Under the pieces are notes generated by a model. That model saw only the letters and a program-made list of their open reading frames with translations, was not told the DNA's origin and did not search any database. A DNA stretch of 64,000 nt from Candidatus Parcubacteria bacterium (GTDB lineage Bacteria > Patescibacteriota > Minisyncoccia > Phycocordibacterales > JAACPR01), in contig JBDLUA010000007.1 in assembly GCA_039805545.1 (NCBI GenBank), positions 1,252-65,251 of the forward strand, written 5' to 3'. The stretch's first letter is position 1. The number at the start of each line of letters is the position of its first letter. Shown here piece after piece: positions 1 to 64,000 of the stretch. The translations under genes were made by a program, and so were the position numbers.

Positions 1-1605
1 CATGAAGAAGAGGCAAAGTTTAGTAAAATGCTCGCAACAATTCAAACTGATGTTCCCGTTGAGTTTGATTTAGAAAAAAGTTGGAAAGAGGGTGTTGATG
101 TTGCACGGGTTCAAAAATTGTTTGCAGACCTTGAATTTAGAAGTTTACAAAACAAAGTAAAAGAAATTTTTGGTGGAGATGAAGAGGAAGTTATTCATGA
201 AGAAATAGATCAAAATGTGTTAGAAGAAGCGTCTGTCGCACTTTGGGTTCTCAGGTCTTCACTTACAAATCCTACATATCAAGACATTCTTTCTTTTACA
301 AAAAAGAATACTCTTAAAGACGCATACGAATATATTTTGGAAAGATTAAAGCAAGAAGGTTCAGAAAAGGTATTTTTTGAAATAGAAAAACCTCTCATTC
401 CAATTACAAAAGAAATGTCTGCAAACGGGATAATGCTTGATATTGATTTACTTGAAGAAATTTCAAAAGAATATCATGCAAAAGTTGAAGAAATTTCAAA
501 AAAGATTTTTGAATATGCCGGAGAAGAATTTAATATAAGTTCTCCAAAACAAATGGCAGATATTCTCTTTAATAAAATGAACCTTTCATACAAAGGAATG
601 AGAAAAGGGAAGAGTGGATCTTTTTCTACAAAAGAAGAAGTCCTTCAAAAACTTTTTGACGAGCACCCAATTATCGAAGAGATTTTGAAATATCGAGAAC
701 TTACAAAACTACTTGGAACATACATCGACACTTTCCCAGCAATGATTGGGCTCGATGGACGACTTCGAACAACATTCCTTCAGGCAGGATCAGCAACAGG
801 AAGAATGGCTTCACAAGAACCTGGTCTACAAAACATTCCTGTTAAGAGCGAATTAGGAAGAAGAATTCGAGATGCCTTTGTAGTAAAAAGTAGGTGTAAG
901 TTTGTGTCAGTTGATTATTCACAAATTGAACTTCGACTTGCTGCAATGATGTCTGGAGACGAAAAACTTATTGAAATCTTTAAGAACGGAGAAGATGTTC
1001 ATTCTGGGGTTGCATCATACATGTTTGGAATTCCACAAGATCAAATAACCAAAGAACAACGAAACAAGGCGAAAGTAATTAACTTTGGAATTTTATATGG
1101 AATGGGTGTGAGTGCACTTCAAAAGAATTTGAAGGTTGATAGAAAAGAAGCACAAGAATTTTATAATACATATTTTGAAAAATTTTCCGGACTTGCTCAA
1201 TATCTTGAAGATACAAAAGAGTTTGCAAAGCGAACAGGATATACAAAAACAATGTATGGAAGAAAAAGATTCTTTGATGGAATTCAATCCAAACTTCCAT
1301 TCATAAGAGCACAAGCAGAACGAATGGCAATCAATGCTCCGATTCAGGGAACCGAGGCTGACATTGTAAAACTTGCAATGATTAAAGTTGATGAATTTTT
1401 GACAAAAGAAAAAATGAAAGACAAGATTAAGCTTGTTCTTCAAATTCATGATGAAATTATTTTTGAAGTAGAGGATGAATGTGTTGAATTTGCCCAAACA
1501 CACATTCCTAAAATTATGGAAAAAATTATGGACGATATGGATACGAAAGGGGTTCCGGTTTTGACTGATTGTGAAGTTGGTGTATCTTGGGGAAAGTTAA
1601 AATAG
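1..1605 (+). CDS. polA: DNA polymerase I (family A) polymerase domain, 5'-truncated at window edge
   Basis: Frame is open back to nt 1. Motifs DYSQIELR, finger-helix KAKVINFGILYGMG, and HDEIIFEV identify the Pol A palm/fingers. Confidence 0.9.
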   Translation, partial: HEEEAKFSKMLATIQTDVPVEFDLEKSWKEGVDVARVQKLFADLEFRSLQNKVKEIFGGDEEEVIHEEIDQNVLEEASVALWVLRSSLTNPTYQDILSFTKKNTLKDAYEYILERLKQEGSEKVFFEIEKPLIPITKEMSANGIMLDIDLLEEISKEYHAKVEEISKKIFEYAGEEFNISSPKQMADILFNKMNLSYKGMRKGKSGSFSTKEEVLQKLFDEHPIIEEILKYRELTKLLGTYIDTFPAMIGLDGRLRTTFLQAGSATGRMASQEPGLQNIPVKSELGRRIRDAFVVKSRCKFVSVDYSQIELRLAAMMSGDEKLIEIFKNGEDVHSGVASYMFGIPQDQITKEQRNKAKVINFGILYGMGVSALQKNLKVDRKEAQEFYNTYFEKFSGLAQYLEDTKEFAKRTGYTKTMYGRKRFFDGIQSKLPFIRAQAERMAINAPIQGTEADIVKLAMIKVDEFLTKEKMKDKIKLVLQIHDEIIFEVEDECVEFAQTHIPKIMEKIMDDMDTKGVPVLTDCEVGVSWGKLK

Positions 1606-1606
1606 T

Positions 1607-2317
1607 ATGTTGTATCTTTTTTACGGAACAGACAAAAACAAAGCGCTTGAGAGTGCTTTGAATGTTATTAAAAAGAAGGTTGCAGAAAAACCTGATGCGG
1701 TTGTTTTTAAAATTGATCAGACAAATCTTTCTCAAAATGTATTGGTTGAAATGTGTGGAGGGCGAGGACTGTTTGAACAAAAATATCTGGTGCATGTCAA
1801 AGATGTTTGTGATGAAGTTGAATCTCAAGAAATACTCTTTGCTTTTTTGAAAGACATGCAAGCATCAGATAATGTATTCATTTTAACTGAGGGTGATTTG
1901 AATAAAAAAGAATTAACAAAGATTGAGAAGTGTGCAGAGAAGGTGTGGAATTATGAGGAGAAAAAAAAGATAGAGAGTAAGGAAAATATTTTTACAATTA
2001 CTAACTACCTTCTTGCTCGAGATAAAAAGAATCTTTGGATTGAATTTCAGAAATTAAAAAACAGTTTTGCAGTTGAGGAGATACACGGAACATTGTTTTG
2101 GTGTTTCAAAAATATTGTACTTGTAGCAAATTCAAAATCTGCTTCAGAGACAGGGCTCAAACCTTTTGTCTATTCAAATACCAAGAAGGCTCTCGAAAAA
2201 TATTCTAAAGAAGAAATTGAAAATAAATTTTGGCAGCTTACAAAAATTCTTGGAGATTCGCGGAGGGGAGAGGGGGAACTGGAGGTGTTGCTTGAAGGGT
2301 GGGTGTTGGGGTTATAA
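1607..2317 (+). CDS. DNA polymerase III delta subunit-like (HolA-like), short form
   Basis: N-terminus LYLFYGTD resembles the HolA start. It lies immediately downstream of polA. At 236 aa it is shorter than canonical HolA. Confidence 0.45.
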   Translation: MLYLFYGTDKNKALESALNVIKKKVAEKPDAVVFKIDQTNLSQNVLVEMCGGRGLFEQKYLVHVKDVCDEVESQEILFAFLKDMQASDNVFILTEGDLNKKELTKIEKCAEKVWNYEEKKKIESKENIFTITNYLLARDKKNLWIEFQKLKNSFAVEEIHGTLFWCFKNIVLVANSKSASETGLKPFVYSNTKKALEKYSKEEIENKFWQLTKILGDSRRGEGELEVLLEGWVLGL

Positions 2318-2365
2318 AAAATAAAATCGGTCTGGTCAATTTTGACCAGACCGATTTTATGTATG

Positions 2366-2438
2366 TGCGCCAGGAAGGACTCGAACCTTCGACCCTCTGC
2401 TTAAAAGGCAGGTGCTCTACCACCTGAGCTACTGGCGC
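2366..2438 (-). tRNA. tRNA-Lys (anticodon TTT)
   Basis: The reverse complement folds as a cloverleaf: GCGCCAG acceptor, anticodon loop CTTTTAA, T-loop TTCGAGT, discriminator A. Confidence 0.85.
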
Positions 2439-2481
2439 ATGTAAACATATTTTTATCACGATTAAGAGATTATTTCAAGTT

Positions 2482-2518
2482 TGACGTGGTTTAACCCCGG
2501 CGGGTTTAAACCTCGTCA
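2482..2518. promoter_or_regulatory. GC-rich palindrome TGACGTGGTTTAACCCCGGCGGGTTTAAACCTCGTCA in a divergent 5' region
   Basis: Near-perfect inverted repeat seen directly in the sequence. Related palindromes occur at 29822 and 62178. Confidence 0.4.
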
Positions 2519-2555
2519 TTTTCTTTATAAAGAATTTAGGTTAGTATCCAAGATA

Positions 2556-3044
2556 ATGAAATCAGATGAAACTAAAAAAGAGGTAGTGGTTGCGCTCGAC
2601 AATGTTCGGAGTGTTCATAATGTTGGAGCGATATTTCGAACATCAGATGCTCTTGGTATAGATAAAATTTTTCTTTGTGGAATTACTCCAACACCCATTG
2701 ACCGGTTTGGAAGAGAACGAAGTGATTTGCACAAGAGTGCACTTGGAGCAGAAAAGTCTGTTTCATGGGAACATCACTCTTCTACACTTTTGTGTGTTGA
2801 ACAATTAAAAAAAGAAGGTTACACAGTTGTCTGTATAGAACAATCAAAAAACTCTGTTGATTACAAAACTGTTACTCTAAAAAATAAAACATGTTTTGTG
2901 TTTGGAAATGAGATTGAGGGAATTTCAAAAGACATACTTGAACAGGCAGATCAAATCGCTGAGATACAAATGATGGGAGAGAAGGAGTCACTCAATGTGT
3001 CTGTGACTTTTGGAATAATGATGTTTCGGATGTTGGATAGGTAG
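2556..3044 (+). CDS. SpoU/TrmH family RNA 2'-O-methyltransferase
   Basis: NVGAIFRTSDALG and QMMGEKESLNVSV motifs match SpoU methylases. The ORF-track start at 2481 lies inside the palindrome, so the real start is probably the ATG at 2556. Confidence 0.75.
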   Translation: MKSDETKKEVVVALDNVRSVHNVGAIFRTSDALGIDKIFLCGITPTPIDRFGRERSDLHKSALGAEKSVSWEHHSSTLLCVEQLKKEGYTVVCIEQSKNSVDYKTVTLKNKTCFVFGNEIEGISKDILEQADQIAEIQMMGEKESLNVSVTFGIMMFRMLDR

Positions 3045-3060
3045 TGTTACTAGTTCATTA

Positions 3061-3190
3061 TTAGCACGTCATCCTCGTGTATACGAGGATCCAGGATCAC
3101 TGTAAGTGGCAGTAAGATACTATCTAAACCATTTCTTTATATATTTTATTTCGTACCTGGATCCCCGCCTCCGCGGGGATGACGTACTAA
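3061..3190. repeat. MITE-like GC-rich double-hairpin repeat, copy 1
   Basis: Ends are TTAGCACGTCATCC and GGATGACGTACTAA. The arms are hairpins: GTCATCCTCGtgtataCGAGGATCCAGG and CCTGGATCCCCGCCtcCGCGGGGATGACG. Confidence 0.6.
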
Positions 3191-3212
3191 TAGTATGTTT
3201 CGAAATAGTAAA

Positions 3213-4118
3213 CTATTTCTGGCATACATTACAGTAATGAGCACCTCTCGCATTAAGAATAGTTCGTTGAATTGTTCCATTACAACCCTTTCTTTTGCAT
3301 TTCTGATTAGTTCGTCTATATACATTGTGGTGAAGTTGAAACTCTCCTGGTAGTCCGTCTGGGTTTCGGTAATCAGACATAGAATCACCTCCAAAATTAA
3401 TTCCTTTCGACAAGAGTTCCTTTGTGTGTTTTGTGAGAAGTCTGTATTCGCCATCAGTGATTGACCCAACAAGTCGAAGAGGATTAATTTTTGATGTCCA
3501 GAGTATTTCGTCAGAGTAGATGTTTCCAATTCCGACAACCAGATTTTGATTCATGAGAATCGTTTTTATTTTTTGTTTTGGATATTTTGATAAACAAATT
3601 TTATATGTTTTCCAATCAAAACTTTTTTCGAGTGGTTCCACTCCAAACGAACTAAGTTTATTTTTTAATATGCTTTCATTTTGAAAAAGAGAGACTGTCG
3701 CAAACTTTCTCATATCAGACATTGCAAGATGTGTTCCATCAGAGAAGGTGAGTACAAAGTGAATAAATTGATTAAAGGTGTCTTGGAGTGGACCTAGTTC
3801 GTTCGCCTTCCAAATATTTTTGTTTTTGTTGTGTACATATGTTCCACAAAGAAGGTGTCCTGTCATCTTCATGTGAATTAAAATTATCTTTCCAGATGAG
3901 AGATAGATTAAAATATTTTTTGCTCGACGAACTACTTTGAGAATTTTGTTTCCTATAATTTCTTTTTTAAATTTTTTAAAATAAGAAATGTCTTTTATGT
4001 TTTCTTTACCGACATAGTGAGGACTATCGTAATCGCTCCAAATATCTTTTATCGTTTTGTTACGAATTTTTTTGTGTAACATCGTTACTGTTGTGTGGAC
4101 TTCTGGTAGTTCGGGCAT
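3213..4118 (-). CDS. mutM: Formamidopyrimidine-DNA glycosylase (Fpg/MutM)
   Basis: N-terminal MPELPEV (catalytic Pro2/Glu3) and a C-terminal zinc finger CKRKGCNG...CNVC. Confidence 0.85.
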   Translation of the reverse strand: MPELPEVHTTVTMLHKKIRNKTIKDIWSDYDSPHYVGKENIKDISYFKKFKKEIIGNKILKVVRRAKNILIYLSSGKIILIHMKMTGHLLCGTYVHNKNKNIWKANELGPLQDTFNQFIHFVLTFSDGTHLAMSDMRKFATVSLFQNESILKNKLSSFGVEPLEKSFDWKTYKICLSKYPKQKIKTILMNQNLVVGIGNIYSDEILWTSKINPLRLVGSITDGEYRLLTKHTKELLSKGINFGGDSMSDYRNPDGLPGEFQLHHNVYRRTNQKCKRKGCNGTIQRTILNARGAHYCNVCQK

Positions 4119-4140
4119 AATGTTGTGATATTATATTTTT

Positions 4141-5250
4141 GTGAAACAAAATGCAAAGACTATATTTTTTTTAGGTTTACTTTCTATCATCATTGTTGTT
4201 TGTTTTCCTGTAATCAAAACACAAAAAACAGGAGGTGAAGCTGCGGTACGAGAATTTGCCTCTCTCACTAATATTTTAGAAAAAAGAAAAAATTATTTTA
4301 ATATTCCTCAAGATCGCACAGCAGATCGTCTGGTAAACATTTTGATTGTTCCGGGGCATGATGACGAACATTGGGGTGCACAGTTTAAAAAAACAAAAGA
4401 GGTTGAACTCAACCGGATTGTTGCACAAAAACTGTTTGACTATCTTTCGCGTGAAGAGGGAATCAACCCTGTCTTAGCAAGTGATACTAAGGGATATAAT
4501 CCAATTTTTGAAAATTACTTTAATCGAGAAAAAAGTGCTATTGAAGAATTCATTAAATCTTCAAAGGAGAATTTTTCAGAAAAAATTAACGAAGAAGATT
4601 TCAAAGATGTTGAAAAAAATTTTCATAATGTTGCCCCTGATGATGTTATCTATCGTCTATATGGAATCAATCAATGGGTCAATAATCAAAAATTTGATCT
4701 CGTTATTCATGTGCACTTTAATGATTACGCAGGAAGAAAATCTACTAAGGCAGGGAAGTATGATGGGTTTTCAATTTATACTCCTGGAAAACTTTTTTCA
4801 AATTATGATGTGAGCAGAAAATTGGCTGATAATGTTTTTAATGAATTAAAAAAAGTTCGACCTGTAAGCAGTCTGGAAGAGGAACAGATCGGAGTTATAG
4901 AAGACCATGAACTTATTGCACTTGGCGCAAATGAGAGTTTGGATGCGGGTTCAATTTTGATTGAGTACGGGTATATTTATGAACCTCTCTTTCTTGATAC
5001 GAAACTTCGAGACATTGCACTTGATTATTTTGCATACGCAACTTATTCAGGGATTAAAAAAATGTTAAACGAAAATCCTGCTTCTAAAGAAATTCAAAAT
5101 GTTCAAGTTTCAAAAAATAAAACCACTCAAGCAAATCTGATTTGGCAATTTAATCATGGACTTGAAGGGGCATATCCACCAAAAAATAAAACATTAAGAG
5201 ACTGTCCGATACTTGGGTATTTTGGAAAATGTAGTCAGATGGTTAAATAA
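4141..5250 (+). CDS. Membrane-anchored cell-wall amidase-like protein (Amidase_3-like fold?)
   Basis: N-terminal TM helix. PGHDDEHWGAQ and LVIHVHFNDYAG blocks resemble MurNAc-L-Ala amidase metal-site motifs. The match is weak. Confidence 0.4.
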   Translation: MKQNAKTIFFLGLLSIIIVVCFPVIKTQKTGGEAAVREFASLTNILEKRKNYFNIPQDRTADRLVNILIVPGHDDEHWGAQFKKTKEVELNRIVAQKLFDYLSREEGINPVLASDTKGYNPIFENYFNREKSAIEEFIKSSKENFSEKINEEDFKDVEKNFHNVAPDDVIYRLYGINQWVNNQKFDLVIHVHFNDYAGRKSTKAGKYDGFSIYTPGKLFSNYDVSRKLADNVFNELKKVRPVSSLEEEQIGVIEDHELIALGANESLDAGSILIEYGYIYEPLFLDTKLRDIALDYFAYATYSGIKKMLNENPASKEIQNVQVSKNKTTQANLIWQFNHGLEGAYPPKNKTLRDCPILGYFGKCSQMVK

Positions 5251-5285
5251 AAAAGGCGGCCCCGCAGGGGCCGCCATTTTTTATT
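5251..5285. terminator. Bidirectional intrinsic terminator GGCGGCCCCgcaGGGGCCGCC + T-tract
   Basis: Perfect GC hairpin flanked by A-run and T-run, between convergent genes. Confidence 0.7.
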
Positions 5286-6529
5286 TATATTTCTTTTAAC
5301 ACCTCTTGCACCTTCTCAAAATCACTCCAAGGCTCTTTGGTTCCATTTGCTCGCATTATATACGGGTCGGTTCCTTTCCCTGTGATAAGAACTACATCCC
5401 CGGGTTTTGCTTTTTGAATCGCTTTTTTGATTGCAGATTTTCTGTCCATATCTATTTCTAATTTTGCAGGGTCGATAGAATTTTTCATCTCGTTTACAAT
5501 TTTGAGAGGATCTTCATCGTAAGGATCTTCATCTGTTAAAAATACAAAGTCACAATATTGATTTGCTATCTCTGCCATCTTTGGTCGTTTCCAAGTATCT
5601 CGTCCACCACCAGTATTCCCAAGCACACATATTTTTCTTTTGTCTTTGAATGCAGAGTAGATTGCTTCAAGAGAATCTGGTGTATGAGCATAATCAACCA
5701 CAATACTTATCCCAAGATTATTAGGAACAAACTGTGCCCGACCTTTTACTTCTTCAAGTCGTGCAACACCTGCAATGATTTTTGAGTCTTCTATGTCAAA
5801 ACATTTTGCTGCATGATATGCTCCAAGAATATTTCGGATGTTGAATTCCCCTACAAGAGGAGATGAAAATGTTGAATTATTGTATTCAAACACAATAGGG
5901 GATGTTTGAACTATGTGTGCGTTAGAAAGGGAGAAAGAAACAGTCTTTCTATTTTTATTTCTTAAGATAAATTCATTTGAGTATTCATTATCTTTGTTTG
6001 TCACAAGCACTCCGTTTTTCTTTTTTAAATTATCTACAATTTTAAGTTTTGCTTCTTTGTATTTTTCAAAAGAGCCATGAGATTCTATATGTTCTGGAGA
6101 AAGGTTTGTAAAAACAAGTGTGTCTAGATAAATAAATTTATGTCGGAATTGTTTTGAGCCTTCAGATGTAATCTCAAGAATAACAATGTCACATTTTGCT
6201 TTTACTGCATCATATATAAACTTCTGCATAAAGAATCTTCCAGGCATAGACATTTTGTACTTGTTTGGCCGTTCTTGATCGCCAATCTTAAATCTAATTG
6301 TTCCTGCCATAGCAGTTTTGTATCCCGCTGTTTCAAAAATTGAGTTCAAAATTTCTACAGTAGAAGATTTTCCTTTTGTTCCTGTTACTCCAATTATTTT
6401 AATTTTTCGAGCAGGGAAGCCATATCGAATTGCCCCTGTGAGAGTAAGTGTGTAGTGATATATTGGTTGTCCAAGTTTATAAATTTTCTTTGGGATTAAT
6501 TTTTCTATTGTTCGTAGTATTTTGTCCAT
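5285..6529 (-). CDS. Mur ligase family protein (MurE-like, lacking the N-terminal domain)
   Basis: P-loop GVTGTKGKSST, DYAHTPDSLEA, GNTGGGRDTWKRP and C-terminal LITGKGTDPY are Mur ligase hallmarks. Confidence 0.55.
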   Translation of the reverse strand: MDKILRTIEKLIPKKIYKLGQPIYHYTLTLTGAIRYGFPARKIKIIGVTGTKGKSSTVEILNSIFETAGYKTAMAGTIRFKIGDQERPNKYKMSMPGRFFMQKFIYDAVKAKCDIVILEITSEGSKQFRHKFIYLDTLVFTNLSPEHIESHGSFEKYKEAKLKIVDNLKKKNGVLVTNKDNEYSNEFILRNKNRKTVSFSLSNAHIVQTSPIVFEYNNSTFSSPLVGEFNIRNILGAYHAAKCFDIEDSKIIAGVARLEEVKGRAQFVPNNLGISIVVDYAHTPDSLEAIYSAFKDKRKICVLGNTGGGRDTWKRPKMAEIANQYCDFVFLTDEDPYDEDPLKIVNEMKNSIDPAKLEIDMDRKSAIKKAIQKAKPGDVVLITGKGTDPYIMRANGTKEPWSDFEKVQEVLKEI

Positions 6530-6571
6530 GTCTTTTTGTGTGTATTATCTTGGGTTTGACCAAGGATTTCG

Positions 6572-7129
6572 TTATCTTGCTAAAATTTTTAATGCTTCTT
6601 TGATAATTTCATTTGAATTAAGTTCGTGCGAAAGTCCTGTTATTGCATCTCGAGCATCTTTTTTGGAATAGCCGAGAGCAATAAGTGCCTCCAAGGCATC
6701 TTGTTTATCTGTATTTGATTCAGTTTGGATGTGCTCAACTTTATCTTTGAGCGCTACAATAATTTTTTCGGCAGTCTTTAGCCCAATTCCTGTGAGCTTT
6801 TTAAAGTATTCTGCATCTCGCGAACCGATTCCTTCGAGAATAGTTTTTGGATTAGAAGAGTTGAGTATTGAGATTGCTGATTTTGGACCCACTCCATTTA
6901 CTTGTAATAAGAGTTCAAAAATTTCTTTCTCATCTACATATAAGAATCCATATAGTGTATGTGAATTTTCTTTTATATCTAAATGGGTGAGGAGTGTAAT
7001 TTCTTGTCCATGTCTAAGTGTTGAACATGTATACTGTGTTGCAATCGCTTTATATACCACTCCTTGTACATCAAGAAGTACTCCATCAATAACTATCTCA
7101 TCTACTATACCTTTAATTTTGACTATCAT
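6572..7129 (-). CDS. ruvA: Holliday junction branch-migration protein RuvA
   Basis: MIVKIKG start, HhH motifs LLQVNGVGPKSA and LTGIGLKTAEKI, and the C-terminal RuvB-binding domain. Confidence 0.85.
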   Translation of the reverse strand: MIVKIKGIVDEIVIDGVLLDVQGVVYKAIATQYTCSTLRHGQEITLLTHLDIKENSHTLYGFLYVDEKEIFELLLQVNGVGPKSAISILNSSNPKTILEGIGSRDAEYFKKLTGIGLKTAEKIIVALKDKVEHIQTESNTDKQDALEALIALGYSKKDARDAITGLSHELNSNEIIKEALKILAR

Positions 7130-7220
7130 GTCTTATATACTACCAGACTTTTCTTTGAAATAAATTGGAACATAAGAGAGGGGTTGCTTTTTTATATAAA
7201 ACTGGTACATTATTGGAACT

Positions 7221-7490
7221 ATGCCAATTACAAAAGGAGCAAAAAAAGCATTACGAGCATCTGACCGAAAGGCAGTTTTCAATCTACGACGAAAGCGAGT
7301 TATGAAGTCAGAAGTTAAGAATATTCGAGATCTTATCAAAGAAGGTAAAGTAGAAGAGGCTAAGAAGTCACTTCCTGCTGCATACAAGTCTCTTGATAAG
7401 GCTGCAAAGATGAATACTATTACAAAGAATCACGCTTCTCGAAAAAAATCAAGACTCGCTCAAGCTATCAAAAAAGCTTCAACAAAATAA
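7221..7490 (+). CDS. rpsT: 30S ribosomal protein S20
   Basis: 89-aa basic protein with the S20 pattern (KKALRASDRK...HASRKKSRL). Confidence 0.9.
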   Translation: MPITKGAKKALRASDRKAVFNLRRKRVMKSEVKNIRDLIKEGKVEEAKKSLPAAYKSLDKAAKMNTITKNHASRKKSRLAQAIKKASTK

Positions 7491-7500
7491 ATATAAAGAA

Positions 7501-7528
7501 AAAGGTCGCCCGAAGGGCGCCTTTTTCT
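7501..7528. terminator. Intrinsic terminator GGTCGCCCgaaGGGCGCC + T-tract
   Basis: GC hairpin plus TTTTTC, immediately after rpsT. Confidence 0.7.
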
Positions 7529-7532
7529 TTTG

Positions 7533-7604
7533 TGCTCTCGCCAGGAATCGAACCTGGATTGTAAGTTCCGCAAACTTACGTTCTATCCATTAAACTACGA
7601 GGGC
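7533..7604 (-). tRNA. tRNA-Arg (anticodon GCG, tentative)
   Basis: The reverse complement gives a cloverleaf with T-loop TTCGATT and anticodon loop TTGCGGA. There is one C-A mismatch in the acceptor stem. Confidence 0.6.
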
Positions 7605-7685
7605 TTATTTGGCCATAATAAGAGATGTGTCCTTTAATTTCAAGATGGTATACAATTAATTTAATTACTAGTTAATCTAAAAGAT

Positions 7686-8117
7686 ATGTCATATGAAGAA
7701 GGAATTTGGGCGAGTTCTGATACAAGCCAGGAACATCAAGAATTTGTTTCAAATATTGAAACTTTGTTAACGCAAGAGGTGGACGAGGGGCGTCTTCCTG
7801 AAGATGCTGCCTTAAAAATTCTTCAACGAGCAGAGGTGTATGAAAGAAAATTTAATTCTAGTGCTGATGCACAAGAACGAGCAAAATATTTTTTTGAATT
7901 TGTTGTAACTCCTGTTATTTTTCATTTAGATAAAATTAAAGAAACTCAAGTAAGTATTGCTGAGATGCAAGGTCTTATTCAATTAGAGAGAGACGCGATT
8001 ACTCAAAGACTTGGCTCAGAAGGAAAATCACTTCTTGAAAACTTGGATGAAGTAGATAAGAGACTAGAAGATTGGGGTGGAGATTTATTGGATGAGTTGA
8101 ATCAAATTGTGGATTAA
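7686..8117 (+). CDS. Hypothetical acidic protein
   Basis: ORF only. No motif recognised. Confidence 0.3.
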   Translation: MSYEEGIWASSDTSQEHQEFVSNIETLLTQEVDEGRLPEDAALKILQRAEVYERKFNSSADAQERAKYFFEFVVTPVIFHLDKIKETQVSIAEMQGLIQLERDAITQRLGSEGKSLLENLDEVDKRLEDWGGDLLDELNQIVD

Positions 8118-8641
8118 AACCCAAAGTATTCCATCAATATTTGATGAAGAGGTTCTTGTAATTCTTCTTCGTCTAAATAATCAAGAAGAAAATCTCGTAT
8201 AAGTTCTGGGTCTGTTTGGGTACTGTCAAAAGGAATGACAATAAGAGGTGAAAGAGGTTTTCTTGATTTGAAAAGTATTTTATCGCTGTATTCTGTGTCT
8301 TCTACCCAAAAAGAATCAAGAAGTGAAAATGGGTAAAGGGTATTGCCTGCCCGTATGCCTTTTCTTGAAATCTCAAATACAAGCAGCTTAGGTTGTCTTG
8401 TTACAAATATAAAAGAAAGGGCTGTAAAAAGAATAATAATTATCGCAAACAAATAATTATGAAAAAAAACAGAAAGAACGACAGTACCAATTGCTATTAT
8501 TCCTACAATCCAAAACCAATCTATAGTTTTTTCTTGATGCACATGTTCATAGTGTTGCCAAGAAATTTTTTCTGGCCTAGATTTATTCATAATGTAATTA
8601 TCATTCGAAAAAACCTTTTTGTCGAGTTGATTTATGGACAT
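8114..8641 (-). CDS. Hypothetical membrane protein (2 TM)
   Basis: Two hydrophobic helices (WFWIVGIIAIGTVVLSVFF and LFAIIIILFTALSFIFV). Confidence 0.35.
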   Translation of the reverse strand: MSINQLDKKVFSNDNYIMNKSRPEKISWQHYEHVHQEKTIDWFWIVGIIAIGTVVLSVFFHNYLFAIIIILFTALSFIFVTRQPKLLVFEISRKGIRAGNTLYPFSLLDSFWVEDTEYSDKILFKSRKPLSPLIVIPFDSTQTDPELIRDFLLDYLDEEELQEPLHQILMEYFGF

Positions 8642-8710
8642 TTTTTAAATAAAAAATAATTGATTGCAAAAAAGCCTTTTTTTGTTATTATCTTTTTACT
8701 GCAACTAATT

Positions 8711-8797
8711 GGAGAGGTGGCAGAGTGGTTGAATGCACCGGTCTTGAAAACCGGAATATCCGAAAGGGTATCGAGGGTTCGAATCCCTCCCTCTCCG
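8711..8797 (+). tRNA. tRNA-Ser (anticodon TGA), type II with long variable arm
   Basis: GGAGAGG acceptor, anticodon loop CTTGAAA, long variable arm, T-loop TTCGAAT. Followed by a terminator hairpin at 8806-8835. Confidence 0.85.
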
Positions 8798-8944
8798 CAA
8801 AAAGAAAAACCGACATATGTCGGTTTTTCTTTTTTGCGGAGAGGAGCAAAGCAAAGCACCTTTCTTTCGTCCTATATAAGCCCTTTATAAACTTTTTCTA
8901 AAATCTTAATTTGCACCATCCTAACCTCTGCTATAATACTTTGT

Positions 8945-9349
8945 ATGGCACTCAAACATCTTGGAATAGACTTTGGTTCAAAACGAATAGGTCTTGCAAT
9001 CAGTGATGACAATGCGTCTGTTGCATTTCCTTATAAAACTGTACTCAACACACCTAAGGCGTTTGATGAAATTCTTGAAATTATAAATTTCGAACATATT
9101 GCAAAGGTAGTTCTCGGTGAATCGAAGGATAAAGATATGAAAGATAATCCAATTATGGAACTTGCACATGCCTTCAAAAAACAATTAGAGGAGAAAGGTG
9201 TTTCTGTTGAGTTGCATAATGAATTTTTTTCTTCTGCTCAAGTACTTTCTACTATGGGTCAAAAAAATGAATCAATTGATGCATCTGCCGCAGCAATTAT
9301 CTTACAGAGTTATCTGGATTTACAGAAAGCAATGGAATCGTTAGTATAG
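8945..9349 (+). CDS. ruvX: YqgF/RuvX Holliday-junction-resolvase-like putative pre-16S rRNA nuclease
   Basis: LGIDFGSKRIGLAISD N-terminal RNase H-fold motif. Confidence 0.8.
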   Translation: MALKHLGIDFGSKRIGLAISDDNASVAFPYKTVLNTPKAFDEILEIINFEHIAKVVLGESKDKDMKDNPIMELAHAFKKQLEEKGVSVELHNEFFSSAQVLSTMGQKNESIDASAAAIILQSYLDLQKAMESLV

Positions 9350-9353
9350 AGGC

Positions 9354-9701
9354 ATGTCAGAAACAGAAAACACAACATATATCGAATACGAAGATTTTAA
9401 AAAGGTACAAATTCAAGTAGGGGAGATTATAGGTGCAGAGCCTGTAGAGGGTTCAGAAAAACTTTTAAAACTAAAAGTAAAGTTTGGTGAAGAAGAACGG
9501 CAAATCCTTTCAGGAATTGCAAAATTTATCTCTCCTGAACAACTCGTTGGAATGAAGGTTCCTTTTGTAACCAACCTTAAACCACGAATGATGATGGGAC
9601 TTGAGAGTAATGGAATGATTCTTGCTGCAATTGATTCTGAACAAAATTTTTCACTCCTTGAAACTGATTCAAAAGTTGCATCTGGTACACATGTTTCTTA
9701 A
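9354..9701 (+). CDS. tRNA-binding domain protein (CsaA/EMAP/Myf-type OB fold)
   Basis: VGEIIGAEPVEGSEKLLKLKVKFGEE...SGIAKF...LVGMKV matches the tRNA-binding OB-fold pattern. Confidence 0.7.
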   Translation: MSETENTTYIEYEDFKKVQIQVGEIIGAEPVEGSEKLLKLKVKFGEEERQILSGIAKFISPEQLVGMKVPFVTNLKPRMMMGLESNGMILAAIDSEQNFSLLETDSKVASGTHVS

Positions 9702-9745
9702 TAAATAATTTTGTTACTCGAACACTCTCTTATATACTATAGGTA

Positions 9746-10726
9746 ATGAATACTGGTTTTTTTAAAATACCTGAATTTTTATCTTTACCTCTTTTTGGAC
9801 TGAGTATTACTCAGTCTTCTGTTAAGCTTGTAAAAATGAGTAAAGTAAAACAAGGCTTTATTCCAAAAATATTTGATGGCGTTGTTCTTGGTGAAACTTG
9901 TGATTATTTTACAAATCCAATATCGGACGCTCCTTGCGATCCTCTTAAGGCAGCCCTTAAAGATTTTAAGAAAAAATATAATATTACTTTTGCTCAAGTG
10001 TCTGTTCCTGAAGAACAAACATATGTTTTTAAGATGTTTGTGCCTCAAGAAGTGTTAAGTGCTATTGATGTTTTTATTGTAAATAATATCGATCAATATA
10101 TCCCGCTTACGGCACCGGAAGTTTATTTTGATTATAAAATTTTAAAATCTCACATACGAGATACACAAATACCAGTAGTAGTAACTGCAATACCAAAATT
10201 TATCGTTGAAAAATACGCAAAGCTTCTTGATTCTTGTGGAATTTATATGGTTGGATGTGAACCTGAAACCCACGCAATCGCAAGGTGTGTGATTGATAAG
10301 GGGGATAAAAATCCTTATATAATTATGTATATCGATGAATTTGGAACACGAATATCTGTAGTAGAAGAAGGGCTTGTGCAACATACACAAACAATTGCGA
10401 TTAATTCAAAAGATATCATGGGCCCAATTACTCCGGAGACCGCACAGGCTCTCAAAGATATTTTGAACAGAGTAATTATTTATTGGTTTACTTCTCAAAA
10501 CCCTCAAACACATCCAATAAAGATAGAAAACGTAATATTGACTGGAGTTGGTGTCGATTCTCCTTCTTTCATTAATTTTTTTGAAAGCAATCTTGCGGTA
10601 AACGCTGTTCCTGCAAATGTTTGGAAAAATTGTTTTGACTTAAAAAGTTATATTCCTAATATGTCTAAAACTGATTCTTTAAAATATGCCCCTTGTGTAG
10701 GATTGTCTATGTTTAAATTAAAATAA
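9746..10726 (+). CDS. PilM-like actin-fold pilus assembly protein (tentative)
   Basis: N-terminal LFGLSITQSSVKLVK resembles the PilM start. Size ~330 aa. Followed by two small N-terminally anchored proteins. Confidence 0.4.
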   Translation: MNTGFFKIPEFLSLPLFGLSITQSSVKLVKMSKVKQGFIPKIFDGVVLGETCDYFTNPISDAPCDPLKAALKDFKKKYNITFAQVSVPEEQTYVFKMFVPQEVLSAIDVFIVNNIDQYIPLTAPEVYFDYKILKSHIRDTQIPVVVTAIPKFIVEKYAKLLDSCGIYMVGCEPETHAIARCVIDKGDKNPYIIMYIDEFGTRISVVEEGLVQHTQTIAINSKDIMGPITPETAQALKDILNRVIIYWFTSQNPQTHPIKIENVILTGVGVDSPSFINFFESNLAVNAVPANVWKNCFDLKSYIPNMSKTDSLKYAPCVGLSMFKLK

Positions 10727-10727
10727 A

Positions 10728-11252
10728 ATGAGAATTATATCTGAAGAATTAAATAAAATACTTAAGAAAGAATACAAATTTCGTTTTTTTACTCTTCTTT
10801 TCTTATATTCATCCATTGTAATTCTTGTCACTATTGCACTTATATCCTCTTCTTATCTCTTGCTGTATTTGTATGAAAAAGCATATGTAAAACAAGGATT
10901 ATTTGTTAATAATGAAATCCTTGAACTAGACAAAATAAATATCCAAAAGACAGAAGACTTGTATCAGTTGAGTCGTAAAATAATAACCGAAGATAAAACA
11001 GAAGCTTCTATTGGCGCAACAAAAATTCTTTTTGAGTATGCTTCTGGACTAGTATCAATTTCTTCAATCGAAATTTCTCAAGATTCTAAAATTACTCTTA
11101 GGGCAGTAGCACATACGCGAGAGTCTCTCATTGTGTTTAATGATAAAGTAAAAGCAGACGCAACATTCAATGATTTTGATATTCCAATAGAGGCGCTTGC
11201 AAAACAAAAGGATATTAATTTTAGTGTAACTTTTACATATCATGAAAACTAA
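10728..11252 (+). CDS. PilN-like membrane-anchored protein (tentative)
   Basis: Short cytoplasmic N-terminus, single TM, ~170 aa. Position after the PilM-like gene. Confidence 0.3.
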   Translation: MRIISEELNKILKKEYKFRFFTLLFLYSSIVILVTIALISSSYLLLYLYEKAYVKQGLFVNNEILELDKINIQKTEDLYQLSRKIITEDKTEASIGATKILFEYASGLVSISSIEISQDSKITLRAVAHTRESLIVFNDKVKADATFNDFDIPIEALAKQKDINFSVTFTYHEN

Positions 11253-11775
11253 AACAAACATTTCATTCTTAATTTCTTTGTGTCTGTTCATTGCTGCAAT
11301 TGGATTGGTTGTATATGTCTTGTATCAAATAGAAATTAGAACAAATTTAATAAAAACACACTATGCTGAAGATACACAAAGTTTAAATTTAAATTCTGCT
11401 GCTAAATTAAAAAAAGAACAAGAGTCTTTATTACAGAAGGAAAAAATATTTAAAAAAACATTTCTTTCTCAAGATGAAATAATACCATTTATCGGAAATC
11501 TTGAAGCGATTGCTTCTGAAAGCGCTATAAAAATTGAAATTACAAAGGTTGAAAAGGGAACAGAAGAAACAGTTGGTTCTTCTTATAAAATACAACCAAT
11601 TTCTTTCTATGTTTCTCTTGATGGAGAATTGAAAAATACAATTTCCTTTATACAAAAAATAACAGATCAAGAAAAAATACTCGAACTTAAAGAATTTAAA
11701 GTTTATAAGATAAGTGATGCAAGTAATATGCATAATACAAGAATCATTTTGACGGGTAATATTCTTATCATATGA
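11242..11775 (+). CDS. PilO-like membrane-anchored protein (tentative)
   Basis: N-terminal TM, coiled-coil segment, ~177 aa. Operon context. Confidence 0.3.
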   Translation: MKTKTNISFLISLCLFIAAIGLVVYVLYQIEIRTNLIKTHYAEDTQSLNLNSAAKLKKEQESLLQKEKIFKKTFLSQDEIIPFIGNLEAIASESAIKIEITKVEKGTEETVGSSYKIQPISFYVSLDGELKNTISFIQKITDQEKILELKEFKVYKISDASNMHNTRIILTGNILII

Positions 11776-12062
11776 AAAAAATAAATCTAAAAGTCTATTT
11801 TAAAAAGAGAAAGCAAAGACTTGCGGTGTCTGGAATTTCGCCAACTTTTGATTGGGGCATTATTGTTGGATTTTCGACATTTTTGTTTTTTGTTGGTGTC
11901 GGCTATGCAATTTATTTATATATACAAGTAAACAACGGCTCTTTGTTTGAGGTGGTACAAGATCAAACAGTTCAATATGAAATTAATCACAAGAAAAAAC
12001 AAATAGAACAAAAGGTTCAAATACTTGAAGGTAGAAATTTTGACGAAACGAGTTCAAACTGA
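11772..12062 (+). CDS. Small single-TM protein (pilus-cluster associated?)
   Basis: Overlapping start, one TM helix. Confidence 0.25.
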   Translation: MKKINLKVYFKKRKQRLAVSGISPTFDWGIIVGFSTFLFFVGVGYAIYLYIQVNNGSLFEVVQDQTVQYEINHKKKQIEQKVQILEGRNFDETSSN

Positions 12063-12088
12063 TATTTTAAGGGAACAAACAAACCATT

Positions 12089-12160
12089 GCCCCCTTAGTT
12101 CAATGGATAGAACAGCGGACTTCTAAGCCGTTGATGTAGGTTCGATTCCTGCAGGGGGCA
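12089..12160 (+). tRNA. tRNA-Arg (anticodon TCT)
   Basis: GCCCCCT/AGGGGGC acceptor, anticodon loop CTTCTAA, T-loop TTCGATT. Followed by hairpin terminator AGTCCGGActgcTCCGGACTTTT. Confidence 0.85.
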
Positions 12161-12425
12161 CAAGCGTTAAAAAAGTCCGGACTGCTCCGGACTTTTAGCT
12201 TGTGCCGGCCGCAGCGATGTTGCGATAGCAACCGCGAGGCGGGGTCGCGAGCACTTAGTAGAATTGGAGTGAGCTTGCGAACGAACAATTATACTTAGTG
12301 ACTTGTGACCACATAAAACAGTTCAAATTGAAAGAGTTTACGAAGAAATGAACTTAGTAACTGTGGGACGATTCCTGTATAATTGCAAAACTTTAAAAAT
12401 CTGTTATTCTATATAAACCTTACAA
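12161..12425. repeat. tRNA-downstream structured block R1 (terminator + GC-rich hairpins + ACTTAGT-motif repeats), paralogous to 15198-15455
   Basis: Shares the ~42-nt block GAGTTTACGAaGAAATGAACTTAGTAACTGTGGGaCGATTCC with 15355-15396. ACTTAGTnnnnTnGG occurs three times. Confidence 0.4.
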
Positions 12426-12499
12426 GGGCGATTAGCTCAGTTGGCTAGAGCAGTCCGTTTACACCGGAAAGGTCAGGGGTTCAAGTCCCTTATCGCCCA
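12426..12499 (+). tRNA. tRNA-Val (anticodon TAC)
   Basis: GGGCGAT acceptor, anticodon loop TTTACAC, T-loop TTCAAGT. Confidence 0.85.
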
Positions 12500-12572
12500 C
12501 AAAAATAAAGAGCTCAACACGAAAGTGTTGGGCGATTTATTTTGAGCTTTTGTTTTATGATATACTCTCGAC

Positions 12573-12812
12573 ATGATTGAACAATTTAAAAAACCAAAAG
12601 AAGAATTTACAAAAGAAGAACTTAGAGACATTCTAGAACTTTCAGGAAAGGGTCTGGATGCCAATCTCGGTGATTTAGCGAATACGCTTCTTGAGGAAAA
12701 AGAAAAAGAAGGATTGGATGATAAAGAAATTTTGGAAAGAGCAATGCTTCTTGCAAAAAAGTTGATTTTGGTTGAAGTGAAACAAGCAATAGATGCTTCG
12801 CATTTTGAATAA
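12573..12812 (+). CDS. Hypothetical small acidic protein
   Basis: ORF only. Confidence 0.3.
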   Translation: MIEQFKKPKEEFTKEELRDILELSGKGLDANLGDLANTLLEEKEKEGLDDKEILERAMLLAKKLILVEVKQAIDASHFE

Positions 12813-13554
12813 ATTTTATATGGATATTAAAGTTATTGTTGAAAATTCTAATTACATTATAATCAATAAACCTGCAGGAATCTCAGTCCACAAAAGTGGT
12901 CAACGAGAAGAATATACAATCTCAGACTGGGTTATTGAACATTTTCCTCAAACAAAAGAAGTGGGTGAACCACTTAAAATTTCTAACGGAGAAATAATTG
13001 AAAGACATGGAATTGTACATCGTCTTGATAAAGATACCTCAGGGGCTCTACTCATTGCTTTAACTCAAGAAGCGTACGAATTTTTTAAAAAACAATTTCA
13101 CGATAGAGAAATAAAAAAGAGTTATCGAGCTTTTTTGTATGGAAATCTAAAAGAAGATCACCTTACAATTCAAGAACCAATAGGGAAGCATAAGAAAGAT
13201 TTTAGAAAACGAACCACTGCTCGAAATTCTCGTGGCGAACTCAAACTCGCGATTACTTTTTTTCATGTACTACAAAGAGTAAAGATTGATAATGAACCAG
13301 TGTTGTTTGTGGAGGCACAGCCTAAAACGGGACGAACTCATCAAATTAGAGTACATGCACGATATATGCAACACCCTGTTATTGCAGATACATTGTATGC
13401 ACGATCAAAACCGAAGTTACTTGGATTTAAGCGACTTGCCTTGCATGCATATTCATTGGAATTTAAAGATTTAGACGGTTTTACTCAAAAAATAGAAGCG
13501 GATTTTCCGGATGATTTTAGATATGCACTTTCTCTTGTTGACCGATTGGAGTAG
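12793..13554 (+). CDS. RluA-family 23S rRNA/tRNA pseudouridine synthase
   Basis: HRLDKDTSGALL catalytic-Asp motif and KTGRTHQIRVH motif. An alternative start is the ATG at 12820. Confidence 0.85.
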   Translation: MLRILNKFYMDIKVIVENSNYIIINKPAGISVHKSGQREEYTISDWVIEHFPQTKEVGEPLKISNGEIIERHGIVHRLDKDTSGALLIALTQEAYEFFKKQFHDREIKKSYRAFLYGNLKEDHLTIQEPIGKHKKDFRKRTTARNSRGELKLAITFFHVLQRVKIDNEPVLFVEAQPKTGRTHQIRVHARYMQHPVIADTLYARSKPKLLGFKRLALHAYSLEFKDLDGFTQKIEADFPDDFRYALSLVDRLE

Positions 13555-13606
13555 AGGGGTACTATTAGGAATAGGAATTCGTTCCAAAATTTTCTGGCCC
13601 TGTTTG

Positions 13607-13692
13607 GGTCAGCGACCGCACGCTACCAGATGGATCCGCGCACGCAACAGGAGGGGTAAACCTTAAAACGGTAAAACCTGTTGCGTGCGCGA
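13607..13692 (+). terminator. Long hairpin terminator GCGCACGCAACAGG...CCTGTTGCGTGCGC + T-tract after the rluA-family gene
   Basis: 14-bp perfect stem with a 25-nt loop, followed by GATTTATTTTT. Confidence 0.5.
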
Positions 13693-13737
13693 TTTATTTT
13701 TGACAAGGAGCACTATTTGATGTAAAGTATTTTGGTA

Positions 13738-13935
13738 TGGCTCAGAAAAACCAGCATCAAGTGGGTCGGACCAAGTCCGGCAGAGTTCAGCGCAATGGAC
13801 AACACAAGCAAGGCAAGGAGGGAGGAAGTGTCAAAGCCATTCCTTTCAATCAGTCTGCACGTGTTGGACATCGTGCTTGGGTCTGATTTCACTTCGTCGT
13901 TTCGGGGTGGTCGCGCAAGCGGCCACCCTTTTTCT
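13738..13935 (+). ncRNA. Candidate structured small RNA (GC-rich, promoter-to-terminator unit) upstream of rplS; identity unresolved
   Basis: TTGACA(13702)-17nt-TAAAGT promoter-like site, a ~200-nt segment far GC-richer than the flanks with nested hairpins, ending in terminator GGGTGGTCGCgcaaGCGGCCACCC+TTTTTC. The overlapping 74-aa ORF looks spurious. Confidence 0.35.
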
Positions 13936-13995
13936 TTAAATATTGATAAATTTTAACAACTATGTTAAAGTCTTCCTACTAATAAATTTAATAAT

Positions 13996-14431
13996 CATGA
14001 ACACAGTAATAACTCCAGTAGATATTGCCTCACGAAAAAACCTCGATATGCGAACCGGGGACACTGTTCGAGTATGGCAAAAAATCCAGGAAAAAGGAAA
14101 AACACGACTTCAAGCGTTTGAAGGAATCGTTCTTGCACGAAAACATGGTGCAGAAGCAGGTGCAACATTTACAGTACGACGAAATACTAATGGTTTTGGT
14201 GTAGAAAAAATCTTCCCACTTTATTCTCCAATGATCGATAAGATTGAAATCGTAAAACGATCAAAGACTCGACGAAGTAAACTTTACTATATGCGAGATA
14301 AAGCACTTAAAGAAATCAGTAAACGATTTAAGATGATGTCTGTTAAGTTCTCGACAGAAGATCATAAAGAAGTTGTTCCTGAAGTTGTAGAAGAGGCTCC
14401 AGTAGAAACAGTAGAAGAAAAGAAAGACTAA
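13996..14431 (+). CDS. rplS: 50S ribosomal protein L19 with acidic C-terminal tail
   Basis: RTGDTVRVWQKIQEKGKTRLQAFEGIV matches the L19 core. The start is more likely the ATG at 13996 than 13943. Confidence 0.85.
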
Positions 14432-14444
14432 TATAAAAAGAGAA

Positions 14445-14480
14445 AAGGGGGAGGCCTTCGGCCTCCCCCTTTTCTCTTTT
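14445..14480. terminator. Intrinsic terminator GGGGGAGGCCttcgGCCTCCCCC + T-tract
   Basis: GC hairpin and TTTTCTCTTTT after rplS. Confidence 0.7.
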
Positions 14481-14539
14481 ATAAAAATATGTATAATCAA
14501 AGCACTTATCAAAAACCTCGATAAGAAGTGAATGTGTAT

Positions 14540-14621
14540 GCGCAAGTGGTGAAATTGGTATACACGCACCCTTGAGGTGGGTGTGCCTTCGGGTGTGGAG
14601 GTTCAAGTCCTCTCTTGCGCA
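14540..14621 (+). tRNA. tRNA-Leu (anticodon GAG), long variable arm
   Basis: GCGCAAG acceptor, anticodon loop TTGAGGT, variable arm TGCCTTCGGGTGT, T-loop TTCAAGT. Followed by a long A/T-rich hairpin terminator at 14622-14670. Confidence 0.85.
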
Positions 14622-14746
14622 CTGAAAAATAAAGAGCCAAACACAAAGTGTTCGGCTCTTTATTTTTCAGGAAAGATTAACGAAGTAGGCTTTTCTTTGT
14701 ATTCGATTTGAGGTATTCTTGTTTTTGAAAACCTAAGGTAAAACCC

Positions 14747-15025
14747 ATGAAACGAAATGATAAGGATAAGTTCCTCCAAAAGATCGAGCGAGTTAGAAAT
14801 GCTGCCCTCAAACAGCTTCAAGAAATGGCGGCACTCTACAAACTTCAAGTCAAAGATGATCTTCGGTATCGCACCACCATTGAATTGGTTCATTGGTATT
14901 GCAACGATGCAAAGGAGTTTTCCCGAGAGAGATCGCTAGGGATGTTTGTCGGATTGATTTCTAACCTGCGCCGAATCATTGCCTCTCTTCCTGTTGTGGT
15001 CCTTGAGGACTATTACTCGACATGA
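14747..15025 (+). CDS. Hypothetical protein
   Basis: ORF between tRNA-Leu and tRNA-His. No motif recognised. Confidence 0.3.
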   Translation: MKRNDKDKFLQKIERVRNAALKQLQEMAALYKLQVKDDLRYRTTIELVHWYCNDAKEFSRERSLGMFVGLISNLRRIIASLPVVVLEDYYST

Positions 15026-15040
15026 GGATTGTTTTTTTCG

Positions 15041-15070
15041 AAAGGCGGCCCGAACGGGCCGCCTTTTCTC
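15041..15070. terminator. Intrinsic terminator GGCGGCCCgaacGGGCCGCC + T-tract
   Basis: GC hairpin plus TTTTCTCC. Confidence 0.7.
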
Positions 15071-15122
15071 CTGGACATTTCCCTATAAAATTAGTACTAT
15101 CTTGCTACACAGATGTGTATAT

Positions 15123-15195
15123 GGCGACTATGGTGTAACGGTTAACACAGCGGTCTGTGGATCCGCTGATTCGGGTTCGATTCCCGATAGCCGCC
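15123..15195 (+). tRNA. tRNA-His (anticodon GTG) with encoded G-1
   Basis: An extra 5' G pairs with discriminator C, the tRNA-His hallmark. Anticodon loop CTGTGGA, T-loop TTCGATT. There is one A-C mismatch in the acceptor stem. Confidence 0.8.
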
Positions 15196-15197
15196 CA

Positions 15198-15455
15198 TAA
15201 AAATAAAAGAGATGAATGCGTGAGCATTCATCTCTTTTATTTTAGGAAGGCTTCGGGAATCGAACGGCGGAGGCCCAGGGTCCCTGTGTCTGTGAAGTGA
15301 AACGAAACAGACCTGGGATGGCCGAGCCGCGACCAACGGTACTTAGTGAATGAGGAGTTTACGACGAAATGAACTTAGTAACTGTGGGTCGATTCCACAA
15401 ATATTTTTCCCACACTCTTCTCTAATTATTTTTTTCTTCTGCTATACTATATTCA
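15198..15455. repeat. tRNA-downstream structured block R2 (paralog of 12161-12425)
   Basis: Terminator hairpin, GC-rich nested hairpin CCCAGG...GTCTGT...ACAGAC...CTGGG, and the shared block GAGTTTACGAcGAAATGAACTTAGTAACTGTGGGtCGATTCC. Confidence 0.4.
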
Positions 15456-18194
15456 ATGGAAACAAAACAAAATTTTGAATCTCCTCAACTTACAGAAAAA
15501 ATTTCTAATCTTGAACAAGAACTTGCTTTTTTGCGTTCACAAATTATCGATAAAAAATCAGAGCAGGGCATAGAACAAAAGACTCAAGAAATAATTCAAA
15601 CTATTTCAAATCAAAAACAAGAAGTATATACAGACACTTTTCTTCATACACCAGAACAAACAGATGCAATCACACTTGATTTAAAACCAGAAGCACACGA
15701 CGAAACAATGGCTTCTCTTATTGAAATCATTAAGAAACACGGAATTATTAATGCGATAGAAGTTGTTGCAAAGCTTCAAGATGCTCATATTAATGATGAT
15801 TTTCATAGGTTTTTGGTGGAATATCTCAAAGAAGGATATCCTGTATTCAAAAAAGAATCAGAAGAGACACTTAGACCACTTAAAAGAACTTTGTTTGAAG
15901 TGTTGATTCCAAAAAAAGAACAAACAGGAGAAAATAATCAGGAACACATTCATAAAATGTATTCACTTATTTCAGGACTTCGATCAATTGCGGATTATTC
16001 TGACGAACATATTACGATTGAAATAACAAATCCTGTTGGAGAAAAACAGTTTTCTGTATATGTTTCTGTATATGAAAAAGTTCGAGATATGTTTGAAAAG
16101 CAAATGCTCTCGCTTTTTCCTTCAAGTAAACTTGCAGAACAAAAAAATGATTTTAATATTTTTGTCCCTCTAGGTTCACATTTTGTCTATTCTGCAAAGC
16201 TAAAAGAACTTCCGGTTAAGCCCCTTAAGACAAGTGAGGAATTTCAAGTTGATCCACTTAATACTCTTGTTGGTGTGTTTACAAAACTTGAACAAATGGA
16301 TGATGCTGCGTGTGTACAGTTTGTAATTCGACCAGGAAAAGGATTTTATACAAAAAACTATGCAAAAGCTTTGCCAAAAGTTGAAAAAGGAGAAAAACCA
16401 GATGAGATATACATGAAAGATAAGATGTCTGACAAACTTATCTATGGGACGAACAAGATCTTAAAAGGAATTATTGAAATTGCCGCGTCGCTTCAATCAG
16501 AATCTTCATCTAAGAGTGAAGATAAAAAAATCGATCAGTTTCTCGTTGAAGGACTTCGACAAAAAATTAAGCATGAAATTTATTCTGTAAATATTCGAGT
16601 AGTAACATCGAGTAAAGAGGAGAACAGAGCAAAAGTAATTGCATCTGAAATCAGATCTTCATTTGATCAATTTTCTAATCCGACAGGGAACAGAATTGAG
16701 TGGGTTGAGCACAAAGGAAGTATTAAGAAAGAGTTGAAGAAATTTATCTATCGACAATTTGATATGGAATATGAAATGCCACTTAATATTTCTGAAATCT
16801 CAACAATAATTCATTTTCCTGATGAGAGCAAAGAGACCACTGCACAGTTTAAGCGTCTTGGTATGACTTCTGCTCCTGCACCCTTTAACCTTGAACAAAA
16901 TCAAGGTGTGCTTCTTGGTACAAATGAGCATGCGGGTGAGATTACTAATATTCGGATGCAAAATATGGATAGACTTCGACATATGTATGTAATTGGACAA
17001 ACAGGAACAGGTAAGACAACTCTTTTGAAAAATATGATTATTCAAGATATCAAAAATGGAGAAGGTGTATGTATGATTGACCCACATGGTTCTGATATTC
17101 AAGAAATTCTTGCTGCTATTCCACAAGAACGGCTCGAGGATGTAATTTATTTTGATCCAAGTTACACAGAGCGTCCAATGGGTCTTAATATGCTTGAGTA
17201 TGATGTTCGGTTTCCTGAACAAAAAACTTTTGTAGTGAACGAAATGATGAGTATCTTTAATAAATTGTTTGATATGAAAGTTGCTGGAGGTCCTATGTTT
17301 GAACAGTATTTTCGAAATGCAACAATGCTTGTAATTGATGATCCTGAATCTGGGAATACTCTTCTTGATGTATCTCGGGTGCTTTCTGATCAAAACTTTA
17401 GAAATATGAAGATTTCTAAATGTAAAAATCCAACAGTAGTACAGTTCTGGACTGAGATTGCTTCAAAGGCTGGAGGAGAAGCTTCACTTGCAAATATTGT
17501 TCCATATATCACAAGTAAGTTTGATGTGTTTCTTTCAAACGATATTATGCGACCTGTTATCGCACAAAAGGAATCAAGTTTTGATTTCAGAAAAATAATG
17601 GACGAAAAAAAGATTTTACTCGTAAATCTTGCAAAAGGAAGACTTGGGGACATTAACTCAAATCTTATTGGTCTTATTATTGTAGGAAAATTGTTGATGG
17701 CTGCATTATCTCGGGTCGATTCTCTTGGAAAAGATTTTCCTTCATTTTATTTATATATCGATGAATTCCAAAATATTACAACTGATTCTATTTCGGCAAT
17801 ATTATCTGAAGCCCGAAAGTATAAATTAAGTCTATGTGTTGCTCATCAGTTTATTGCCCAATTACAAGAGAGTATTCGTGATGCTGTGTTTGGAAACGTA
17901 GGAAGTGTTGCTGTATTTAGGGTTGGTTCTGAAGATGCAAAATTTCTTGAATCACAATTTTCACCACGGTTTGTTCAAAAAGATATTATGAATATCGAGA
18001 ACTTTAATTTCTATTTAAAAATGCTTAACGAAGGTGTTCCTGTAGAACCTTTTAATGTAAAACTTCCATCAAAACAAGAGTTTGATCTTAGTAGAGTGGA
18101 AGATATTAAGCAACTCTCATATTTGAAGTATGGGAAAGACAGAAGTGAAGTAGAAGAAGAGATTATGAAAAATTTGAGGAAGGAGACTCTTTAG
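15456..18194 (+). CDS. Large P-loop ATPase of the VirB4/TraC-HerA/FtsK superfamily with an N-terminal coiled-coil/unknown domain
   Basis: Walker A YVIGQTGTGKTT near aa ~515, Walker B LYIDEFQN, and ARKYKLSLCVAHQ...VFGNVGSVAVFRVG resembling the VirB4/DUF87 C-terminal motifs. No N-terminal TM helices. Confidence 0.55.
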   Translation: METKQNFESPQLTEKISNLEQELAFLRSQIIDKKSEQGIEQKTQEIIQTISNQKQEVYTDTFLHTPEQTDAITLDLKPEAHDETMASLIEIIKKHGIINAIEVVAKLQDAHINDDFHRFLVEYLKEGYPVFKKESEETLRPLKRTLFEVLIPKKEQTGENNQEHIHKMYSLISGLRSIADYSDEHITIEITNPVGEKQFSVYVSVYEKVRDMFEKQMLSLFPSSKLAEQKNDFNIFVPLGSHFVYSAKLKELPVKPLKTSEEFQVDPLNTLVGVFTKLEQMDDAACVQFVIRPGKGFYTKNYAKALPKVEKGEKPDEIYMKDKMSDKLIYGTNKILKGIIEIAASLQSESSSKSEDKKIDQFLVEGLRQKIKHEIYSVNIRVVTSSKEENRAKVIASEIRSSFDQFSNPTGNRIEWVEHKGSIKKELKKFIYRQFDMEYEMPLNISEISTIIHFPDESKETTAQFKRLGMTSAPAPFNLEQNQGVLLGTNEHAGEITNIRMQNMDRLRHMYVIGQTGTGKTTLLKNMIIQDIKNGEGVCMIDPHGSDIQEILAAIPQERLEDVIYFDPSYTERPMGLNMLEYDVRFPEQKTFVVNEMMSIFNKLFDMKVAGGPMFEQYFRNATMLVIDDPESGNTLLDVSRVLSDQNFRNMKISKCKNPTVVQFWTEIASKAGGEASLANIVPYITSKFDVFLSNDIMRPVIAQKESSFDFRKIMDEKKILLVNLAKGRLGDINSNLIGLIIVGKLLMAALSRVDSLGKDFPSFYLYIDEFQNITTDSISAILSEARKYKLSLCVAHQFIAQLQESIRDAVFGNVGSVAVFRVGSEDAKFLESQFSPRFVQKDIMNIENFNFYLKMLNEGVPVEPFNVKLPSKQEFDLSRVEDIKQLSYLKYGKDRSEVEEEIMKNLRKETL

Positions 18195-18336
18195 CCTTGT
18201 GTATAATTAGAAAAAGTGGTATTATGGTTTTGTAAGTAACAAAACTATCGTGTCTTTGGGTAAGCTGTCGTGTGATGGTCCAACAAGAGAACTATATGTG
18301 TCGTGCTTACACTTTAATAGTGTTAAAGAACCTTAA

Positions 18337-18657
18337 ATGGATACAAACAACAAACGGCTTTTCGTAGGAGGAATTCCTTACCGAACAACTGAACAAGATT
18401 TACAAGACGCTTTCTCAAAAGCAGGAGCAGTAACATCTGCTCGAATCATCAAAGAACGAGAAACAGGACGATCAAAAGGATTTGGTTTCGTAGAAATGGA
18501 AACTGAAGAAGCTGCACAAGCGGCAATCGAAATGTGGAACGGAAAAGATTTTGATGGACGAGAACTTATTGTAAACATTGCTCGAGCTGAAGAACGACGA
18601 CCATCAAACGGTGGAAACGGCGGATTCGGAGGAGGAAATCGAGAATGGAGACGATAA
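18337..18657 (+). CDS. RRM-type RNA-binding protein with Gly-rich tail
   Basis: RNP-2 LFVGGI and RNP-1 KGFGFVEM motifs. The C-terminus is GGNGGFGGGNR. Confidence 0.8.
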   Translation: MDTNNKRLFVGGIPYRTTEQDLQDAFSKAGAVTSARIIKERETGRSKGFGFVEMETEEAAQAAIEMWNGKDFDGRELIVNIARAEERRPSNGGNGGFGGGNREWRR

Positions 18658-18675
18658 TCTAAATATAGATAACAA

Positions 18676-18710
18676 AAAAGCAGGTGGCCCAAAGGGCCAC
18701 CTGCTTTTTT
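18676..18710. terminator. Intrinsic terminator GCAGGTGGCCCaaaGGGCCACCTGC + T-tract
   Basis: Hairpin plus TTTTTTG. Confidence 0.7.
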
Positions 18711-18757
18711 GTTATTAAAATAATGTAAAAAAATATTTTTTATATATAATAGATAAT

Positions 18758-21709
18758 ATGAAGAAATTATTTTTGTTTTTATCTTTTATTATATTTATTT
18801 TTTGTATCAAGCATGCCGGTGCTCAAGTTGAAGAAATAGTTCTCTACTCTAAAGATGGTTTTAGTATTAAGACACAGTCGTTTGTGTTGGATGAAAAAGG
18901 TAACACATCTTTGGTCAAAAACTCAGATTTATATGTAGGTTTTAAAGATGAGGGTGTTGATTTTGAATATGATGAACCAAAAATTTCTTTTGAAATAAAA
19001 GATTCAAATAATAACTCCATAAGAAAAATAAATACACCTACATCCAAAAGAAATGGTGAGAGTCCAGATCTTCAAAAATATTTAGAAGACAATAAAGAAT
19101 ATTTTGATCAAGTAAGATTAGATAAAAATAATATAATAGTAAAAACCCCTGTTGATTTTGCTGGTGGCGAATATACATTGATTTTTAAGGTCAAATATGC
19201 GGAAAAAGAAAAAACTATGGAGCATAAAGTTATTGTTTCTAAATCTGCCTACTCTTTCTCTAATTTTAAACTTTCTTTAGAAGATGATGATTTTTTGGCT
19301 GCCATTGAATATAAAGCGCCAATTGATGTCGAAGAGGATGTAATAATTGACGTTTCTTTGAATAAGGAAGGAATAGAAATCTTTAAAAAAGAGTTTCCTA
19401 AAAAGATGTATGAGGAAGGAACAATTGTAATTGATGAGAAAGTAGAGAATATTAAGAAAGATTCAGATAAAGCGCTTTTTACTTTTAAAATAAAGGATAA
19501 AACAGGGGAGGTTGTATACGAGACTACTCAAAAAGTAAACTCAGAACACGCAAATAATATGTATAAATATATTTATATTGGAGCAATTTTAATTTTATTA
19601 ACACTTGCTTTTGTTGTGATAAAAAAAGTAAAGTCTAAAAAAATAAAAATTCCTACAGTAGTTTTCATTTTTATGCTTACAAGTATTTCTCTTACAAGAG
19701 TGTATGCGGTTGAGAAGTGTGGTGGTGTCAATCAGCCAGAAGATTTTTGCTTTGAAGATAAAATTGTTACATATGTGTGTAAAAATACATATACGTGTGA
19801 TGTTGAAGATGCTCGGTTAAAAAAGTATTTTTCTACTGGAAATATTGTAAATATTCAAACTGAGCAAGAGTGGGTTGGTCCGGTATCTGCAACAATTAAT
19901 ATTTGTAATAATATTGGGCAAACACTCAACACGGGAGACGCTTTTTATGTAATAAGTGATTCAAATGGATCTAGTTGGCAACGAAAAAGATATCACGTAT
20001 TCAGATTTGTTAAAGGTACAGAAAATACTGTTACATTTGATCCTGGAGGAGATAAAAGAAATGTTAACTATGCCACATATAATGGAGGGTGTAGTGTAAC
20101 AGTGTATTCAAGATATAGTGGAGATTCATCAAACTTTAAGAGCGCCGATACAAAGATTATTGAAACAGGAAAAGTAACCCCAAGTATGTGTAAGTCAAAA
20201 GCTGTCAATGAGGATACTTTTGAAAGTAATGCATCCATGCTCGACAGAGATGATTGTACTCAATCTGAGCTTCGAGATACCTGGATTGCTGGAAGTGTAT
20301 ATTTTAATCCTATCTATAGTTCAAATTCTTGGGCAGAAAAAACTGTAAATGTATGTAATTATCTTGGATATACAGAGAACACAATACCTGAAGGAAAGGC
20401 ATTCTATGCGCTCATGGAACAAACTAGTTCTTGGACAATGATTGATTATCCGGTGTTTAGGTATTTTTTTGGTACACCAGGAACAAATTATTATGAAGGG
20501 AATATAACTGTTGAATGGGCAAATAAAAATACATATAGATTTGATGGATACAAAGAAAATGTCCCTACTATGAAATATGATGGCGAATGTACAATTACAT
20601 TTAGGCTTTATAATAGAGGAGAGGATACTGACTCGTGGACTCATGGATATAAATTGATTGAATTAGGAATGGTTGAAGATGCAACTTGTCGAGACGAACA
20701 TATTGTTGAACACTCAACCGCGACATTTGATGGGGCATATCGGTATTCTGGAAGAGGATTAACAGATGGTGTGGTTGAAGATTGGACCAAACGAGCGGGT
20801 GGAAAGTATTCTGTTATGGCCCCATTTATGAGAAGTCTTTCTGATTGTGTCGGTACTTCACAGTGTGACTTAAATGGTGAATGGATAAAATCCTACACTA
20901 ATACTGCATGCCCACCCCCTACTTGCGATACAAGTCATACTGTTGGTGCTGATGCTGGTTGTAGTGTAAATAATAAAGAACAAACATGGCAATGTACAAA
21001 TGGAAGTTGGACAGTTTCTGAAGGGTCTAACTTGTGCACAACTTTGGATTGTACGGTTGATAATACTGAGGTTGAATCAGGTGATCCTGTTACGTATACT
21101 GCAACTTTAATTACAAACGCTTTTTATAAGTGGTGGACCACACCTACTTCTCAAATTTTAAATGAGAATGCAAGAACATATACTGCAACGTATACAAACG
21201 GCGGAACTTATAATCGAATAGTAACCGCAACCAACGGAACAACTGTACAAAGTAAATCTTGTCCTTCAGTTGAAGTAAATATTTCATGTAATGGAACAAA
21301 ACCAAATGATTCTGCTTGTGTAAATGGTTCTCAGACTATATACAATTCAACATGTGATTCTGATGGAAGTTGGGGATATCAAGTTGTGGCTTGTGGTAAT
21401 GCTACAACGACCGATGACGGTACACCAACTTTAACAAGGTTTAGCTTTAGTCCAAATATGGCAAGCGGAACAACTTGTCCACTCTATGTTCAGGTAGATA
21501 ATGCACAATTATGTAAAATAAAAAATCGATCAATCTATACGCAATTACAAGATACAGGAACTTCTCCAACGGAATTTTCTGTAAACGGTTATTCGTATCC
21601 AGTTGGTACATATACGCTTGAGTGTGCTGCATCTTCAACTAATCCATCATATGTATCTATGAATGCGCAGGCATCTTGTTATACGAATCCAATTATTAAA
21701 GAAAACTAA
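18758..21709 (+). CDS. Large secreted/surface protein with internal TM segments and tandem Cys-containing domains
   Basis: N-terminal signal peptide. A hydrophobic helix at ~aa 265 is followed by a second signal-peptide-like segment (KKIKIPTVVFIFMLTSISLTRVYA). Then two ~115-aa repeats and Cys-rich modules. Confidence 0.5.
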   Translation: MKKLFLFLSFIIFIFCIKHAGAQVEEIVLYSKDGFSIKTQSFVLDEKGNTSLVKNSDLYVGFKDEGVDFEYDEPKISFEIKDSNNNSIRKINTPTSKRNGESPDLQKYLEDNKEYFDQVRLDKNNIIVKTPVDFAGGEYTLIFKVKYAEKEKTMEHKVIVSKSAYSFSNFKLSLEDDDFLAAIEYKAPIDVEEDVIIDVSLNKEGIEIFKKEFPKKMYEEGTIVIDEKVENIKKDSDKALFTFKIKDKTGEVVYETTQKVNSEHANNMYKYIYIGAILILLTLAFVVIKKVKSKKIKIPTVVFIFMLTSISLTRVYAVEKCGGVNQPEDFCFEDKIVTYVCKNTYTCDVEDARLKKYFSTGNIVNIQTEQEWVGPVSATINICNNIGQTLNTGDAFYVISDSNGSSWQRKRYHVFRFVKGTENTVTFDPGGDKRNVNYATYNGGCSVTVYSRYSGDSSNFKSADTKIIETGKVTPSMCKSKAVNEDTFESNASMLDRDDCTQSELRDTWIAGSVYFNPIYSSNSWAEKTVNVCNYLGYTENTIPEGKAFYALMEQTSSWTMIDYPVFRYFFGTPGTNYYEGNITVEWANKNTYRFDGYKENVPTMKYDGECTITFRLYNRGEDTDSWTHGYKLIELGMVEDATCRDEHIVEHSTATFDGAYRYSGRGLTDGVVEDWTKRAGGKYSVMAPFMRSLSDCVGTSQCDLNGEWIKSYTNTACPPPTCDTSHTVGADAGCSVNNKEQTWQCTNGSWTVSEGSNLCTTLDCTVDNTEVESGDPVTYTATLITNAFYKWWTTPTSQILNENARTYTATYTNGGTYNRIVTATNGTTVQSKSCPSVEVNISCNGTKPNDSACVNGSQTIYNSTCDSDGSWGYQVVACGNATTTDDGTPTLTRFSFSPNMASGTTCPLYVQVDNAQLCKIKNRSIYTQLQDTGTSPTEFSVNGYSYPVGTYTLECAASSTNPSYVSMNAQASCYTNPIIKEN

Positions 21710-21712
21710 ATT

Positions 21713-21750
21713 AAAAGGCGCGGCCCCTCCGGGGCCGCGCCTTTTTAAAA
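21713..21750. terminator. Intrinsic terminator GGCGCGGCCCCtccGGGGCCGCGCC + T-tract
   Basis: Hairpin plus TTTTTAAAA. Confidence 0.7.
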
Positions 21751-21770
21751 AACTATGCTAGTATAATTAC

Positions 21771-22802
21771 ATGAAAATAATTTCTAATTTTCTTCATAAA
21801 AATGAAAAATGGCTAACACCGATTGTTCTTCTTGGGGGATTTATATTAGATACCTTAACCTTACGAAGATCAGATTTACTAGCAGAAAATGTTTTGTTGG
21901 CTGTTTACTTTATTCTTGTTTTGTTTGGCCTTTTAATTTGGCACAAGTTTGAACAAAAGAGAATAAAGGATGTTGATCAATTAGGATTTCAATCTTTTAT
22001 TTTTCTTGTAATGCAATTTGCATTCGGAGGTCTTTTCAGTTCCCTCACCGTTTTTTATGTTAAGAGCGCATCATTTTATGCAAGTTGGCCATTCATACTC
22101 CTTTTGTTTGGAGGAATGATTGCTACCGAATATTTTAAGAAACATTTTACGCTTTTTCTTGTACAAATTGGTACACTTTACATGCTTTTGTTTACATATT
22201 TAATTCTTTTGGTACCCCTTGTAGTTCGATCAATTAATAGCTGGGTATTTGTTTTAAGCGGAATACTCAGTCTTACAGCTATTTTTGTATATATTCTTAT
22301 ATTTAAATTATATATTCCAAAACTGACCAAAGGGAAAGATATTTATTTTGTGTATGTTATTGGAGGAATTTTTGCCTTAATAAATAGTATGTATTTTACA
22401 AATATAATTCCGCCGATCCCGCTTTCATTAAAGGACTCCGGTATTTATCAGAGGGTTGAAAAAAATGCTGGAACATATGTTTTTTCTGGATTTGAAAACA
22501 GGTTTTCTTTTAGAAATTTTAAACAAGAATATTTTATTCCAAGAGGAACTCCTGTTTATTTTTATACGTCCGTATATGCACCTGTTAAATTTAATCAAAA
22601 GATTGTTCATGAATGGCAAAAGAAGAATACTAAAGATGAATGGGTTACTATATTAAAAATAGATTTTCCTATATATGGAGGAAATACAAATGGATATCGA
22701 GGATATACGGTAAGTAATAAAATTACAGAAGGGGAGTATAAAATTCTTGTAGAAACTGATAGTGGACAAGTTCTTGGTGTAAAAAAATTTAGTGTTAAAT
22801 AA
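21771..22802 (+). CDS. Polytopic membrane protein (about 6 TM) with C-terminal soluble beta-rich domain
   Basis: Hydrophobicity pattern only. No motif recognised. Confidence 0.45.
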   Translation: MKIISNFLHKNEKWLTPIVLLGGFILDTLTLRRSDLLAENVLLAVYFILVLFGLLIWHKFEQKRIKDVDQLGFQSFIFLVMQFAFGGLFSSLTVFYVKSASFYASWPFILLLFGGMIATEYFKKHFTLFLVQIGTLYMLLFTYLILLVPLVVRSINSWVFVLSGILSLTAIFVYILIFKLYIPKLTKGKDIYFVYVIGGIFALINSMYFTNIIPPIPLSLKDSGIYQRVEKNAGTYVFSGFENRFSFRNFKQEYFIPRGTPVYFYTSVYAPVKFNQKIVHEWQKKNTKDEWVTILKIDFPIYGGNTNGYRGYTVSNKITEGEYKILVETDSGQVLGVKKFSVK

Positions 22803-23057
22803 AAGGCCCTTAAGGGCCTTTTATTTATCCTTGTCGAGCTTTTCGTCGAGGATCCTTTTTATTAATTCGATAGAGCTTTCCTCGTCGTCGTACGAGTTGG
22901 TCTCCTGCCTTTTCTTTCTTGATTGATGACTTTACTTTCATGATGTGTGTATTTGTAGCATAAAAAGACCTATTTGTAAAATAGGGCAAGATGTTATAAT
23001 GAAAAATAAGACTTATTAGAGTATAGTTAGTCGTTTTATAAAATTTAATAATAATTT

Positions 23058-23846
23058 ATGGATAAACAATATAAAGATATCGGTTTTAAGGTTGGAGTGG
23101 TTGTTTTTGGACTTCTTGCATTGTTTTTAATTTCAAAAACAGTAGGAGAAGTTATTTCTTGGAGTAAGGATGAAATCTACCCAACAAAAACAATAACTAT
23201 TACTTCAGAGGGTGAAGCGCTTGCGATTGCAGATATAGCTTCTTTCTCTTTTACTGTAGATGAAGAAGGGGCAACAAGTGATGAGGCACAGAAGAAATCA
23301 ACAGATAAAATTAATAAAGCTATTGAATATTTAAAATCTAATGCTGTCGAAGAAAAAGATATTAAAACAGAAAACTATTCTATTTATCCTAAATATGAAT
23401 CAGTAAATCCTTGTTTTGTTGGGGATTGTCCTCCTCCATCTGAACCAAAAATTATTGGATACAATGTGTCACAAACTATTAGAGTAAAGGTTAGAGATAC
23501 ACAAAATACAGGAAAATTCCTCAGCGAATTAACAAAATATCAAATAAATAATATTTCAGGTATTTCATTTACAATTGATGATACAGATGCGTTGTATGAT
23601 CTTGCACGAAAAGATGCTGTAGAAAAAGCACAAGTAAAGGCAACTGCACTTGCAAAAGATTTAAATGTAAAACTCGGAGATGTGATTTCGTTTAGTGAGG
23701 ATAATTCACAATATTATCCAAATGACGCATATGGAATGGGTGGTGCAGAAATGGGAGTTTCTATGAAAACTGCTGTAGCGCCAACAATTCCTAAAGGAGA
23801 AAACAAATATACTACACGAGTATATGTGACATACGAACTTAAATAA
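23058..23846 (+). CDS. SIMPL/DUF541-family (BP26-like) membrane-anchored protein
   Basis: N-terminal TM. The central pattern (ITSEGEALAIADIASFSFTV...ENYSIYPKY) fits the SIMPL domain. Confidence 0.55.
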   Translation: MDKQYKDIGFKVGVVVFGLLALFLISKTVGEVISWSKDEIYPTKTITITSEGEALAIADIASFSFTVDEEGATSDEAQKKSTDKINKAIEYLKSNAVEEKDIKTENYSIYPKYESVNPCFVGDCPPPSEPKIIGYNVSQTIRVKVRDTQNTGKFLSELTKYQINNISGISFTIDDTDALYDLARKDAVEKAQVKATALAKDLNVKLGDVISFSEDNSQYYPNDAYGMGGAEMGVSMKTAVAPTIPKGENKYTTRVYVTYELK

Positions 23847-23929
23847 TAAGAACTCTATTTATAAAAGGGCGGACCCGAAGGGTCCGCCCTTTTCTTTACA
23901 ACACAATAATAATCACATACACTACCTGC

Positions 23930-24748
23930 ATGATTATATCCGGTAAAGAAATACAAACTAAATATATCGAAGCTCTCAAAGAGAAGGTTTTAAAAATGGA
24001 ACATAAACCTGTGCTGGTGATTATTCAAATTGGAGAAAACAAAGCTTCGCAAGTATACATTAATCAAAAGATTAAATTTGGAAAACTTCTTGGAGTACCT
24101 GTTGAATTTTATCAACTCGAAGAAGATGTTACTTTGGAATTTGTCCAAAAGCTTATTGGAGATTTTAACCATGATGATGATATTTGTGGAATTATCGTAC
24201 AACTTCCACTTCCACAGCATCTTAAACAATTTCAGTTTGAAATCATCGATGCAATTGAACCAGAAAAAGATGTAGATGGACTCACTTCTACAAATCTTAA
24301 AAGATTAATGAGTAGCGAAGGGGGTCTCGTACCTGCAACTGCAAAAGGTATTATGACTATGCTCAAAGAATCTAATATTGAAGTAAATGGCAAACATGTT
24401 GTCGTAGTTGGGCGATCTGTTCTTGTTGGACGAAGTCTTTCACAGTTGCTTTTGAATCAAGATGCAACAGTAACGGTATGTCACTCTAAAACAAAAAATC
24501 TAGCATCAATTACTAAAGGTGCTGATATTATTATTACTGCAACAGGTCAACCTAAACTTATTACCAAGGAACATGTGTCAGAGGGACAAACTGTAATTGA
24601 TGTAGGAATTACTTCTACAGGAGAACTTTTGGAGGGTGATGTGGATTTTGAGGAGGTTTCTAAAATTGTACAGAATATTTCCCCCGTACCGGGCGGGGTA
24701 GGACCCATGACTGTTTTGAGCTTGTTTGAGAATTTGATTGAAAAATAG
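23930..24748 (+). CDS. folD: Bifunctional methylenetetrahydrofolate dehydrogenase/cyclohydrolase FolD
   Basis: VVVVGRSVLVGRSLSQLLL...ATVTVCHSKT and GIIVQLPLP motifs. Confidence 0.9.
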   Translation: MIISGKEIQTKYIEALKEKVLKMEHKPVLVIIQIGENKASQVYINQKIKFGKLLGVPVEFYQLEEDVTLEFVQKLIGDFNHDDDICGIIVQLPLPQHLKQFQFEIIDAIEPEKDVDGLTSTNLKRLMSSEGGLVPATAKGIMTMLKESNIEVNGKHVVVVGRSVLVGRSLSQLLLNQDATVTVCHSKTKNLASITKGADIIITATGQPKLITKEHVSEGQTVIDVGITSTGELLEGDVDFEEVSKIVQNISPVPGGVGPMTVLSLFENLIEK

Positions 24749-24827
24749 TCGTTTGACTAATCTTTTCAAGAGTAGTATATTATTGACACAAGACCCCGGA
24801 AGGGGTTTTAAAAATGACCAAAAACAT

Positions 24828-25007
24828 ATGAGTATTTTCAATTTTTTCAAAGAAGTAAAGGGAGAGATGAAACACGTTAATTGGCCAACACGAAAGCAAA
24901 CAGTAACATATACATTACTTGTTATTGTTGTTTCAATCTTTGTTGGAGCATACGTAGGTCTATTTGACCACATCTTTACCCTTGGAATTCAACAACTTAC
25001 CAAATAA
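24828..25007 (+). CDS. secE: Preprotein translocase subunit SecE
   Basis: Small single-TM protein (KHVNWPTRKQTV...LLVIVVSIFVGAYV) immediately upstream of nusG. The ORF-track start at 24738 is probably too far 5'. Confidence 0.7.
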   Translation: MSIFNFFKEVKGEMKHVNWPTRKQTVTYTLLVIVVSIFVGAYVGLFDHIFTLGIQQLTK

Positions 25008-25012
25008 TTTTT

Positions 25013-25567
25013 TTGAGTATGTCAAAACAACAACAACCAAGTCGAGATCGAAACTGGTATGCAATTCATACATATGCTGGATATGAGAATGCTGTGCTTC
25101 GAAACCTCAAACAACGAATAGAATCATACGGAATGGAGGACTACATCTTTAATGTGGTTGTTCCTACTGAAAAAAAGATTAAGATTAAAGGAAATAAAAG
25201 AGCAGAAGTAGAAGAGAAGGTCTATCCTGGATATGTCCTCGTAGACATGATCGTAACAGATGATTCTTGGTATGTAGTTCGAAACACACCTCGAGTAACA
25301 GGATTCGTAGGTGCAGGAGTGTTCCCGGTTCCACTTTCAAAAAAAGAAGTAGACGAATTGTTTGCTCGAATGTCTAACGATACAACTAAACATGCAATTG
25401 ATATTGAAGTTGCAGACGTTGTAACTATTGTGGACGGTCCATTTAAGGATCTTGAAGGTAAGGTTGAAGAAGTTGATAGTGAACGAGGAAAAGTTAAGGT
25501 TCTCGTATCTATGTTTGGTCGAGAAACTCCAGTAGAATTAGACTTTTTGCAGATTCGAAAGATTTAA
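25013..25567 (+). CDS. nusG: Transcription termination/antitermination factor NusG
   Basis: WYAIHTYAGYEN NGN domain and C-terminal KOW motif. secE-nusG-rplK synteny. Confidence 0.9.
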   Translation: MSMSKQQQPSRDRNWYAIHTYAGYENAVLRNLKQRIESYGMEDYIFNVVVPTEKKIKIKGNKRAEVEEKVYPGYVLVDMIVTDDSWYVVRNTPRVTGFVGAGVFPVPLSKKEVDELFARMSNDTTKHAIDIEVADVVTIVDGPFKDLEGKVEEVDSERGKVKVLVSMFGRETPVELDFLQIRKI

Positions 25568-25610
25568 TCGGACTTGCTAAATAAAGAAAATAAGATAATA
25601 TAACCACACT

Positions 25611-26033
25611 ATGGCAAAGAAAATAACAAAAGTAATCAAACTTATCGCACCTGCAGGTAAGGCTACACCAGCTCCACCTCTTGGACCTGTGCTTGGACAA
25701 GCAGGGGTAAACATCGCTGAATTTACACAACGATTCAACGCTGACACACAGTCTCGAATGGGAGAACTCGTACCTGTTGTACTTACTGTGTATGAAGACC
25801 GAACATTCTCAATGGAATATAAGGTTGCTCCAGCTTCAGACCTCATTAAAAAGGCTGCAGGAATCACATCTGGTTCAGGAACAAATCTTACAAAAAAAGT
25901 AGGCTCAATTACAAAAGCACAAGTAAAAGAAATCGCTGAAAAGAAAATGCCAGACCTCAATGCTACAGATATCGATGGCGCAATGAAGATCATCGAAGGA
26001 TCAGCTCGAAGTATGGGAGTAGAGGTTAAATAA
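25611..26033 (+). CDS. rplK: 50S ribosomal protein L11
   Basis: [35 protein letters not shown] is a near-consensus L11 N-terminus. Confidence 0.95.
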
Positions 26034-26041
26034 TCTCTTAG

Positions 26042-26077
26042 AAAAAGGCGCGGCCCCGCAGGGGCCGCGCCTTTTTC
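26042..26077. terminator. Intrinsic terminator GGCGCGGCCCCgcaGGGGCCGCGCC + T-tract
   Basis: Hairpin plus TTTTTC after rplK. Confidence 0.7.
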
Positions 26078-26097
26078 AATATGATATAATTTCTTGT

Positions 26098-27771
26098 ATG
26101 AAAAAGAAAAATCATAAGTATATCTTTGTTATTGGAGGTGTGATGTCTGGAGTGGGTAAGGGGGTAGCGACAGCTTCGATAGGAACCATCCTTGAGTCCA
26201 TGAATTACAAAGTAAATCTTATGAAAGTTGATCCGTATCTGAATGTAGATGCGGGGACTATGAACCCCACCGAACACGGTGAGGTTTTTGTTTTAAACTC
26301 AGGACTTGAAACTGATCAAGATATGGGAAATTATGAAAGATTTTCAAATAAAGACGCAGATGATTTTTCTTATATGACTTCTGGAATGGTGTATCGAGAT
26401 GTAATTGAAAAAGAAAGAAATCTTGCATATGGTGGAAGATGTGTAGAAGCAATTCCTGATATTCGAGATGAGATAATTGCTCGTTTTAAAAAATCAGCAG
26501 TAAATAGTAAGGCAGATATCTCGATTGTTGAAATCGGAGGAACTATTGGTGATTTTCAAAATGCATTATTTTATGAAGCGGCACGGGTAATGAAATTCCA
26601 TAATCCAGAGGATGTAATATTTGTTATGGTATCGTATCTTCCAATTCCGGGAACACTTGGAGAAATGAAAACTAAACCAACTCAAAATGCGATTAGACAA
26701 TTAAGTTCTTTTGGTATTCAAGCTGATTTTATTATTGCACGAAGTTCAATTCCAATGGATGAAAAAAGAAAAGAAAAACTTGCGCTTACTTGTGGACTCA
26801 AGAAGGGTGCAGTTATTTCTGCTCCAGACATAGAGAGTATTTATGATGTTCCACTTAATTTTGAAAAAGATAAAATTGGAGAGATGGTTATTAAGGCATT
26901 AAGTCTTCCTGTTCGTGTTCCTGACTTAAGTAAATGGAAAAACTTTGTCCAAAAAACAAAGAATACAAAAGATGAAGTTCATATTGCAGTAGTTGGAAAG
27001 TACTTTGATACAGGAGACTTCGTTCTTTCAGATTCATACCTGTCCGTAATTGAAGCAATAAAATTCTCTGCGTATCATTTAAATAAAAAAGCTAAGATTT
27101 CATGGCTTAATTCAAAGGAATTTGAAAAAGACCCAAAGAAGGTGAAAAACCTTGATCAATATGACGGAGTTCTTGTTCCAGGAGGATTTGGTGGGACAGG
27201 AATAGAAGGAAAGATAAATGTAATTAAATATTGTCGAGAAAACAAAATTCCATACTTTGGAATTTGTTATGGGATGCAATTGCTTGTTGTTGAGTATGCA
27301 CGAAATGTCGCAAAGTTAAAAGATGCACATACAACAGAAATTAATTCAAAAACAAAGTACCCTGTTATAGATGTAATGCTTGAACAAAAAGAAAAACTTG
27401 CAAACAATCAATACGGAGGAACAATGCGACTAGGGTCTTATGATTGTGTGCTCGAAGAGGGGACTATTGCATATAACGCATATACAAAAACAAAATATTG
27501 GAATATTCAAAAAGGAAATAGTATTTCGGAAAGACATAGACATCGATATGAAGTAAACCCAATGTTTGTAGAACAATTATCTGATTCAGGACTTGTGTTT
27601 TCTGGGACTTCACCAGACAAAAAACTTATGGAAATTGCAGAACTTCCAAAATCACAACACCCATTCTTCCTGGGTGCACAATTTCATCCAGAGTTTAAGG
27701 GGCGACCAATATCACCACATCCATTGTTTACGGAGTTTGTGAAGGCAGCAATAGGGAATAAGAAAGGTTAA
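26098..27771 (+). CDS. pyrG: CTP synthase
   Basis: N-terminal synthase domain GVMSGVGKG and C-terminal class-I glutamine amidotransferase GICYGMQL...H..F. Confidence 0.95.
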   Translation: MKKKNHKYIFVIGGVMSGVGKGVATASIGTILESMNYKVNLMKVDPYLNVDAGTMNPTEHGEVFVLNSGLETDQDMGNYERFSNKDADDFSYMTSGMVYRDVIEKERNLAYGGRCVEAIPDIRDEIIARFKKSAVNSKADISIVEIGGTIGDFQNALFYEAARVMKFHNPEDVIFVMVSYLPIPGTLGEMKTKPTQNAIRQLSSFGIQADFIIARSSIPMDEKRKEKLALTCGLKKGAVISAPDIESIYDVPLNFEKDKIGEMVIKALSLPVRVPDLSKWKNFVQKTKNTKDEVHIAVVGKYFDTGDFVLSDSYLSVIEAIKFSAYHLNKKAKISWLNSKEFEKDPKKVKNLDQYDGVLVPGGFGGTGIEGKINVIKYCRENKIPYFGICYGMQLLVVEYARNVAKLKDAHTTEINSKTKYPVIDVMLEQKEKLANNQYGGTMRLGSYDCVLEEGTIAYNAYTKTKYWNIQKGNSISERHRHRYEVNPMFVEQLSDSGLVFSGTSPDKKLMEIAELPKSQHPFFLGAQFHPEFKGRPISPHPLFTEFVKAAIGNKKG

Positions 27772-28412
27772 AGTTCTACTCTAAAATCTTTTTTGATCTT
27801 TTCAATTTCCCCATCCTTGATAAGTTTTACCTCATCTTTATATTTATTTCGAACCATAAAACCATCAATAATATCTTTATTGTGATATGTACCTTTCTCT
27901 TTCTTTGAAGGTTCTGAAAGCTCTTCAAAAGTAACCTGACAGAATCGTTCTCCTGGATAAATAGTGATAATTTGGCTTTGAGTATTGTTTCGAATTGGAA
28001 TAATCAGTTGCCCTGAATATCCAGTATCTACAATTCCTGTAAGATCAACAGATAATCCTCGTCGATTAGTTGATGAACGTGGATAGAGTACTGACATTAC
28101 ATCATCTGGCCATGTAATCGTTTCAAGTGTAGATGCAAGAATGTGTTCACCTGGAAGAAGTTCAAACTTTTGTCCTTTTTCTAATTCAACTACTTCAAAA
28201 TTTTGTACATCATCTTTTTGATTCATATAATCAAACGCAAGTGCCTCACGCCCTTGTGCTGTAATATGCCATTGTTTTGGAATAAGAAATGTATATCCGA
28301 GTCTAAGGTCAATTGCATGTGCTTGCAATTGAAATTCATCAAGTGCTGGTTCTATTTGGATACTACCACTTTTAATTCGTTCAAGAATTTGTCGTTTTGT
28401 GAGGATTCCCAT
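27768..28412 (-). CDS. dcd: dCTP deaminase (dUTPase-fold)
   Basis: VDTGYSGQLIIPIRN and an N-terminus typical of Dcd. First gene of the minus-strand dcd-folA-thyA operon. Confidence 0.8.
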   Translation of the reverse strand: MGILTKRQILERIKSGSIQIEPALDEFQLQAHAIDLRLGYTFLIPKQWHITAQGREALAFDYMNQKDDVQNFEVVELEKGQKFELLPGEHILASTLETITWPDDVMSVLYPRSSTNRRGLSVDLTGIVDTGYSGQLIIPIRNNTQSQIITIYPGERFCQVTFEELSEPSKKEKGTYHNKDIIDGFMVRNKYKDEVKLIKDGEIEKIKKDFRVEL

Positions 28413-28414
28413 AT

Positions 28415-28915
28415 TTATATAATTATTTGATATTCCAATAATAGCGTGTTTTGTGAGAGAGGGGTAGAGGATATAAGTTCAAGTTTTTTCATGTGTAATT
28501 TTGAAAAAAGAGGAATACCTTCTCCAAATACAATTGGTTCGAGGGTAATGTAAAGCTTTTGAACGAGACCTGATTCCAAGAAGAGTGAATAAATTGAACT
28601 TCCACCACATATTGCAACAGACTCGTGTCCTTCTTGCTCGAGTCGAGTGAGAAGGACTGCGGGAGACTCGGATGTTGTCTCAACTCCTTCAATATTGAGA
28701 GATCTTGAGGTATATACAATAGTCCTTCTTCCTGGAAGTGCTTTACCAATAGTTTCAAACGTTGTTCGTCCCATCACGACTACACCTGTTTCTTTTGTTT
28801 TCTTTATAAAAAATTCTTTATCCGCACCACTTGTCCAAGAGAGGGATGTTGTGTGTTCTTTTGGACTAATAAATCCATCAAGTGATTGTGCTGCAATGAT
28901 AAATGTTGAAATCAT
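28415..28915 (-). CDS. Dihydrofolate reductase family protein (RibD_C/DHFR-like fold)
   Basis: LDGFIS...VMGRTTFE...LYITLEPIVFGEG resembles the DHFR/RibD-C pattern. Adjacent to thyA. Confidence 0.6.
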   Translation of the reverse strand: MISTFIIAAQSLDGFISPKEHTTSLSWTSGADKEFFIKKTKETGVVVMGRTTFETIGKALPGRRTIVYTSRSLNIEGVETTSESPAVLLTRLEQEGHESVAICGGSSIYSLFLESGLVQKLYITLEPIVFGEGIPLFSKLHMKKLELISSTPLSQNTLLLEYQIII

Positions 28916-29754
28916 AATACAATTTTTAATCCTTTAATCGCGGGAGCGGGTTTGTATTGTTTTTTGAAGTGTTTTGTAATTTCTTCTACAAGCTTAATAT
29001 CTTTCTTTTCTGCTTTTGAAAAAGATTTTGGAGGTAGCATAAGTGTAACTTTTTTATGTGAATGTTTTCTTTTAATAATTTCCTTTGCAGTATCATAATG
29101 AATGTCATAGATGTGTGCATTTGAAATTGTGTGAGTATAAATTCCTGGTTTTACTTCAAGTTCTTGTGCAAGGATACATTGAAGCAATGCAAAACCGGCA
29201 ACATCATGAGGAAATCCAAGAATCATATCGTTTGATCGAACTACAAGATGAAGATGAAGTTTTCCTCCGATGATGTTTACGGTGAATGTATATGGACAAG
29301 GAACATTCTTTTTTACGACACCACCAAGTCCATCACTTGCAGGATCCCACATTACAACTACTCCATGTCGTGAGCTTGGATCTTTTTTTAATAAATCAAT
29401 AAGAAGTTTGAGTTGATCCCGACCAAAATGCTTTCGCCATCGATATCCATATGCAACAGTTACTACATCTCCAGGATTTGTAAAAATATCCCAAATTTTT
29501 GTGAAATTTCTAAGGAAGTCAGCAGGTTTACGAGATCCAGAGATAAACCATGCCTGTTCAGCAACAAAGAGTTGAATAGGAATCTCTCGAAGTGTAAGAA
29601 GAGGAAAGCCATCCTTCTCTATATCCATAGAAAACGTAAGTCCAGGAAGCGCTTTGGTCTCATGACCTGTTCGGGCATTTTTTTCGGCAATGCCGTCTTT
29701 CATAATATCTTTTAAAAGATTTTGATAAATTGTGTCGAATTTGGTCATTGGCAT
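28912..29754 (-). CDS. Thymidylate synthase family enzyme (ThyA-like) with Asn-to-Asp change at the pyrimidine-specificity position
   Basis: Aligns ungapped to ThyA over NVPCPYTFTVNIIGGKLHLHLVVRSNDMILGFPHDVAGFALL vs [41 protein letters not shown]. The catalytic Cys is present. The conserved Asn (Ec N177) is Asp here. Confidence 0.8.
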   Translation of the reverse strand: MPMTKFDTIYQNLLKDIMKDGIAEKNARTGHETKALPGLTFSMDIEKDGFPLLTLREIPIQLFVAEQAWFISGSRKPADFLRNFTKIWDIFTNPGDVVTVAYGYRWRKHFGRDQLKLLIDLLKKDPSSRHGVVVMWDPASDGLGGVVKKNVPCPYTFTVNIIGGKLHLHLVVRSNDMILGFPHDVAGFALLQCILAQELEVKPGIYTHTISNAHIYDIHYDTAKEIIKRKHSHKKVTLMLPPKSFSKAEKKDIKLVEEITKHFKKQYKPAPAIKGLKIVL

Positions 29755-29821
29755 AGAGGTATTGTAGCAAATAAGAGAGATTGCAATATATTGACTTCAA
29801 ATATGTTTGTGTCGTTGTTGT

Positions 29822-29854
29822 ACGCGGTTTAACCCCGGCGGGGTTAAACCGCGT
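29822..29854. promoter_or_regulatory. Perfect 33-bp GC-rich palindrome ACGCGGTTTAACCCCGgCGGGGTTAAACCGCGT between divergent thyA-like and dCMP deaminase genes
   Basis: Exact reverse-complement symmetry. It lies in a divergent promoter region, so it is an operator candidate rather than a terminator. Confidence 0.45.
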
Positions 29855-29877
29855 CTTTTTCTTTTCTTCAAATCTGA

Positions 29878-30382
29878 TATGCTCAAAGACATGAAGAACA
29901 TTCAGTATCCATATCTTCCAGAAGGAAGAGAGATCAAATACGTTTCAATTTTAAATCCATTTATGGCTCGTGCAAAAGAAGTCGCACAAACGATGTCGCT
30001 CGACAAGGTTATGCCTGGTGGTGCTATTGTCGTTAAAGATGGTCAAATCATCGGTGAAGACGGAAATGGAAGTGATTATCACGAAACTCATGAGTGCGAA
30101 CGAGTGAAGCAAAACTGCCCAAGTGGACAAGGGTATGAACTCTGTGAAGGGTGTCATCCTAAGAATCACTCTGAACGAAGTGCCATCACAGATGCTTTGG
30201 AGAGAGGTAACAATCCGCAAGGGGCAGACCTGTATCTTTGGGGTCATTGGTGGTGCTGTGAACCGTGTTGGGATGAGATGATTAAGGCAGGGATCAAAGA
30301 TGTATACCTGCTTGAGGGGAGTGAGGAACTCTTTGATAAAAATCATCCAAACAATATTGTTGGGCGGCAATTTGAGGGCTAA
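29878..30382 (+). CDS. dCMP deaminase-like (cytidine/deoxycytidylate deaminase zinc-binding family)
   Basis: HSERSAI (H-x-E) and CCEPCWDEMIKAGIKDVYL (PCxxC) zinc motifs. The ORF-track 5' extension at 29807 is the palindrome read in frame. A GC-hairpin terminator follows at 30402-30440. Confidence 0.7.
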
Positions 30383-30472
30383 ATGGCTGCGAAAGCGGCG
30401 CGATCCCGAAGGGATCGCGCCGCATTTTCTTTGTGCTACAAAAAAGACACAAACAGCTTTAACGAATTCATC

Positions 30473-31645
30473 ATGAAGGATACACAAGTAGAAAAGCTCA
30501 TCAAAGCAGAGCGAGAGCGACAGGGTAAAGTTATTAACTTAATTGCATCCGAAAATATTGTATCCAAGGATGTTCTTGAAGCACTCGGAAGTGAACTCAC
30601 AAACAAATATGCAGAAGGATATTCTCATGCACGATACTATGGCGGAAATGAAATCATAGACAAAGTAGAAGATCTTTGTATCGAACGAGCACTTAAAACT
30701 TTTGGTCTTTCAGAAAATAAATGGCATGTAAATGTACAACCTCTTTCTGGTTCTCCTGCAAACCTTGGAGTATATTCTGCACTTCTAAATCCTGGTGACA
30801 AAATTATGGCAATGGATCTTTCTCATGGAGGACACCTTACACATGGATTTAAAGTTTCTTTCACAGGAAAAATTTATACTCAAATTGCATACGGTGTAGA
30901 CGAAAAAACTTTTATGCTTGATTACGACAAACTCGCTGCTCTCGCAAAAAAAGAAAAACCAAAACTTATTATCACAGGATACTCTGCATATCCACGAAAA
31001 ATTAATTTCAAAAAGTTTAGAGAAATTGCAGATAGTGTAGGCGCACTTCTTATGGTTGATATGGCACACATTGCAGGACTTGTTGCAGCAGGTGCCCATC
31101 CAAGTCCATTTACCTATGCAAATATTGTAACTTCAACAACACATAAGACACTTAGAGGTCCACGATCTGGAATTATTTTTGTAAAAAAAGACACACGAGA
31201 GTTGGATAAAAAAATAGACAAGGCAGTGTTTCCAGGACTTCAAGGTGGTCCACATATGAATCAAATTGCAGCGGTTGCAGTTGCTCTCAAAGAAGCACAA
31301 ACTCCCGCATACAAAAAATATATTGAACAAGTATGTAAGAATGCAAAAGTACTCGCTGATGAACTTAAAAAAAGAGGATGGAGAATTCTTTCTGGAGGAA
31401 CAGATAACCATCTAGTTCTTGTTGATGTGTGGATGGATGGAAAGGGAATAGGAGGAAAGGATGCTTCAGATAAACTTGAAAAGGCAGGAATTATTGTAAA
31501 CAAGAATACAATTCCAGGAGAAACACGAACACCAGTGAATCCATCTGGAATTAGACTTGGAACTGCAGCTGAGACAACACGAGGATTGAAAGAGAAAGAT
31601 TTTATTATCATCGCAAAGAGAATAGATGAAATTTTAAGGAAATAA
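30473..31645 (+). CDS. glyA: Serine hydroxymethyltransferase
   Basis: NLIASENIVS, TNKYAEGY and TTHKTLRGPR (PLP lysine) motifs. Start taken at MKDTQVEKL. Confidence 0.95.
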   Translation: MKDTQVEKLIKAERERQGKVINLIASENIVSKDVLEALGSELTNKYAEGYSHARYYGGNEIIDKVEDLCIERALKTFGLSENKWHVNVQPLSGSPANLGVYSALLNPGDKIMAMDLSHGGHLTHGFKVSFTGKIYTQIAYGVDEKTFMLDYDKLAALAKKEKPKLIITGYSAYPRKINFKKFREIADSVGALLMVDMAHIAGLVAAGAHPSPFTYANIVTSTTHKTLRGPRSGIIFVKKDTRELDKKIDKAVFPGLQGGPHMNQIAAVAVALKEAQTPAYKKYIEQVCKNAKVLADELKKRGWRILSGGTDNHLVLVDVWMDGKGIGGKDASDKLEKAGIIVNKNTIPGETRTPVNPSGIRLGTAAETTRGLKEKDFIIIAKRIDEILRK

Positions 31646-31662
31646 TATATACTCAATCCAAT

Positions 31663-32292
31663 ATGAGCACATCAAAAGGAAAACTTATCGTAATTGATGC
31701 AGGTGATGGTGCAGGAAAATCCACTCAAATAGAGAACCTTCGAAAACTCTTTGGTGAAAGATTCTTACTTACAAGGGAACCTGGCGGAACAGAATATGCT
31801 GAAGCAATTCGAACTCTTGCCCTAGATCATCCTCTTGCCAAAGATGCAGATGGAAAAACATTGTTCATGCTTATGTGGGCATCACGTGCAGAGCATATGA
31901 ACCATCTCGTTATACCATCTTTGAAAGAAGGGAAGATTATTGTGAGTGATAGATTTGATTCTGCAACTTTTGCCTACAATGTCTGTGCACAAGGACAAGA
32001 ACAACTCAAGGATTACTTTTGGGACACCCGCAAAATGGTTCTTGGTGATTATGCACCAGATCTTTATCTGTATTTGGATCTACCTCCCGAGATTGGGGAG
32101 GAAAGGTTATCCGGTCGTGATGATACTAAGAATCATTTCGATCAAAGACCGATGGACTTCAAATATAAAGTTCGAGAAGGCTTTTTAGAATTTTGTGAGA
32201 AGGTCCCACATGCAGTTGTTGATGCAACTCAAAGTAAGGAAAAAATGTTCGAGGATATTTTGAGAATTTTGAAAGAATATAATATTGCATAG
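31663..32292 (+). CDS. tmk: Thymidylate kinase
   Basis: P-loop IVIDAGDGAGKST, TREPGGT and DRF motifs. Confidence 0.9.
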   Translation: MSTSKGKLIVIDAGDGAGKSTQIENLRKLFGERFLLTREPGGTEYAEAIRTLALDHPLAKDADGKTLFMLMWASRAEHMNHLVIPSLKEGKIIVSDRFDSATFAYNVCAQGQEQLKDYFWDTRKMVLGDYAPDLYLYLDLPPEIGEERLSGRDDTKNHFDQRPMDFKYKVREGFLEFCEKVPHAVVDATQSKEKMFEDILRILKEYNIA

Positions 32293-32349
32293 TTGAAGGC
32301 GGGCGACCCGAAGGGTTGCCCGCCTTTTTCTTTTTGTTAAAGTATACTC

Positions 32350-32772
32350 ATGAACATTAAAGTAAAAAAACTACATCCAGATGCTGTTGTTCCAAAGATT
32401 GCACACACAGGGGATGCTGGGTGTGATTTATTTGCAACAGAGAGCGTGACTTTAAAGCCAGGAGAAAGAGGGCAAGTCCCTACGGGACTTGCCCTCGAAA
32501 TCCCGCAAGGCTACGTAGCACTCATCTGGGACAAGAGCGGAGTTTCTCATAAAGGGGGTATCAAAACCCTTGGTGGTGTGATAGATTCTGGGTATCGAGG
32601 TGAGTGGTTGGTTGGTGTAATTAACCTTGGGATAGAAGAGTATACCTTTGAAAAAGGTCATAAGGTTGCCCAATTTCTAATTCAAAAAATAGAAACACCA
32701 ACTTTTGAAGAAGTGATAGAATTATCTGATACAAGTAGGGGAGATAACGGATTTGGGAGTACAGGAAAATAA
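32350..32772 (+). CDS. dut: dUTP diphosphatase
   Basis: AGCDL, GLALEIPQGY, and GVIDSGYRGE motifs of trimeric dUTPase. Confidence 0.9.
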   Translation: MNIKVKKLHPDAVVPKIAHTGDAGCDLFATESVTLKPGERGQVPTGLALEIPQGYVALIWDKSGVSHKGGIKTLGGVIDSGYRGEWLVGVINLGIEEYTFEKGHKVAQFLIQKIETPTFEEVIELSDTSRGDNGFGSTGK

Positions 32773-32811
32773 CCTTCGCTCCGACCGAATTCGGTCGGAG
32801 CGAGCAAAAAA

Positions 32812-34495
32812 TATGCAAGAAAAAATAAAACAATATATAGAAGAAATTTTAAAAGAACTTGAACTACCTCAAGTTAATTTTGATGTTGAACTTCCAAAAG
32901 ATATTTCAAATGGAGATTTTTCTACAAATATCTCTCTTGTACTTTCAAAACAAGTTGGGAAAAACCCAAAAGAAATTGCAGAACAAGTTTTAACTATTTT
33001 AAAAACAAAAAATTATCCCGAATTTTCTAATATCGAAATCGCCGGTCCTGGTTTCATAAACTTCTACCTTTCAAAAGAATATTTTGAATCTCAAATTGCA
33101 CAACCTGTTTCAAAAATAGAAACTCAATATACTGATAAAGAAATCATAATGGAATATATTGACCCTAATCCATTTAAACAATTTCACATCGGTCATTTGA
33201 TGGCTGGAACTATCGGTGAATCAATTTCAAGATTGTATGAACTTGGTGGAGCAGATGTAACACGAATGTGTTATCAAGGGGATATTGGCCCACATGTTGC
33301 AAAGTGTGTATGGGGAATGATTCAACATAAGGAAACATTTCCTCAAGATCAAGATTCAATTGAAGATAAAATAAAATTTATTGGAGATTCTTATGTATAT
33401 GGTGCAACTCAATATAAAGAAAGTCCTGAAGTAGAAATTGAAATAAAAGAACTAAATAAAAAACTTTTTGAAAAATCAGACGCAGAACTTCAAGTTTATT
33501 ATGAAAAGGGTAGAGCCTGGAGTCTTGAAGGTTTTGAATTGATGTATAAAAAAATTGGAACAAAGTTTGATACATATATGTACGAGACTCAAACAGCACC
33601 TATTGGAGAAAAACTTGTTCGAGAAAATCTCGCAAAGGGTATTTTTGAAAAATCAGAAGAGAGTGATGCAATTATTTATAAGGGTGAAAATGAAGGTCTT
33701 CATACTAGAGTATTTATAAATTCACAAGGGCTTCCAACATATGAAGCAAAAGACCTTGGTCTTGCTGTTGTTAAAAGTGAAATGGGAAATTTTGTACGAT
33801 CAATTGTAATTACAGGTGCAGAACAAACAGATTATTTTAAAGTAATGCTTGCAGCACTCTCAAAGATTAAGCCAGAAGAAGCACAAAAAACAACTCATAT
33901 AACGCATGGACTTATGCTGTTTAATGGAAAGAAGATGTCTTCACGAGAAGGTGCGCTTCTCGCAGATGACTTAATTGAAGAAACAAAACAAAAGGTTGAA
34001 GAGAAAATTGTTGGCCGAGAATATACAGAAGAAGAGAAAAAAGAAATTATCGAAGTCGTTGCAATCTCTGCACTTAAATATTCCATCCTCAAACAAACTC
34101 CAGGTAAGAATATTATTTTTGATTTTGAAAAATCAATTTCGTTTGAAGGGGACAGCGGTCCATATATTCAATACGCATATACAAGAGCAATGTCTATCTT
34201 AGGTAAGGTGGGGGAGGTTAATATGGATGCAAAAAATAATAAAGATACATATACAATTGAAAAACTTCTTATTCGATTTGAATCTGTAATCACAAGAGCA
34301 ATTAATGAACTTGCACCTCAACTTGTTGCAAATTATCTTGTAGAACTCGCTGGAGAATTTAATTCTTGGTATGCAAATGAGCGAATCATTGGTGACGAAA
34401 ATGAATCATACAAACTTCTTATTACAAAAAAAGTAGCGGAAGTTCTTAAAACAGGATTGAGTGTTCTTGGAATTAAGGTAACAGGGAAGATGTAA
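32812..34495 (+). CDS. argS: Arginyl-tRNA synthetase
   Basis: HIGH-region PNPFKQFHIGHL and the ArgS C-terminal anticodon-binding domain. Start taken at MQEKIKQY. A hairpin terminator for dut lies upstream. Confidence 0.9.
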
Positions 34496-34529
34496 AAGAA
34501 AATGGCGAACCCCGAAAGGTTCGCCATAA

Positions 34530-34994
34530 TTAGTGTAAGAGTTTTTCCAAAAAAACACTACTCAAAGGAAGACCAAGTTTTTGTTCAAGAATAGACCTCT
34601 CAATTTCCTTCAAAAAGTCAGGTTCATGGAAAAATCTGCAATTAGCAATGAAGATACATGGAACTTGAAAATCAAGAATGGTACCACGCCACCCATCGAT
34701 TATTCGATCGTCGATTTCTATGCGACTCGTATCCTTTTCAGAAGTGCAGAGTTCAGCATAAAGTTTTCGGTGAGCCCAATGATGATCATATGTAGTTCCA
34801 CAACAGGATTTTTTAGTGACAGGGTCGATTGCAAATCCTTCAACTTTGTCTCCTGCTGAAGCACTTTTTTTGTACCAACTGCCTTCCCTTTCTTCATGAT
34901 TACATGCTAAGTACCATGCTGTTTCAACTTGCTTCCAACCTTCTTTTGTCGAAGCAAGACTTTGAAGTCGTTCGTATTCTGCCTGAATGTTCAT
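34530..34994 (-). CDS. Hypothetical Cys/His-rich protein
   Basis: ORF only. Contains CNHEE, SCCGTTYDHHWAHRK, and CIFIANCRFFHEPD clusters. Locally elevated GC. Confidence 0.3.
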   Translation of the reverse strand: MNIQAEYERLQSLASTKEGWKQVETAWYLACNHEEREGSWYKKSASAGDKVEGFAIDPVTKKSCCGTTYDHHWAHRKLYAELCTSEKDTSRIEIDDRIIDGWRGTILDFQVPCIFIANCRFFHEPDFLKEIERSILEQKLGLPLSSVFLEKLLH

Positions 34995-35080
34995 ATATTT
35001 GTGATCTTTTTTGAAACATTACTATAAAAAGTAAATTTGTTAAGTGGTTTTATTTTTTAAGAATAGTATATTATTTATAT

Positions 35081-35941
35081 ATGCCAGACAAATACAAAGC
35101 AGTTTGGGTGTCACACTCCTCGATGGGGGACTTTATAAAATGTCCTCGTTCATACTATTTGAAGAATATGTATAAGAATCCTAAGACGGGGAAGAAAATT
35201 AATATTGTAAGTCCTGCACTCTCGCTTGGATCTGCAGTGCATGAAGTTGTTGAAGGACTTGCAAACTATCCTGCAGATAAAAGATTTGATAAGCCAGAAG
35301 AGCTCCTTGTTCGATTTGACACTGCGTGGGAAAAATTTCATGGAAAGATGGGGGGATTTAAAACAGAACAAGAAGAATTAGATGCAAAGACTCGAGGACA
35401 AACGATGATTCAACGAGTAATTGACCATCCTGGAATGTTGAAAGAAAAAATAGTGAAACTTCCAGAAGGAGATATGCTTCCTAATTTTTATTTATCAGAA
35501 GAGGATAATATTATTCTCTGCGGGCGAATTGACTGGCTCTCATACAAACCAGAAGATGACAGTATTCATATCCTTGATTTTAAAACAGGGAAGAATGAAG
35601 AAAAAGAAGATTCACTTCAGCTTCCAATTTATCAACTTCTTCTAAATAAACTTCAAAAAAGAAAGGTAACCGGCGCTTCATATTGGTATCTCGATAGTGA
35701 AGATGACCCTAAAGAGGTGAGTCTTCCAAATGTTGAAGAATCTTTTGATAAGGTATATAAAGTTGCAAAGCAGGTCGCTGATGCCCGAGAGACAGCTTCT
35801 AAGGAAGGGGTAGATAAGGTATTTGTATGTCCACGAGGTGAACAGGGGTGCTTTTCGTGTGTTCCTTTTGAAAAGATATTGAGGGGCGAAGCTGAATTCC
35901 TCGGAAACGGAGAGTGGGGGCAGGAGATGTATATGGTATAG
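35081..35941 (+). CDS. PD-(D/E)xK nuclease, Cas4/RecB-like with Fe-S cysteines
   Basis: N-terminal Cys (DFIKCPRSYY), a core GRIDWL...ILDFKTG resembling motifs II/III, and C-terminal C-x5-C-x2-C (VCPRGEQGCFSC). Confidence 0.6.
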   Translation: MPDKYKAVWVSHSSMGDFIKCPRSYYLKNMYKNPKTGKKINIVSPALSLGSAVHEVVEGLANYPADKRFDKPEELLVRFDTAWEKFHGKMGGFKTEQEELDAKTRGQTMIQRVIDHPGMLKEKIVKLPEGDMLPNFYLSEEDNIILCGRIDWLSYKPEDDSIHILDFKTGKNEEKEDSLQLPIYQLLLNKLQKRKVTGASYWYLDSEDDPKEVSLPNVEESFDKVYKVAKQVADARETASKEGVDKVFVCPRGEQGCFSCVPFEKILRGEAEFLGNGEWGQEMYMV

Positions 35942-35991
35942 CATTGACTTTTCTACAAAGTATGCTATTATTCAAAAACTAATTATTTATT

Positions 35992-36303
35992 ATGGAAAAA
36001 CCAGGTATGGAAAGAGGAATAGAAATAGCATTTATTGTTATATTAATAATCGGAATTCTTTCTGGAAAAGGAAAGGAGATTAATAATGTAAGGGTCCCAG
36101 CAGATCCGGTATCTCATGCTGCACGACAGTCAGAACTTTCTTCTGATGTTCAAACATACGGAGATTCATACAATAATCCTTCTACTGGGTATGGTTTTTA
36201 TTCTTCTGATTATAGAAACTATGCTCAATATACTGATCCTCGAATAGGGTATCAATTTTATCTTGAAGATGCGAGAGAAAACGCACCAGAATATATTTGG
36301 TAA
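35992..36303 (+). CDS. Hypothetical small membrane-anchored protein
   Basis: N-terminal TM. ORF only. Confidence 0.3.
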   Translation: MEKPGMERGIEIAFIVILIIGILSGKGKEINNVRVPADPVSHAARQSELSSDVQTYGDSYNNPSTGYGFYSSDYRNYAQYTDPRIGYQFYLEDARENAPEYIW

Positions 36304-36406
36304 ATAAAAGAAAAAAGCGGCGAAGGCTTTGCCTTCGCCGCTTTTTTCTTTTTGACATACTATTCTAAAAAGAGTACATTTTACTCATAATTAGTAATAG
36401 TTTTAT

Positions 36407-39400
36407 ATGTCAGACACATCAAACAACGAACCAAATCTAAGTGCGGTTGCACAGAAGGAGAAGGAGATACTAGAGTTTTGGAATACAAATCAAATTTTTA
36501 AAAAATCTCTAGAAAAAGATTCACCAAAGGGGGAGTTTACTTTTTATGATGGTCCTCCTTTTGCAACAGGACTTCCTCACTATGGGCATATTCTCGCCGG
36601 AACAATGAAGGATGTGATTCCTCGATATAAGACAATGCTTGGATATCATGTTCGAAGACAGTGGGGTTGGGATTGTCATGGGCTTCCAATTGAGAAGATG
36701 ATTCAGTCTGAACATAATCTTACTACCAAAAAAGACATTGAAGAATTTGGTATAAAAAAATTTAACCAAGCTGCAAAGGCAAGTGTGTTTAAGTACGATA
36801 AAGAATGGAAACATACCGTTCCGCTTACTGGGCGATTTGTTGATATGGATACTTCGTATACAACAATGGATCCTTCTTTTACAAAATCAGTATGGTGGGG
36901 ATTTGGTGAAATTTATAAAAAAGGTTTGGTGTATGAAAGTTTCAAAGTAATGCATGTATCTCCACTTCTTGAAACAACGCTTTCTAACTTTGAAGTTAAT
37001 CAGGGATATCGAGATATCACAGATATCTCTGCAACAGTTAAATTTGAATTAGTTGATGAGCCAAATACATTTGTACTTGCATGGACTACAACTCCTTGGA
37101 CACTCCCTGGAAACGTTGCGCTCGCAGTAGGGAATGAAGTTATATATGTGAAACTTAAATTCGAAGATTCGTTTTACATTCTTGCAAAAGATTTGGTTGA
37201 AAAGAATTTTAAAGAAAAACAAATTGAAATCTCAGAAGAATATCTTGGAAGCGAACTTGTCGGAAAATCATATAAGCCAGTCTTTGAGTATTATGTAAAA
37301 GACAAGTCGCTTACAAATTATGAGAATGGATGGAAAATGTATCCTGCTGATTTTGTAACAACAACTGATGGAACAGGAATCGTACATATTGCTCCTGCCT
37401 TTGGAGAAGATGACCTCAATCTTGGCAAACAATTCAATCTTCCTTTTGTTCAACATGTAAAAATGAACGGAGAAATAAAAGAGGAGGTTACAGATCTTGC
37501 AGGACGACAAGCAAAGCCAAAGCATGATCCACAAGAGACTGATATTGAAGTAATTAAACTGCTTGCGCATAGAGGAACTCTTTTTGCAAAAGAAAAATAC
37601 ACTCACTCATATCCACATTGTTGGCGAACAGATGCGCCGCTTCTTAACTTCGCAACCTCATCATGGTTTATTAAAGTTACAGATCTTAAGGATCAACTTA
37701 TCAAGAATAACAACACTATTAAATGGGTTCCTGAAGCGGTTGGAACAGGACGATTTGGTAATTGGCTCAAGGAGGCAAAGGACTGGGCAATTTCTCGTTC
37801 ACGATTTTGGGGTACACCAATTCCAATTTGGAAATCAGAAGATAGGAAGGATGTAGAGGTGCTTTCATCTCTTGAACACATAAAAGAAAAAACAAAATCA
37901 ACCAACACCTATTTGGTTCTTCGACATGGAGAAGCTGAACATAACATTTCAAAGACAACTTCTGATACAAATGAAGTGCCTAGTCATCTAACACAAAAAG
38001 GCAAAGAACATATCTCACAAGTTGCACAAACTTTGAAAAATAAAAAAATAGATTTTATTTTTGTTTCACCTCTTATGCGAGCGCAAGAGACTGCAGAGAT
38101 TGTAAAAGAATGGTGTGGTCTTAATTCTGATCAAATCATCACAGACGAACGACTCAAAGAAGTTCAAACAGGATTCAATGGAAAGAGTAATGATGAATAT
38201 AAAAACTTTTTCAAAAATCTTGAAGATAGATATGAACATAAACATGAGTTGGGGGAGTCACTCCTTGATATAAAAAAGCGAGTAGGAGATTTTATCTATG
38301 ATATTGATTCAAAATATTCAAATAAAAATATTCTTATTATTTCGCATGAATACCCAATCTGGATGTTGATGTCTGTTAAGGATGGATTGAATAAAACACA
38401 AACACTTGCACTAAAAGAAATGGAAAGAGAGTTTGTTAAGACTGGTGATGTTGAAGAATTAGATTTTGCAAAGATTCCTCATGACGATAACTTTGAACTT
38501 GATTTTCATCGGCCTTATATCGATGAAATTACCTTTGTTCAAAATGGAAAAACATTTAGACGAATCGAAGATGTGTTTGATGGATGGATTGATTCAGGTG
38601 CAATGCCATTTGCAAGTGCAGGATATCCGTATTCAAAAAATGTATTCAAGCCAGGAAACTTTTTCTTCAAAGATAAAGGATTTCCAGCGGACTTTATTGC
38701 GGAAGGACTTGATCAAACACGAGGGTGGTTTTATACATTACTCGTATGGTCAACAGCACTCTTTGGAAAGGCTCCATTTAAACATGTAATTGTAAATGGA
38801 CTTGTACTTGCTGAGGATGGAAAGAAGATGGCTAAGTCTTTAAGGAATTATCCAGCTGTTGAAGATGTTCTATATAAGTATGGCGCAGATGCACTTCGAT
38901 ATTATTTGATGAGTTCAACTGCAGTAAAGGCAGATGACTTGAGATTTTCAGAGAAAGGAGTAGACGAGTCGATGAAGAAGATTGTAATGCGGCTTGATAA
39001 TGTGATTACATTCTATGAAATGTATAAGGATGATTCTGTTGTGCCAAGTAATTCAAGCTCACACATATTGGATAAATGGATTATTGCTCGACTCGCACAG
39101 ACAACTTCAGAAATTACAAAAGCACTTGAAGGATACGAACTTGATAAGGCTTCACGACCACTTATGGATTTTGTAGATGATCTCTCTACCTGGTACCTTC
39201 GAAGAAGTCGAGATAGATTGAAGTCAGATGGCGAAGATAAAAATCTTGCACTTGCAACACTCAGGTATTCACTTCGAGAATTTGCAAAAGTGATGGCACC
39301 AATTATGCCATTTAAGGCAGAGGACACCTATCTTCGAACACGAGAGATGAATGAAGTAGAAAGTGTTCATCTCTGTGCATGGCCTACAAATAATTCATTT

Positions 39401-39892
39401 GATGAAAGTATTCTTGTTGGAATGAAAGAAGTGCGAGATGTTGTAACTAAAGCACTTGAAGTTCGAGCTAAGGAAGCAATTAAGGTTCGACAGCCAATTC
39501 AAACTCTTGAAGTTAAAATTGCACTTGCTGATGAGTATAAAGATATTATTAAGGACGAAGTGAATGTAAAAGATATTGAGTTTAATGCACAACTTGAAAC
39601 TGATGTGTGGCTTGATACTACAATTACTCCAGAACTCAAAGAAGAGGGAGATGCACGAGAACTAATTCGAGCATTACAAGATCTTCGAAAGTCATCAGAA
39701 CTCTCTCCAGAAGATACAATCGTAGTACATCTTGCATGTTCAAGTGAATTCAAAACTATTGTAGAAAAATATTCTGACTTGATTCAATCAGTAACTCGAA
39801 CTCAAGAAATTATTTTTGAAAGTGAGTTACCTAGTGAGGAGATTGTATTGAATGAGTTTAAGGTGAAGGTGGTGGTGAGGAAGGTGGGGTAG
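36407..39892 (+). CDS. ileS: Isoleucyl-tRNA synthetase with an inserted histidine-phosphatase (PGAM-like) domain
   Basis: HYGH (HIGH), editing domain, and KMAKS (KMSKS). About 190 aa between PIWKSEDRK and DFHRPYIDEITF carry the RHGE, SPLMRAQETA and ISHE motifs of the histidine phosphatase superfamily. Total length is 1161 aa. Confidence 0.9.
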   Translation: MSDTSNNEPNLSAVAQKEKEILEFWNTNQIFKKSLEKDSPKGEFTFYDGPPFATGLPHYGHILAGTMKDVIPRYKTMLGYHVRRQWGWDCHGLPIEKMIQSEHNLTTKKDIEEFGIKKFNQAAKASVFKYDKEWKHTVPLTGRFVDMDTSYTTMDPSFTKSVWWGFGEIYKKGLVYESFKVMHVSPLLETTLSNFEVNQGYRDITDISATVKFELVDEPNTFVLAWTTTPWTLPGNVALAVGNEVIYVKLKFEDSFYILAKDLVEKNFKEKQIEISEEYLGSELVGKSYKPVFEYYVKDKSLTNYENGWKMYPADFVTTTDGTGIVHIAPAFGEDDLNLGKQFNLPFVQHVKMNGEIKEEVTDLAGRQAKPKHDPQETDIEVIKLLAHRGTLFAKEKYTHSYPHCWRTDAPLLNFATSSWFIKVTDLKDQLIKNNNTIKWVPEAVGTGRFGNWLKEAKDWAISRSRFWGTPIPIWKSEDRKDVEVLSSLEHIKEKTKSTNTYLVLRHGEAEHNISKTTSDTNEVPSHLTQKGKEHISQVAQTLKNKKIDFIFVSPLMRAQETAEIVKEWCGLNSDQIITDERLKEVQTGFNGKSNDEYKNFFKNLEDRYEHKHELGESLLDIKKRVGDFIYDIDSKYSNKNILIISHEYPIWMLMSVKDGLNKTQTLALKEMEREFVKTGDVEELDFAKIPHDDNFELDFHRPYIDEITFVQNGKTFRRIEDVFDGWIDSGAMPFASAGYPYSKNVFKPGNFFFKDKGFPADFIAEGLDQTRGWFYTLLVWSTALFGKAPFKHVIVNGLVLAEDGKKMAKSLRNYPAVEDVLYKYGADALRYYLMSSTAVKADDLRFSEKGVDESMKKIVMRLDNVITFYEMYKDDSVVPSNSSSHILDKWIIARLAQTTSEITKALEGYELDKASRPLMDFVDDLSTWYLRRSRDRLKSDGEDKNLALATLRYSLREFAKVMAPIMPFKAEDTYLRTREMNEVESVHLCAWPTNNSFDESILVGMKEVRDVVTKALEVRAKEAIKVRQPIQTLEVKIALADEYKDIIKDEVNVKDIEFNAQLETDVWLDTTITPELKEEGDARELIRALQDLRKSSELSPEDTIVVHLACSSEFKTIVEKYSDLIQSVTRTQEIIFESELPSEEIVLNEFKVKVVVRKVG

Positions 39893-39917
39893 AGTAAAAA
39901 TAAAATTATAAAAAGAA

Positions 39918-39950
39918 GAACGGCGCGGACCAGGGGTCCGCGCCGTTTTA
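39918..39950. terminator. Bidirectional intrinsic terminator CGGCGCGGACCaggGGTCCGCGCCG
   Basis: GC hairpin between convergent ileS and the 39965 minus-strand gene. Confidence 0.7.
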
Positions 39951-39964
39951 TGAAAGAATCAGAA

Positions 39965-40579
39965 TCAGAGAAGTCTGTGATGCATTTCCTCAATCAATCT
40001 GCGAATTCTCCATTCGAGGTCCCCACCTGCAGTAAGATCAGTCTTAGGTGGTAACACAATCCAGTTCGGTGGAATATGTTTTCCTTCGCGGTTCATATTT
40101 TTTCTTGTGAATTTTCCTAAGACAAATATTCCAGCAAAGTTGTCTTTAGGATTACCCAGACTCTCTGCTAGGTACAGATCTGTCGTAAGTACAATATCGG
40201 GACTTCTTCTTGGATTTTCGATCAGATTGATTAGTCCTATTTCACGAAGAGAAATCGCGATATCTGCAAATTTCGAGTAATCAGGATCAAATTGACTGTA
40301 TAGATTGCCACAGTAGAGGTTTGCAGGACGATACCGTAAGGTTCTCAAGCGACACTGCAAGAGTCCGCCGTGTTTTTCCCAAAAGCGGCATGTTTCCTTT
40401 GAAATGTCGCGTGGTTGATTCACTGCTAATGGACCAGTCAATGTGAGCAATTGAGCGAGTGTAGCTCTGTCTTCCGGACTGCATGTTGGTCCACCATCTT
40501 CGATATTGTGTTTTCCAGGAGTGTTCATTTCTGTGGTTTCCTTCTTTTGTTTATTTTGAATAGGAGCAGTTAGGCTCAA
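39965..40579 (-). CDS. Hypothetical protein, compositionally GC-rich relative to neighbours
   Basis: ORF only. No family confidently recognised. GC is clearly above the local background. Confidence 0.35.
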   Translation of the reverse strand: MSLTAPIQNKQKKETTEMNTPGKHNIEDGGPTCSPEDRATLAQLLTLTGPLAVNQPRDISKETCRFWEKHGGLLQCRLRTLRYRPANLYCGNLYSQFDPDYSKFADIAISLREIGLINLIENPRRSPDIVLTTDLYLAESLGNPKDNFAGIFVLGKFTRKNMNREGKHIPPNWIVLPPKTDLTAGGDLEWRIRRLIEEMHHRLL

Positions 40580-40646
40580 GACCTAGTTTTCTATCCATCG
40601 TTAAATTTACTCTCCGAACAATATTTGTCAATGATATACTAGATAT

Positions 40647-41234
40647 ATGTACTCCAAACTGAGCACACAAGCCATAATTTTAAAAACCGAAGATCAGGGG
40701 GAGAAGGATGTGTTTCTTTCGGTGTTTACACGTGAGTTTGGTTTTGTGTTTGCGAAGGCGACAGGCGTGAGGACGCAGTCCTCACGCCTTAGATTCGCTC
40801 TTCAACCCATGACTCTCTGTTTTGTTTCTCTCGTGCACGGTAAGACTGGTTGGATTTTGACTAACGCAACATTTCTTAAATCATATTATTTTGAATCTCT
40901 CAAACAAATTCAAAAACAAACTCTCACAAAAATTCTCCATCTTCTCGGTCGTCTCTATATTGGGGAAGAGGCCGATCCAGAACTTTTTGATTTTATCGAA
41001 CAAGAACTCAACCGAGCGATTGCAGATGATTTGGATGTTGATCAATTAAAACAATTAGAGATTTTTATTGTGTTTAGAATTCTCGAACAATTAGGATATA
41101 TCGAAAAGCACGCTACTGTGAAGCCGCTTTCAAACAAAACCTCATATACTCAAGAGATAGAGGAATATATACAAAAAAACAAAGAGCAAATCACACCTTT
41201 TATCAATGCTGCTATTAGAACAAGTGGGCTGTAA
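40647..41234 (+). CDS. recO: DNA repair protein RecO
   Basis: N-terminal OB-fold pattern (AIILKTEDQGEKDVFLSVFTREFG...KATGVRTQSSRL) typical of RecO. Confidence 0.7.
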   Translation: MYSKLSTQAIILKTEDQGEKDVFLSVFTREFGFVFAKATGVRTQSSRLRFALQPMTLCFVSLVHGKTGWILTNATFLKSYYFESLKQIQKQTLTKILHLLGRLYIGEEADPELFDFIEQELNRAIADDLDVDQLKQLEIFIVFRILEQLGYIEKHATVKPLSNKTSYTQEIEEYIQKNKEQITPFINAAIRTSGL

Positions 41235-41422
41235 TTAGCACGTCATCCCTGTTCTCAATTACGTCATCCTCGCGAAGGCGAGGATCCAGTCTGTATCAAA
41301 GAAATATAATTAGCAAAAGGCAAACCCTTTGGGTTTGCCTTTTGCAGTCCTGGATCCTCGCCTTCGCGAGGATGACGTACTAATGTTGCCCTCGAGCAAA
41401 TGTTAGGATGACATGCTAATTG
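41235..41422. repeat. MITE-like GC-rich hairpin repeat, copy 2 (composite, with internal terminator-like hairpin)
   Basis: TTAGCACGTCATCC...CGTCATCCTCGCGAAGGCGAGGATCCAG / AAAAGGCAAACCCtttGGGTTTGCCTTTTGC / CTGGATCCTCGCCTTCGCGAGGATGACGTACTAA, plus a partial extra end GGATGACATGCTAATTG. Confidence 0.6.
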
Positions 41423-43380
41423 CTTTTCTTCGCTACTTTACGACTCAATGTTATAATTCTTTTATGGAAAATTTTGAAAAACCTAATCGTATCGAAGAAC
41501 TCGAGAAAAAACTCTATTCTCAAAATCAACAAGTAACTCAAAAAGATCGAAAACCTCTTAGATCAAAAGAGTATGATGTTGCGCATGATTGGCAATCTGA
41601 TTCAGCTGATACTATAACTGATTCTGCGTTAGTTGTTGAAGAAAAAAAACCAAATTGGTTTTTTAGATTTTTTATAGTTGCACTTATATTTTTTATTGGT
41701 GCAGGTGCATACCTGGGTATAACTTGGTATCTTAATTCGGGTGTTGATGCATCTTCTGTTGATATTTTGGTGAATGCACCACTTACAATTGGTGCGGGTG
41801 AAGTATTAAATTTCGAAGTTACTGCACAAAACCAAAATCAAATTCCGATAACATATGTCGAAATGGATGTACAATACCCAGATGGTACTCGTTCATCGTC
41901 TGATATCGGACAAGACTTACGAACTACAACTGAGAAGGTGGATTCTCTTGCTATTGGAGAAATAATGAAACGGAATTACCAGAGTCTTTTGTTTGGTGAG
42001 GAAAGTGAAAAGAAAGAAATTACTATATTTTTAACATATCAAGCAGAAGGTTCTACAAAACTTTTTAAAAAAGAAAAAAAGTTTGATGTCGTTCTTTCGT
42101 CAACTCCCATTAGGCTTACGATTACTAATGTTAAAGAAACAACAGCAGGGCAGGATGTAGACTTTACTGTCGAGCTTGTCTCTAATTCGAGTCAAACACT
42201 TAAGAATGTAATCGTACAAGCAGTATATCCTTTTGGATTTTCATATAAAAGTTCAACACTTTCTCCTCAAGAAGACAAAAAAACTTGGATTATAGAATCA
42301 CTTAAACCTAAAGAAGCACTTACTTTTTCGGTTAAAGGAAAAATTGAAGGACAAAATAAAGACGATCGATATTTTAAATTTTTGGTAGGTTTACAAAAAC
42401 CAAATACAAATGAACCACAAGTGGTCTTTTCTTCAAAAGATACAACGATTGCAATAACAAGACCGTTTCTTGAATTGGATTTGAGTATTGATCAGGATAA
42501 TAATGATATCATTGTTGTTGACCCAGCAAAGACACAATCTTCGATGATTACATTTAAAAATAATAGCGAATTTCCTTTGCGAAATGCAATGATTACCCTT
42601 AAAATCTCAGGCTCTTCAATTGTTAAAAGTTCAGTAAGTGTTGCGGAGGGATTTTATCAATCTCTTACTGATACTATTTCTTGGGATTATACAACTGCAG
42701 AAGATCTTGTTTCTATACCAATTGGTACCACAGGACACGTATCTTTTTCTTTTAATAGTCTTACTTCTTCACTTCAACAAATTATTACAAATCCAGAAGT
42801 TCTCTTTACAATTAATGTTAAGGCAAATAGAAATCCTCAAAATCAAGTTGCTGATACAATTGAAAATTCAATTATTAAGAAAATTAGATTTAATACTCAA
42901 GTAACTTTAGATACACAAAGTAATCACTATACTTCGGTTTTTCAAAACTCAGGACCTGTTCCACCAAAGGCTGAGCAAAGGACTACTTACACGGGAACAA
43001 TCACTTTAAAAAATACAACCAATGCCATCTCAAACGGAACTGTTACTATGAAGATACCAAATTATGTTCAATATGAAGGAGCTTTTGCACCAGCAAGTGA
43101 GAGTGTCTCGTTTGATTCGACAAGTAGAATTTTGACATGGAATTTAGGTTCTGTTGCTGCAAAGACCGGATATCTTGGTATTGCTCCCCGACAGATACAT
43201 ATACAATTTGGTATTATTCCAAGTATAAGTCAGGTTGGAATGGCGCCGGTATTGGCAGAACATATTATATTTAACGGAACAGATACATTTACTAAGAGTG
43301 AAATAACTCAAGAAGGTGAGGATATCTCTACAGCAATTGAGGATTCACTCGAATATCGTGATGGGGATGTTTCAAGATAG
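41413..43380 (+). CDS. Large N-terminally membrane-anchored extracytoplasmic protein, unknown function
   Basis: TM helix near aa 85 (FFIVALIFFIGAGAYLGI). The rest is Ser/Thr-rich and beta-like. The ORF-track start overlaps the repeat, so the true start may be the ATG at 41464. Confidence 0.4.
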   Translation: MLIAFLRYFTTQCYNSFMENFEKPNRIEELEKKLYSQNQQVTQKDRKPLRSKEYDVAHDWQSDSADTITDSALVVEEKKPNWFFRFFIVALIFFIGAGAYLGITWYLNSGVDASSVDILVNAPLTIGAGEVLNFEVTAQNQNQIPITYVEMDVQYPDGTRSSSDIGQDLRTTTEKVDSLAIGEIMKRNYQSLLFGEESEKKEITIFLTYQAEGSTKLFKKEKKFDVVLSSTPIRLTITNVKETTAGQDVDFTVELVSNSSQTLKNVIVQAVYPFGFSYKSSTLSPQEDKKTWIIESLKPKEALTFSVKGKIEGQNKDDRYFKFLVGLQKPNTNEPQVVFSSKDTTIAITRPFLELDLSIDQDNNDIIVVDPAKTQSSMITFKNNSEFPLRNAMITLKISGSSIVKSSVSVAEGFYQSLTDTISWDYTTAEDLVSIPIGTTGHVSFSFNSLTSSLQQIITNPEVLFTINVKANRNPQNQVADTIENSIIKKIRFNTQVTLDTQSNHYTSVFQNSGPVPPKAEQRTTYTGTITLKNTTNAISNGTVTMKIPNYVQYEGAFAPASESVSFDSTSRILTWNLGSVAAKTGYLGIAPRQIHIQFGIIPSISQVGMAPVLAEHIIFNGTDTFTKSEITQEGEDISTAIEDSLEYRDGDVSR

Positions 43381-43421
43381 GGATGCTTTTAAAAATTAAA
43401 AAATAAGGTATTGTACAAGAT

Positions 43422-44774
43422 ATGAAATCAACAGAACATCAAGAACAAATGGAGAAGATTGTTTCTCTTTGTAAACGAAGAGGTTTTTTCTTTAAAGGAT
43501 CAGAAATCTACGGAGGATTTGCGGGGTTTTTTGACTATGGTCCACTTGGTGTAATGCTCAAAAAAAATGTTGAGAATATTTGGTGGAATATGTTTGTAGA
43601 GTCTCCAGAAGATATGTATGGAATTGATGCTGCTCTCGTAATGCATCCCCAAACATATCAAGCAAGTGGTCATGCAAAAAACTTTGCAGACCCTATGGTT
43701 GAAGATCTTAAGACAAATAGACGATATCGAGCTGACCATATTCTTGAAGAAAATGGAATTAGTGTTGTAGGACTTACTCCTGATCAGATGAATCAAATTA
43801 TTGTAGAAAAGGGGATTAAAAGTCCTGACGGAAATCCACTTGGAGAAGTGACACAATTTAATATGATGTTCCAAACTTTTGTTGGAGCAAATGCAGACTC
43901 AGAATCACGAACATTTCTTCGACCCGAGACTGCACAAGGTATTTTTACAAACTATAAGAATGTTCTTGATACGCTTCATCCAAAGCTTCCATTTGGAATT
44001 GGGCAAATTGGTAAATCATTTAGAAACGAAATTGCTCCACGAGATTTTCTATTTCGAGTTCGAGAATTTTCACAAATGGAAGTTGAATATTTTGTTGATC
44101 CAAAAGATTGGGAAAAATATTTTGAAAAATTTCAAAAGAAAGTATGGGATTTTATTTCTACTGTAGGAATTGATACAAAAAAAGTATCAGAACTCGAAGT
44201 TGCAGATGAAGATAGAGCTTTTTATTCAAAACGAACTATTGATTTTGAATTTGAATATCCATTTGGAAAAAAAGAATTATACGGTCTTGCATATCGAACT
44301 GATTATGACCTTAAAGGACATGGAGAAGTTTCAAAGGTAGACTTGTCGTATTTTGATGAAGAAACACGAGAGAGATTTATTCCGCATGTAATCGAACCAT
44401 CATTTGGTCTTGAGCGAACCATTCTTGCAATACTTTCAAGTGCATATAGCGAAGATGAAGTAAATGGTGAGACTCGAGTGTTTCTTAAATTAAATAAAGA
44501 TATCGCACCATATCAATGTGCTGTATTTCCACTTCTTAAAAACAAACCAGACCTCGTTGCAAAAGCAAAGGAAGTATATGATCTTTTAAAAAAGAAGGGA
44601 ATCAGAGTTATGTTTGATGATAATGGAAATATTGGGAAACGATATCGAAGACAAGATGAGATTGGAACTCCAGAATGTATCACTGTTGATTTTGATACTC
44701 TTGAGGATAATACTGTAACAGTCCGAGATAGAGATACTGGAGAGCAAAAGAGGGTGAAGATTGAGGAGTTATAA
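43422..44774 (+). CDS. glyQS: Glycyl-tRNA synthetase (alpha2 dimeric class II type)
   Basis: RRGFFFKGSEIYGG, class II motifs FRNEIAPRDFLFRVREF, and GLERT. Confidence 0.9.
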   Translation: MKSTEHQEQMEKIVSLCKRRGFFFKGSEIYGGFAGFFDYGPLGVMLKKNVENIWWNMFVESPEDMYGIDAALVMHPQTYQASGHAKNFADPMVEDLKTNRRYRADHILEENGISVVGLTPDQMNQIIVEKGIKSPDGNPLGEVTQFNMMFQTFVGANADSESRTFLRPETAQGIFTNYKNVLDTLHPKLPFGIGQIGKSFRNEIAPRDFLFRVREFSQMEVEYFVDPKDWEKYFEKFQKKVWDFISTVGIDTKKVSELEVADEDRAFYSKRTIDFEFEYPFGKKELYGLAYRTDYDLKGHGEVSKVDLSYFDEETRERFIPHVIEPSFGLERTILAILSSAYSEDEVNGETRVFLKLNKDIAPYQCAVFPLLKNKPDLVAKAKEVYDLLKKKGIRVMFDDNGNIGKRYRRQDEIGTPECITVDFDTLEDNTVTVRDRDTGEQKRVKIEEL

Positions 44775-44809
44775 AAAACAGAGGCCAGCGCGCAGCGCTG
44801 GCCTCTTCG

Positions 44810-45001
44810 TTATTCGAGAGCGAGTTCAATGATTGCGCCCCCGATGAAGAGAAAGACAGTTCCAAGTCCTCCAAAAATCTTGATGGAAGTTCCGGAGGTC
44901 TCAACGCCTATCTTTTTCTGCGTGTATTCGTTCCATGCGACAAACAGAAGAATGAGCGCAGTTAGAACGACGACGACACCAATCTTGATGAGAGCTGGCA
45001 T
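44810..45001 (-). CDS. Small two-TM membrane protein (tentative)
   Basis: 63-aa hydrophobic ORF. Could be spurious. Confidence 0.25.
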   Translation of the reverse strand: MPALIKIGVVVVLTALILLFVAWNEYTQKKIGVETSGTSIKIFGGLGTVFLFIGGAIIELALE

Positions 45002-45088
45002 GGCTTTGTGTCTGGATTCTATTTCAGAATAACTCCCATGATTTGTTTGTCAATTTACCTGTACACTAATTTATGTATAATACCCATC

Positions 45089-46360
45089 ATGAAATACAAA
45101 AAGACAGTACTTAAAAATGGCCTTAGAATAATTACTGTACCACTTACCGATAGTCAAAGTGCTATTGGTATGATTCTTGTTGAAACAGGCTCTGATTATG
45201 AATCTAAAGAGCAAAATGGTCTTTCGCATTTTCTCGAGCACATGGTGTTTAAGGAAACAACAAACCGAACGGGTGATCAAATCAAATTAGAAATTGATAG
45301 TATGGGGGCATCTTCAAATGCTTTTACTTCAAATGAATATACGGGCTATTATGCGAAGGCAAGTAAAGAAAAAATTTCAAAAATTATAGATTTTGTTTCT
45401 GACATGTATCTTAATCCAACTTTTCCTCAAAAAGATATTGATATTGAAAGAGGGGTAATTATTGAAGAGATAAATATGTATGAAGACGAACCACAAGAAG
45501 TGGTTTCAAATAAGTGGCAAGAACTTTTATATTCAGATATGTCTGCAGGCAGAACTATTATAGGTACAAAAGAAAATATCAGAGCGTTTACGAGAGAAGA
45601 CTTTATTTCATATCATGCAAAGCATTATGTTCCTGCAAAGACTGTAGTTGTAGTAGGTGGAGGTATTAATGAAAAAGAAGTGCTTACACAAATTAAAAAA
45701 ATATTTGGTTCACTCTCTACAAAAAAAGTGGTTACACGTTCAAAGACGAAATCCATTCAAACAAAACCACAACTTTCTCTTACAACAAAAAAGATAGATC
45801 AGGCACATCTTATTTTAGGTTTTAGATCTTTTGATATGTATAATCCAAAAAACTATGCACTCAAACTTGCAGCAGCTGTATTGGGGCAAGGGTTTAGTTC
45901 TCGATTATTTGGAAAAATGAGAGATGAACTTGGACTTTGCTATTATATCGGTGCAGGTGTGAGAACTTACACAGATAGAGGAGTCTTTCGAGTTCGTTCA
46001 GGCGTAACTTTGGATAGAATCGATGAAGCTATTACTGTACTTATGCAAGAGTTCAAAAAAATTCGTGACGAAAAAATTCCTGCTTCTGAATTACAAAAAG
46101 CAAAAGATATGCTTATTGGAAATTTTTCTATTGGACTTGAAACGTCAGAAGATGTTGCAGATTTTTTTGGATTTCAAGAACTGCTTCACGATGAAATTTT
46201 AAAACCAAATGATGTAATAAAGAAAATCAAAGCCGTCACCGCAGATGAAATACAAAAAGTGCTAAAGGAAATTATGAAAGAAAAGAATTTAAATCTTGCA
46301 CTTATCGGTCCTTTTGAAAAAGAAGATGAGAAGAGGTTCGAGAAGTTATTAAAAATTTAG
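45089..46360 (+). CDS. M16-family zinc peptidase (insulinase/pitrilysin-like)
   Basis: Inverted zinc motif HFLEHMVFKET...E. Start taken at MKYKKTVLKNG. Confidence 0.8.
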   Translation: MKYKKTVLKNGLRIITVPLTDSQSAIGMILVETGSDYESKEQNGLSHFLEHMVFKETTNRTGDQIKLEIDSMGASSNAFTSNEYTGYYAKASKEKISKIIDFVSDMYLNPTFPQKDIDIERGVIIEEINMYEDEPQEVVSNKWQELLYSDMSAGRTIIGTKENIRAFTREDFISYHAKHYVPAKTVVVVGGGINEKEVLTQIKKIFGSLSTKKVVTRSKTKSIQTKPQLSLTTKKIDQAHLILGFRSFDMYNPKNYALKLAAAVLGQGFSSRLFGKMRDELGLCYYIGAGVRTYTDRGVFRVRSGVTLDRIDEAITVLMQEFKKIRDEKIPASELQKAKDMLIGNFSIGLETSEDVADFFGFQELLHDEILKPNDVIKKIKAVTADEIQKVLKEIMKEKNLNLALIGPFEKEDEKRFEKLLKI

Positions 46361-46421
46361 TGAAGTTAAAGGGGTGGCCCCTGCGGGGCCACCCCTTTAA
46401 CTTGCATACTTTTGTGATACT

Positions 46422-47507
46422 ATGAACTGTATGAAAGACTCAAATCAACCAATATCTATTCATATTACAAGCGGAACAATTATTAAAGGAATCGTTATAT
46501 TACTTCTTGTGTATCTTGGATTTATTCTAAGAAATCTTTTGTTGGTGATTCTTACTTCTGTAGTAATCGCGTCAGCGGTTGAACCAATTACTAAGTGGTT
46601 TATGAAAAAACGAATTCCAAGATCTCTTGCTGTGGTAACTATTTATCTTGGAGTCTTTGTTGCAATTGCAGGTATTACAACAGTGGTAATACCTCCTCTT
46701 GCTGAAGATATAAGAGCAACTCTTATAACTCTTCCACAGTATGTTCAAGCAATTAGTCCTCAAGATTTAGAAAAAGTTCCAGGACTTTCTCTTATATTTA
46801 ATCAATTCACAAATTCACTGAGTTCTGGAGATTTAATTCAACAAGTAGGAGGGTACGCAGGCAAAGCTACATTTGGATTCTTTCAGACAGCAGGAACAAT
46901 CTTCGGTAGTTTGTTAAGTTTTGTGATGATTATCGTTATTTCATTTTATCTTGCAGTTCAAGATGATGGAGTTTCAAGTTTCTTGAGAGTTGTTACACCT
47001 ATTAAACATGAAAAATATATTATTGATTTGTGGAAGCGAGCACAAAAAAAGATTGGTCTATGGATGCAAGGACAACTTCTTCTTGGGGTAATCGTCGGAG
47101 TACTCACATACCTAGGATTGAGTATCCTTGGTGTTGAGAATGCGTTGCTTCTTGCTCTTATTGCAGCAGTATTTGAGCTTATTCCAATCTTCGGGCCAAT
47201 TCTTTCTGCAATTCCAGCAATTGGAATCGCTCTCATTCAAGATGGATTTTCTTTGGCTCTTATTACACTTGGGTTATATTTGATTATTCAACAATTTGAA
47301 AACCACCTAATTCACCCATTGGTAGTAAAGAAAATTGTAGGAATTCCTTCACTCCTTGCTATTTTGTCTTTGATTGTTGGGGCACAACTTGCAGGATTTC
47401 TTGGAATGATTATCGCTGTTCCGGTAGCTGCCGCTTTGATGGAGTATCTTTCTGATGTAGAAAAAGATAAAGTTGCAGAACTTGAAAAACTCAATCCAAA
47501 GGCGTAA
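46422..47507 (+). CDS. AI-2E family transporter (PerM/UPF0118)
   Basis: Eight predicted TM helices, with the LIPIFGPILSAIPAIGIALIQ signature region. Confidence 0.7.
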   Translation: MNCMKDSNQPISIHITSGTIIKGIVILLLVYLGFILRNLLLVILTSVVIASAVEPITKWFMKKRIPRSLAVVTIYLGVFVAIAGITTVVIPPLAEDIRATLITLPQYVQAISPQDLEKVPGLSLIFNQFTNSLSSGDLIQQVGGYAGKATFGFFQTAGTIFGSLLSFVMIIVISFYLAVQDDGVSSFLRVVTPIKHEKYIIDLWKRAQKKIGLWMQGQLLLGVIVGVLTYLGLSILGVENALLLALIAAVFELIPIFGPILSAIPAIGIALIQDGFSLALITLGLYLIIQQFENHLIHPLVVKKIVGIPSLLAILSLIVGAQLAGFLGMIIAVPVAAALMEYLSDVEKDKVAELEKLNPKA

Positions 47508-47518
47508 GGTTAAGAATT

Positions 47519-48967
47519 ATGAAAGAAAAAAAGAATTTTTATATCACAACCACATTGCCATATGTGAATGCAAAGCCACATATTGGATTTGCTATTGAAG
47601 TTATTCGAGCAGATGCTATTGCTCGATTCATGCGAAAGATGGGAAAAAATGTTTTTTTCAATACTGGAACAGATGAACATGGAGTAAAGATTTTTCTTAA
47701 GGCTCAAGAAGTGGGAATCACTGCGCAACAACTTGTAGATAAGAATGCAGAACTTTACAAAGAATTAATGCAAAAGCTTACTATCTCAAATGATGCATTT
47801 ATTCGAACGACAGACGAGGTTCATATTAAATCTGCACAAGCATTTTGGAATGTATGTAATGAAAAAGGATATATAGAAAAGAGAACATATTCAGGACTTT
47901 ATTGTCGGGGGTGTGAGTTATTTAAAACAGAAAGAGATTTGGTAGATGGAAAGTGTATAGATCATCCAACAACTCCACTTGAACAAATTTCAGAAGAAAA
48001 TTATTTCTTCCTTTATTCAAAGTTTGCACAAGACCTTTTAAATTTATATGAACAAAAAGATTTTGTTATTCCGGAATTTCGTTTGAATGAAATTAAAAAT
48101 CAAATTAAAGAAGGACTCGAAGACTTTAGTATCTCTCGAGTAAAAGAAAAAATGCAATGGGGGATTCCAGTTCCAGGCGATGATACTCAAGTGATGTATG
48201 TATGGTTTGATGCGCTTGTAAACTATATTTCTACTATTGGTTGGCCACACAATATGGAGCAATTTAATACATTCTGGAATCCAGAAGTTTCTACAATGGT
48301 TCAAATTTGTGGAAAGGACAATCTTCGACAACAAAGTGCAATGTGGCAGGCAATGCTTATTGCAGCAGGGCTTCCAGCAACATCTCACATTATTATTAAT
48401 GGATTTGTAACATTAAATGGTCAAAAGATTTCAAAAAGTCTTGGAAACACAATTGACCCGCTTGATGTGGTGAATGAGTTTGGTGTGGATGCGCTTCGAT
48501 ACTTCGCAATTCGAGAACTAAGCCCGTATGAAGATGGGGATTTTGATACGAATCGATTCAAAGAGGCGTACAATGCAAATCTTGCAAATGGTATTGGTAA
48601 CCTTACAAACCGAATTCTCAAAATGGCGCAAGACAATATTTCAAAGAGTGATGTTGTATTATCTGATACTGCCTTTCATCAAATCGGAGACTATGTAGAT
48701 GCAATGTATTCTTTGAATCTAAATTTTGCATCACATATTGCCTGGCATCATATTGCAGAACTTGATAAATACATTCAACAAACAGAACCATTCAAACTTG
48801 TAAAAACAAATCCAGAAGAAGGAAAAAAGATCATTGCAGAACTTGTTTCAAGACTTCATACAATTGCACATATGGTAGAACCATTTATCCCAACTGCCTC
48901 AAAACAAATATTTGATGCGATAGAGAAGTTTGAGAAGCCTGAAGTACCAGTGTTTAATCGGATATAA
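47519..48967 (+). CDS. metG: Methionyl-tRNA synthetase
   Basis: HIGH region PHIGFA, KISKS (KMSKS), and a Zn-knuckle CRGCELF. Confidence 0.9.
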   Translation: MKEKKNFYITTTLPYVNAKPHIGFAIEVIRADAIARFMRKMGKNVFFNTGTDEHGVKIFLKAQEVGITAQQLVDKNAELYKELMQKLTISNDAFIRTTDEVHIKSAQAFWNVCNEKGYIEKRTYSGLYCRGCELFKTERDLVDGKCIDHPTTPLEQISEENYFFLYSKFAQDLLNLYEQKDFVIPEFRLNEIKNQIKEGLEDFSISRVKEKMQWGIPVPGDDTQVMYVWFDALVNYISTIGWPHNMEQFNTFWNPEVSTMVQICGKDNLRQQSAMWQAMLIAAGLPATSHIIINGFVTLNGQKISKSLGNTIDPLDVVNEFGVDALRYFAIRELSPYEDGDFDTNRFKEAYNANLANGIGNLTNRILKMAQDNISKSDVVLSDTAFHQIGDYVDAMYSLNLNFASHIAWHHIAELDKYIQQTEPFKLVKTNPEEGKKIIAELVSRLHTIAHMVEPFIPTASKQIFDAIEKFEKPEVPVFNRI

Positions 48968-48971
48968 AAAT

Positions 48972-49739
48972 ATGAAATACATCGACATACACGCTCATCT
49001 CGACTTTCCGGACTTTAATCCTGATAGACAAGAAATTCTTGCTGATATGCAATCTCAAAGCATTGGTCATTTTAATATTGGTACATGTGTAGAGACAAGC
49101 AAAAACTCAATTTTTCTTGCAGAAGAAAATGAACATGTATGGGCGATTGTTGGAATTCATCCACTTAATGTTGATGAATCAAAAATAGAAGATGTTGTAG
49201 TGATTGAATCTCTTGTCTCACATCCTAAATGTCTTGCAATAGGAGAGTGTGGTCTTGATTTTTTTCGAGAAGATAACGAAGAGATTCGAACAAGACAAAC
49301 AGAATTTTTTAAAAAACAAATTGAACTTGCGATTAAGTACAACAAACCTCTGATGATTCATTGTCGAAGTGCGTATCCTGAAACATTAGAAATCCTTGAA
49401 TCATACAAAGTACAGAATCCAAGTCTTCATGCACACTTTCATTTTTTTACAGAAACTATTGAGATTGCAAAAAGAATTCTTTCTCAAGGTTGGACACTTT
49501 CATTTACGGGCCCGATTACATTTGCTAATTATGATGAACTTGTAAAATTTGTGCCAGTTGAATCTCTTATGGTTGAAACAGATGCTCCATATGCCTCTCC
49601 AAAGTCAAAAAGAGGACAGAGAAACGATCCACGAAATGTAATCGAAATACTAGCCAAAATAGCCCAAATAAAGGCTATTCCACACGATGAACTCGCTCAA
49701 AAAATACGAGAGAATGTGAGAAGAGTGTTTCATATTTAA
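48972..49739 (+). CDS. tatD: TatD-family metal-dependent hydrolase/DNase
   Basis: MKYIDIHAHLDF start, GECGLD and HCR motifs. Confidence 0.85.
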   Translation: MKYIDIHAHLDFPDFNPDRQEILADMQSQSIGHFNIGTCVETSKNSIFLAEENEHVWAIVGIHPLNVDESKIEDVVVIESLVSHPKCLAIGECGLDFFREDNEEIRTRQTEFFKKQIELAIKYNKPLMIHCRSAYPETLEILESYKVQNPSLHAHFHFFTETIEIAKRILSQGWTLSFTGPITFANYDELVKFVPVESLMVETDAPYASPKSKRGQRNDPRNVIEILAKIAQIKAIPHDELAQKIRENVRRVFHI

Positions 49740-49781
49740 GCATTGATAGACAAAGTTTTTGCAAGATGACATAATTTAGTT

Positions 49782-50006
49782 ATGGAATCAAACAAAAGAA
49801 GTAGTGTATTTGGAGTAATGTCATTTATTTTCGGTGTATTTTCTATTTATTTACCTGCCGCAGTGATTTGTTTAATGGCATCAATTCTTTTTGGGGTAAT
49901 TGCGATAAAATCTAAAAGTAAGGCTAAATTAGCAATTTTTGGTATTGTTATTGCTATTATTTCTAATATATTTTTACTAATAACTGCTGGACAAATCACT
50001 GGTTAG
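49782..50006 (+). CDS. Small two-TM membrane protein
   Basis: Hydrophobic ORF only. Confidence 0.3.
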   Translation: MESNKRSSVFGVMSFIFGVFSIYLPAAVICLMASILFGVIAIKSKSKAKLAIFGIVIAIISNIFLLITAGQITG

Positions 50007-50081
50007 AGAGTCGCCTAGTAGTCTTTTCTTTACTGTAGGACACCTTGTATTTACCCTAAAACCGTGGTAATCTAAGCTCCT

Positions 50082-50606
50082 ATGGCTAAAAAAGTAATAG
50101 AATCAGTACAAGATGAAAAAGACATGAAACTCTATGAGTATTCATTCCACCTTGTTCCAAAAATGTCGCAAGAAGACGCAGTGTCGGCATTTACTGATAT
50201 AAAAAATCAAATCACTGCAACAGGAGCCATTATTAAAAACGAGTCAGCTCCTGCATTACTCAATCTTGCATATTCAATGGATCACACAGTTGAATCAGTA
50301 CGATCACATTACAATCAAGCATATTTTGCTTGGGTAGTGTTTGAGGCAACTGGTGACCAAATCAATGCATTAAAAGAAGAAATCAAACACCGAAACGATA
50401 TTATTCGAGATTTGCTCATTACAACAAAGAACGAATCTCCAATTTCATCAGCAGATGTTGCATCAGTTTTGAGTGTAGAAGATAAAAACGCTCCACAAGA
50501 AGCTGAAGTAGAAGTAGTTGAAACAATAGAAGAAACTACTGAAGAAGCTGAAGAATCAGAAGATGATAAAAAAGTAGACGAAGCTATTGATAAGCTCGTT
50601 GAATAG
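50082..50606 (+). CDS. rpsF: 30S ribosomal protein S6 with acidic C-terminal extension
   Basis: The YEYSFHLVP...LAYSM...AYFAWVVFEA pattern fits the S6 fold. rpsF-ssb-rpsR synteny. Confidence 0.75.
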   Translation: MAKKVIESVQDEKDMKLYEYSFHLVPKMSQEDAVSAFTDIKNQITATGAIIKNESAPALLNLAYSMDHTVESVRSHYNQAYFAWVVFEATGDQINALKEEIKHRNDIIRDLLITTKNESPISSADVASVLSVEDKNAPQEAEVEVVETIEETTEEAEESEDDKKVDEAIDKLVE

Positions 50607-50667
50607 TTCTAAAGAAAGGATAAAGTTTTTGGTTGACTATTATAAGTCACTTTGAGAACATAAATAT

Positions 50668-51129
50668 ATGTATATAAATAAAGCAATATTAATCGGGAAT
50701 CTCACACGAGATCCTGAGAAGCGAGCATTACCAAACGGTACAATTGTTACTTCACTTGCACTTGCAACCAATCGAGTCTGGAAGGACCGAGATGGCAAAA
50801 AACAAGAAAGTACTGATTATCACAACGTCGTAGTATTTGGACGACCAGCTGAGACAGCTGCACAGTACCTCAAAAAAGGTCAAAGTGTATATGTTGAAGG
50901 TCGAATCCAAACTCGAAGTTGGGATGATAAGGATGGAAGTAAAAAGTATCGAACCGAGATTGTTGCAGATTCTGTACAATTTGGTGCGAAGGCAGGTGGA
51001 ACAGGATCATATGGTTCTGAATCAGCCCCAGCAGATGCTCCAACATCAATTGCGAGTGAACCAGCAGACGTAGGAGGTCAAATAGACTATCCAACAGATG
51101 ACATCAACCCAGAAGATATTCCTTTCTAA
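50668..51129 (+). CDS. ssb: Single-stranded DNA-binding protein
   Basis: OB-fold MYINKAILIGNLTRDPE...YHNVVVFGR and acidic tail ending DIPF. Confidence 0.9.
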   Translation: MYINKAILIGNLTRDPEKRALPNGTIVTSLALATNRVWKDRDGKKQESTDYHNVVVFGRPAETAAQYLKKGQSVYVEGRIQTRSWDDKDGSKKYRTEIVADSVQFGAKAGGTGSYGSESAPADAPTSIASEPADVGGQIDYPTDDINPEDIPF

Positions 51130-51151
51130 TTATTAAGATAAAACACACAGT

Positions 51152-51349
51152 ATGAAAGATTATTTTGAAGAAAATCAAATCAAACATATCGACTACAAAG
51201 ATATTTCTGTATTGAGTAAATTCATCAACCCATTCGGACGAATTCTATCTCGAAAACGAACAGGACTTACAGCTAAGAACCAACGAAAACTTGCAAACGC
51301 TATCAAGCGAGCACGATTCATGGGACTTATGCCATATCTTCGAAGTTAA
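51152..51349 (+). CDS. rpsR: 30S ribosomal protein S18
   Basis: KDISVLSKFI...RKRTGLTAKNQRKLANAIKRARFMGLMPY. Confidence 0.9.
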   Translation: MKDYFEENQIKHIDYKDISVLSKFINPFGRILSRKRTGLTAKNQRKLANAIKRARFMGLMPYLRS

Positions 51350-51411
51350 TATAATACAAAAGGCGCGGCCCAAAGGGCCGCACCTTTTGTATTATTTGGT
51401 ATACTTATTTC

Positions 51412-51777
51412 ATGATACGAACAAAAAAAGGAAAAATTAAAGCACTTATACAAGCAGGGGTGATTATGTTCTTTGGACTTATACTTTTTAAATTAATACC
51501 AATGGAAATCTTTGGAAGAGATATTAAATTTGATGCTTCTGCACATATAACTATTAGTATGTTTGTTTTGTATGTACTCTGGTTTTTTATTGATCAAAAT
51601 AAATCTTGGAGAGTTGCGTATTTTATTTTTGCATTGGTTGTTCTTACAGTAGTCTCGGTACAAAGAATTCTCATGAATGCGCATAATGATATTGGTTTAC
51701 TCGGAGGGTTGTTGCTCTCCTTGATTGCGATTATGTATTCTCAAAGAAACTACTTTAAAGATAAATTTAAATTTTAA
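51412..51777 (+). CDS. Hypothetical membrane protein (3-4 TM)
   Basis: Hydrophobicity only. Confidence 0.35.
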   Translation: MIRTKKGKIKALIQAGVIMFFGLILFKLIPMEIFGRDIKFDASAHITISMFVLYVLWFFIDQNKSWRVAYFIFALVVLTVVSVQRILMNAHNDIGLLGGLLLSLIAIMYSQRNYFKDKFKF

Positions 51778-51782
51778 ATTTA

Positions 51783-51820
51783 AAATAAAAGGCGGCCCCG
51801 CAGGGGCCGCCTTTTATTTT
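51783..51820. terminator. Bidirectional intrinsic terminator GGCGGCCCCgcaGGGGCCGCC (identical 21-mer to 5255-5275)
   Basis: Hairpin between convergent genes with A/T runs on both sides. Confidence 0.7.
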
Positions 51821-51824
51821 CTAA

Positions 51825-52409
51825 CTAGGCTCGTTCTACGTATATATTTTCAGCTGTATTCACAACAATACTATCACCCTCATTCACAAAAAGAGGAGTA
51901 GTAATCATTGCACCTGTTTCTATTTTTACAAGCTTGTCTCCACCTTGAGCTGTATTTCCTCGTACTGCAGGAGGGGCTTCAACAACTTTAAATGTCATTT
52001 TAATTGGAAGAGTGATACCAATTACTTCATCATTATAAAGAAGTGCATCTACTTCGCAGTTTTCTTTCAGATACTTTGTTGCATCTCCAAGAAGGTCTTT
52101 CATTAGACATGCTCGATTTGCTCGTTTGTCTCGATCAAAGAACCAGTATTCATCAACTCCTGTTTGACGATTACTTTTTACAAAAGAAAAAACATATTTC
52201 TTTTTTGCAAGATCTGCTTCTTCTGCGGTATCTTGAACATGAAATGTCTCTTGTCGAACCGAACCATTAATAAGATTTCGAAGCTTTGTTTGGTTAACAG
52301 GCTTTCGCTGTTGTTTTCTAAATACATGAGCATCAAGTACTTCATAGGGATCTCCATCGAGTACAATATATTTTCGCTCTTTTATTTCATTGTAATTTAA
52401 TATCGCCAT
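51825..52409 (-). CDS. efp: Elongation factor P (variant loop lacking PGKG)
   Basis: Three-domain EF-P pattern with C-terminal GD.I.V.T..G.Y. The loop reads FRKQQRKPVNQTKLRNL instead of KPGKGQAFARVKLR. Confidence 0.8.
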   Translation of the reverse strand: MAILNYNEIKERKYIVLDGDPYEVLDAHVFRKQQRKPVNQTKLRNLINGSVRQETFHVQDTAEEADLAKKKYVFSFVKSNRQTGVDEYWFFDRDKRANRACLMKDLLGDATKYLKENCEVDALLYNDEVIGITLPIKMTFKVVEAPPAVRGNTAQGGDKLVKIETGAMITTPLFVNEGDSIVVNTAENIYVERA

Positions 52410-52455
52410 AGTCTCCCCATACTAACAAAATATGTTCAAAAGGGAAGGGGAAATA

Positions 52456-53478
52456 TTATTCTTTTGCAGCCTCTTCTTTAAATTTTTTCTTAATCAAGTC
52501 AAGCACTTCTTTTGTTACTTTTGGATTTTCTTTAAGGAATGTTCGTGTTGCATCATATCCTCGTCCAAGTTTTACTTCACCAAATGCATATGATGCTCCA
52601 GATTTTTGAATGATGTCATATTTTTCTCCGAGAGCAATGATTTCTCCTTCTTTTGAAATACCTTCGTTGTACATCAAGTCAAACTCAGTAACTTTAAATG
52701 GAGCCGCCACCTTATTTTTTACAACTTTGATTCGACATCGTCCTCCCATAATCTCTTCTCCTTTTTTGATTTGAGCAATTCTTCTAATATCAAGTCGAAC
52801 AGAAGTATAGAACTTAAGGGCCTTTCCTCCCGGAGTAGTTTCTGGATTACCAAACATTACACCAATTTGCATTCGAATTTGGTTGATAAAGATTACAACC
52901 GTCTTACTCTTCGATGTGATTCCTGTGAGCTTTCGGAGAGCCTGTGACATAAGTCGGGCTTGTTTACCTACATGGTGTGCTCCCATTTCTCCTTCAATCT
53001 CGTCTTTTGGAGTGAGAGCAGCAACTGAGTCGATTACAATTACATCCATTTTTCCACTTCGAACTAGACTCTCAACAATTTCAAGTGCTTGTTCTCCTGT
53101 ATCGGGTTGTGAAATAAGAAGTTCATCGAGCTTTACTCCGAGTCGTTTTGCGTATTCTGGATCAAGTGCATGTTCTGCATCAATAAATGCACAAATACCG
53201 CCTTTTTTTTGTGCTTCTGCAATGGCATGAAGGGTGAGGGTAGTCTTACCTGATGATTCTGGACCAAATACTTCAATGATTCGTCCTCGAGGGTATCCTC
53301 CTACACCAAGTGCCTCGTCAAGACCTATCGAGCCAGATGGAATTGCATCGACGTTTGTTTTTGGTCGATCCCCAAGTTTCATAATTGCTTCTTCTCCAAA
53401 TTTTGATTTTATTTCTTTAAGTGTATCTTCAATTGAACTGTCTGATGTTACTGTTGGTTTTGTTTTTTTCTTTGCCAT
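52456..53478 (-). CDS. recA: Recombinase RecA
   Basis: GPESSGKTT Walker A and IDAEHALD. L1/L2 loop regions are near consensus. Confidence 0.95.
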
Positions 53479-53548
53479 GTTCTTTACTATTACATATCTG
53501 TCTAATAATTCTATAAAAAAATTCTAAAATCCGGTTGAAGATGGAATA

Positions 53549-53614
53549 CCGTCATCCTCGCGTATGCGAGGATCCAGAAATAATCACTGGATTCCCGCCT
53601 TCGCGGGAATGACG
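53549..53614. repeat. MITE-like hairpin repeat, copy 3 (short form, two adjacent hairpins)
   Basis: GTCATCCTCGCGtatGCGAGGATCCAG ... GGATTCCCGCCTTCGCGGGAATGACG. Confidence 0.55.
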
Positions 53615-54099
53615 TTTTCCGAAGTTGAAGTTGCTGTATCTGTATTTGTTGATTCAGATTCTTCCATTTCTTCAATTGTTGAAGATGCGGATAGGGTACG
53701 AAGAGCTATTTGTTCGATTTGTTCTGTAGAGCTTGAAGTATCTTCTCCAGTGTAAACTACATCAATTTTTTTTCGAACTTCTTTACCAAATTTATCTCTG
53801 GCATATATATCAATTATACTTACTCCATTCGAAAGGAGCAATTTTTCATTGAAATTACCAAATTCATCAACAAGAATTGGTCGATTATTAATTGTTATAT
53901 AAGAAGAGTGAGTGGCGATGCCTTGAAGAGAGAAGTCTTTTGATGTTGTCTCTATGACCTCTTTGTCTTCTTCAAGACCTGCAATTGCGATCTCCGGACC
54001 TCTTAATATGAACCTGCTATTAAACAATCCATAACTAATCAAAAAAAGTATAGCGATAGAAAGAATCAATTTTTGAGGTGTAATGGTGTTGCTGGGCAT
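53584..54099 (-). CDS. Hypothetical N-terminally anchored protein (C-terminus runs into the repeat)
   Basis: N-terminal TM. The C-terminal ...VIPAKAGIQ is repeat-derived, so the true stop is uncertain. Confidence 0.35.
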   Translation of the reverse strand: MPSNTITPQKLILSIAILFLISYGLFNSRFILRGPEIAIAGLEEDKEVIETTSKDFSLQGIATHSSYITINNRPILVDEFGNFNEKLLLSNGVSIIDIYARDKFGKEVRKKIDVVYTGEDTSSSTEQIEQIALRTLSASSTIEEMEESESTNTDTATSTSENVIPAKAGIQ

Positions 54100-54101
54100 A
54101 C

Positions 54102-56315
54102 TTACATTTGGTTAAGGGCTTTTTGATTATCTTCTGGTGTATATTCGTTCAGACCTGATTCTGTAGATCTTCCAACGAGAACTTCCCGAGGTTTTGAACC
54201 ATTTTCAGGACCTACAACTCCTTGTTCTTCAAGTTGGTCCATAAGTCTGGCTGCTCGTGCATATCCTACACCAAGCTTTCGTTGAATGTAAGAGGTGCTT
54301 CCTTTTCCTGCTGCGACAACAGCTGCTTTTGCTTCTTCAAACATATCATCCAGATCTTCATTTGAACTTCCTCCATCAAGAGAATCAATAATAGATGCGA
54401 CTCCTGATTGTTCTTCTAGTTTAAGATCGGACACACCTCCTTCATAGTTATTTGCGAGCCATTCTACTACCTTTTTAACTTCTCCTTCAGAAATAAATGC
54501 TGACTGTACTCGAATAGGTTTGGCCATATCTCCTGACATAAAGAGCATATCTCCTGCTCCAAGAAGTTTTTCGGCACCCGGCATATCAAGAATTGTTCGT
54601 GAATCGATTTGAGATGCTACTTGAAGGGCAAGTCGGGTAGGAACGTTTGCTTTGATAAGTCCTGTAATAACATTTACAGAAGGTCTTTGTGTAGAAAGAA
54701 TAAGGTGAATACCAACTGCTCGTGACATTTGAGCAAGTCGTACAATTGCAGATTCAAGTTCTCGAGGGTATGCCTGCATGATATCTGCCAACTCATCGAT
54801 AATTACTACTATATAGGGCATTGCAGGTGGCATTTGGTCTGCATCAATTACTTTATTTTTTACACTATCAATAGCAGGTTTTACTACAGAATCTTGATAA
54901 GACTTAATATCTCGTACTGCATATTTTTCAAGAATTTCATATCGCCGTTCCATTTCTTTTGCTGCCCATTTAAGAGAAAGAATAGCTTTCTTTGCATCTG
55001 TGATTACATTTGTAAGGAGGTGAGGAATTTTATTATAAAGAGTAAGTTCTACTCGCTTAGGGTCAATCATAATAAATTTGAGATCATCAGGAGAGTTTCG
55101 GTAGAGAAGGGAAGTAAGGATTGCATGAATTGTTACAGATTTACCAGAACCAGTTGCTCCAGCAATAAGCATGTGTGGCATCTTTGCAACATCACTAAAC
55201 ACCGCTTGTCCTGTGATCCCTTTTCCAAGACATACAAGAAGGGGTTTCTCCATATTATTAAATTGAGCATTATCAAACATTGAACCAAGACCCACTTTTG
55301 TTTTTTGAGTGTTTGGAATCTCAATACCTACAAGTGACTTACCTGGGATAGGCGCTTCGATTCGAAGAGGGTGAGCAGCAAGAGCAAGAGAGAGGTCGTT
55401 TTGAAGACCTACTATTTTATTAATCTTAACTCCTTCTGCTGGTTTGAGAGCATATCGAGTTACAGACGGTCCTATTGATACTTCATCCATTTCAACTTCG
55501 ATACCAAAGTTGAAGAGTGTTCTCTTAATGATGTTTGCATTAGCTTTGATGTCTCCTACACCAGGCTTACCTGAATCCTTTTCAAGGAGTGAAAGCGGAG
55601 GGGGAGTAAATTCTTTTCCTGATACTGAACCAGGGAAGAATACAAGTCCACTCGACTTCTTTGGTGACATGTCCTCATCTTCTTCAAGGTCCGGTTTTTT
55701 AACTGGTTCTGGTTTTGGTTCAGGTTTTTCTGGAGGATTCTTTGAATCATTTTCAAGAGGGATATTTGTCTTTATATCATTAGTCTCTGTAAATACCTTT
55801 GCTTCTTTTGTGGGTTCGTTAGATAGAATTTCTTCTTTTGGTTTTCGGGTAAATTTAATCTTTGCATCAAGCATCACTATTACAGAGATGATAATAAGTC
55901 CAAGAGTAAAGAATAGACTTGCCCAAAAATCAAACATGCCAAGAAGGGGTTTTGCAATAATAGATCCTACTGCACCACCTTTAGTTGAAAGAAGACTTAC
56001 GAAGGCTAATCCTGATACAAAAAGTATTACAGATGCAATTACTTTTGGTGTAGCAAAATTATTTCGAATTTCTTTAAGGAATGATATTCCAAGAGTAATA
56101 AGTACGAGAGGGATAAGAAAGTATCCAATTCCAAAAAGGAAAGAGAACCCTGCGTATATTTTTTCTCCGACAACGCCTCCTTTATTGAGTGATGCAAGAA
56201 GAAGAAATACTGAGGTCAAAAAGAAAACAATAGCCCAAATAGTCTCAAGAGTCTCTTCTTTTAAGTGTCGTATTTTTTCTTCTTTTTCTATATCAATTTT
56301 CTTTTTTCGTCCCAT
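54102..56315 (-). CDS. ftsK: DNA translocase FtsK/SpoIIIE
   Basis: N-terminal TM helices, Walker A GATGSGKSV, Walker B IDELAD, and C-terminal gamma (wHTH) domain. Confidence 0.9.
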   Translation of the reverse strand: MGRKKKIDIEKEEKIRHLKEETLETIWAIVFFLTSVFLLLASLNKGGVVGEKIYAGFSFLFGIGYFLIPLVLITLGISFLKEIRNNFATPKVIASVILFVSGLAFVSLLSTKGGAVGSIIAKPLLGMFDFWASLFFTLGLIIISVIVMLDAKIKFTRKPKEEILSNEPTKEAKVFTETNDIKTNIPLENDSKNPPEKPEPKPEPVKKPDLEEDEDMSPKKSSGLVFFPGSVSGKEFTPPPLSLLEKDSGKPGVGDIKANANIIKRTLFNFGIEVEMDEVSIGPSVTRYALKPAEGVKINKIVGLQNDLSLALAAHPLRIEAPIPGKSLVGIEIPNTQKTKVGLGSMFDNAQFNNMEKPLLVCLGKGITGQAVFSDVAKMPHMLIAGATGSGKSVTIHAILTSLLYRNSPDDLKFIMIDPKRVELTLYNKIPHLLTNVITDAKKAILSLKWAAKEMERRYEILEKYAVRDIKSYQDSVVKPAIDSVKNKVIDADQMPPAMPYIVVIIDELADIMQAYPRELESAIVRLAQMSRAVGIHLILSTQRPSVNVITGLIKANVPTRLALQVASQIDSRTILDMPGAEKLLGAGDMLFMSGDMAKPIRVQSAFISEGEVKKVVEWLANNYEGGVSDLKLEEQSGVASIIDSLDGGSSNEDLDDMFEEAKAAVVAAGKGSTSYIQRKLGVGYARAARLMDQLEEQGVVGPENGSKPREVLVGRSTESGLNEYTPEDNQKALNQM

Positions 56316-56357
56316 TTGTTTTTCTTTTAATAATTGCTTTACGAATGCGCTTTTGCG

Positions 56358-56436
56358 ACGTCATCCTCGCGAAGGCGAGGATCCAGGATTACATAACATC
56401 TATCGTGCCTGGATTCCTGCCTCCGCAGGAATGACA
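56358..56436. repeat. MITE-like hairpin repeat, copy 4
   Basis: ACGTCATCCTCGCGAAGGCGAGGATCCAGG...CCTGGATTCCTGCCTCCGCAGGAATGACAAC. Confidence 0.55.
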
Positions 56437-56603
56437 ACATTCTCGCCCCTTTTATAATACCTTTATTTTAACACACCTGTGGATAAATATCCTTACTGTA
56501 TAAAGCTCAAATATAAAAGACTGTCCTATATTTGCTTTATTTTTTAAAAAGAGATAATGTCCTATATATAGGAGATATTTCTATAAAAGACATATAAGAA
56601 TAT

Positions 56604-57404
56604 ATGAATAAAGGACATACCGAAGAAGATAAATATATTGCCAATAAGTTCAATGAATACAAGGAATTTATAAAGGACAAACAAGTATCTTTTGTAATTA
56701 AAAAAACAGAACGCATTGTGTACGGTGTGTACATGCTTTCTCGATTTGTTCCCACCGAAGATGTTCTCAATCAAGATCTCAAAAAGACCTCACATCTCCT
56801 CCTTGAGGCTGTATCGCAATTTGTAACTAAGACTGCAATCGAAGAAGGTGATATTAATAGGGTACATTCGTATCTACAATATTTAAGTTCACTACTCTCC
56901 CTTTCTTTTATCTCTGGATATATATCTGGTTCCAATATAGAGATTATGAAGAATGAGATAAATTACCTTCATAAGCACATAGAAGAGTTATCCACATCCT
57001 CTGCAAGTGAATTAGGTCAACTTCACATTAAATCTGACATGTTTGTAATCCAGCATCACAAGCAACCTAAGGTAGCGGAAGAAAAAATGTCTTTTAAACA
57101 GGTCAGACCTAGTTCAATCATTAAAAAAGATACTCCCAAAATGTCTTTTAAATCGGTCGGAGCGAATTCGCTCCGACCAAGCAAAGAGAAGGGTGTTTCA
57201 CAGTCAAATGACTCTAAAGACACAAGAGAAACAAGGGTGCTCGATGTCATTCGAGATAAGGGTATTGTTTCTATAAAAGACATATCAACTGTGATATTCG
57301 ATGTAAGTGAGAAGACTATCCAGAGAACCCTCCAAACCCTCATTGATAAAGGACAAATTAAAAAAGAAGGAGAACGAAGATGGGCAAAATACCAACTTAT
57401 CTAG
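56604..57404 (+). CDS. Hypothetical protein with C-terminal winged-helix DNA-binding-like domain
   Basis: The C-terminal ~60 aa (VLDVIRDKGIVSIKDISTVIFDVSEKTIQRTLQTLIDKGQIKKEG) looks like a wHTH. Confidence 0.35.
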   Translation: MNKGHTEEDKYIANKFNEYKEFIKDKQVSFVIKKTERIVYGVYMLSRFVPTEDVLNQDLKKTSHLLLEAVSQFVTKTAIEEGDINRVHSYLQYLSSLLSLSFISGYISGSNIEIMKNEINYLHKHIEELSTSSASELGQLHIKSDMFVIQHHKQPKVAEEKMSFKQVRPSSIIKKDTPKMSFKSVGANSLRPSKEKGVSQSNDSKDTRETRVLDVIRDKGIVSIKDISTVIFDVSEKTIQRTLQTLIDKGQIKKEGERRWAKYQLI

Positions 57405-57975
57405 CGTAGTTTAACTGCGCGTAGTTTAACTGAGGCAGTTGTTGATTTTATTGACTATTTTGCTCTAAAAAGGTACTATATATGTTGTGGCGAACTCCGT
57501 ATGGAGTTTTCCACTACCTTTATATATACGTATATAAAGGATCCTGGAAGATATATATTCGGCTCGATTGATCATTGAAAACTTAATATGCAGTATGACA
57601 CTTGGTGTCATGACATGCACTGATAGTCTCAATTGATAAGAGATCCGTTATCTCTAGGTTATTCCGCGCGATTTATTCTGACTTGGTTAGATAAAGAGAG
57701 AACGCAGACCTAAAATCTTGAAGCTAATCTTACATATTTTCTTCCGAAGTGTGTAAGTTGGTGAATATACTGATTTGCATTGCACAGGCGTGCAAATCAA
57801 CTTGCTTCGGTTAAGCAAGGGTTGTGGGGTACGTCCACAGCCAAAACTAAAAAACGATTTAAATTGTACCGACAGTTTGAATTAATAATTAATTATTAAT
57901 TTTATCAGGACGATAGGTAGGGTTTTTAATATAACTACCTTGTCTATCTGACTAATCAAAAATTATCAAACATAT

Positions 57976-59703
57976 ATGAAATTTTCAGTTAAAATTGCTG
58001 GGATCTTCGCTGTAGTAGCTTTTGCTCTTACAGCAGTTTCAGCAGACGCTGCTTATACTCGAGACCTTACAGTAGGTTCAACAGGAGCAGACGTTAGTGA
58101 ACTTCAAGCATTCTTGAATGCTAAAGTAGCAGCAGGTCTTCCTACAACAGGATACTTCGGTACTCTTACAAAGGCAGCTGTAGTTAAGTGGCAAGCATCT
58201 GTAGGTCTTCCTGCAACAGGATACTTCGGAAAAATGTCACGAGACAAGATCGCTGGTGATACAACATCAACAGGCGGATCAACAACAGGATCATCAGATC
58301 TATCAGGTGGAGACGGAGATGTACAATCAATCAATGACACAACTTCAGGAACAGAAACAACTCTTGGAGAAGGAAAAACTGAAGATGTACTCGGATTCGA
58401 CCTTGAAGCTGACGATAACTCAGATCTTTCTGTTACATCAGTTAAAGTTGAAATCACAACAGAAGCTGGTGCATCATCACGACTTTCAAAGTACCTCGAT
58501 AGTGTAGCAGTTACACTTGACGGAGAAGAAGTTGGATCAGTAGATGCTTCAGATTTCTCACGAGATGGTTCAGTTTCAACAGTTACAATTTCTCTTGATA
58601 AAGGGACAGTTGTAAAGGCTGGAGAAAAAGCACGATTCTACGTGACTCTCGCAGCATCTGATTCAATCAACGATGCAGAACAAGCAGCAACACTTGATGT
58701 TGCTGTTACACGAATTCGAGTTGAAGATGCAAACGGAGCAGTTCTTACAAACGAAGTAGATCAAGCTGACGAAATCGTACCAGTTACAGTTGATTTTGAA
58801 GACGCAGCGGCAAATGACGATGCACGAATCAAATCATCTTCAGACTCACGAGATGCTGGACTTCTTAAAGTAGAAGCAAATAAGAAATCAGAAGATTTCG
58901 ACATCCTTACATTCAAATTTGATGTAGATGAAGATTCTTCAGATCTTACAGTTCTAGAAATCCCAGTTGATCTTGAAATCGACAATGCAGGAACAGCACT
59001 TGAAGCTGATGCACTCGTACAAGATCTTTGGATTGAAGTAGATGGTGAAAAGTATGATGACTTTGACTGGGAATCAGACACAACTATCGCTTCAGGTTCT
59101 ACAGAAACAGTTACAGCTACATTTACAATCGACGAAGGTGATCTAGAAATCGCTGCAGGAGATGTTGTAGACGCAGTTGTATATGTAACACTTGCAGAAC
59201 AAGACGGAAACTACACAGAAGGAACAACAATCAAGGCCTCAGTAACAGGTTCAGCTATCTCAGCTGAAAATGCAGACGGAGATGTATTTGATCTTTCTGG
59301 AACAGTTAACGGAGAAGTTCAAACAGCACAAATTTCAGCTGCTACAGTTGATAACTTCAAGTGGGTAATCAACAATACAGGAACAATCATCGACTTCTTC
59401 TTCACAGTATCTGCAGAAGATGAAGACTTCGATGTTCTTGCATCAAGTATTGATTTCACAGTTGATGAAACTGTTGTTGGAACAACAACATCTGATGGAA
59501 CTCTTTCAAAGAGTACAGGAGATGCTGACTCAATCTCAGGAGGATATCGAGTTCTTGACGGAGACACAGCAACATTCCGAGTACGATACACACTCTCTGG
59601 AACAAACGGAGACTACTCAGAAGTTACTATGACATCAGTTGCAGGACAAGAAATTCCTGATGACAAACAAGTTTCACCTACAGCAACTATTAACGTAAAC
59701 TAA
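57976..59703 (+). CDS. Secreted surface protein with two N-terminal peptidoglycan-binding (PG_binding_1-like) repeats and long acidic Thr/Asp/Val-rich region
   Basis: Signal peptide, duplicated GLPTTGYFGTLTKAAVVKWQASVGLPATGYFG motif. Strongly biased codon usage suggests high expression. Confidence 0.6.
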   Translation: MKFSVKIAGIFAVVAFALTAVSADAAYTRDLTVGSTGADVSELQAFLNAKVAAGLPTTGYFGTLTKAAVVKWQASVGLPATGYFGKMSRDKIAGDTTSTGGSTTGSSDLSGGDGDVQSINDTTSGTETTLGEGKTEDVLGFDLEADDNSDLSVTSVKVEITTEAGASSRLSKYLDSVAVTLDGEEVGSVDASDFSRDGSVSTVTISLDKGTVVKAGEKARFYVTLAASDSINDAEQAATLDVAVTRIRVEDANGAVLTNEVDQADEIVPVTVDFEDAAANDDARIKSSSDSRDAGLLKVEANKKSEDFDILTFKFDVDEDSSDLTVLEIPVDLEIDNAGTALEADALVQDLWIEVDGEKYDDFDWESDTTIASGSTETVTATFTIDEGDLEIAAGDVVDAVVYVTLAEQDGNYTEGTTIKASVTGSAISAENADGDVFDLSGTVNGEVQTAQISAATVDNFKWVINNTGTIIDFFFTVSAEDEDFDVLASSIDFTVDETVVGTTTSDGTLSKSTGDADSISGGYRVLDGDTATFRVRYTLSGTNGDYSEVTMTSVAGQEIPDDKQVSPTATINVN

Positions 59704-59757
59704 TACTTTACTTATAGTACGTAGTGGACTCGTTTAAAGTAACGTAAAAGCTTAAAC

Positions 59758-59785
59758 AAAAACCACCCGAAAGGGTGGTTTTTGT
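59758..59785. terminator. Intrinsic terminator CCACCCgaaaGGGTGG + T-tract
   Basis: Hairpin plus TTTTTG after the surface protein gene. Confidence 0.65.
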
Positions 59786-59852
59786 TATGTGTTCCAGGGT
59801 TAAACTGCGACAATTTCTTTATAAAGATTTGAGTGCGGGTAAGTATATTTAA

Positions 59853-60227
59853 ATGATGGAAAGGGATTTTGATGATTGGAATGAAGTTAAAAAGAAAGTA
59901 GAGAGAAATAAAAGAATCGAAATACGAGAAGGGAGTGTTTGGATGTGTAGTTTTGGATTAAATATTGGGTATGAGATAAATGGAAAACATAAACAATATG
60001 AAAGACCTGCACTCATTATTAAGTCTTTTGGTGTTGGTGGTGGTATAGTTTTACCACTAACTTCAAAAGATAAAAAAGGAAAATATGTTGTACCTTTAAA
60101 TGATATAAGTAATATAAATTTGACTCAAATACGATATTTGGATTCGAAGCGCTTTAGAAGATTTCTTTTTGAAATAAAGAATGCTTATTTGAACGAGATC
60201 AAGAATAAATTTAAAGATATCTTATAA
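59853..60227 (+). CDS. MazF/PemK-family toxin-like endoribonuclease (no adjacent antitoxin seen)
   Basis: GKHKQYERPALIIKS, IVLPLTSKDKKGKYVVPL, and LTQIRYLDSKRFRR align to MazF blocks GHRPAVVLS, CVPCTTQSKGYPFEV and SIAWRAR. Confidence 0.6.
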   Translation: MMERDFDDWNEVKKKVERNKRIEIREGSVWMCSFGLNIGYEINGKHKQYERPALIIKSFGVGGGIVLPLTSKDKKGKYVVPLNDISNINLTQIRYLDSKRFRRFLFEIKNAYLNEIKNKFKDIL

Positions 60228-60360
60228 AAACGAAATCTCTACAGAACATGTAGAGATTTCTCGGTGGGCCAAAAGGCCATTCATATGTTCAGTATATCGA
60301 CTGGTTTGAAGAAGTCAATATATTGTAAATATTTTTTTATTACTTTTTCTTTATAAAGAT

Positions 60361-61494
60361 ATGAACATAGGTATGTATAGTGTCTGTATGTCTATTAAAA
60401 AGTTTTTAATCATTACATTTATTATCTGTTTGTGTATTCCACTTATTAGTCACGCTCAAATTAAAATTATTGAGTTAATGTATAACCCGGAAGGTTCAGA
60501 TACCAAGAGGGAATGGATAGAGATTTACAATGTTGGGAATAGTTTTGTCGATCTGAATTCATATTATATTTTTGAAAATAACATCTACCATAAATTAGTT
60601 GCGCAAAGTCAATCAATTTTAAATCCTGGAGAGTATGCAATTATTGTAGATTCATTTGCAGAAGTTCTTGCAGATTACAAAGATTATTTTGGAAAAATTT
60701 TTGATAGTACTTTTTCTTTAAGTAATACAGGAGAAACAATCTCTATTGCAGATAATTCAAAACAAATTATAGATACGATTACATATGAGAGTACTATGGG
60801 TGCAGATGATGATGGAGCGTCTCTTCAGATGATCGACGGGACATTACAAACTTCCAAACCTACTTTTGGTGCTGTGAATGTGCTCGATCCTATTGTTTCT
60901 GATACTGATGATGCTTCTGATGTAAGTACTTCAACCGATACGAGTGGAGGTACGTCGTCCGGGGTATCTTCTCATATTGAACAAGAACCAGTAGTTTCTT
61001 ATAGCCCGACACCAAGTTTTAAGATTGGTGTCGGCCGCAAACGTACAGTATGTATAAACACTCCTTTAGAATTTGAAATTCAGGTATCAAGGGCTGATGT
61101 GCGTCCAAGGATTATATGGAACTTCGGAGATTTTGAAACCGAAAAAGGCCGGAAAGTAGAGCATGTGTATGTATATGAAGGAACTTACGAAGTGTTAGCA
61201 GAGGGTTCTTTTGATGGACATACTTCGATATCGCGTACAGAGGTTGTGGCCATAGTTCCACAAATTTCTGTTATCCAGTCTTCGTCTACTATTTCTATTG
61301 CAAATAAAGGCAAAAGCGAGGTTAACCTTGGAGGATTCATTCTTAAATTTAAAGATGAAACAAAATATATAATTCCAAAGAATACTATTATTAAGGCTGG
61401 AGCAGTTGTATATAAGGATTTAGATTTTGGACAAGTTATTGCTGAACTTGTGTATCCAAATGGTGTAATCTACGAGAGGTTTGATACAATATAA
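60361..61494 (+). CDS. Secreted lamin-tail-domain (LTD) containing protein
   Basis: Signal peptide. IIELMYNPEGSDTKREWIEIYNVGNSFVDL matches the LTD consensus. A second LTD-like segment sits near the C-terminus. Confidence 0.5.
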   Translation: MNIGMYSVCMSIKKFLIITFIICLCIPLISHAQIKIIELMYNPEGSDTKREWIEIYNVGNSFVDLNSYYIFENNIYHKLVAQSQSILNPGEYAIIVDSFAEVLADYKDYFGKIFDSTFSLSNTGETISIADNSKQIIDTITYESTMGADDDGASLQMIDGTLQTSKPTFGAVNVLDPIVSDTDDASDVSTSTDTSGGTSSGVSSHIEQEPVVSYSPTPSFKIGVGRKRTVCINTPLEFEIQVSRADVRPRIIWNFGDFETEKGRKVEHVYVYEGTYEVLAEGSFDGHTSISRTEVVAIVPQISVIQSSSTISIANKGKSEVNLGGFILKFKDETKYIIPKNTIIKAGAVVYKDLDFGQVIAELVYPNGVIYERFDTI

Positions 61495-61541
61495 GAGTGA
61501 TTTAATATCACTCTTTATTACTGGTAATCCTTTTAGATTTT

Positions 61542-62150
61542 ATGGAAGCATTAGAGAAATTATTCGGAAGCTCAGCACGAGTTAAAACATTAAAATTCTT
61601 TTTATTTAATACGGGAGAAATTTTTGAAAAGAACACTATTGCATCAAGAACAAAAATTTCTTCTTCAAATTTACAAAAAGAGTTAAATTTACTTGAAAAA
61701 ATTGGTTTAATAAAAAAGAAGAACTTTTTTATTGTTAAAGAAAACAGAGGAGGCAAAATACAAAAGATAAAAACAAAAGGATATGAAACAGTACTAGAGC
61801 ATAAACTCTTTACTTCACTCCAAAATCTATTAGTGAAGAATAGTCCGATGTCATCTAATGCACTTATTCAAAAATTAAGTCGACACGGCAAACTTAAGTT
61901 GGTAATCGGGGCAGGAGTGTTTATTCAAGACCCAGATAGTAGAATTGATCTGTTGATTGTAGGGGATGACGTGAAAGAAAACACTCTTAAGAATACAATT
62001 GCAACCCTCGAATCTGAAATCGGTAAACAACTCCGATATACCGTATTAACTGTTCAAGACTTTAAATATCGTCTTGGGGTGTATGACCGTCTTGTGAGGG
62101 ATATTTTGGATTATCCACATCAAATATTCTTAGATAGGATAGGAGTTTAA
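61542..62150 (+). CDS. Hypothetical protein with N-terminal winged-helix-like segment
   Basis: IASRTKISSSNLQKELNLLEKIGLIKKK resembles a MarR/wHTH recognition region. Weak. Confidence 0.3.
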   Translation: MEALEKLFGSSARVKTLKFFLFNTGEIFEKNTIASRTKISSSNLQKELNLLEKIGLIKKKNFFIVKENRGGKIQKIKTKGYETVLEHKLFTSLQNLLVKNSPMSSNALIQKLSRHGKLKLVIGAGVFIQDPDSRIDLLIVGDDVKENTLKNTIATLESEIGKQLRYTVLTVQDFKYRLGVYDRLVRDILDYPHQIFLDRIGV

Positions 62151-62177
62151 ATATTGATATAATAGGAATAGGTGTAT

Positions 62178-62223
62178 TAGGCGGGGTTAAACCCTTTCAT
62201 CTGAAAGGGTTTAACCCCGCCTA
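62178..62223. promoter_or_regulatory. Perfect 46-bp palindrome TAGGCGGGGTTAAACCCTTTCAtcTGAAAGGGTTTAACCCCGCCTA
   Basis: Exact inverted repeat with the same GGTTAAACC core as 29822-29854. Located between two co-directional genes, so it could be a terminator or an operator. Confidence 0.45.
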
Positions 62224-62263
62224 GCCCAATTAATAGGTTTTAATAATTTAATTAAATAAATAT

Positions 62264-62947
62264 ATGGCATTTGAAAGTCTGAAAATGGCACTTGCTGATG
62301 CGTTCGGCAGTTTGCTTGGTGGGGTTGTAAACTTTATTCCAAAACTTATCGTTGCAATTATAGTTGTAATACTTGCATGGGTATTTGGAGTGGCATTATC
62401 AAAACTTATCAATCAAATTTTTAAAGCTCTCAAAATTGATACTGCACTTGAAGCAGCTGGAGCAAAACAACTTGTTCACAAAGCAGGTTTTAACCTCAAC
62501 TCAGGTTTGTTTGTTGGAGAACTTGTAAAATACTTTGTTGTAGTTGTTTCATTCATGGCTGTGTTCAGTATACTTGGACTTAGTGATGTAAATCTATTCC
62601 TTCAAGGGATTGTAATCGGTTACTTACCACAAGTAATTGTTGCTGTTCTTATTCTTGTTGTTGCTATTGTGCTTTCAGAGGTTATGCGAAAGGTTGTTGT
62701 TGCAGCAGCAAAGGCAGCCGGAGTACACAAGGCAGGACTTCTTGGATCAATCACTAAGTGGTCAATTTGGATCTTTGCTATTCTTGCGGCATTGTTCCAA
62801 CTTAATATTGCAGCTACATTTATTCAAACACTCTTTACAGGAGTTGTAGTAGCATTCTCAGTAGCACTTGGTCTTGCATTTGGACTTGGAGCAAAGGATA
62901 CTGCAAAAGAAATCGTTGAAGATATTCGAGCAGAAATCAAGCGATAA
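62264..62947 (+). CDS. Polytopic membrane protein with internally duplicated 'conserved TM helix'-like repeats
   Basis: Two similar halves (FIPKLIVAIIVVILAWVFGVALSKLINQIFKALKID / YLPQVIVAVLILVVAIVLSEVMRKVVVAAAKAAGVHKA). Confidence 0.4.
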   Translation: MAFESLKMALADAFGSLLGGVVNFIPKLIVAIIVVILAWVFGVALSKLINQIFKALKIDTALEAAGAKQLVHKAGFNLNSGLFVGELVKYFVVVVSFMAVFSILGLSDVNLFLQGIVIGYLPQVIVAVLILVVAIVLSEVMRKVVVAAAKAAGVHKAGLLGSITKWSIWIFAILAALFQLNIAATFIQTLFTGVVVAFSVALGLAFGLGAKDTAKEIVEDIRAEIKR

Positions 62948-62954
62948 TCTCAAA

Positions 62955-63095
62955 TACGCCATCCTCGATCCTAATTACGTCATCCTCGCGAAGGCGAGGA
63001 TCCAGGACTGCAAAAGGCAAACCCGAAGGGTTTGCCTTTTGCTTTTATTTTGAAAATTAAACTAGATCCCCGCCTTCGCGGGGATGACGTGCTAA
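62955..63095. repeat. MITE-like GC-rich hairpin repeat, copy 5 (with internal AAAAGGCAAACCCgaaGGGTTTGCCTTTTGC hairpin)
   Basis: Same architecture as copy 2, ending GGGGATGACGTGCTAATG. Confidence 0.6.
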
Positions 63096-63152
63096 TGAAC
63101 TTTTTCTTTTTTAAATTCATCCCTTTTTATAAAGGGGTCTTTTCGTGCTTCG

Positions 63153-63225
63153 AGACCCAAAATATGTCTAAAATGCATCAGTCAGAACGGGCATTTTCAG
63201 ACATATTTTGGGTCGCAAAGAAAAG
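63153..63225. other. Very long hairpin (23-bp stem with one bulge) upstream of the rRNA promoter
   Basis: GACCCAAAATATGTCTAAAATGC-14nt loop-GCATTTTCAGACATATTTTGGGTC. Confidence 0.5.
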
Positions 63226-63238
63226 GGGGTTTTCACTG

Positions 63239-63266
63239 TTGACATTATTTTGAATCTGACTATAAT
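63239..63266 (+). promoter_or_regulatory. Consensus sigma70-type promoter TTGACA-16nt-TATAAT, presumed 23S rRNA promoter
   Basis: Exact -35 and -10 hexamers about 240 nt upstream of the 23S 5' end. Confidence 0.6.
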
Positions 63267-63507
63267 AGCACTTACACGATGTTGAATTATTTAAAAAAGA
63301 ACTGTAAGACGGTCTAAAAAAGAGGGTTTTAAACTCACTTCAAAAGACTGCCACCGCAGTCTTTTTTGAAAAAATAAACTCGTGAGTTCGTTGACAATAA
63401 AATATGTGAATTAAGAGTCAAAGTAGTCAATTAATTTTCACGAGAAAATTTGAGACAAGTTAGATAAAAGCTAAGAAAAAAGTTATGTGGTGGTTTTAAG
63501 ATTTCCT

Positions 63508-64000
63508 AATAGGAAATTAAGAGCATATAGTGGATGCCTTGGCTTCTAGAGACGATGAAAGACGTGGTATGGCTGCGATAAGCTTCGGGGAGGTGCCTAA
63601 CAACCTTCGATCCGGAGATGTCTGAATGGGGTAACCCAGCTGAGCAAACCTCAGTTACCCAATCTTGTAAAGAGAGCGGGAGTGAACCTTGGGAAGTGAA
63701 ACATCTCAGTACCAAGAGGAAAAGAAAAAAAGTTCCGTAAGGAAAAGATTTCCTGAGTAGCGGCGAGCGAAATGGAATAAGCCCAAACCGTATGTATTCG
63801 TATATACGGGGTTGTAAGACGATAAGACTCCAGTACTCTATTTCCTACTTCCAGCAATGGAAATAGGGATAAAGTACTGGATAATGGTTACAAATTGATT
63901 AGCTAGTGGAACTTTCTGGAAAGAAAGACCCTAGAGGGTAATAGTCCCGTACGCGAAAGCGAATCAACCATTTTTATTGTTCTTGAGTAGCTCAGGACAT
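63508..64000 (+). rRNA. rrl: 23S ribosomal RNA, 5' portion (continues beyond window)
   Basis: GGATGCCTTGGC, GAAACATCTCAGTACC, and GAGTAGCGGCGAGCGAAA are universally conserved 23S domain I blocks. Confidence 0.9.

Follow-up and report, generated by a model that had tools for sequence, protein, structure and literature searches.

What are the GC-rich double hairpins that recur at five places in a short stretch of a Parcubacteria genome, and what might move them? The DNA analyzed is from Candidatus Parcubacteria bacterium (GCA_039805545.1, contig JBDLUA010000007.1, positions 1,252-65,251, forward strand), and the whole stretch of 64,000 nt is referred to here as the window. The host is a Parcubacteria (CPR) MAG with a tiny genome. 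The original prediction described the repeats as MITE-like elements with compensatory changes in their stems. Overall, they are probably best explained as CGTC-1/NTS dimers, with an Ssn-type enzyme as the proposed mechanism. They belong to a known and very widespread bacterial family, described in 2000, 2013 and 2025, and are not a new kind of element. The sole new point is the presence of dense, recently turning-over CGTC-REP/NTS-SRM hairpins in a tiny-genome Parcubacteria (CPR) host.

The 64-kb window contains 10 hairpin arms that form five inverted pairs, where chance predicts none. Two end consensuses found four and eight sites at three or fewer mismatches, with 0.00 expected from 100 dinucleotide shuffles. 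A structure-aware scan of the same 64 kb found 10 arms and no others in which all 8/8 stem positions pair, which bears out the proposal that each arm is itself a hairpin, and relaxed arm scans of the window added nothing except low-quality AT-rich noise. All five copies lie at the positions first given for them. They represent a dispersed family; origin by local duplication is ruled out by the spacing of 3-38 kb between copies, by their unrelated contexts and by the occurrence of the motif in hundreds of unrelated genomes. The features are as follows, with the arm coordinates of the structure-aware scan in brackets.

3061-3190: copy 1, located between the SpoU and Fpg genes, which converge; head-to-head heterodimer
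3061-3066: extended tag of copy 1, TTAGCA; the second is at 3185-3190
3067-3093 (3067-3090), forward strand: left arm of copy 1, CGTC ATCCTCGT GTAT ACGAGGAT CCA
3158-3184 (3161-3184), reverse strand: right arm of copy 1, CGTC ATCCCCGC GGAG GCGGGGAT CCA, with a 64-nt spacer
41235-41261, forward strand: truncated arm-like segment 5' of the left arm of copy 2, TTAGC ACGTCATCCCTGTTCTCAAT TA
41262-41383: copy 2 (the focal copy), located between co-directional RecO and DUF11 genes; head-to-head homodimer
41262-41288 (41262-41285), forward strand, and 41351-41377 (41354-41377), reverse strand: arms of copy 2, both CGTC ATCCTCGC GAAG GCGAGGAT CCA
41313-41345: cargo hairpin in the 62-nt spacer of copy 2, GCAAAAGGCAAACCC-TTT-GGGTTTGCCTTTTGC, flanked by A/T runs
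41378-41383: extended tag of copy 2, TACTAA
41406-41421, forward strand: "outer right arm" of copy 2, GGATGACATGCTAATT, an ancestral flank that pairs with 41235-41250 in the fold
53550-53614: copy 3, located between a Glucodextran_B-like gene and RecA; head-to-head heterodimer, spacer of 11 nt
53550-53576 (53550-53573), forward strand: left arm of copy 3, stem ATCCTCGC, loop GTAT
53588-53614 (53591-53614), reverse strand: right arm of copy 3, CGTCATTCCCGCGAAGGCGGGAATCCA
56359-56436: copy 4, a head-to-head heterodimer with a 24-nt spacer between divergent FtsK and HTH genes
56359-56385 (56359-56382), forward strand: left arm of copy 4
56410-56436 (56413-56436), reverse strand: right arm of copy 4, TGTC ATTCCTGC GGAG GCAGGAAT CCA
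62956-63095: copy 5, between an MscS-like gene (stop at 62947) and the 23S promoter (63239-63266)
62956-62977: truncated arm-like segment of copy 5
62978-63004 (62978-63001), forward strand: left arm of copy 5
63010-63042: hairpin of copy 5 followed by a T-run, scored as an intrinsic terminator
63063-63089 (63066-63089), reverse strand: right arm of copy 5, CGTC ATCCCCGC GAAG GCGGGGAT CTA
63090-63095: extended tag of copy 5, TGCTAA

The stem of all 10 arms is 8 bp long and fully paired, beginning with an A-T and a T-A pair. The unpaired 5' tag is CGTC in nine arms and TGTC in one, the unpaired 3' tail is CCA in nine and CTA in one, and the 4-nt loop is GAAG (six arms), GGAG (two) or GTAT (two). 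A GTC 5' of the palindrome and a C 3' of it are invariant in all 10. All five pairs are head-to-head with their tags outward, and the spacers between tails measure 64, 62, 11, 24 and 58 nt in copies 1 to 5. The dominant stem variant in the window is ATCCTCGC/GCGAGGAT, and a host-specific extension, TTAGYA, is conserved immediately 5' of CGTC.

The paired stem substitutions that first drew attention to these repeats are real. In a comparison of 16 distinct arms, pairing is complete (100% of cells) and five of the eight pairs change on both sides, with a covariation score that none of 500 shuffles reached. Selection on the structure of the arms is plausible, and hairpin-templated repair may be an alternative source of the paired changes. 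In the focal copy, the inverted arms are 100% complementary over 30 nt and the region folds at -88.5 kcal/mol (z = -15.6). The pairing of 41235-41250 with 41406-41421 had suggested that copy 2 sits inside another, older element. This was rejected: in the REP-free allele L270, the site of the outer right arm reads GGATGATGCATTAATT, the right half being ancestral flank. The segment at 41235-41261 is part of the inserted block because it is missing from that empty allele; it is homologous to 62956-62977 of copy 5 (a repeat match of 88% identity over 50 nt). Copies 2 and 5 also share a 68-nt module, 41312-41379 and 62976-63043, that is 99% complementary in opposite orientation.

We conclude with high confidence that all five elements consist of two CGTC-1 REPs (repetitive extragenic palindromes) joined head-to-head, of the same family as Neisseria dRS3/NTS and SRM. 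CGTC-1 was defined by a CGTC tag (variants TGTC and CCTC), an 8-bp stem, a 4-nt loop and a CCA tail, and these REPs occur mostly as head-to-head dimers with spacers of ~20-100 bp (Di Nocera, De Gregorio, Rocco 2013, BMC Genomics 14:522, PMC3733652). The definition fits 10/10 arms, including the A-T and T-A pairs that open the stem, and 5/5 pairs are head-to-head with spacers within 20-100 bp or slightly under. Further shared traits are spacers that sometimes contain small stem-loops, the lack of a flanking transposase, and locations that are mostly intergenic, between co-directional or convergent genes, with occasional intragenic units. The elements differ in their host phylum, the Patescibacteria being outside the five phyla listed in that work, and in their dominant stem and conserved TTAGYA extension.

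A second line of comparison comes from the NTS of Neisseria and the Ssn-related motifs, SRM (Chenal et al. 2025, Nat Commun 16:2388, PMC11893778). The SRM pattern from that study, HGTCWYN(0-2)YYVSBRHN(0-5)WNVSBRGN(0-2)RNCYNB, has eight matches in the window, all of them arms (8/10), whereas shuffles average 0.11 matches and never exceed 1; extrapolated from these 8 matches in 64 kb, the NTS/SRM density would be ~125 per Mb. The N. meningitidis NTS consensus CGTCATTCCCGCGMAVGCGGGAATCYRG is matched exactly only at 53587-53614 on the reverse strand, i.e., by the right arm of copy 3 plus one base, and seven further arms match at four or fewer mismatches, mostly compensated stem changes. Arms of N. 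lactamica differ from the right arm of copy 3 by one loop base. The inverted pairing, as in NTS-ssnA-NTS, and the invariant GTC and C are also shared. What differs is the absence of an ssn gene, both next to or between the arms and elsewhere in the available host sequence, and the spacers contain a terminator or nothing. The 2025 study makes no mention of CPR hosts. The present finding extends the CGTC-REP/NTS-SRM family to the Patescibacteria, a lineage listed in neither key paper (PMC3733652, PMC11893778).

Several relatives within the wider superfamily help to place the elements. Both dRS3 of Neisseria and RPE-6 of Rickettsia are counted in the CGTC family (PMC3733652). In Neisseria, NIMEs have the form dRS3-RS-dRS3 with an RS spacer of 19-214 bp (Parkhill 2000; Bentley 2007, PMC1797815). 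As with dRS3/NIME, hairpin repeats flank a spacer here, the arms are GC rich and the spacer AT rich, and there is an association with strain-variable loci and recombination (PMC1797815). Unlike in Neisseria, the window has no long dRS3-RS arrays, only isolated arm-spacer-arm units, and the strict dRS3/NTS consensus (dRS3 ATTCCC-N8-GGGAAT) is found in only 1/10 arms, the others having ATCCTC, ATCCCC or ATTCCT. RPE-6 and the Wolbachia CGTC repeats belong to the same superfamily (PMC3733652) and can lie within coding regions and add peptide segments, as copy 3 does. RPEs are typically in-frame insertions inside genes, whereas only a C-terminal tail is replaced here. A Rickettsia endosymbiont is among the matches to the arm pattern. 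REPIN/RAYT systems are similarly built, with inverted pairs of tagged hairpins as the nonautonomous unit, a linked small enzyme that reads single-strand hairpins, and repeats flanking the gene of the partner enzyme itself. They differ in using a GTAG tag and an HUH/Y1 partner, where the CGTC type has a CGTC tag and a GIY-YIG nuclease. Pfam domains of the window ORFs include no RAYT/Y1_Tnp match.

The MITE label did not hold up, and "MITE-like" is best read as a loose description because no target-site duplication or transposase was found in the window and no Ssn gene in ~78 kb of host contig. A classical MITE would be a deletion derivative of a DDE-type IS, moved in trans via its terminal inverted repeats. 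The size of the elements (65-140 bp), their inverted ends of 27-30 nt, their lack of coding capacity, their intergenic placement and their presence or absence among strains would all fit, and bacterial MITEs such as Correia/NEMIS, RUP and ERIC are likewise small, noncoding elements with inverted ends that can supply promoter or terminator signals and affect neighboring genes. MITEs, however, are bounded by terminal inverted repeats of the IS type and flanked by target-site duplications, neither of which is seen here. Read from the sequence, the outer edges show no direct repeat of 3 nt or longer in any of the five copies, and the ~50 ORFs of the window include no transposase Pfam domain. The arms are instead self-folding, oriented REP units with a 5' tag and 3' tail, and elsewhere they also occur singly, tail-to-tail or in tandem, unlike DDE-type terminal inverted repeats. 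This explanation is extremely improbable.

Comparison with related strains indicates that the elements behave like insertions, as first suggested, being present in some close strains and absent from others. At three of the five sites, related strains show that copies were recently gained, lost or replaced. Four allelic states of the RecO intergenic region occur in strains that share 86-99% RecO identity, and a strain at 99% RecO identity has a different dimer there. Copy 3 is missing from RecA relatives at 96% and 92%, and copy 5 is missing from the syntenic locus L261. At the copy 4 site, the 96% relative has a diverged dimer with a 5-nt loop. Turnover at the RecO, RecA and 23S-upstream sites shows that the family is active now or was very recently in this lineage. 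In the relatives' alignments there are no clean empty sites; the sites are rearranged or occupied by other REPs, and neither the insertion boundaries nor the mechanism can be read there.

These comparisons bear on whether the repeats are relics that persist with no Ssn or other partner, by drift, hairpin-templated repair and recombination between strains. The lack of an Ssn gene in the host-lineage sequence examined would be expected of relics, as would the decayed or truncated arms at 41240-41259 and 62956-62975 and in one arm of copy 3 in L255, and the CGTC families have been proposed to be possibly heading to extinction (Di Nocera 2013, PMC3733652). The perfect 8/8 stems of 10/10 arms argue otherwise, since long neutral decay should break some of them, as do the 68-nt module at two loci with 99% identity and the different dimer at the RecO site in so close a strain. 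We regard relics as rather unlikely.

The preferred reading, CGTC-1/NTS dimers with an Ssn-type mechanism, draws on work with SsnA of N. meningitidis. SsnA is a GIY-YIG nuclease that binds and cuts the NTS hairpin in ssDNA and is inactive on RNA, and mutagenesis showed that the GTC before and the C after the palindrome matter for cleavage and binding (PMC11893778). The ssn gene is flanked by the motif on both sides in 42% of cases and on at least one side in 71%, and it is missing from 19% of SRM-rich genomes; transposition driven by Ssn is only a hypothesis in that study (PMC11893778). Our searches recovered the link to the enzyme independently. Among loci fetched by the arm pattern alone, 10 of 12 Ssn-like GIY-YIG genes lay between a head-to-head arm pair, and among loci fetched by protein, arms were found on both sides in 15/38 and on at least one side in 21/38. 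The idea that an arm-flanked GIY-YIG gene represents an unreported "REPtron" was dropped, having been published in 2025 as Ssn/NTS (PMC11893778). Ssn-like proteins have no NCBIfam name, and a PDB sequence search with them matched only the UPF0213 structures 1zg2 and 1ywl.

Under such a mechanism, each arm would fold into a hairpin when DNA becomes single stranded during replication, repair or competence uptake, and the folded arm would be bound and cut by an Ssn-family nuclease, a small enzyme with a single GIY-YIG domain. In N. meningitidis, this enzyme cuts ssDNA 3 nt 5' of the tag and restricts transforming DNA that bears the motif. NTS-ssn-NTS is an IS-like arrangement, and the gene-less dimers here would be nonautonomous derivatives of it, spread and reshuffled by an Ssn enzyme and/or by homologous recombination between strains. 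By analogy, a mechanism of this type may quite possibly operate in this host, and we hold that view tentatively. Searches at E ≤ 10 with filters off detected no Ssn homolog in the window, a further 14 kb of host genome sequence or ~90 kb from relatives and other Patescibacteria loci. An HMM built from six Ssn-like seeds (single-domain GIY-YIG, cd10448) found none in the window, in L271/L276 or in the relatives' contigs, and the ~78 kb of host contig sequence contains no Ssn gene. A Paceibacterota GIY-YIG protein in L233 was rejected as Ssn, being either UPF0213 or akin to an intron endonuclease, with tRNA-like sequences rather than arms on either side.

The TTAGYA extension spans the SsnA cut position, and together with the ATCCTCGC/GCGAGGAT stem variant it would imply a coevolving, lineage-specific Ssn-type nuclease acting on incoming or replicating ssDNA in this host, which remains a doubtful proposition. 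CPR-group organisms probably depend on DNA uptake. Given that reliance, a lineage-specific Ssn would in effect give competence a "restriction" layer that acts on single strands. Should ssn truly be missing from the complete genome, these repeats would be spreading and keeping their form with no help from the only known enzyme that reads them. The small, simple genome is well suited to asking what moves CGTC-type repeats and what Ssn nucleases do beyond Neisseria.

An alternative is that the elements are selected by the host as RNA, acting as 3' stabilizers, terminators or insulators unrelated to any DNA enzyme. A gene 3' end precedes four of the five copies, copy 1 (RNA fold z = -6.0) is the sole hairpin separating its two convergent genes, the folds are very stable in RNA folding (z from -5.5 to -15.6), and RNA roles were favored for many REPs by Di Nocera 2013 (PMC3733652). 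The arms themselves, however, have no T-run and are not scored as intrinsic terminators; as the original prediction held for the two long copies, it is the spacer hairpins at 41313-41345 and 63010-63042 that alone score, and the genome has a separate terminator family of its own. The cargo hairpin of copy 2 looks like a bidirectional intrinsic terminator. An Rfam covariance-model search of the window at the gathering score returned tRNAs and 23S rRNA only, with no match for the repeats. The unpaired tag and tail are as strongly conserved as the stem, also across phyla, which points to protein recognition, and SsnA does not act on RNA (PMC11893778). As a full account, RNA selection is unlikely, and it is compatible with CGTC-1/NTS dimers read by an Ssn-type enzyme.

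The arm pattern is far from confined to this host. It was found in at least 120 genome stretches across many phyla, with four other Patescibacteria MAGs among the matches listed, and in at least 120 viral contigs. Among the matches listed, the pairs comprise 79 HH, 32 TT and 33 HT, with a median spacer of 56 nt, and arms of other taxa have the CCA tail in 396/463. The stem variant of this host is rare elsewhere (0/317 arms by pattern, 4/463 by relaxed scan). A dedicated viral scan for it gave three stretches, all high-GC, and thus no CPR phage vector was found. The extended arm TTAGYACGTCATCCYCGCGRAGGCG occurs in eight metagenome stretches, six from high-GC organisms and two on short low-GC contigs. 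The extra 14 kb of host sequence has one arm, of a related 5-nt-loop family.

Another idea is that an IS110/Piv-type recombinase uses the repeats for attachment or as targets, as in the case of dRS3 and the neisserial filamentous prophages. An IS110-family transposase (PF01548 + PF02371) adjoins arms in five of the loci fetched, and Nf phages integrate into dRS3 (PMC1797815). This reading is very unlikely for the present elements: the window has no IS110 or phage genes, and site use of this kind would account for neither the origin of the repeats nor their paired architecture.

Several effects on this genome are shown or can be read from its sequence: one gene has acquired a different C-terminus and stop codon, spurious ORFs arise, a terminator is carried along, and one tag may supply an outward -35 box. 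The claim that all copies are intergenic stands for copies 1, 2, 4 and 5; in copy 3, the right arm encodes the final nine codons and stop (VIPAKAGIQ*) of the gene at 53584-54099 on the reverse strand, a real gene end that has been rewritten. Facing outward, the TGTC tag of copy 4 forms ATGACA-16-TATAAT at 56431-56458, making it a possible -35 box. Copy 5 precedes the 23S promoter, as noted at the outset; downstream of it, before the 23S gene, lies a perfect TTGACA-16-TATAAT at 63239-63266. The suspicion that arms contaminate ORF calls proved right, with WIPAFAGMT, LDPRLRGDD and RRHPREGEDPG...WIPASAGMT found in the spurious ORFs named. A literature search on arm-coded peptides found no paper. 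The arms yield such peptides recurrently (..IPAFAGMT.., ..DPRLRGDD.., ..HPREGEDPG..), and gene calls in CPR MAGs benefit when the arms are masked. The arms also break short-read assemblies, being their exact break points.

The five GC-rich double-hairpin elements of the window (copies 1–5) are members of a known family, the CGTC-1 REPs, which are the same as dRS3/NTS and SRM. CGTC-1 tagged REPs are defined by a CGTC (or TGTC/CCTC) tag, an 8-bp stem beginning with complementary A-T residues, a 4-nt loop and a CCA tail; head-to-head dimers predominate, spacers of 20–100 bp hold small stem-loops in some cases, and the repeats are without an associated transposase (PMC3733652). The family has been equated with Neisseria dRS3 and with RPE-6 of R. 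conorii (PMC3733652).

The arms in the window, an arm being a single oriented hairpin unit, agree with this published definition point for point (PMC3733652). A scan for tag, 8-bp stem, 4-nt loop and stem returned ten arms and no more; all have 8/8 stem pairs, and they make up five inverted pairs. Every arm opens, in its own orientation, with an unpaired (C/T)GTC; the stem has A-T and T-A as its first pairs, the complementary strand follows a loop of GAAG, GGAG or GTAT, and a C(C/T)A tail comes after the stem. Tags point outward and tails lie face to face in all five pairs, across spacers of 64, 62, 11, 24 and 58 nt in copies 1 to 5. Directly 5' of the tag, six arms carry TTAGYA or a near variant, an extension present in 0 of 243 loci from other organisms. 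The five positions in the original prediction are upheld: its two end consensus sequences give four and eight matches at ≤3 mismatches, against 0.00 expected from 100 dinucleotide-preserving shuffles, and match nowhere else in the window. Relaxed scans of the window for further arms yielded just weak AT-rich chance matches. With the window at ~35% G+C, the arms are conspicuous as GC islands.

A 27-nt pattern, GTCATYCYYGCGNAGGCRRGRATCCAG, occurs in at least 120 stretches of GTDB genomes and at least 120 of viral contigs. The GTDB taxa among the matches listed include Proteobacteria, Neisseria, a Rickettsia endosymbiont, Nitrospirota, Planctomycetota, Dehalococcoidia, Cloacimonadota and a Nanoarchaeota MAG, together with four other Patescibacteria MAGs (L145, L212, L227 and L233). 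Relative to both key papers (PMC3733652, PMC11893778), the host lineage is new for the family. The 240 loci among the matches listed hold 463 arms (79 head-to-head, 32 tail-to-tail and 33 head-to-tail pairs); the median spacer is 56 nt, and the tail is CCA in 396 of the 463. Arms from N. lactamica are a single loop base apart from the right arm of copy 3. Six same-strand arms in Rhodopseudomonas pentothenatexigens (L143, 5845-7310) have a regular spacing of ~312 nt, which indicates a tandem array with one arm per unit, unlike the usual dimers.

Paired substitutions had been said to preserve the stem, and they do. Across 16 distinct arms (from the window, close relatives, Neisseria, a Nanoarchaeota MAG and a Saccharibacteria MAG), standard pairs fill 100% of cells, with both-sided change at 5 of 8 pairs (16 cells). 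The covariation score was matched by 0 of 500 shuffles, and sliding the partner columns by 1–3 lowers pairing to 23–54%. An independent test used 317 arms among the matches listed, fetched with a pattern that permitted non-complementary Y/R combinations: pair 5-20 is T-A in 273, C-G in 39 and other in 5, and pair 8-17 is C-G in 294, T-A in 18 and other in 5. The dominant stem of the window, ATCCTCGC/GCGAGGAT, is rare elsewhere, with 0 of 317 arms by the pattern and 4 of 463 by a relaxed scan among the matches listed; a scan dedicated to it found three viral stretches, all high in GC. Given this rarity, it appears to be a compensated variant particular to this lineage that has multiplied in the host.

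Clustering of ORFs ≤300 nt from arms in the fetched loci gave two recurrent neighbours, an IS110-family transposase and a GIY-YIG protein of ~95 aa. The former is consistent with published work in which filamentous phages of Neisseria integrate into dRS3. An HMM from six of the GIY-YIG proteins picked out 12 closely related ones in the 240 loci among the matches listed, and 10 of these lie between a head-to-head arm pair with a spacer of 304–384 nt. A protein-first search of viral-contig loci found arms on both sides in 15 of 38 and on at least one side in 21 of 38. The association is not new, having been published in 2025 for these proteins as the Ssn family (cd10448) (PMC11893778). The hairpin NTS, CGTCATTCCCGCGMAVGCGGGAATCYRG, includes dRS3; SsnA of N. 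meningitidis binds it in single-stranded DNA only and on just one of the strands, and, as read from the oligo lengths given, the cut falls 3 nt to the 5' side of the motif (PMC11893778). Cleavage needs the three bases that precede the palindrome, binding needs the C right after it, and SsnA reduces transformation by NTS-bearing DNA (PMC11893778). The NTS-ssnA-NTS arrangement is described as IS-like, and an ssn gene is present in 81% of the genomes that contain >200 Ssn-related motifs (SRM) (PMC11893778).

The published SRM pattern matches 8 of the 10 window arms (0.11 expected), which extrapolates to ~125 per Mb; 53587-53614 (-) is an exact NTS match, and the GTC and post-palindrome C are kept in 10/10. 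On these grounds, the arms are best read as candidate hairpin sites at which an Ssn-type nuclease would act on single-stranded DNA, here in the form of inverted pairs with no gene between them. The host or a donor would then carry such an enzyme, the enzyme and not recombination alone would spread arm pairs, and TTAGYA may mark the cut site. Searches at E ≤ 10 with filters off found no Ssn-like ORF in the window, in the 8.4 kb that precede it on its contig (L271), in L276 (~6 kb past the rRNA operon) or in ~90 kb of sequence from relatives and from further Patescibacteria loci. None of the ~50 window ORFs is a transposase of any family.

Turnover is seen at 3 of 5 sites in orthologous loci, and in short-read assemblies of the same population contigs end exactly at arms. 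The RecO-DUF11 spacer, which holds copy 2, has four allelic states among strains.

Alleles of the RecO-DUF11 spacer
Window: terminator-carrying CGTC-1 homodimer
Strain whose RecO is 99% identical: another head-to-head dimer, belonging to a 5-nt-loop family (TGTC ACCCCGAA CTTGT TTCGGTGT CTCG ...)
90% strain: single arm of the 5-nt-loop family
86% strain: no REP

The REP-free allele has GGATGATGCATTAATT at the position of GGATGACATGCTAATT in the window, so that 41406-41421 is ancestral flank and its reading as an outer right arm of copy 2 was rejected. By the flank 3' of copy 2, the window groups with the 86% strain and not with the 99% one, a sign of recombination. Copy 3, near RecA, is intact or half-decayed in 99% RecA strains and absent from 96% and 92% relatives, whose gene has another, longer C-terminal tail. 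Copy 4 is present in a 99% strain, and its site in a 96% strain holds a diverged 5-nt-loop dimer. Copy 5 is absent from a relative with conserved MscS-terminator-promoter-23S order. No alignment with relatives contains a clean empty site, and none of the five copies has flanking direct repeats. The MITE-like label is thus partly right: the repeats are structured, dispersed and recently mobile and have compensatory stems, but they are not MITEs in the strict sense.

The 5-nt-loop tagged-REP family (TGTC, 8-bp stem, CTTGA/CTTGT, tail CTC) coexists in the host lineage, is also found in other Patescibacteria/DPANN MAG loci (L145, L155, L227, L233) and resembles the CGTC-2 type.

Sites of the 5-nt-loop family
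L271, 7265-7289: ~1.1 kb upstream of window position 1
L266, 3595-3664
L258, 1891-1915

Between IleRS and RecO, a 204-aa ORF (39965-40579, -) with its own GC hairpin and no Pfam match is missing from L266 (a 99%-identical strain) and L268 and is thus a strain-specific insertion of ~700 nt. The order of RecA, EF-P, PAP2, S18, SSB, S6 and TatD in L255 (a 99% RecA strain) differs from window 47500-53500, a comparison that points to inversion or rearrangement near repeat-bearing spacers.

The fold of a pair follows from whether its arms are the same. As a homodimer, copy 2 forms a single 30-bp hairpin (-88.5 kcal/mol, z = -15.6); in the heterodimers the fold either contains mismatches or splits into two hairpins (z -5.5 to -11.4). 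Inside copies 2 and 5, the extra hairpin scores as an intrinsic terminator, as proposed; the arms themselves showed no terminator-like character on scoring, and an RNA-level role for them is possible but secondary. Copies 2 and 5 have in common a 68-nt block (arm plus terminator hairpin; 99% identity, opposite orientation) and a 50-nt block (truncated arm plus arm; 88%, direct orientation), and the elements are therefore mosaics. Their cargo hairpin is similar to an eight-copy family, the ordinary bidirectional terminators of the genome.

Eight-copy GC-rich hairpin family with A-run/T-run flanks (AAAAGGCGGCCCCGCAGGGGCCGCCTTTT)
5243-5287
21707-21751
23856-23900
26037-26081
34493-34537
46361-46405
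51350-51394
51779-51823

The genomic context is as first described except for copy 3, which is not purely intergenic: its right arm encodes the last nine residues and stop (VIPAKAGIQ*) of a real gene, 53584-54099 (-). Arm-derived peptide motifs do occur in spurious ORFs, as predicted. The value of the elements lies mainly in annotation hygiene, and in the host, whose CPR genome is minimal, the movement of CGTC repeats and the role of Ssn beyond Neisseria could be addressed.

A perfect TTGACA-16-TATAAT at 63239-63266 lies upstream of the 23S gene (start 63507). In window 63239-64000 the 23S gene is preceded by a protein gene and no 16S; with its own promoter, this indicates unlinked rRNA genes. 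Protein genes appear again ~4 kb beyond the MscS-like gene in L276. At copy 4, a TGTC-tagged arm read outward gives ATGACA, which with a 16-nt spacer and TATAAT makes an 11/12 sigma-70-like promoter (56431-56458, +) pointing toward the HTH gene at 56604.

An isoleucyl-tRNA synthetase-like gene (36407-39892, +; 1161 aa) carries, inserted into its class-I synthetase core, a histidine-phosphatase domain (PF00300, aa 504-658), an architecture found also in relatives. A second small repeat family, with 88% identity between two copies, lies directly 5' of the SpoU, dCMP deaminase and PemK toxin genes and could be a terminator or leader element.

Hairpin GGTTTAACCCCGGCGGG(G)TTTAAACC followed by a T-run
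2479-2539
29817-29877
59797-59833

A 42-nt repeat (12334-12375 and 15355-15396, 95% identical) drew no tRNA call from ARAGORN or Rfam; it lies ~200 nt 3' of tRNA-Arg and tRNA-His and has a T-arm-like GGGACGATTCC at its end.
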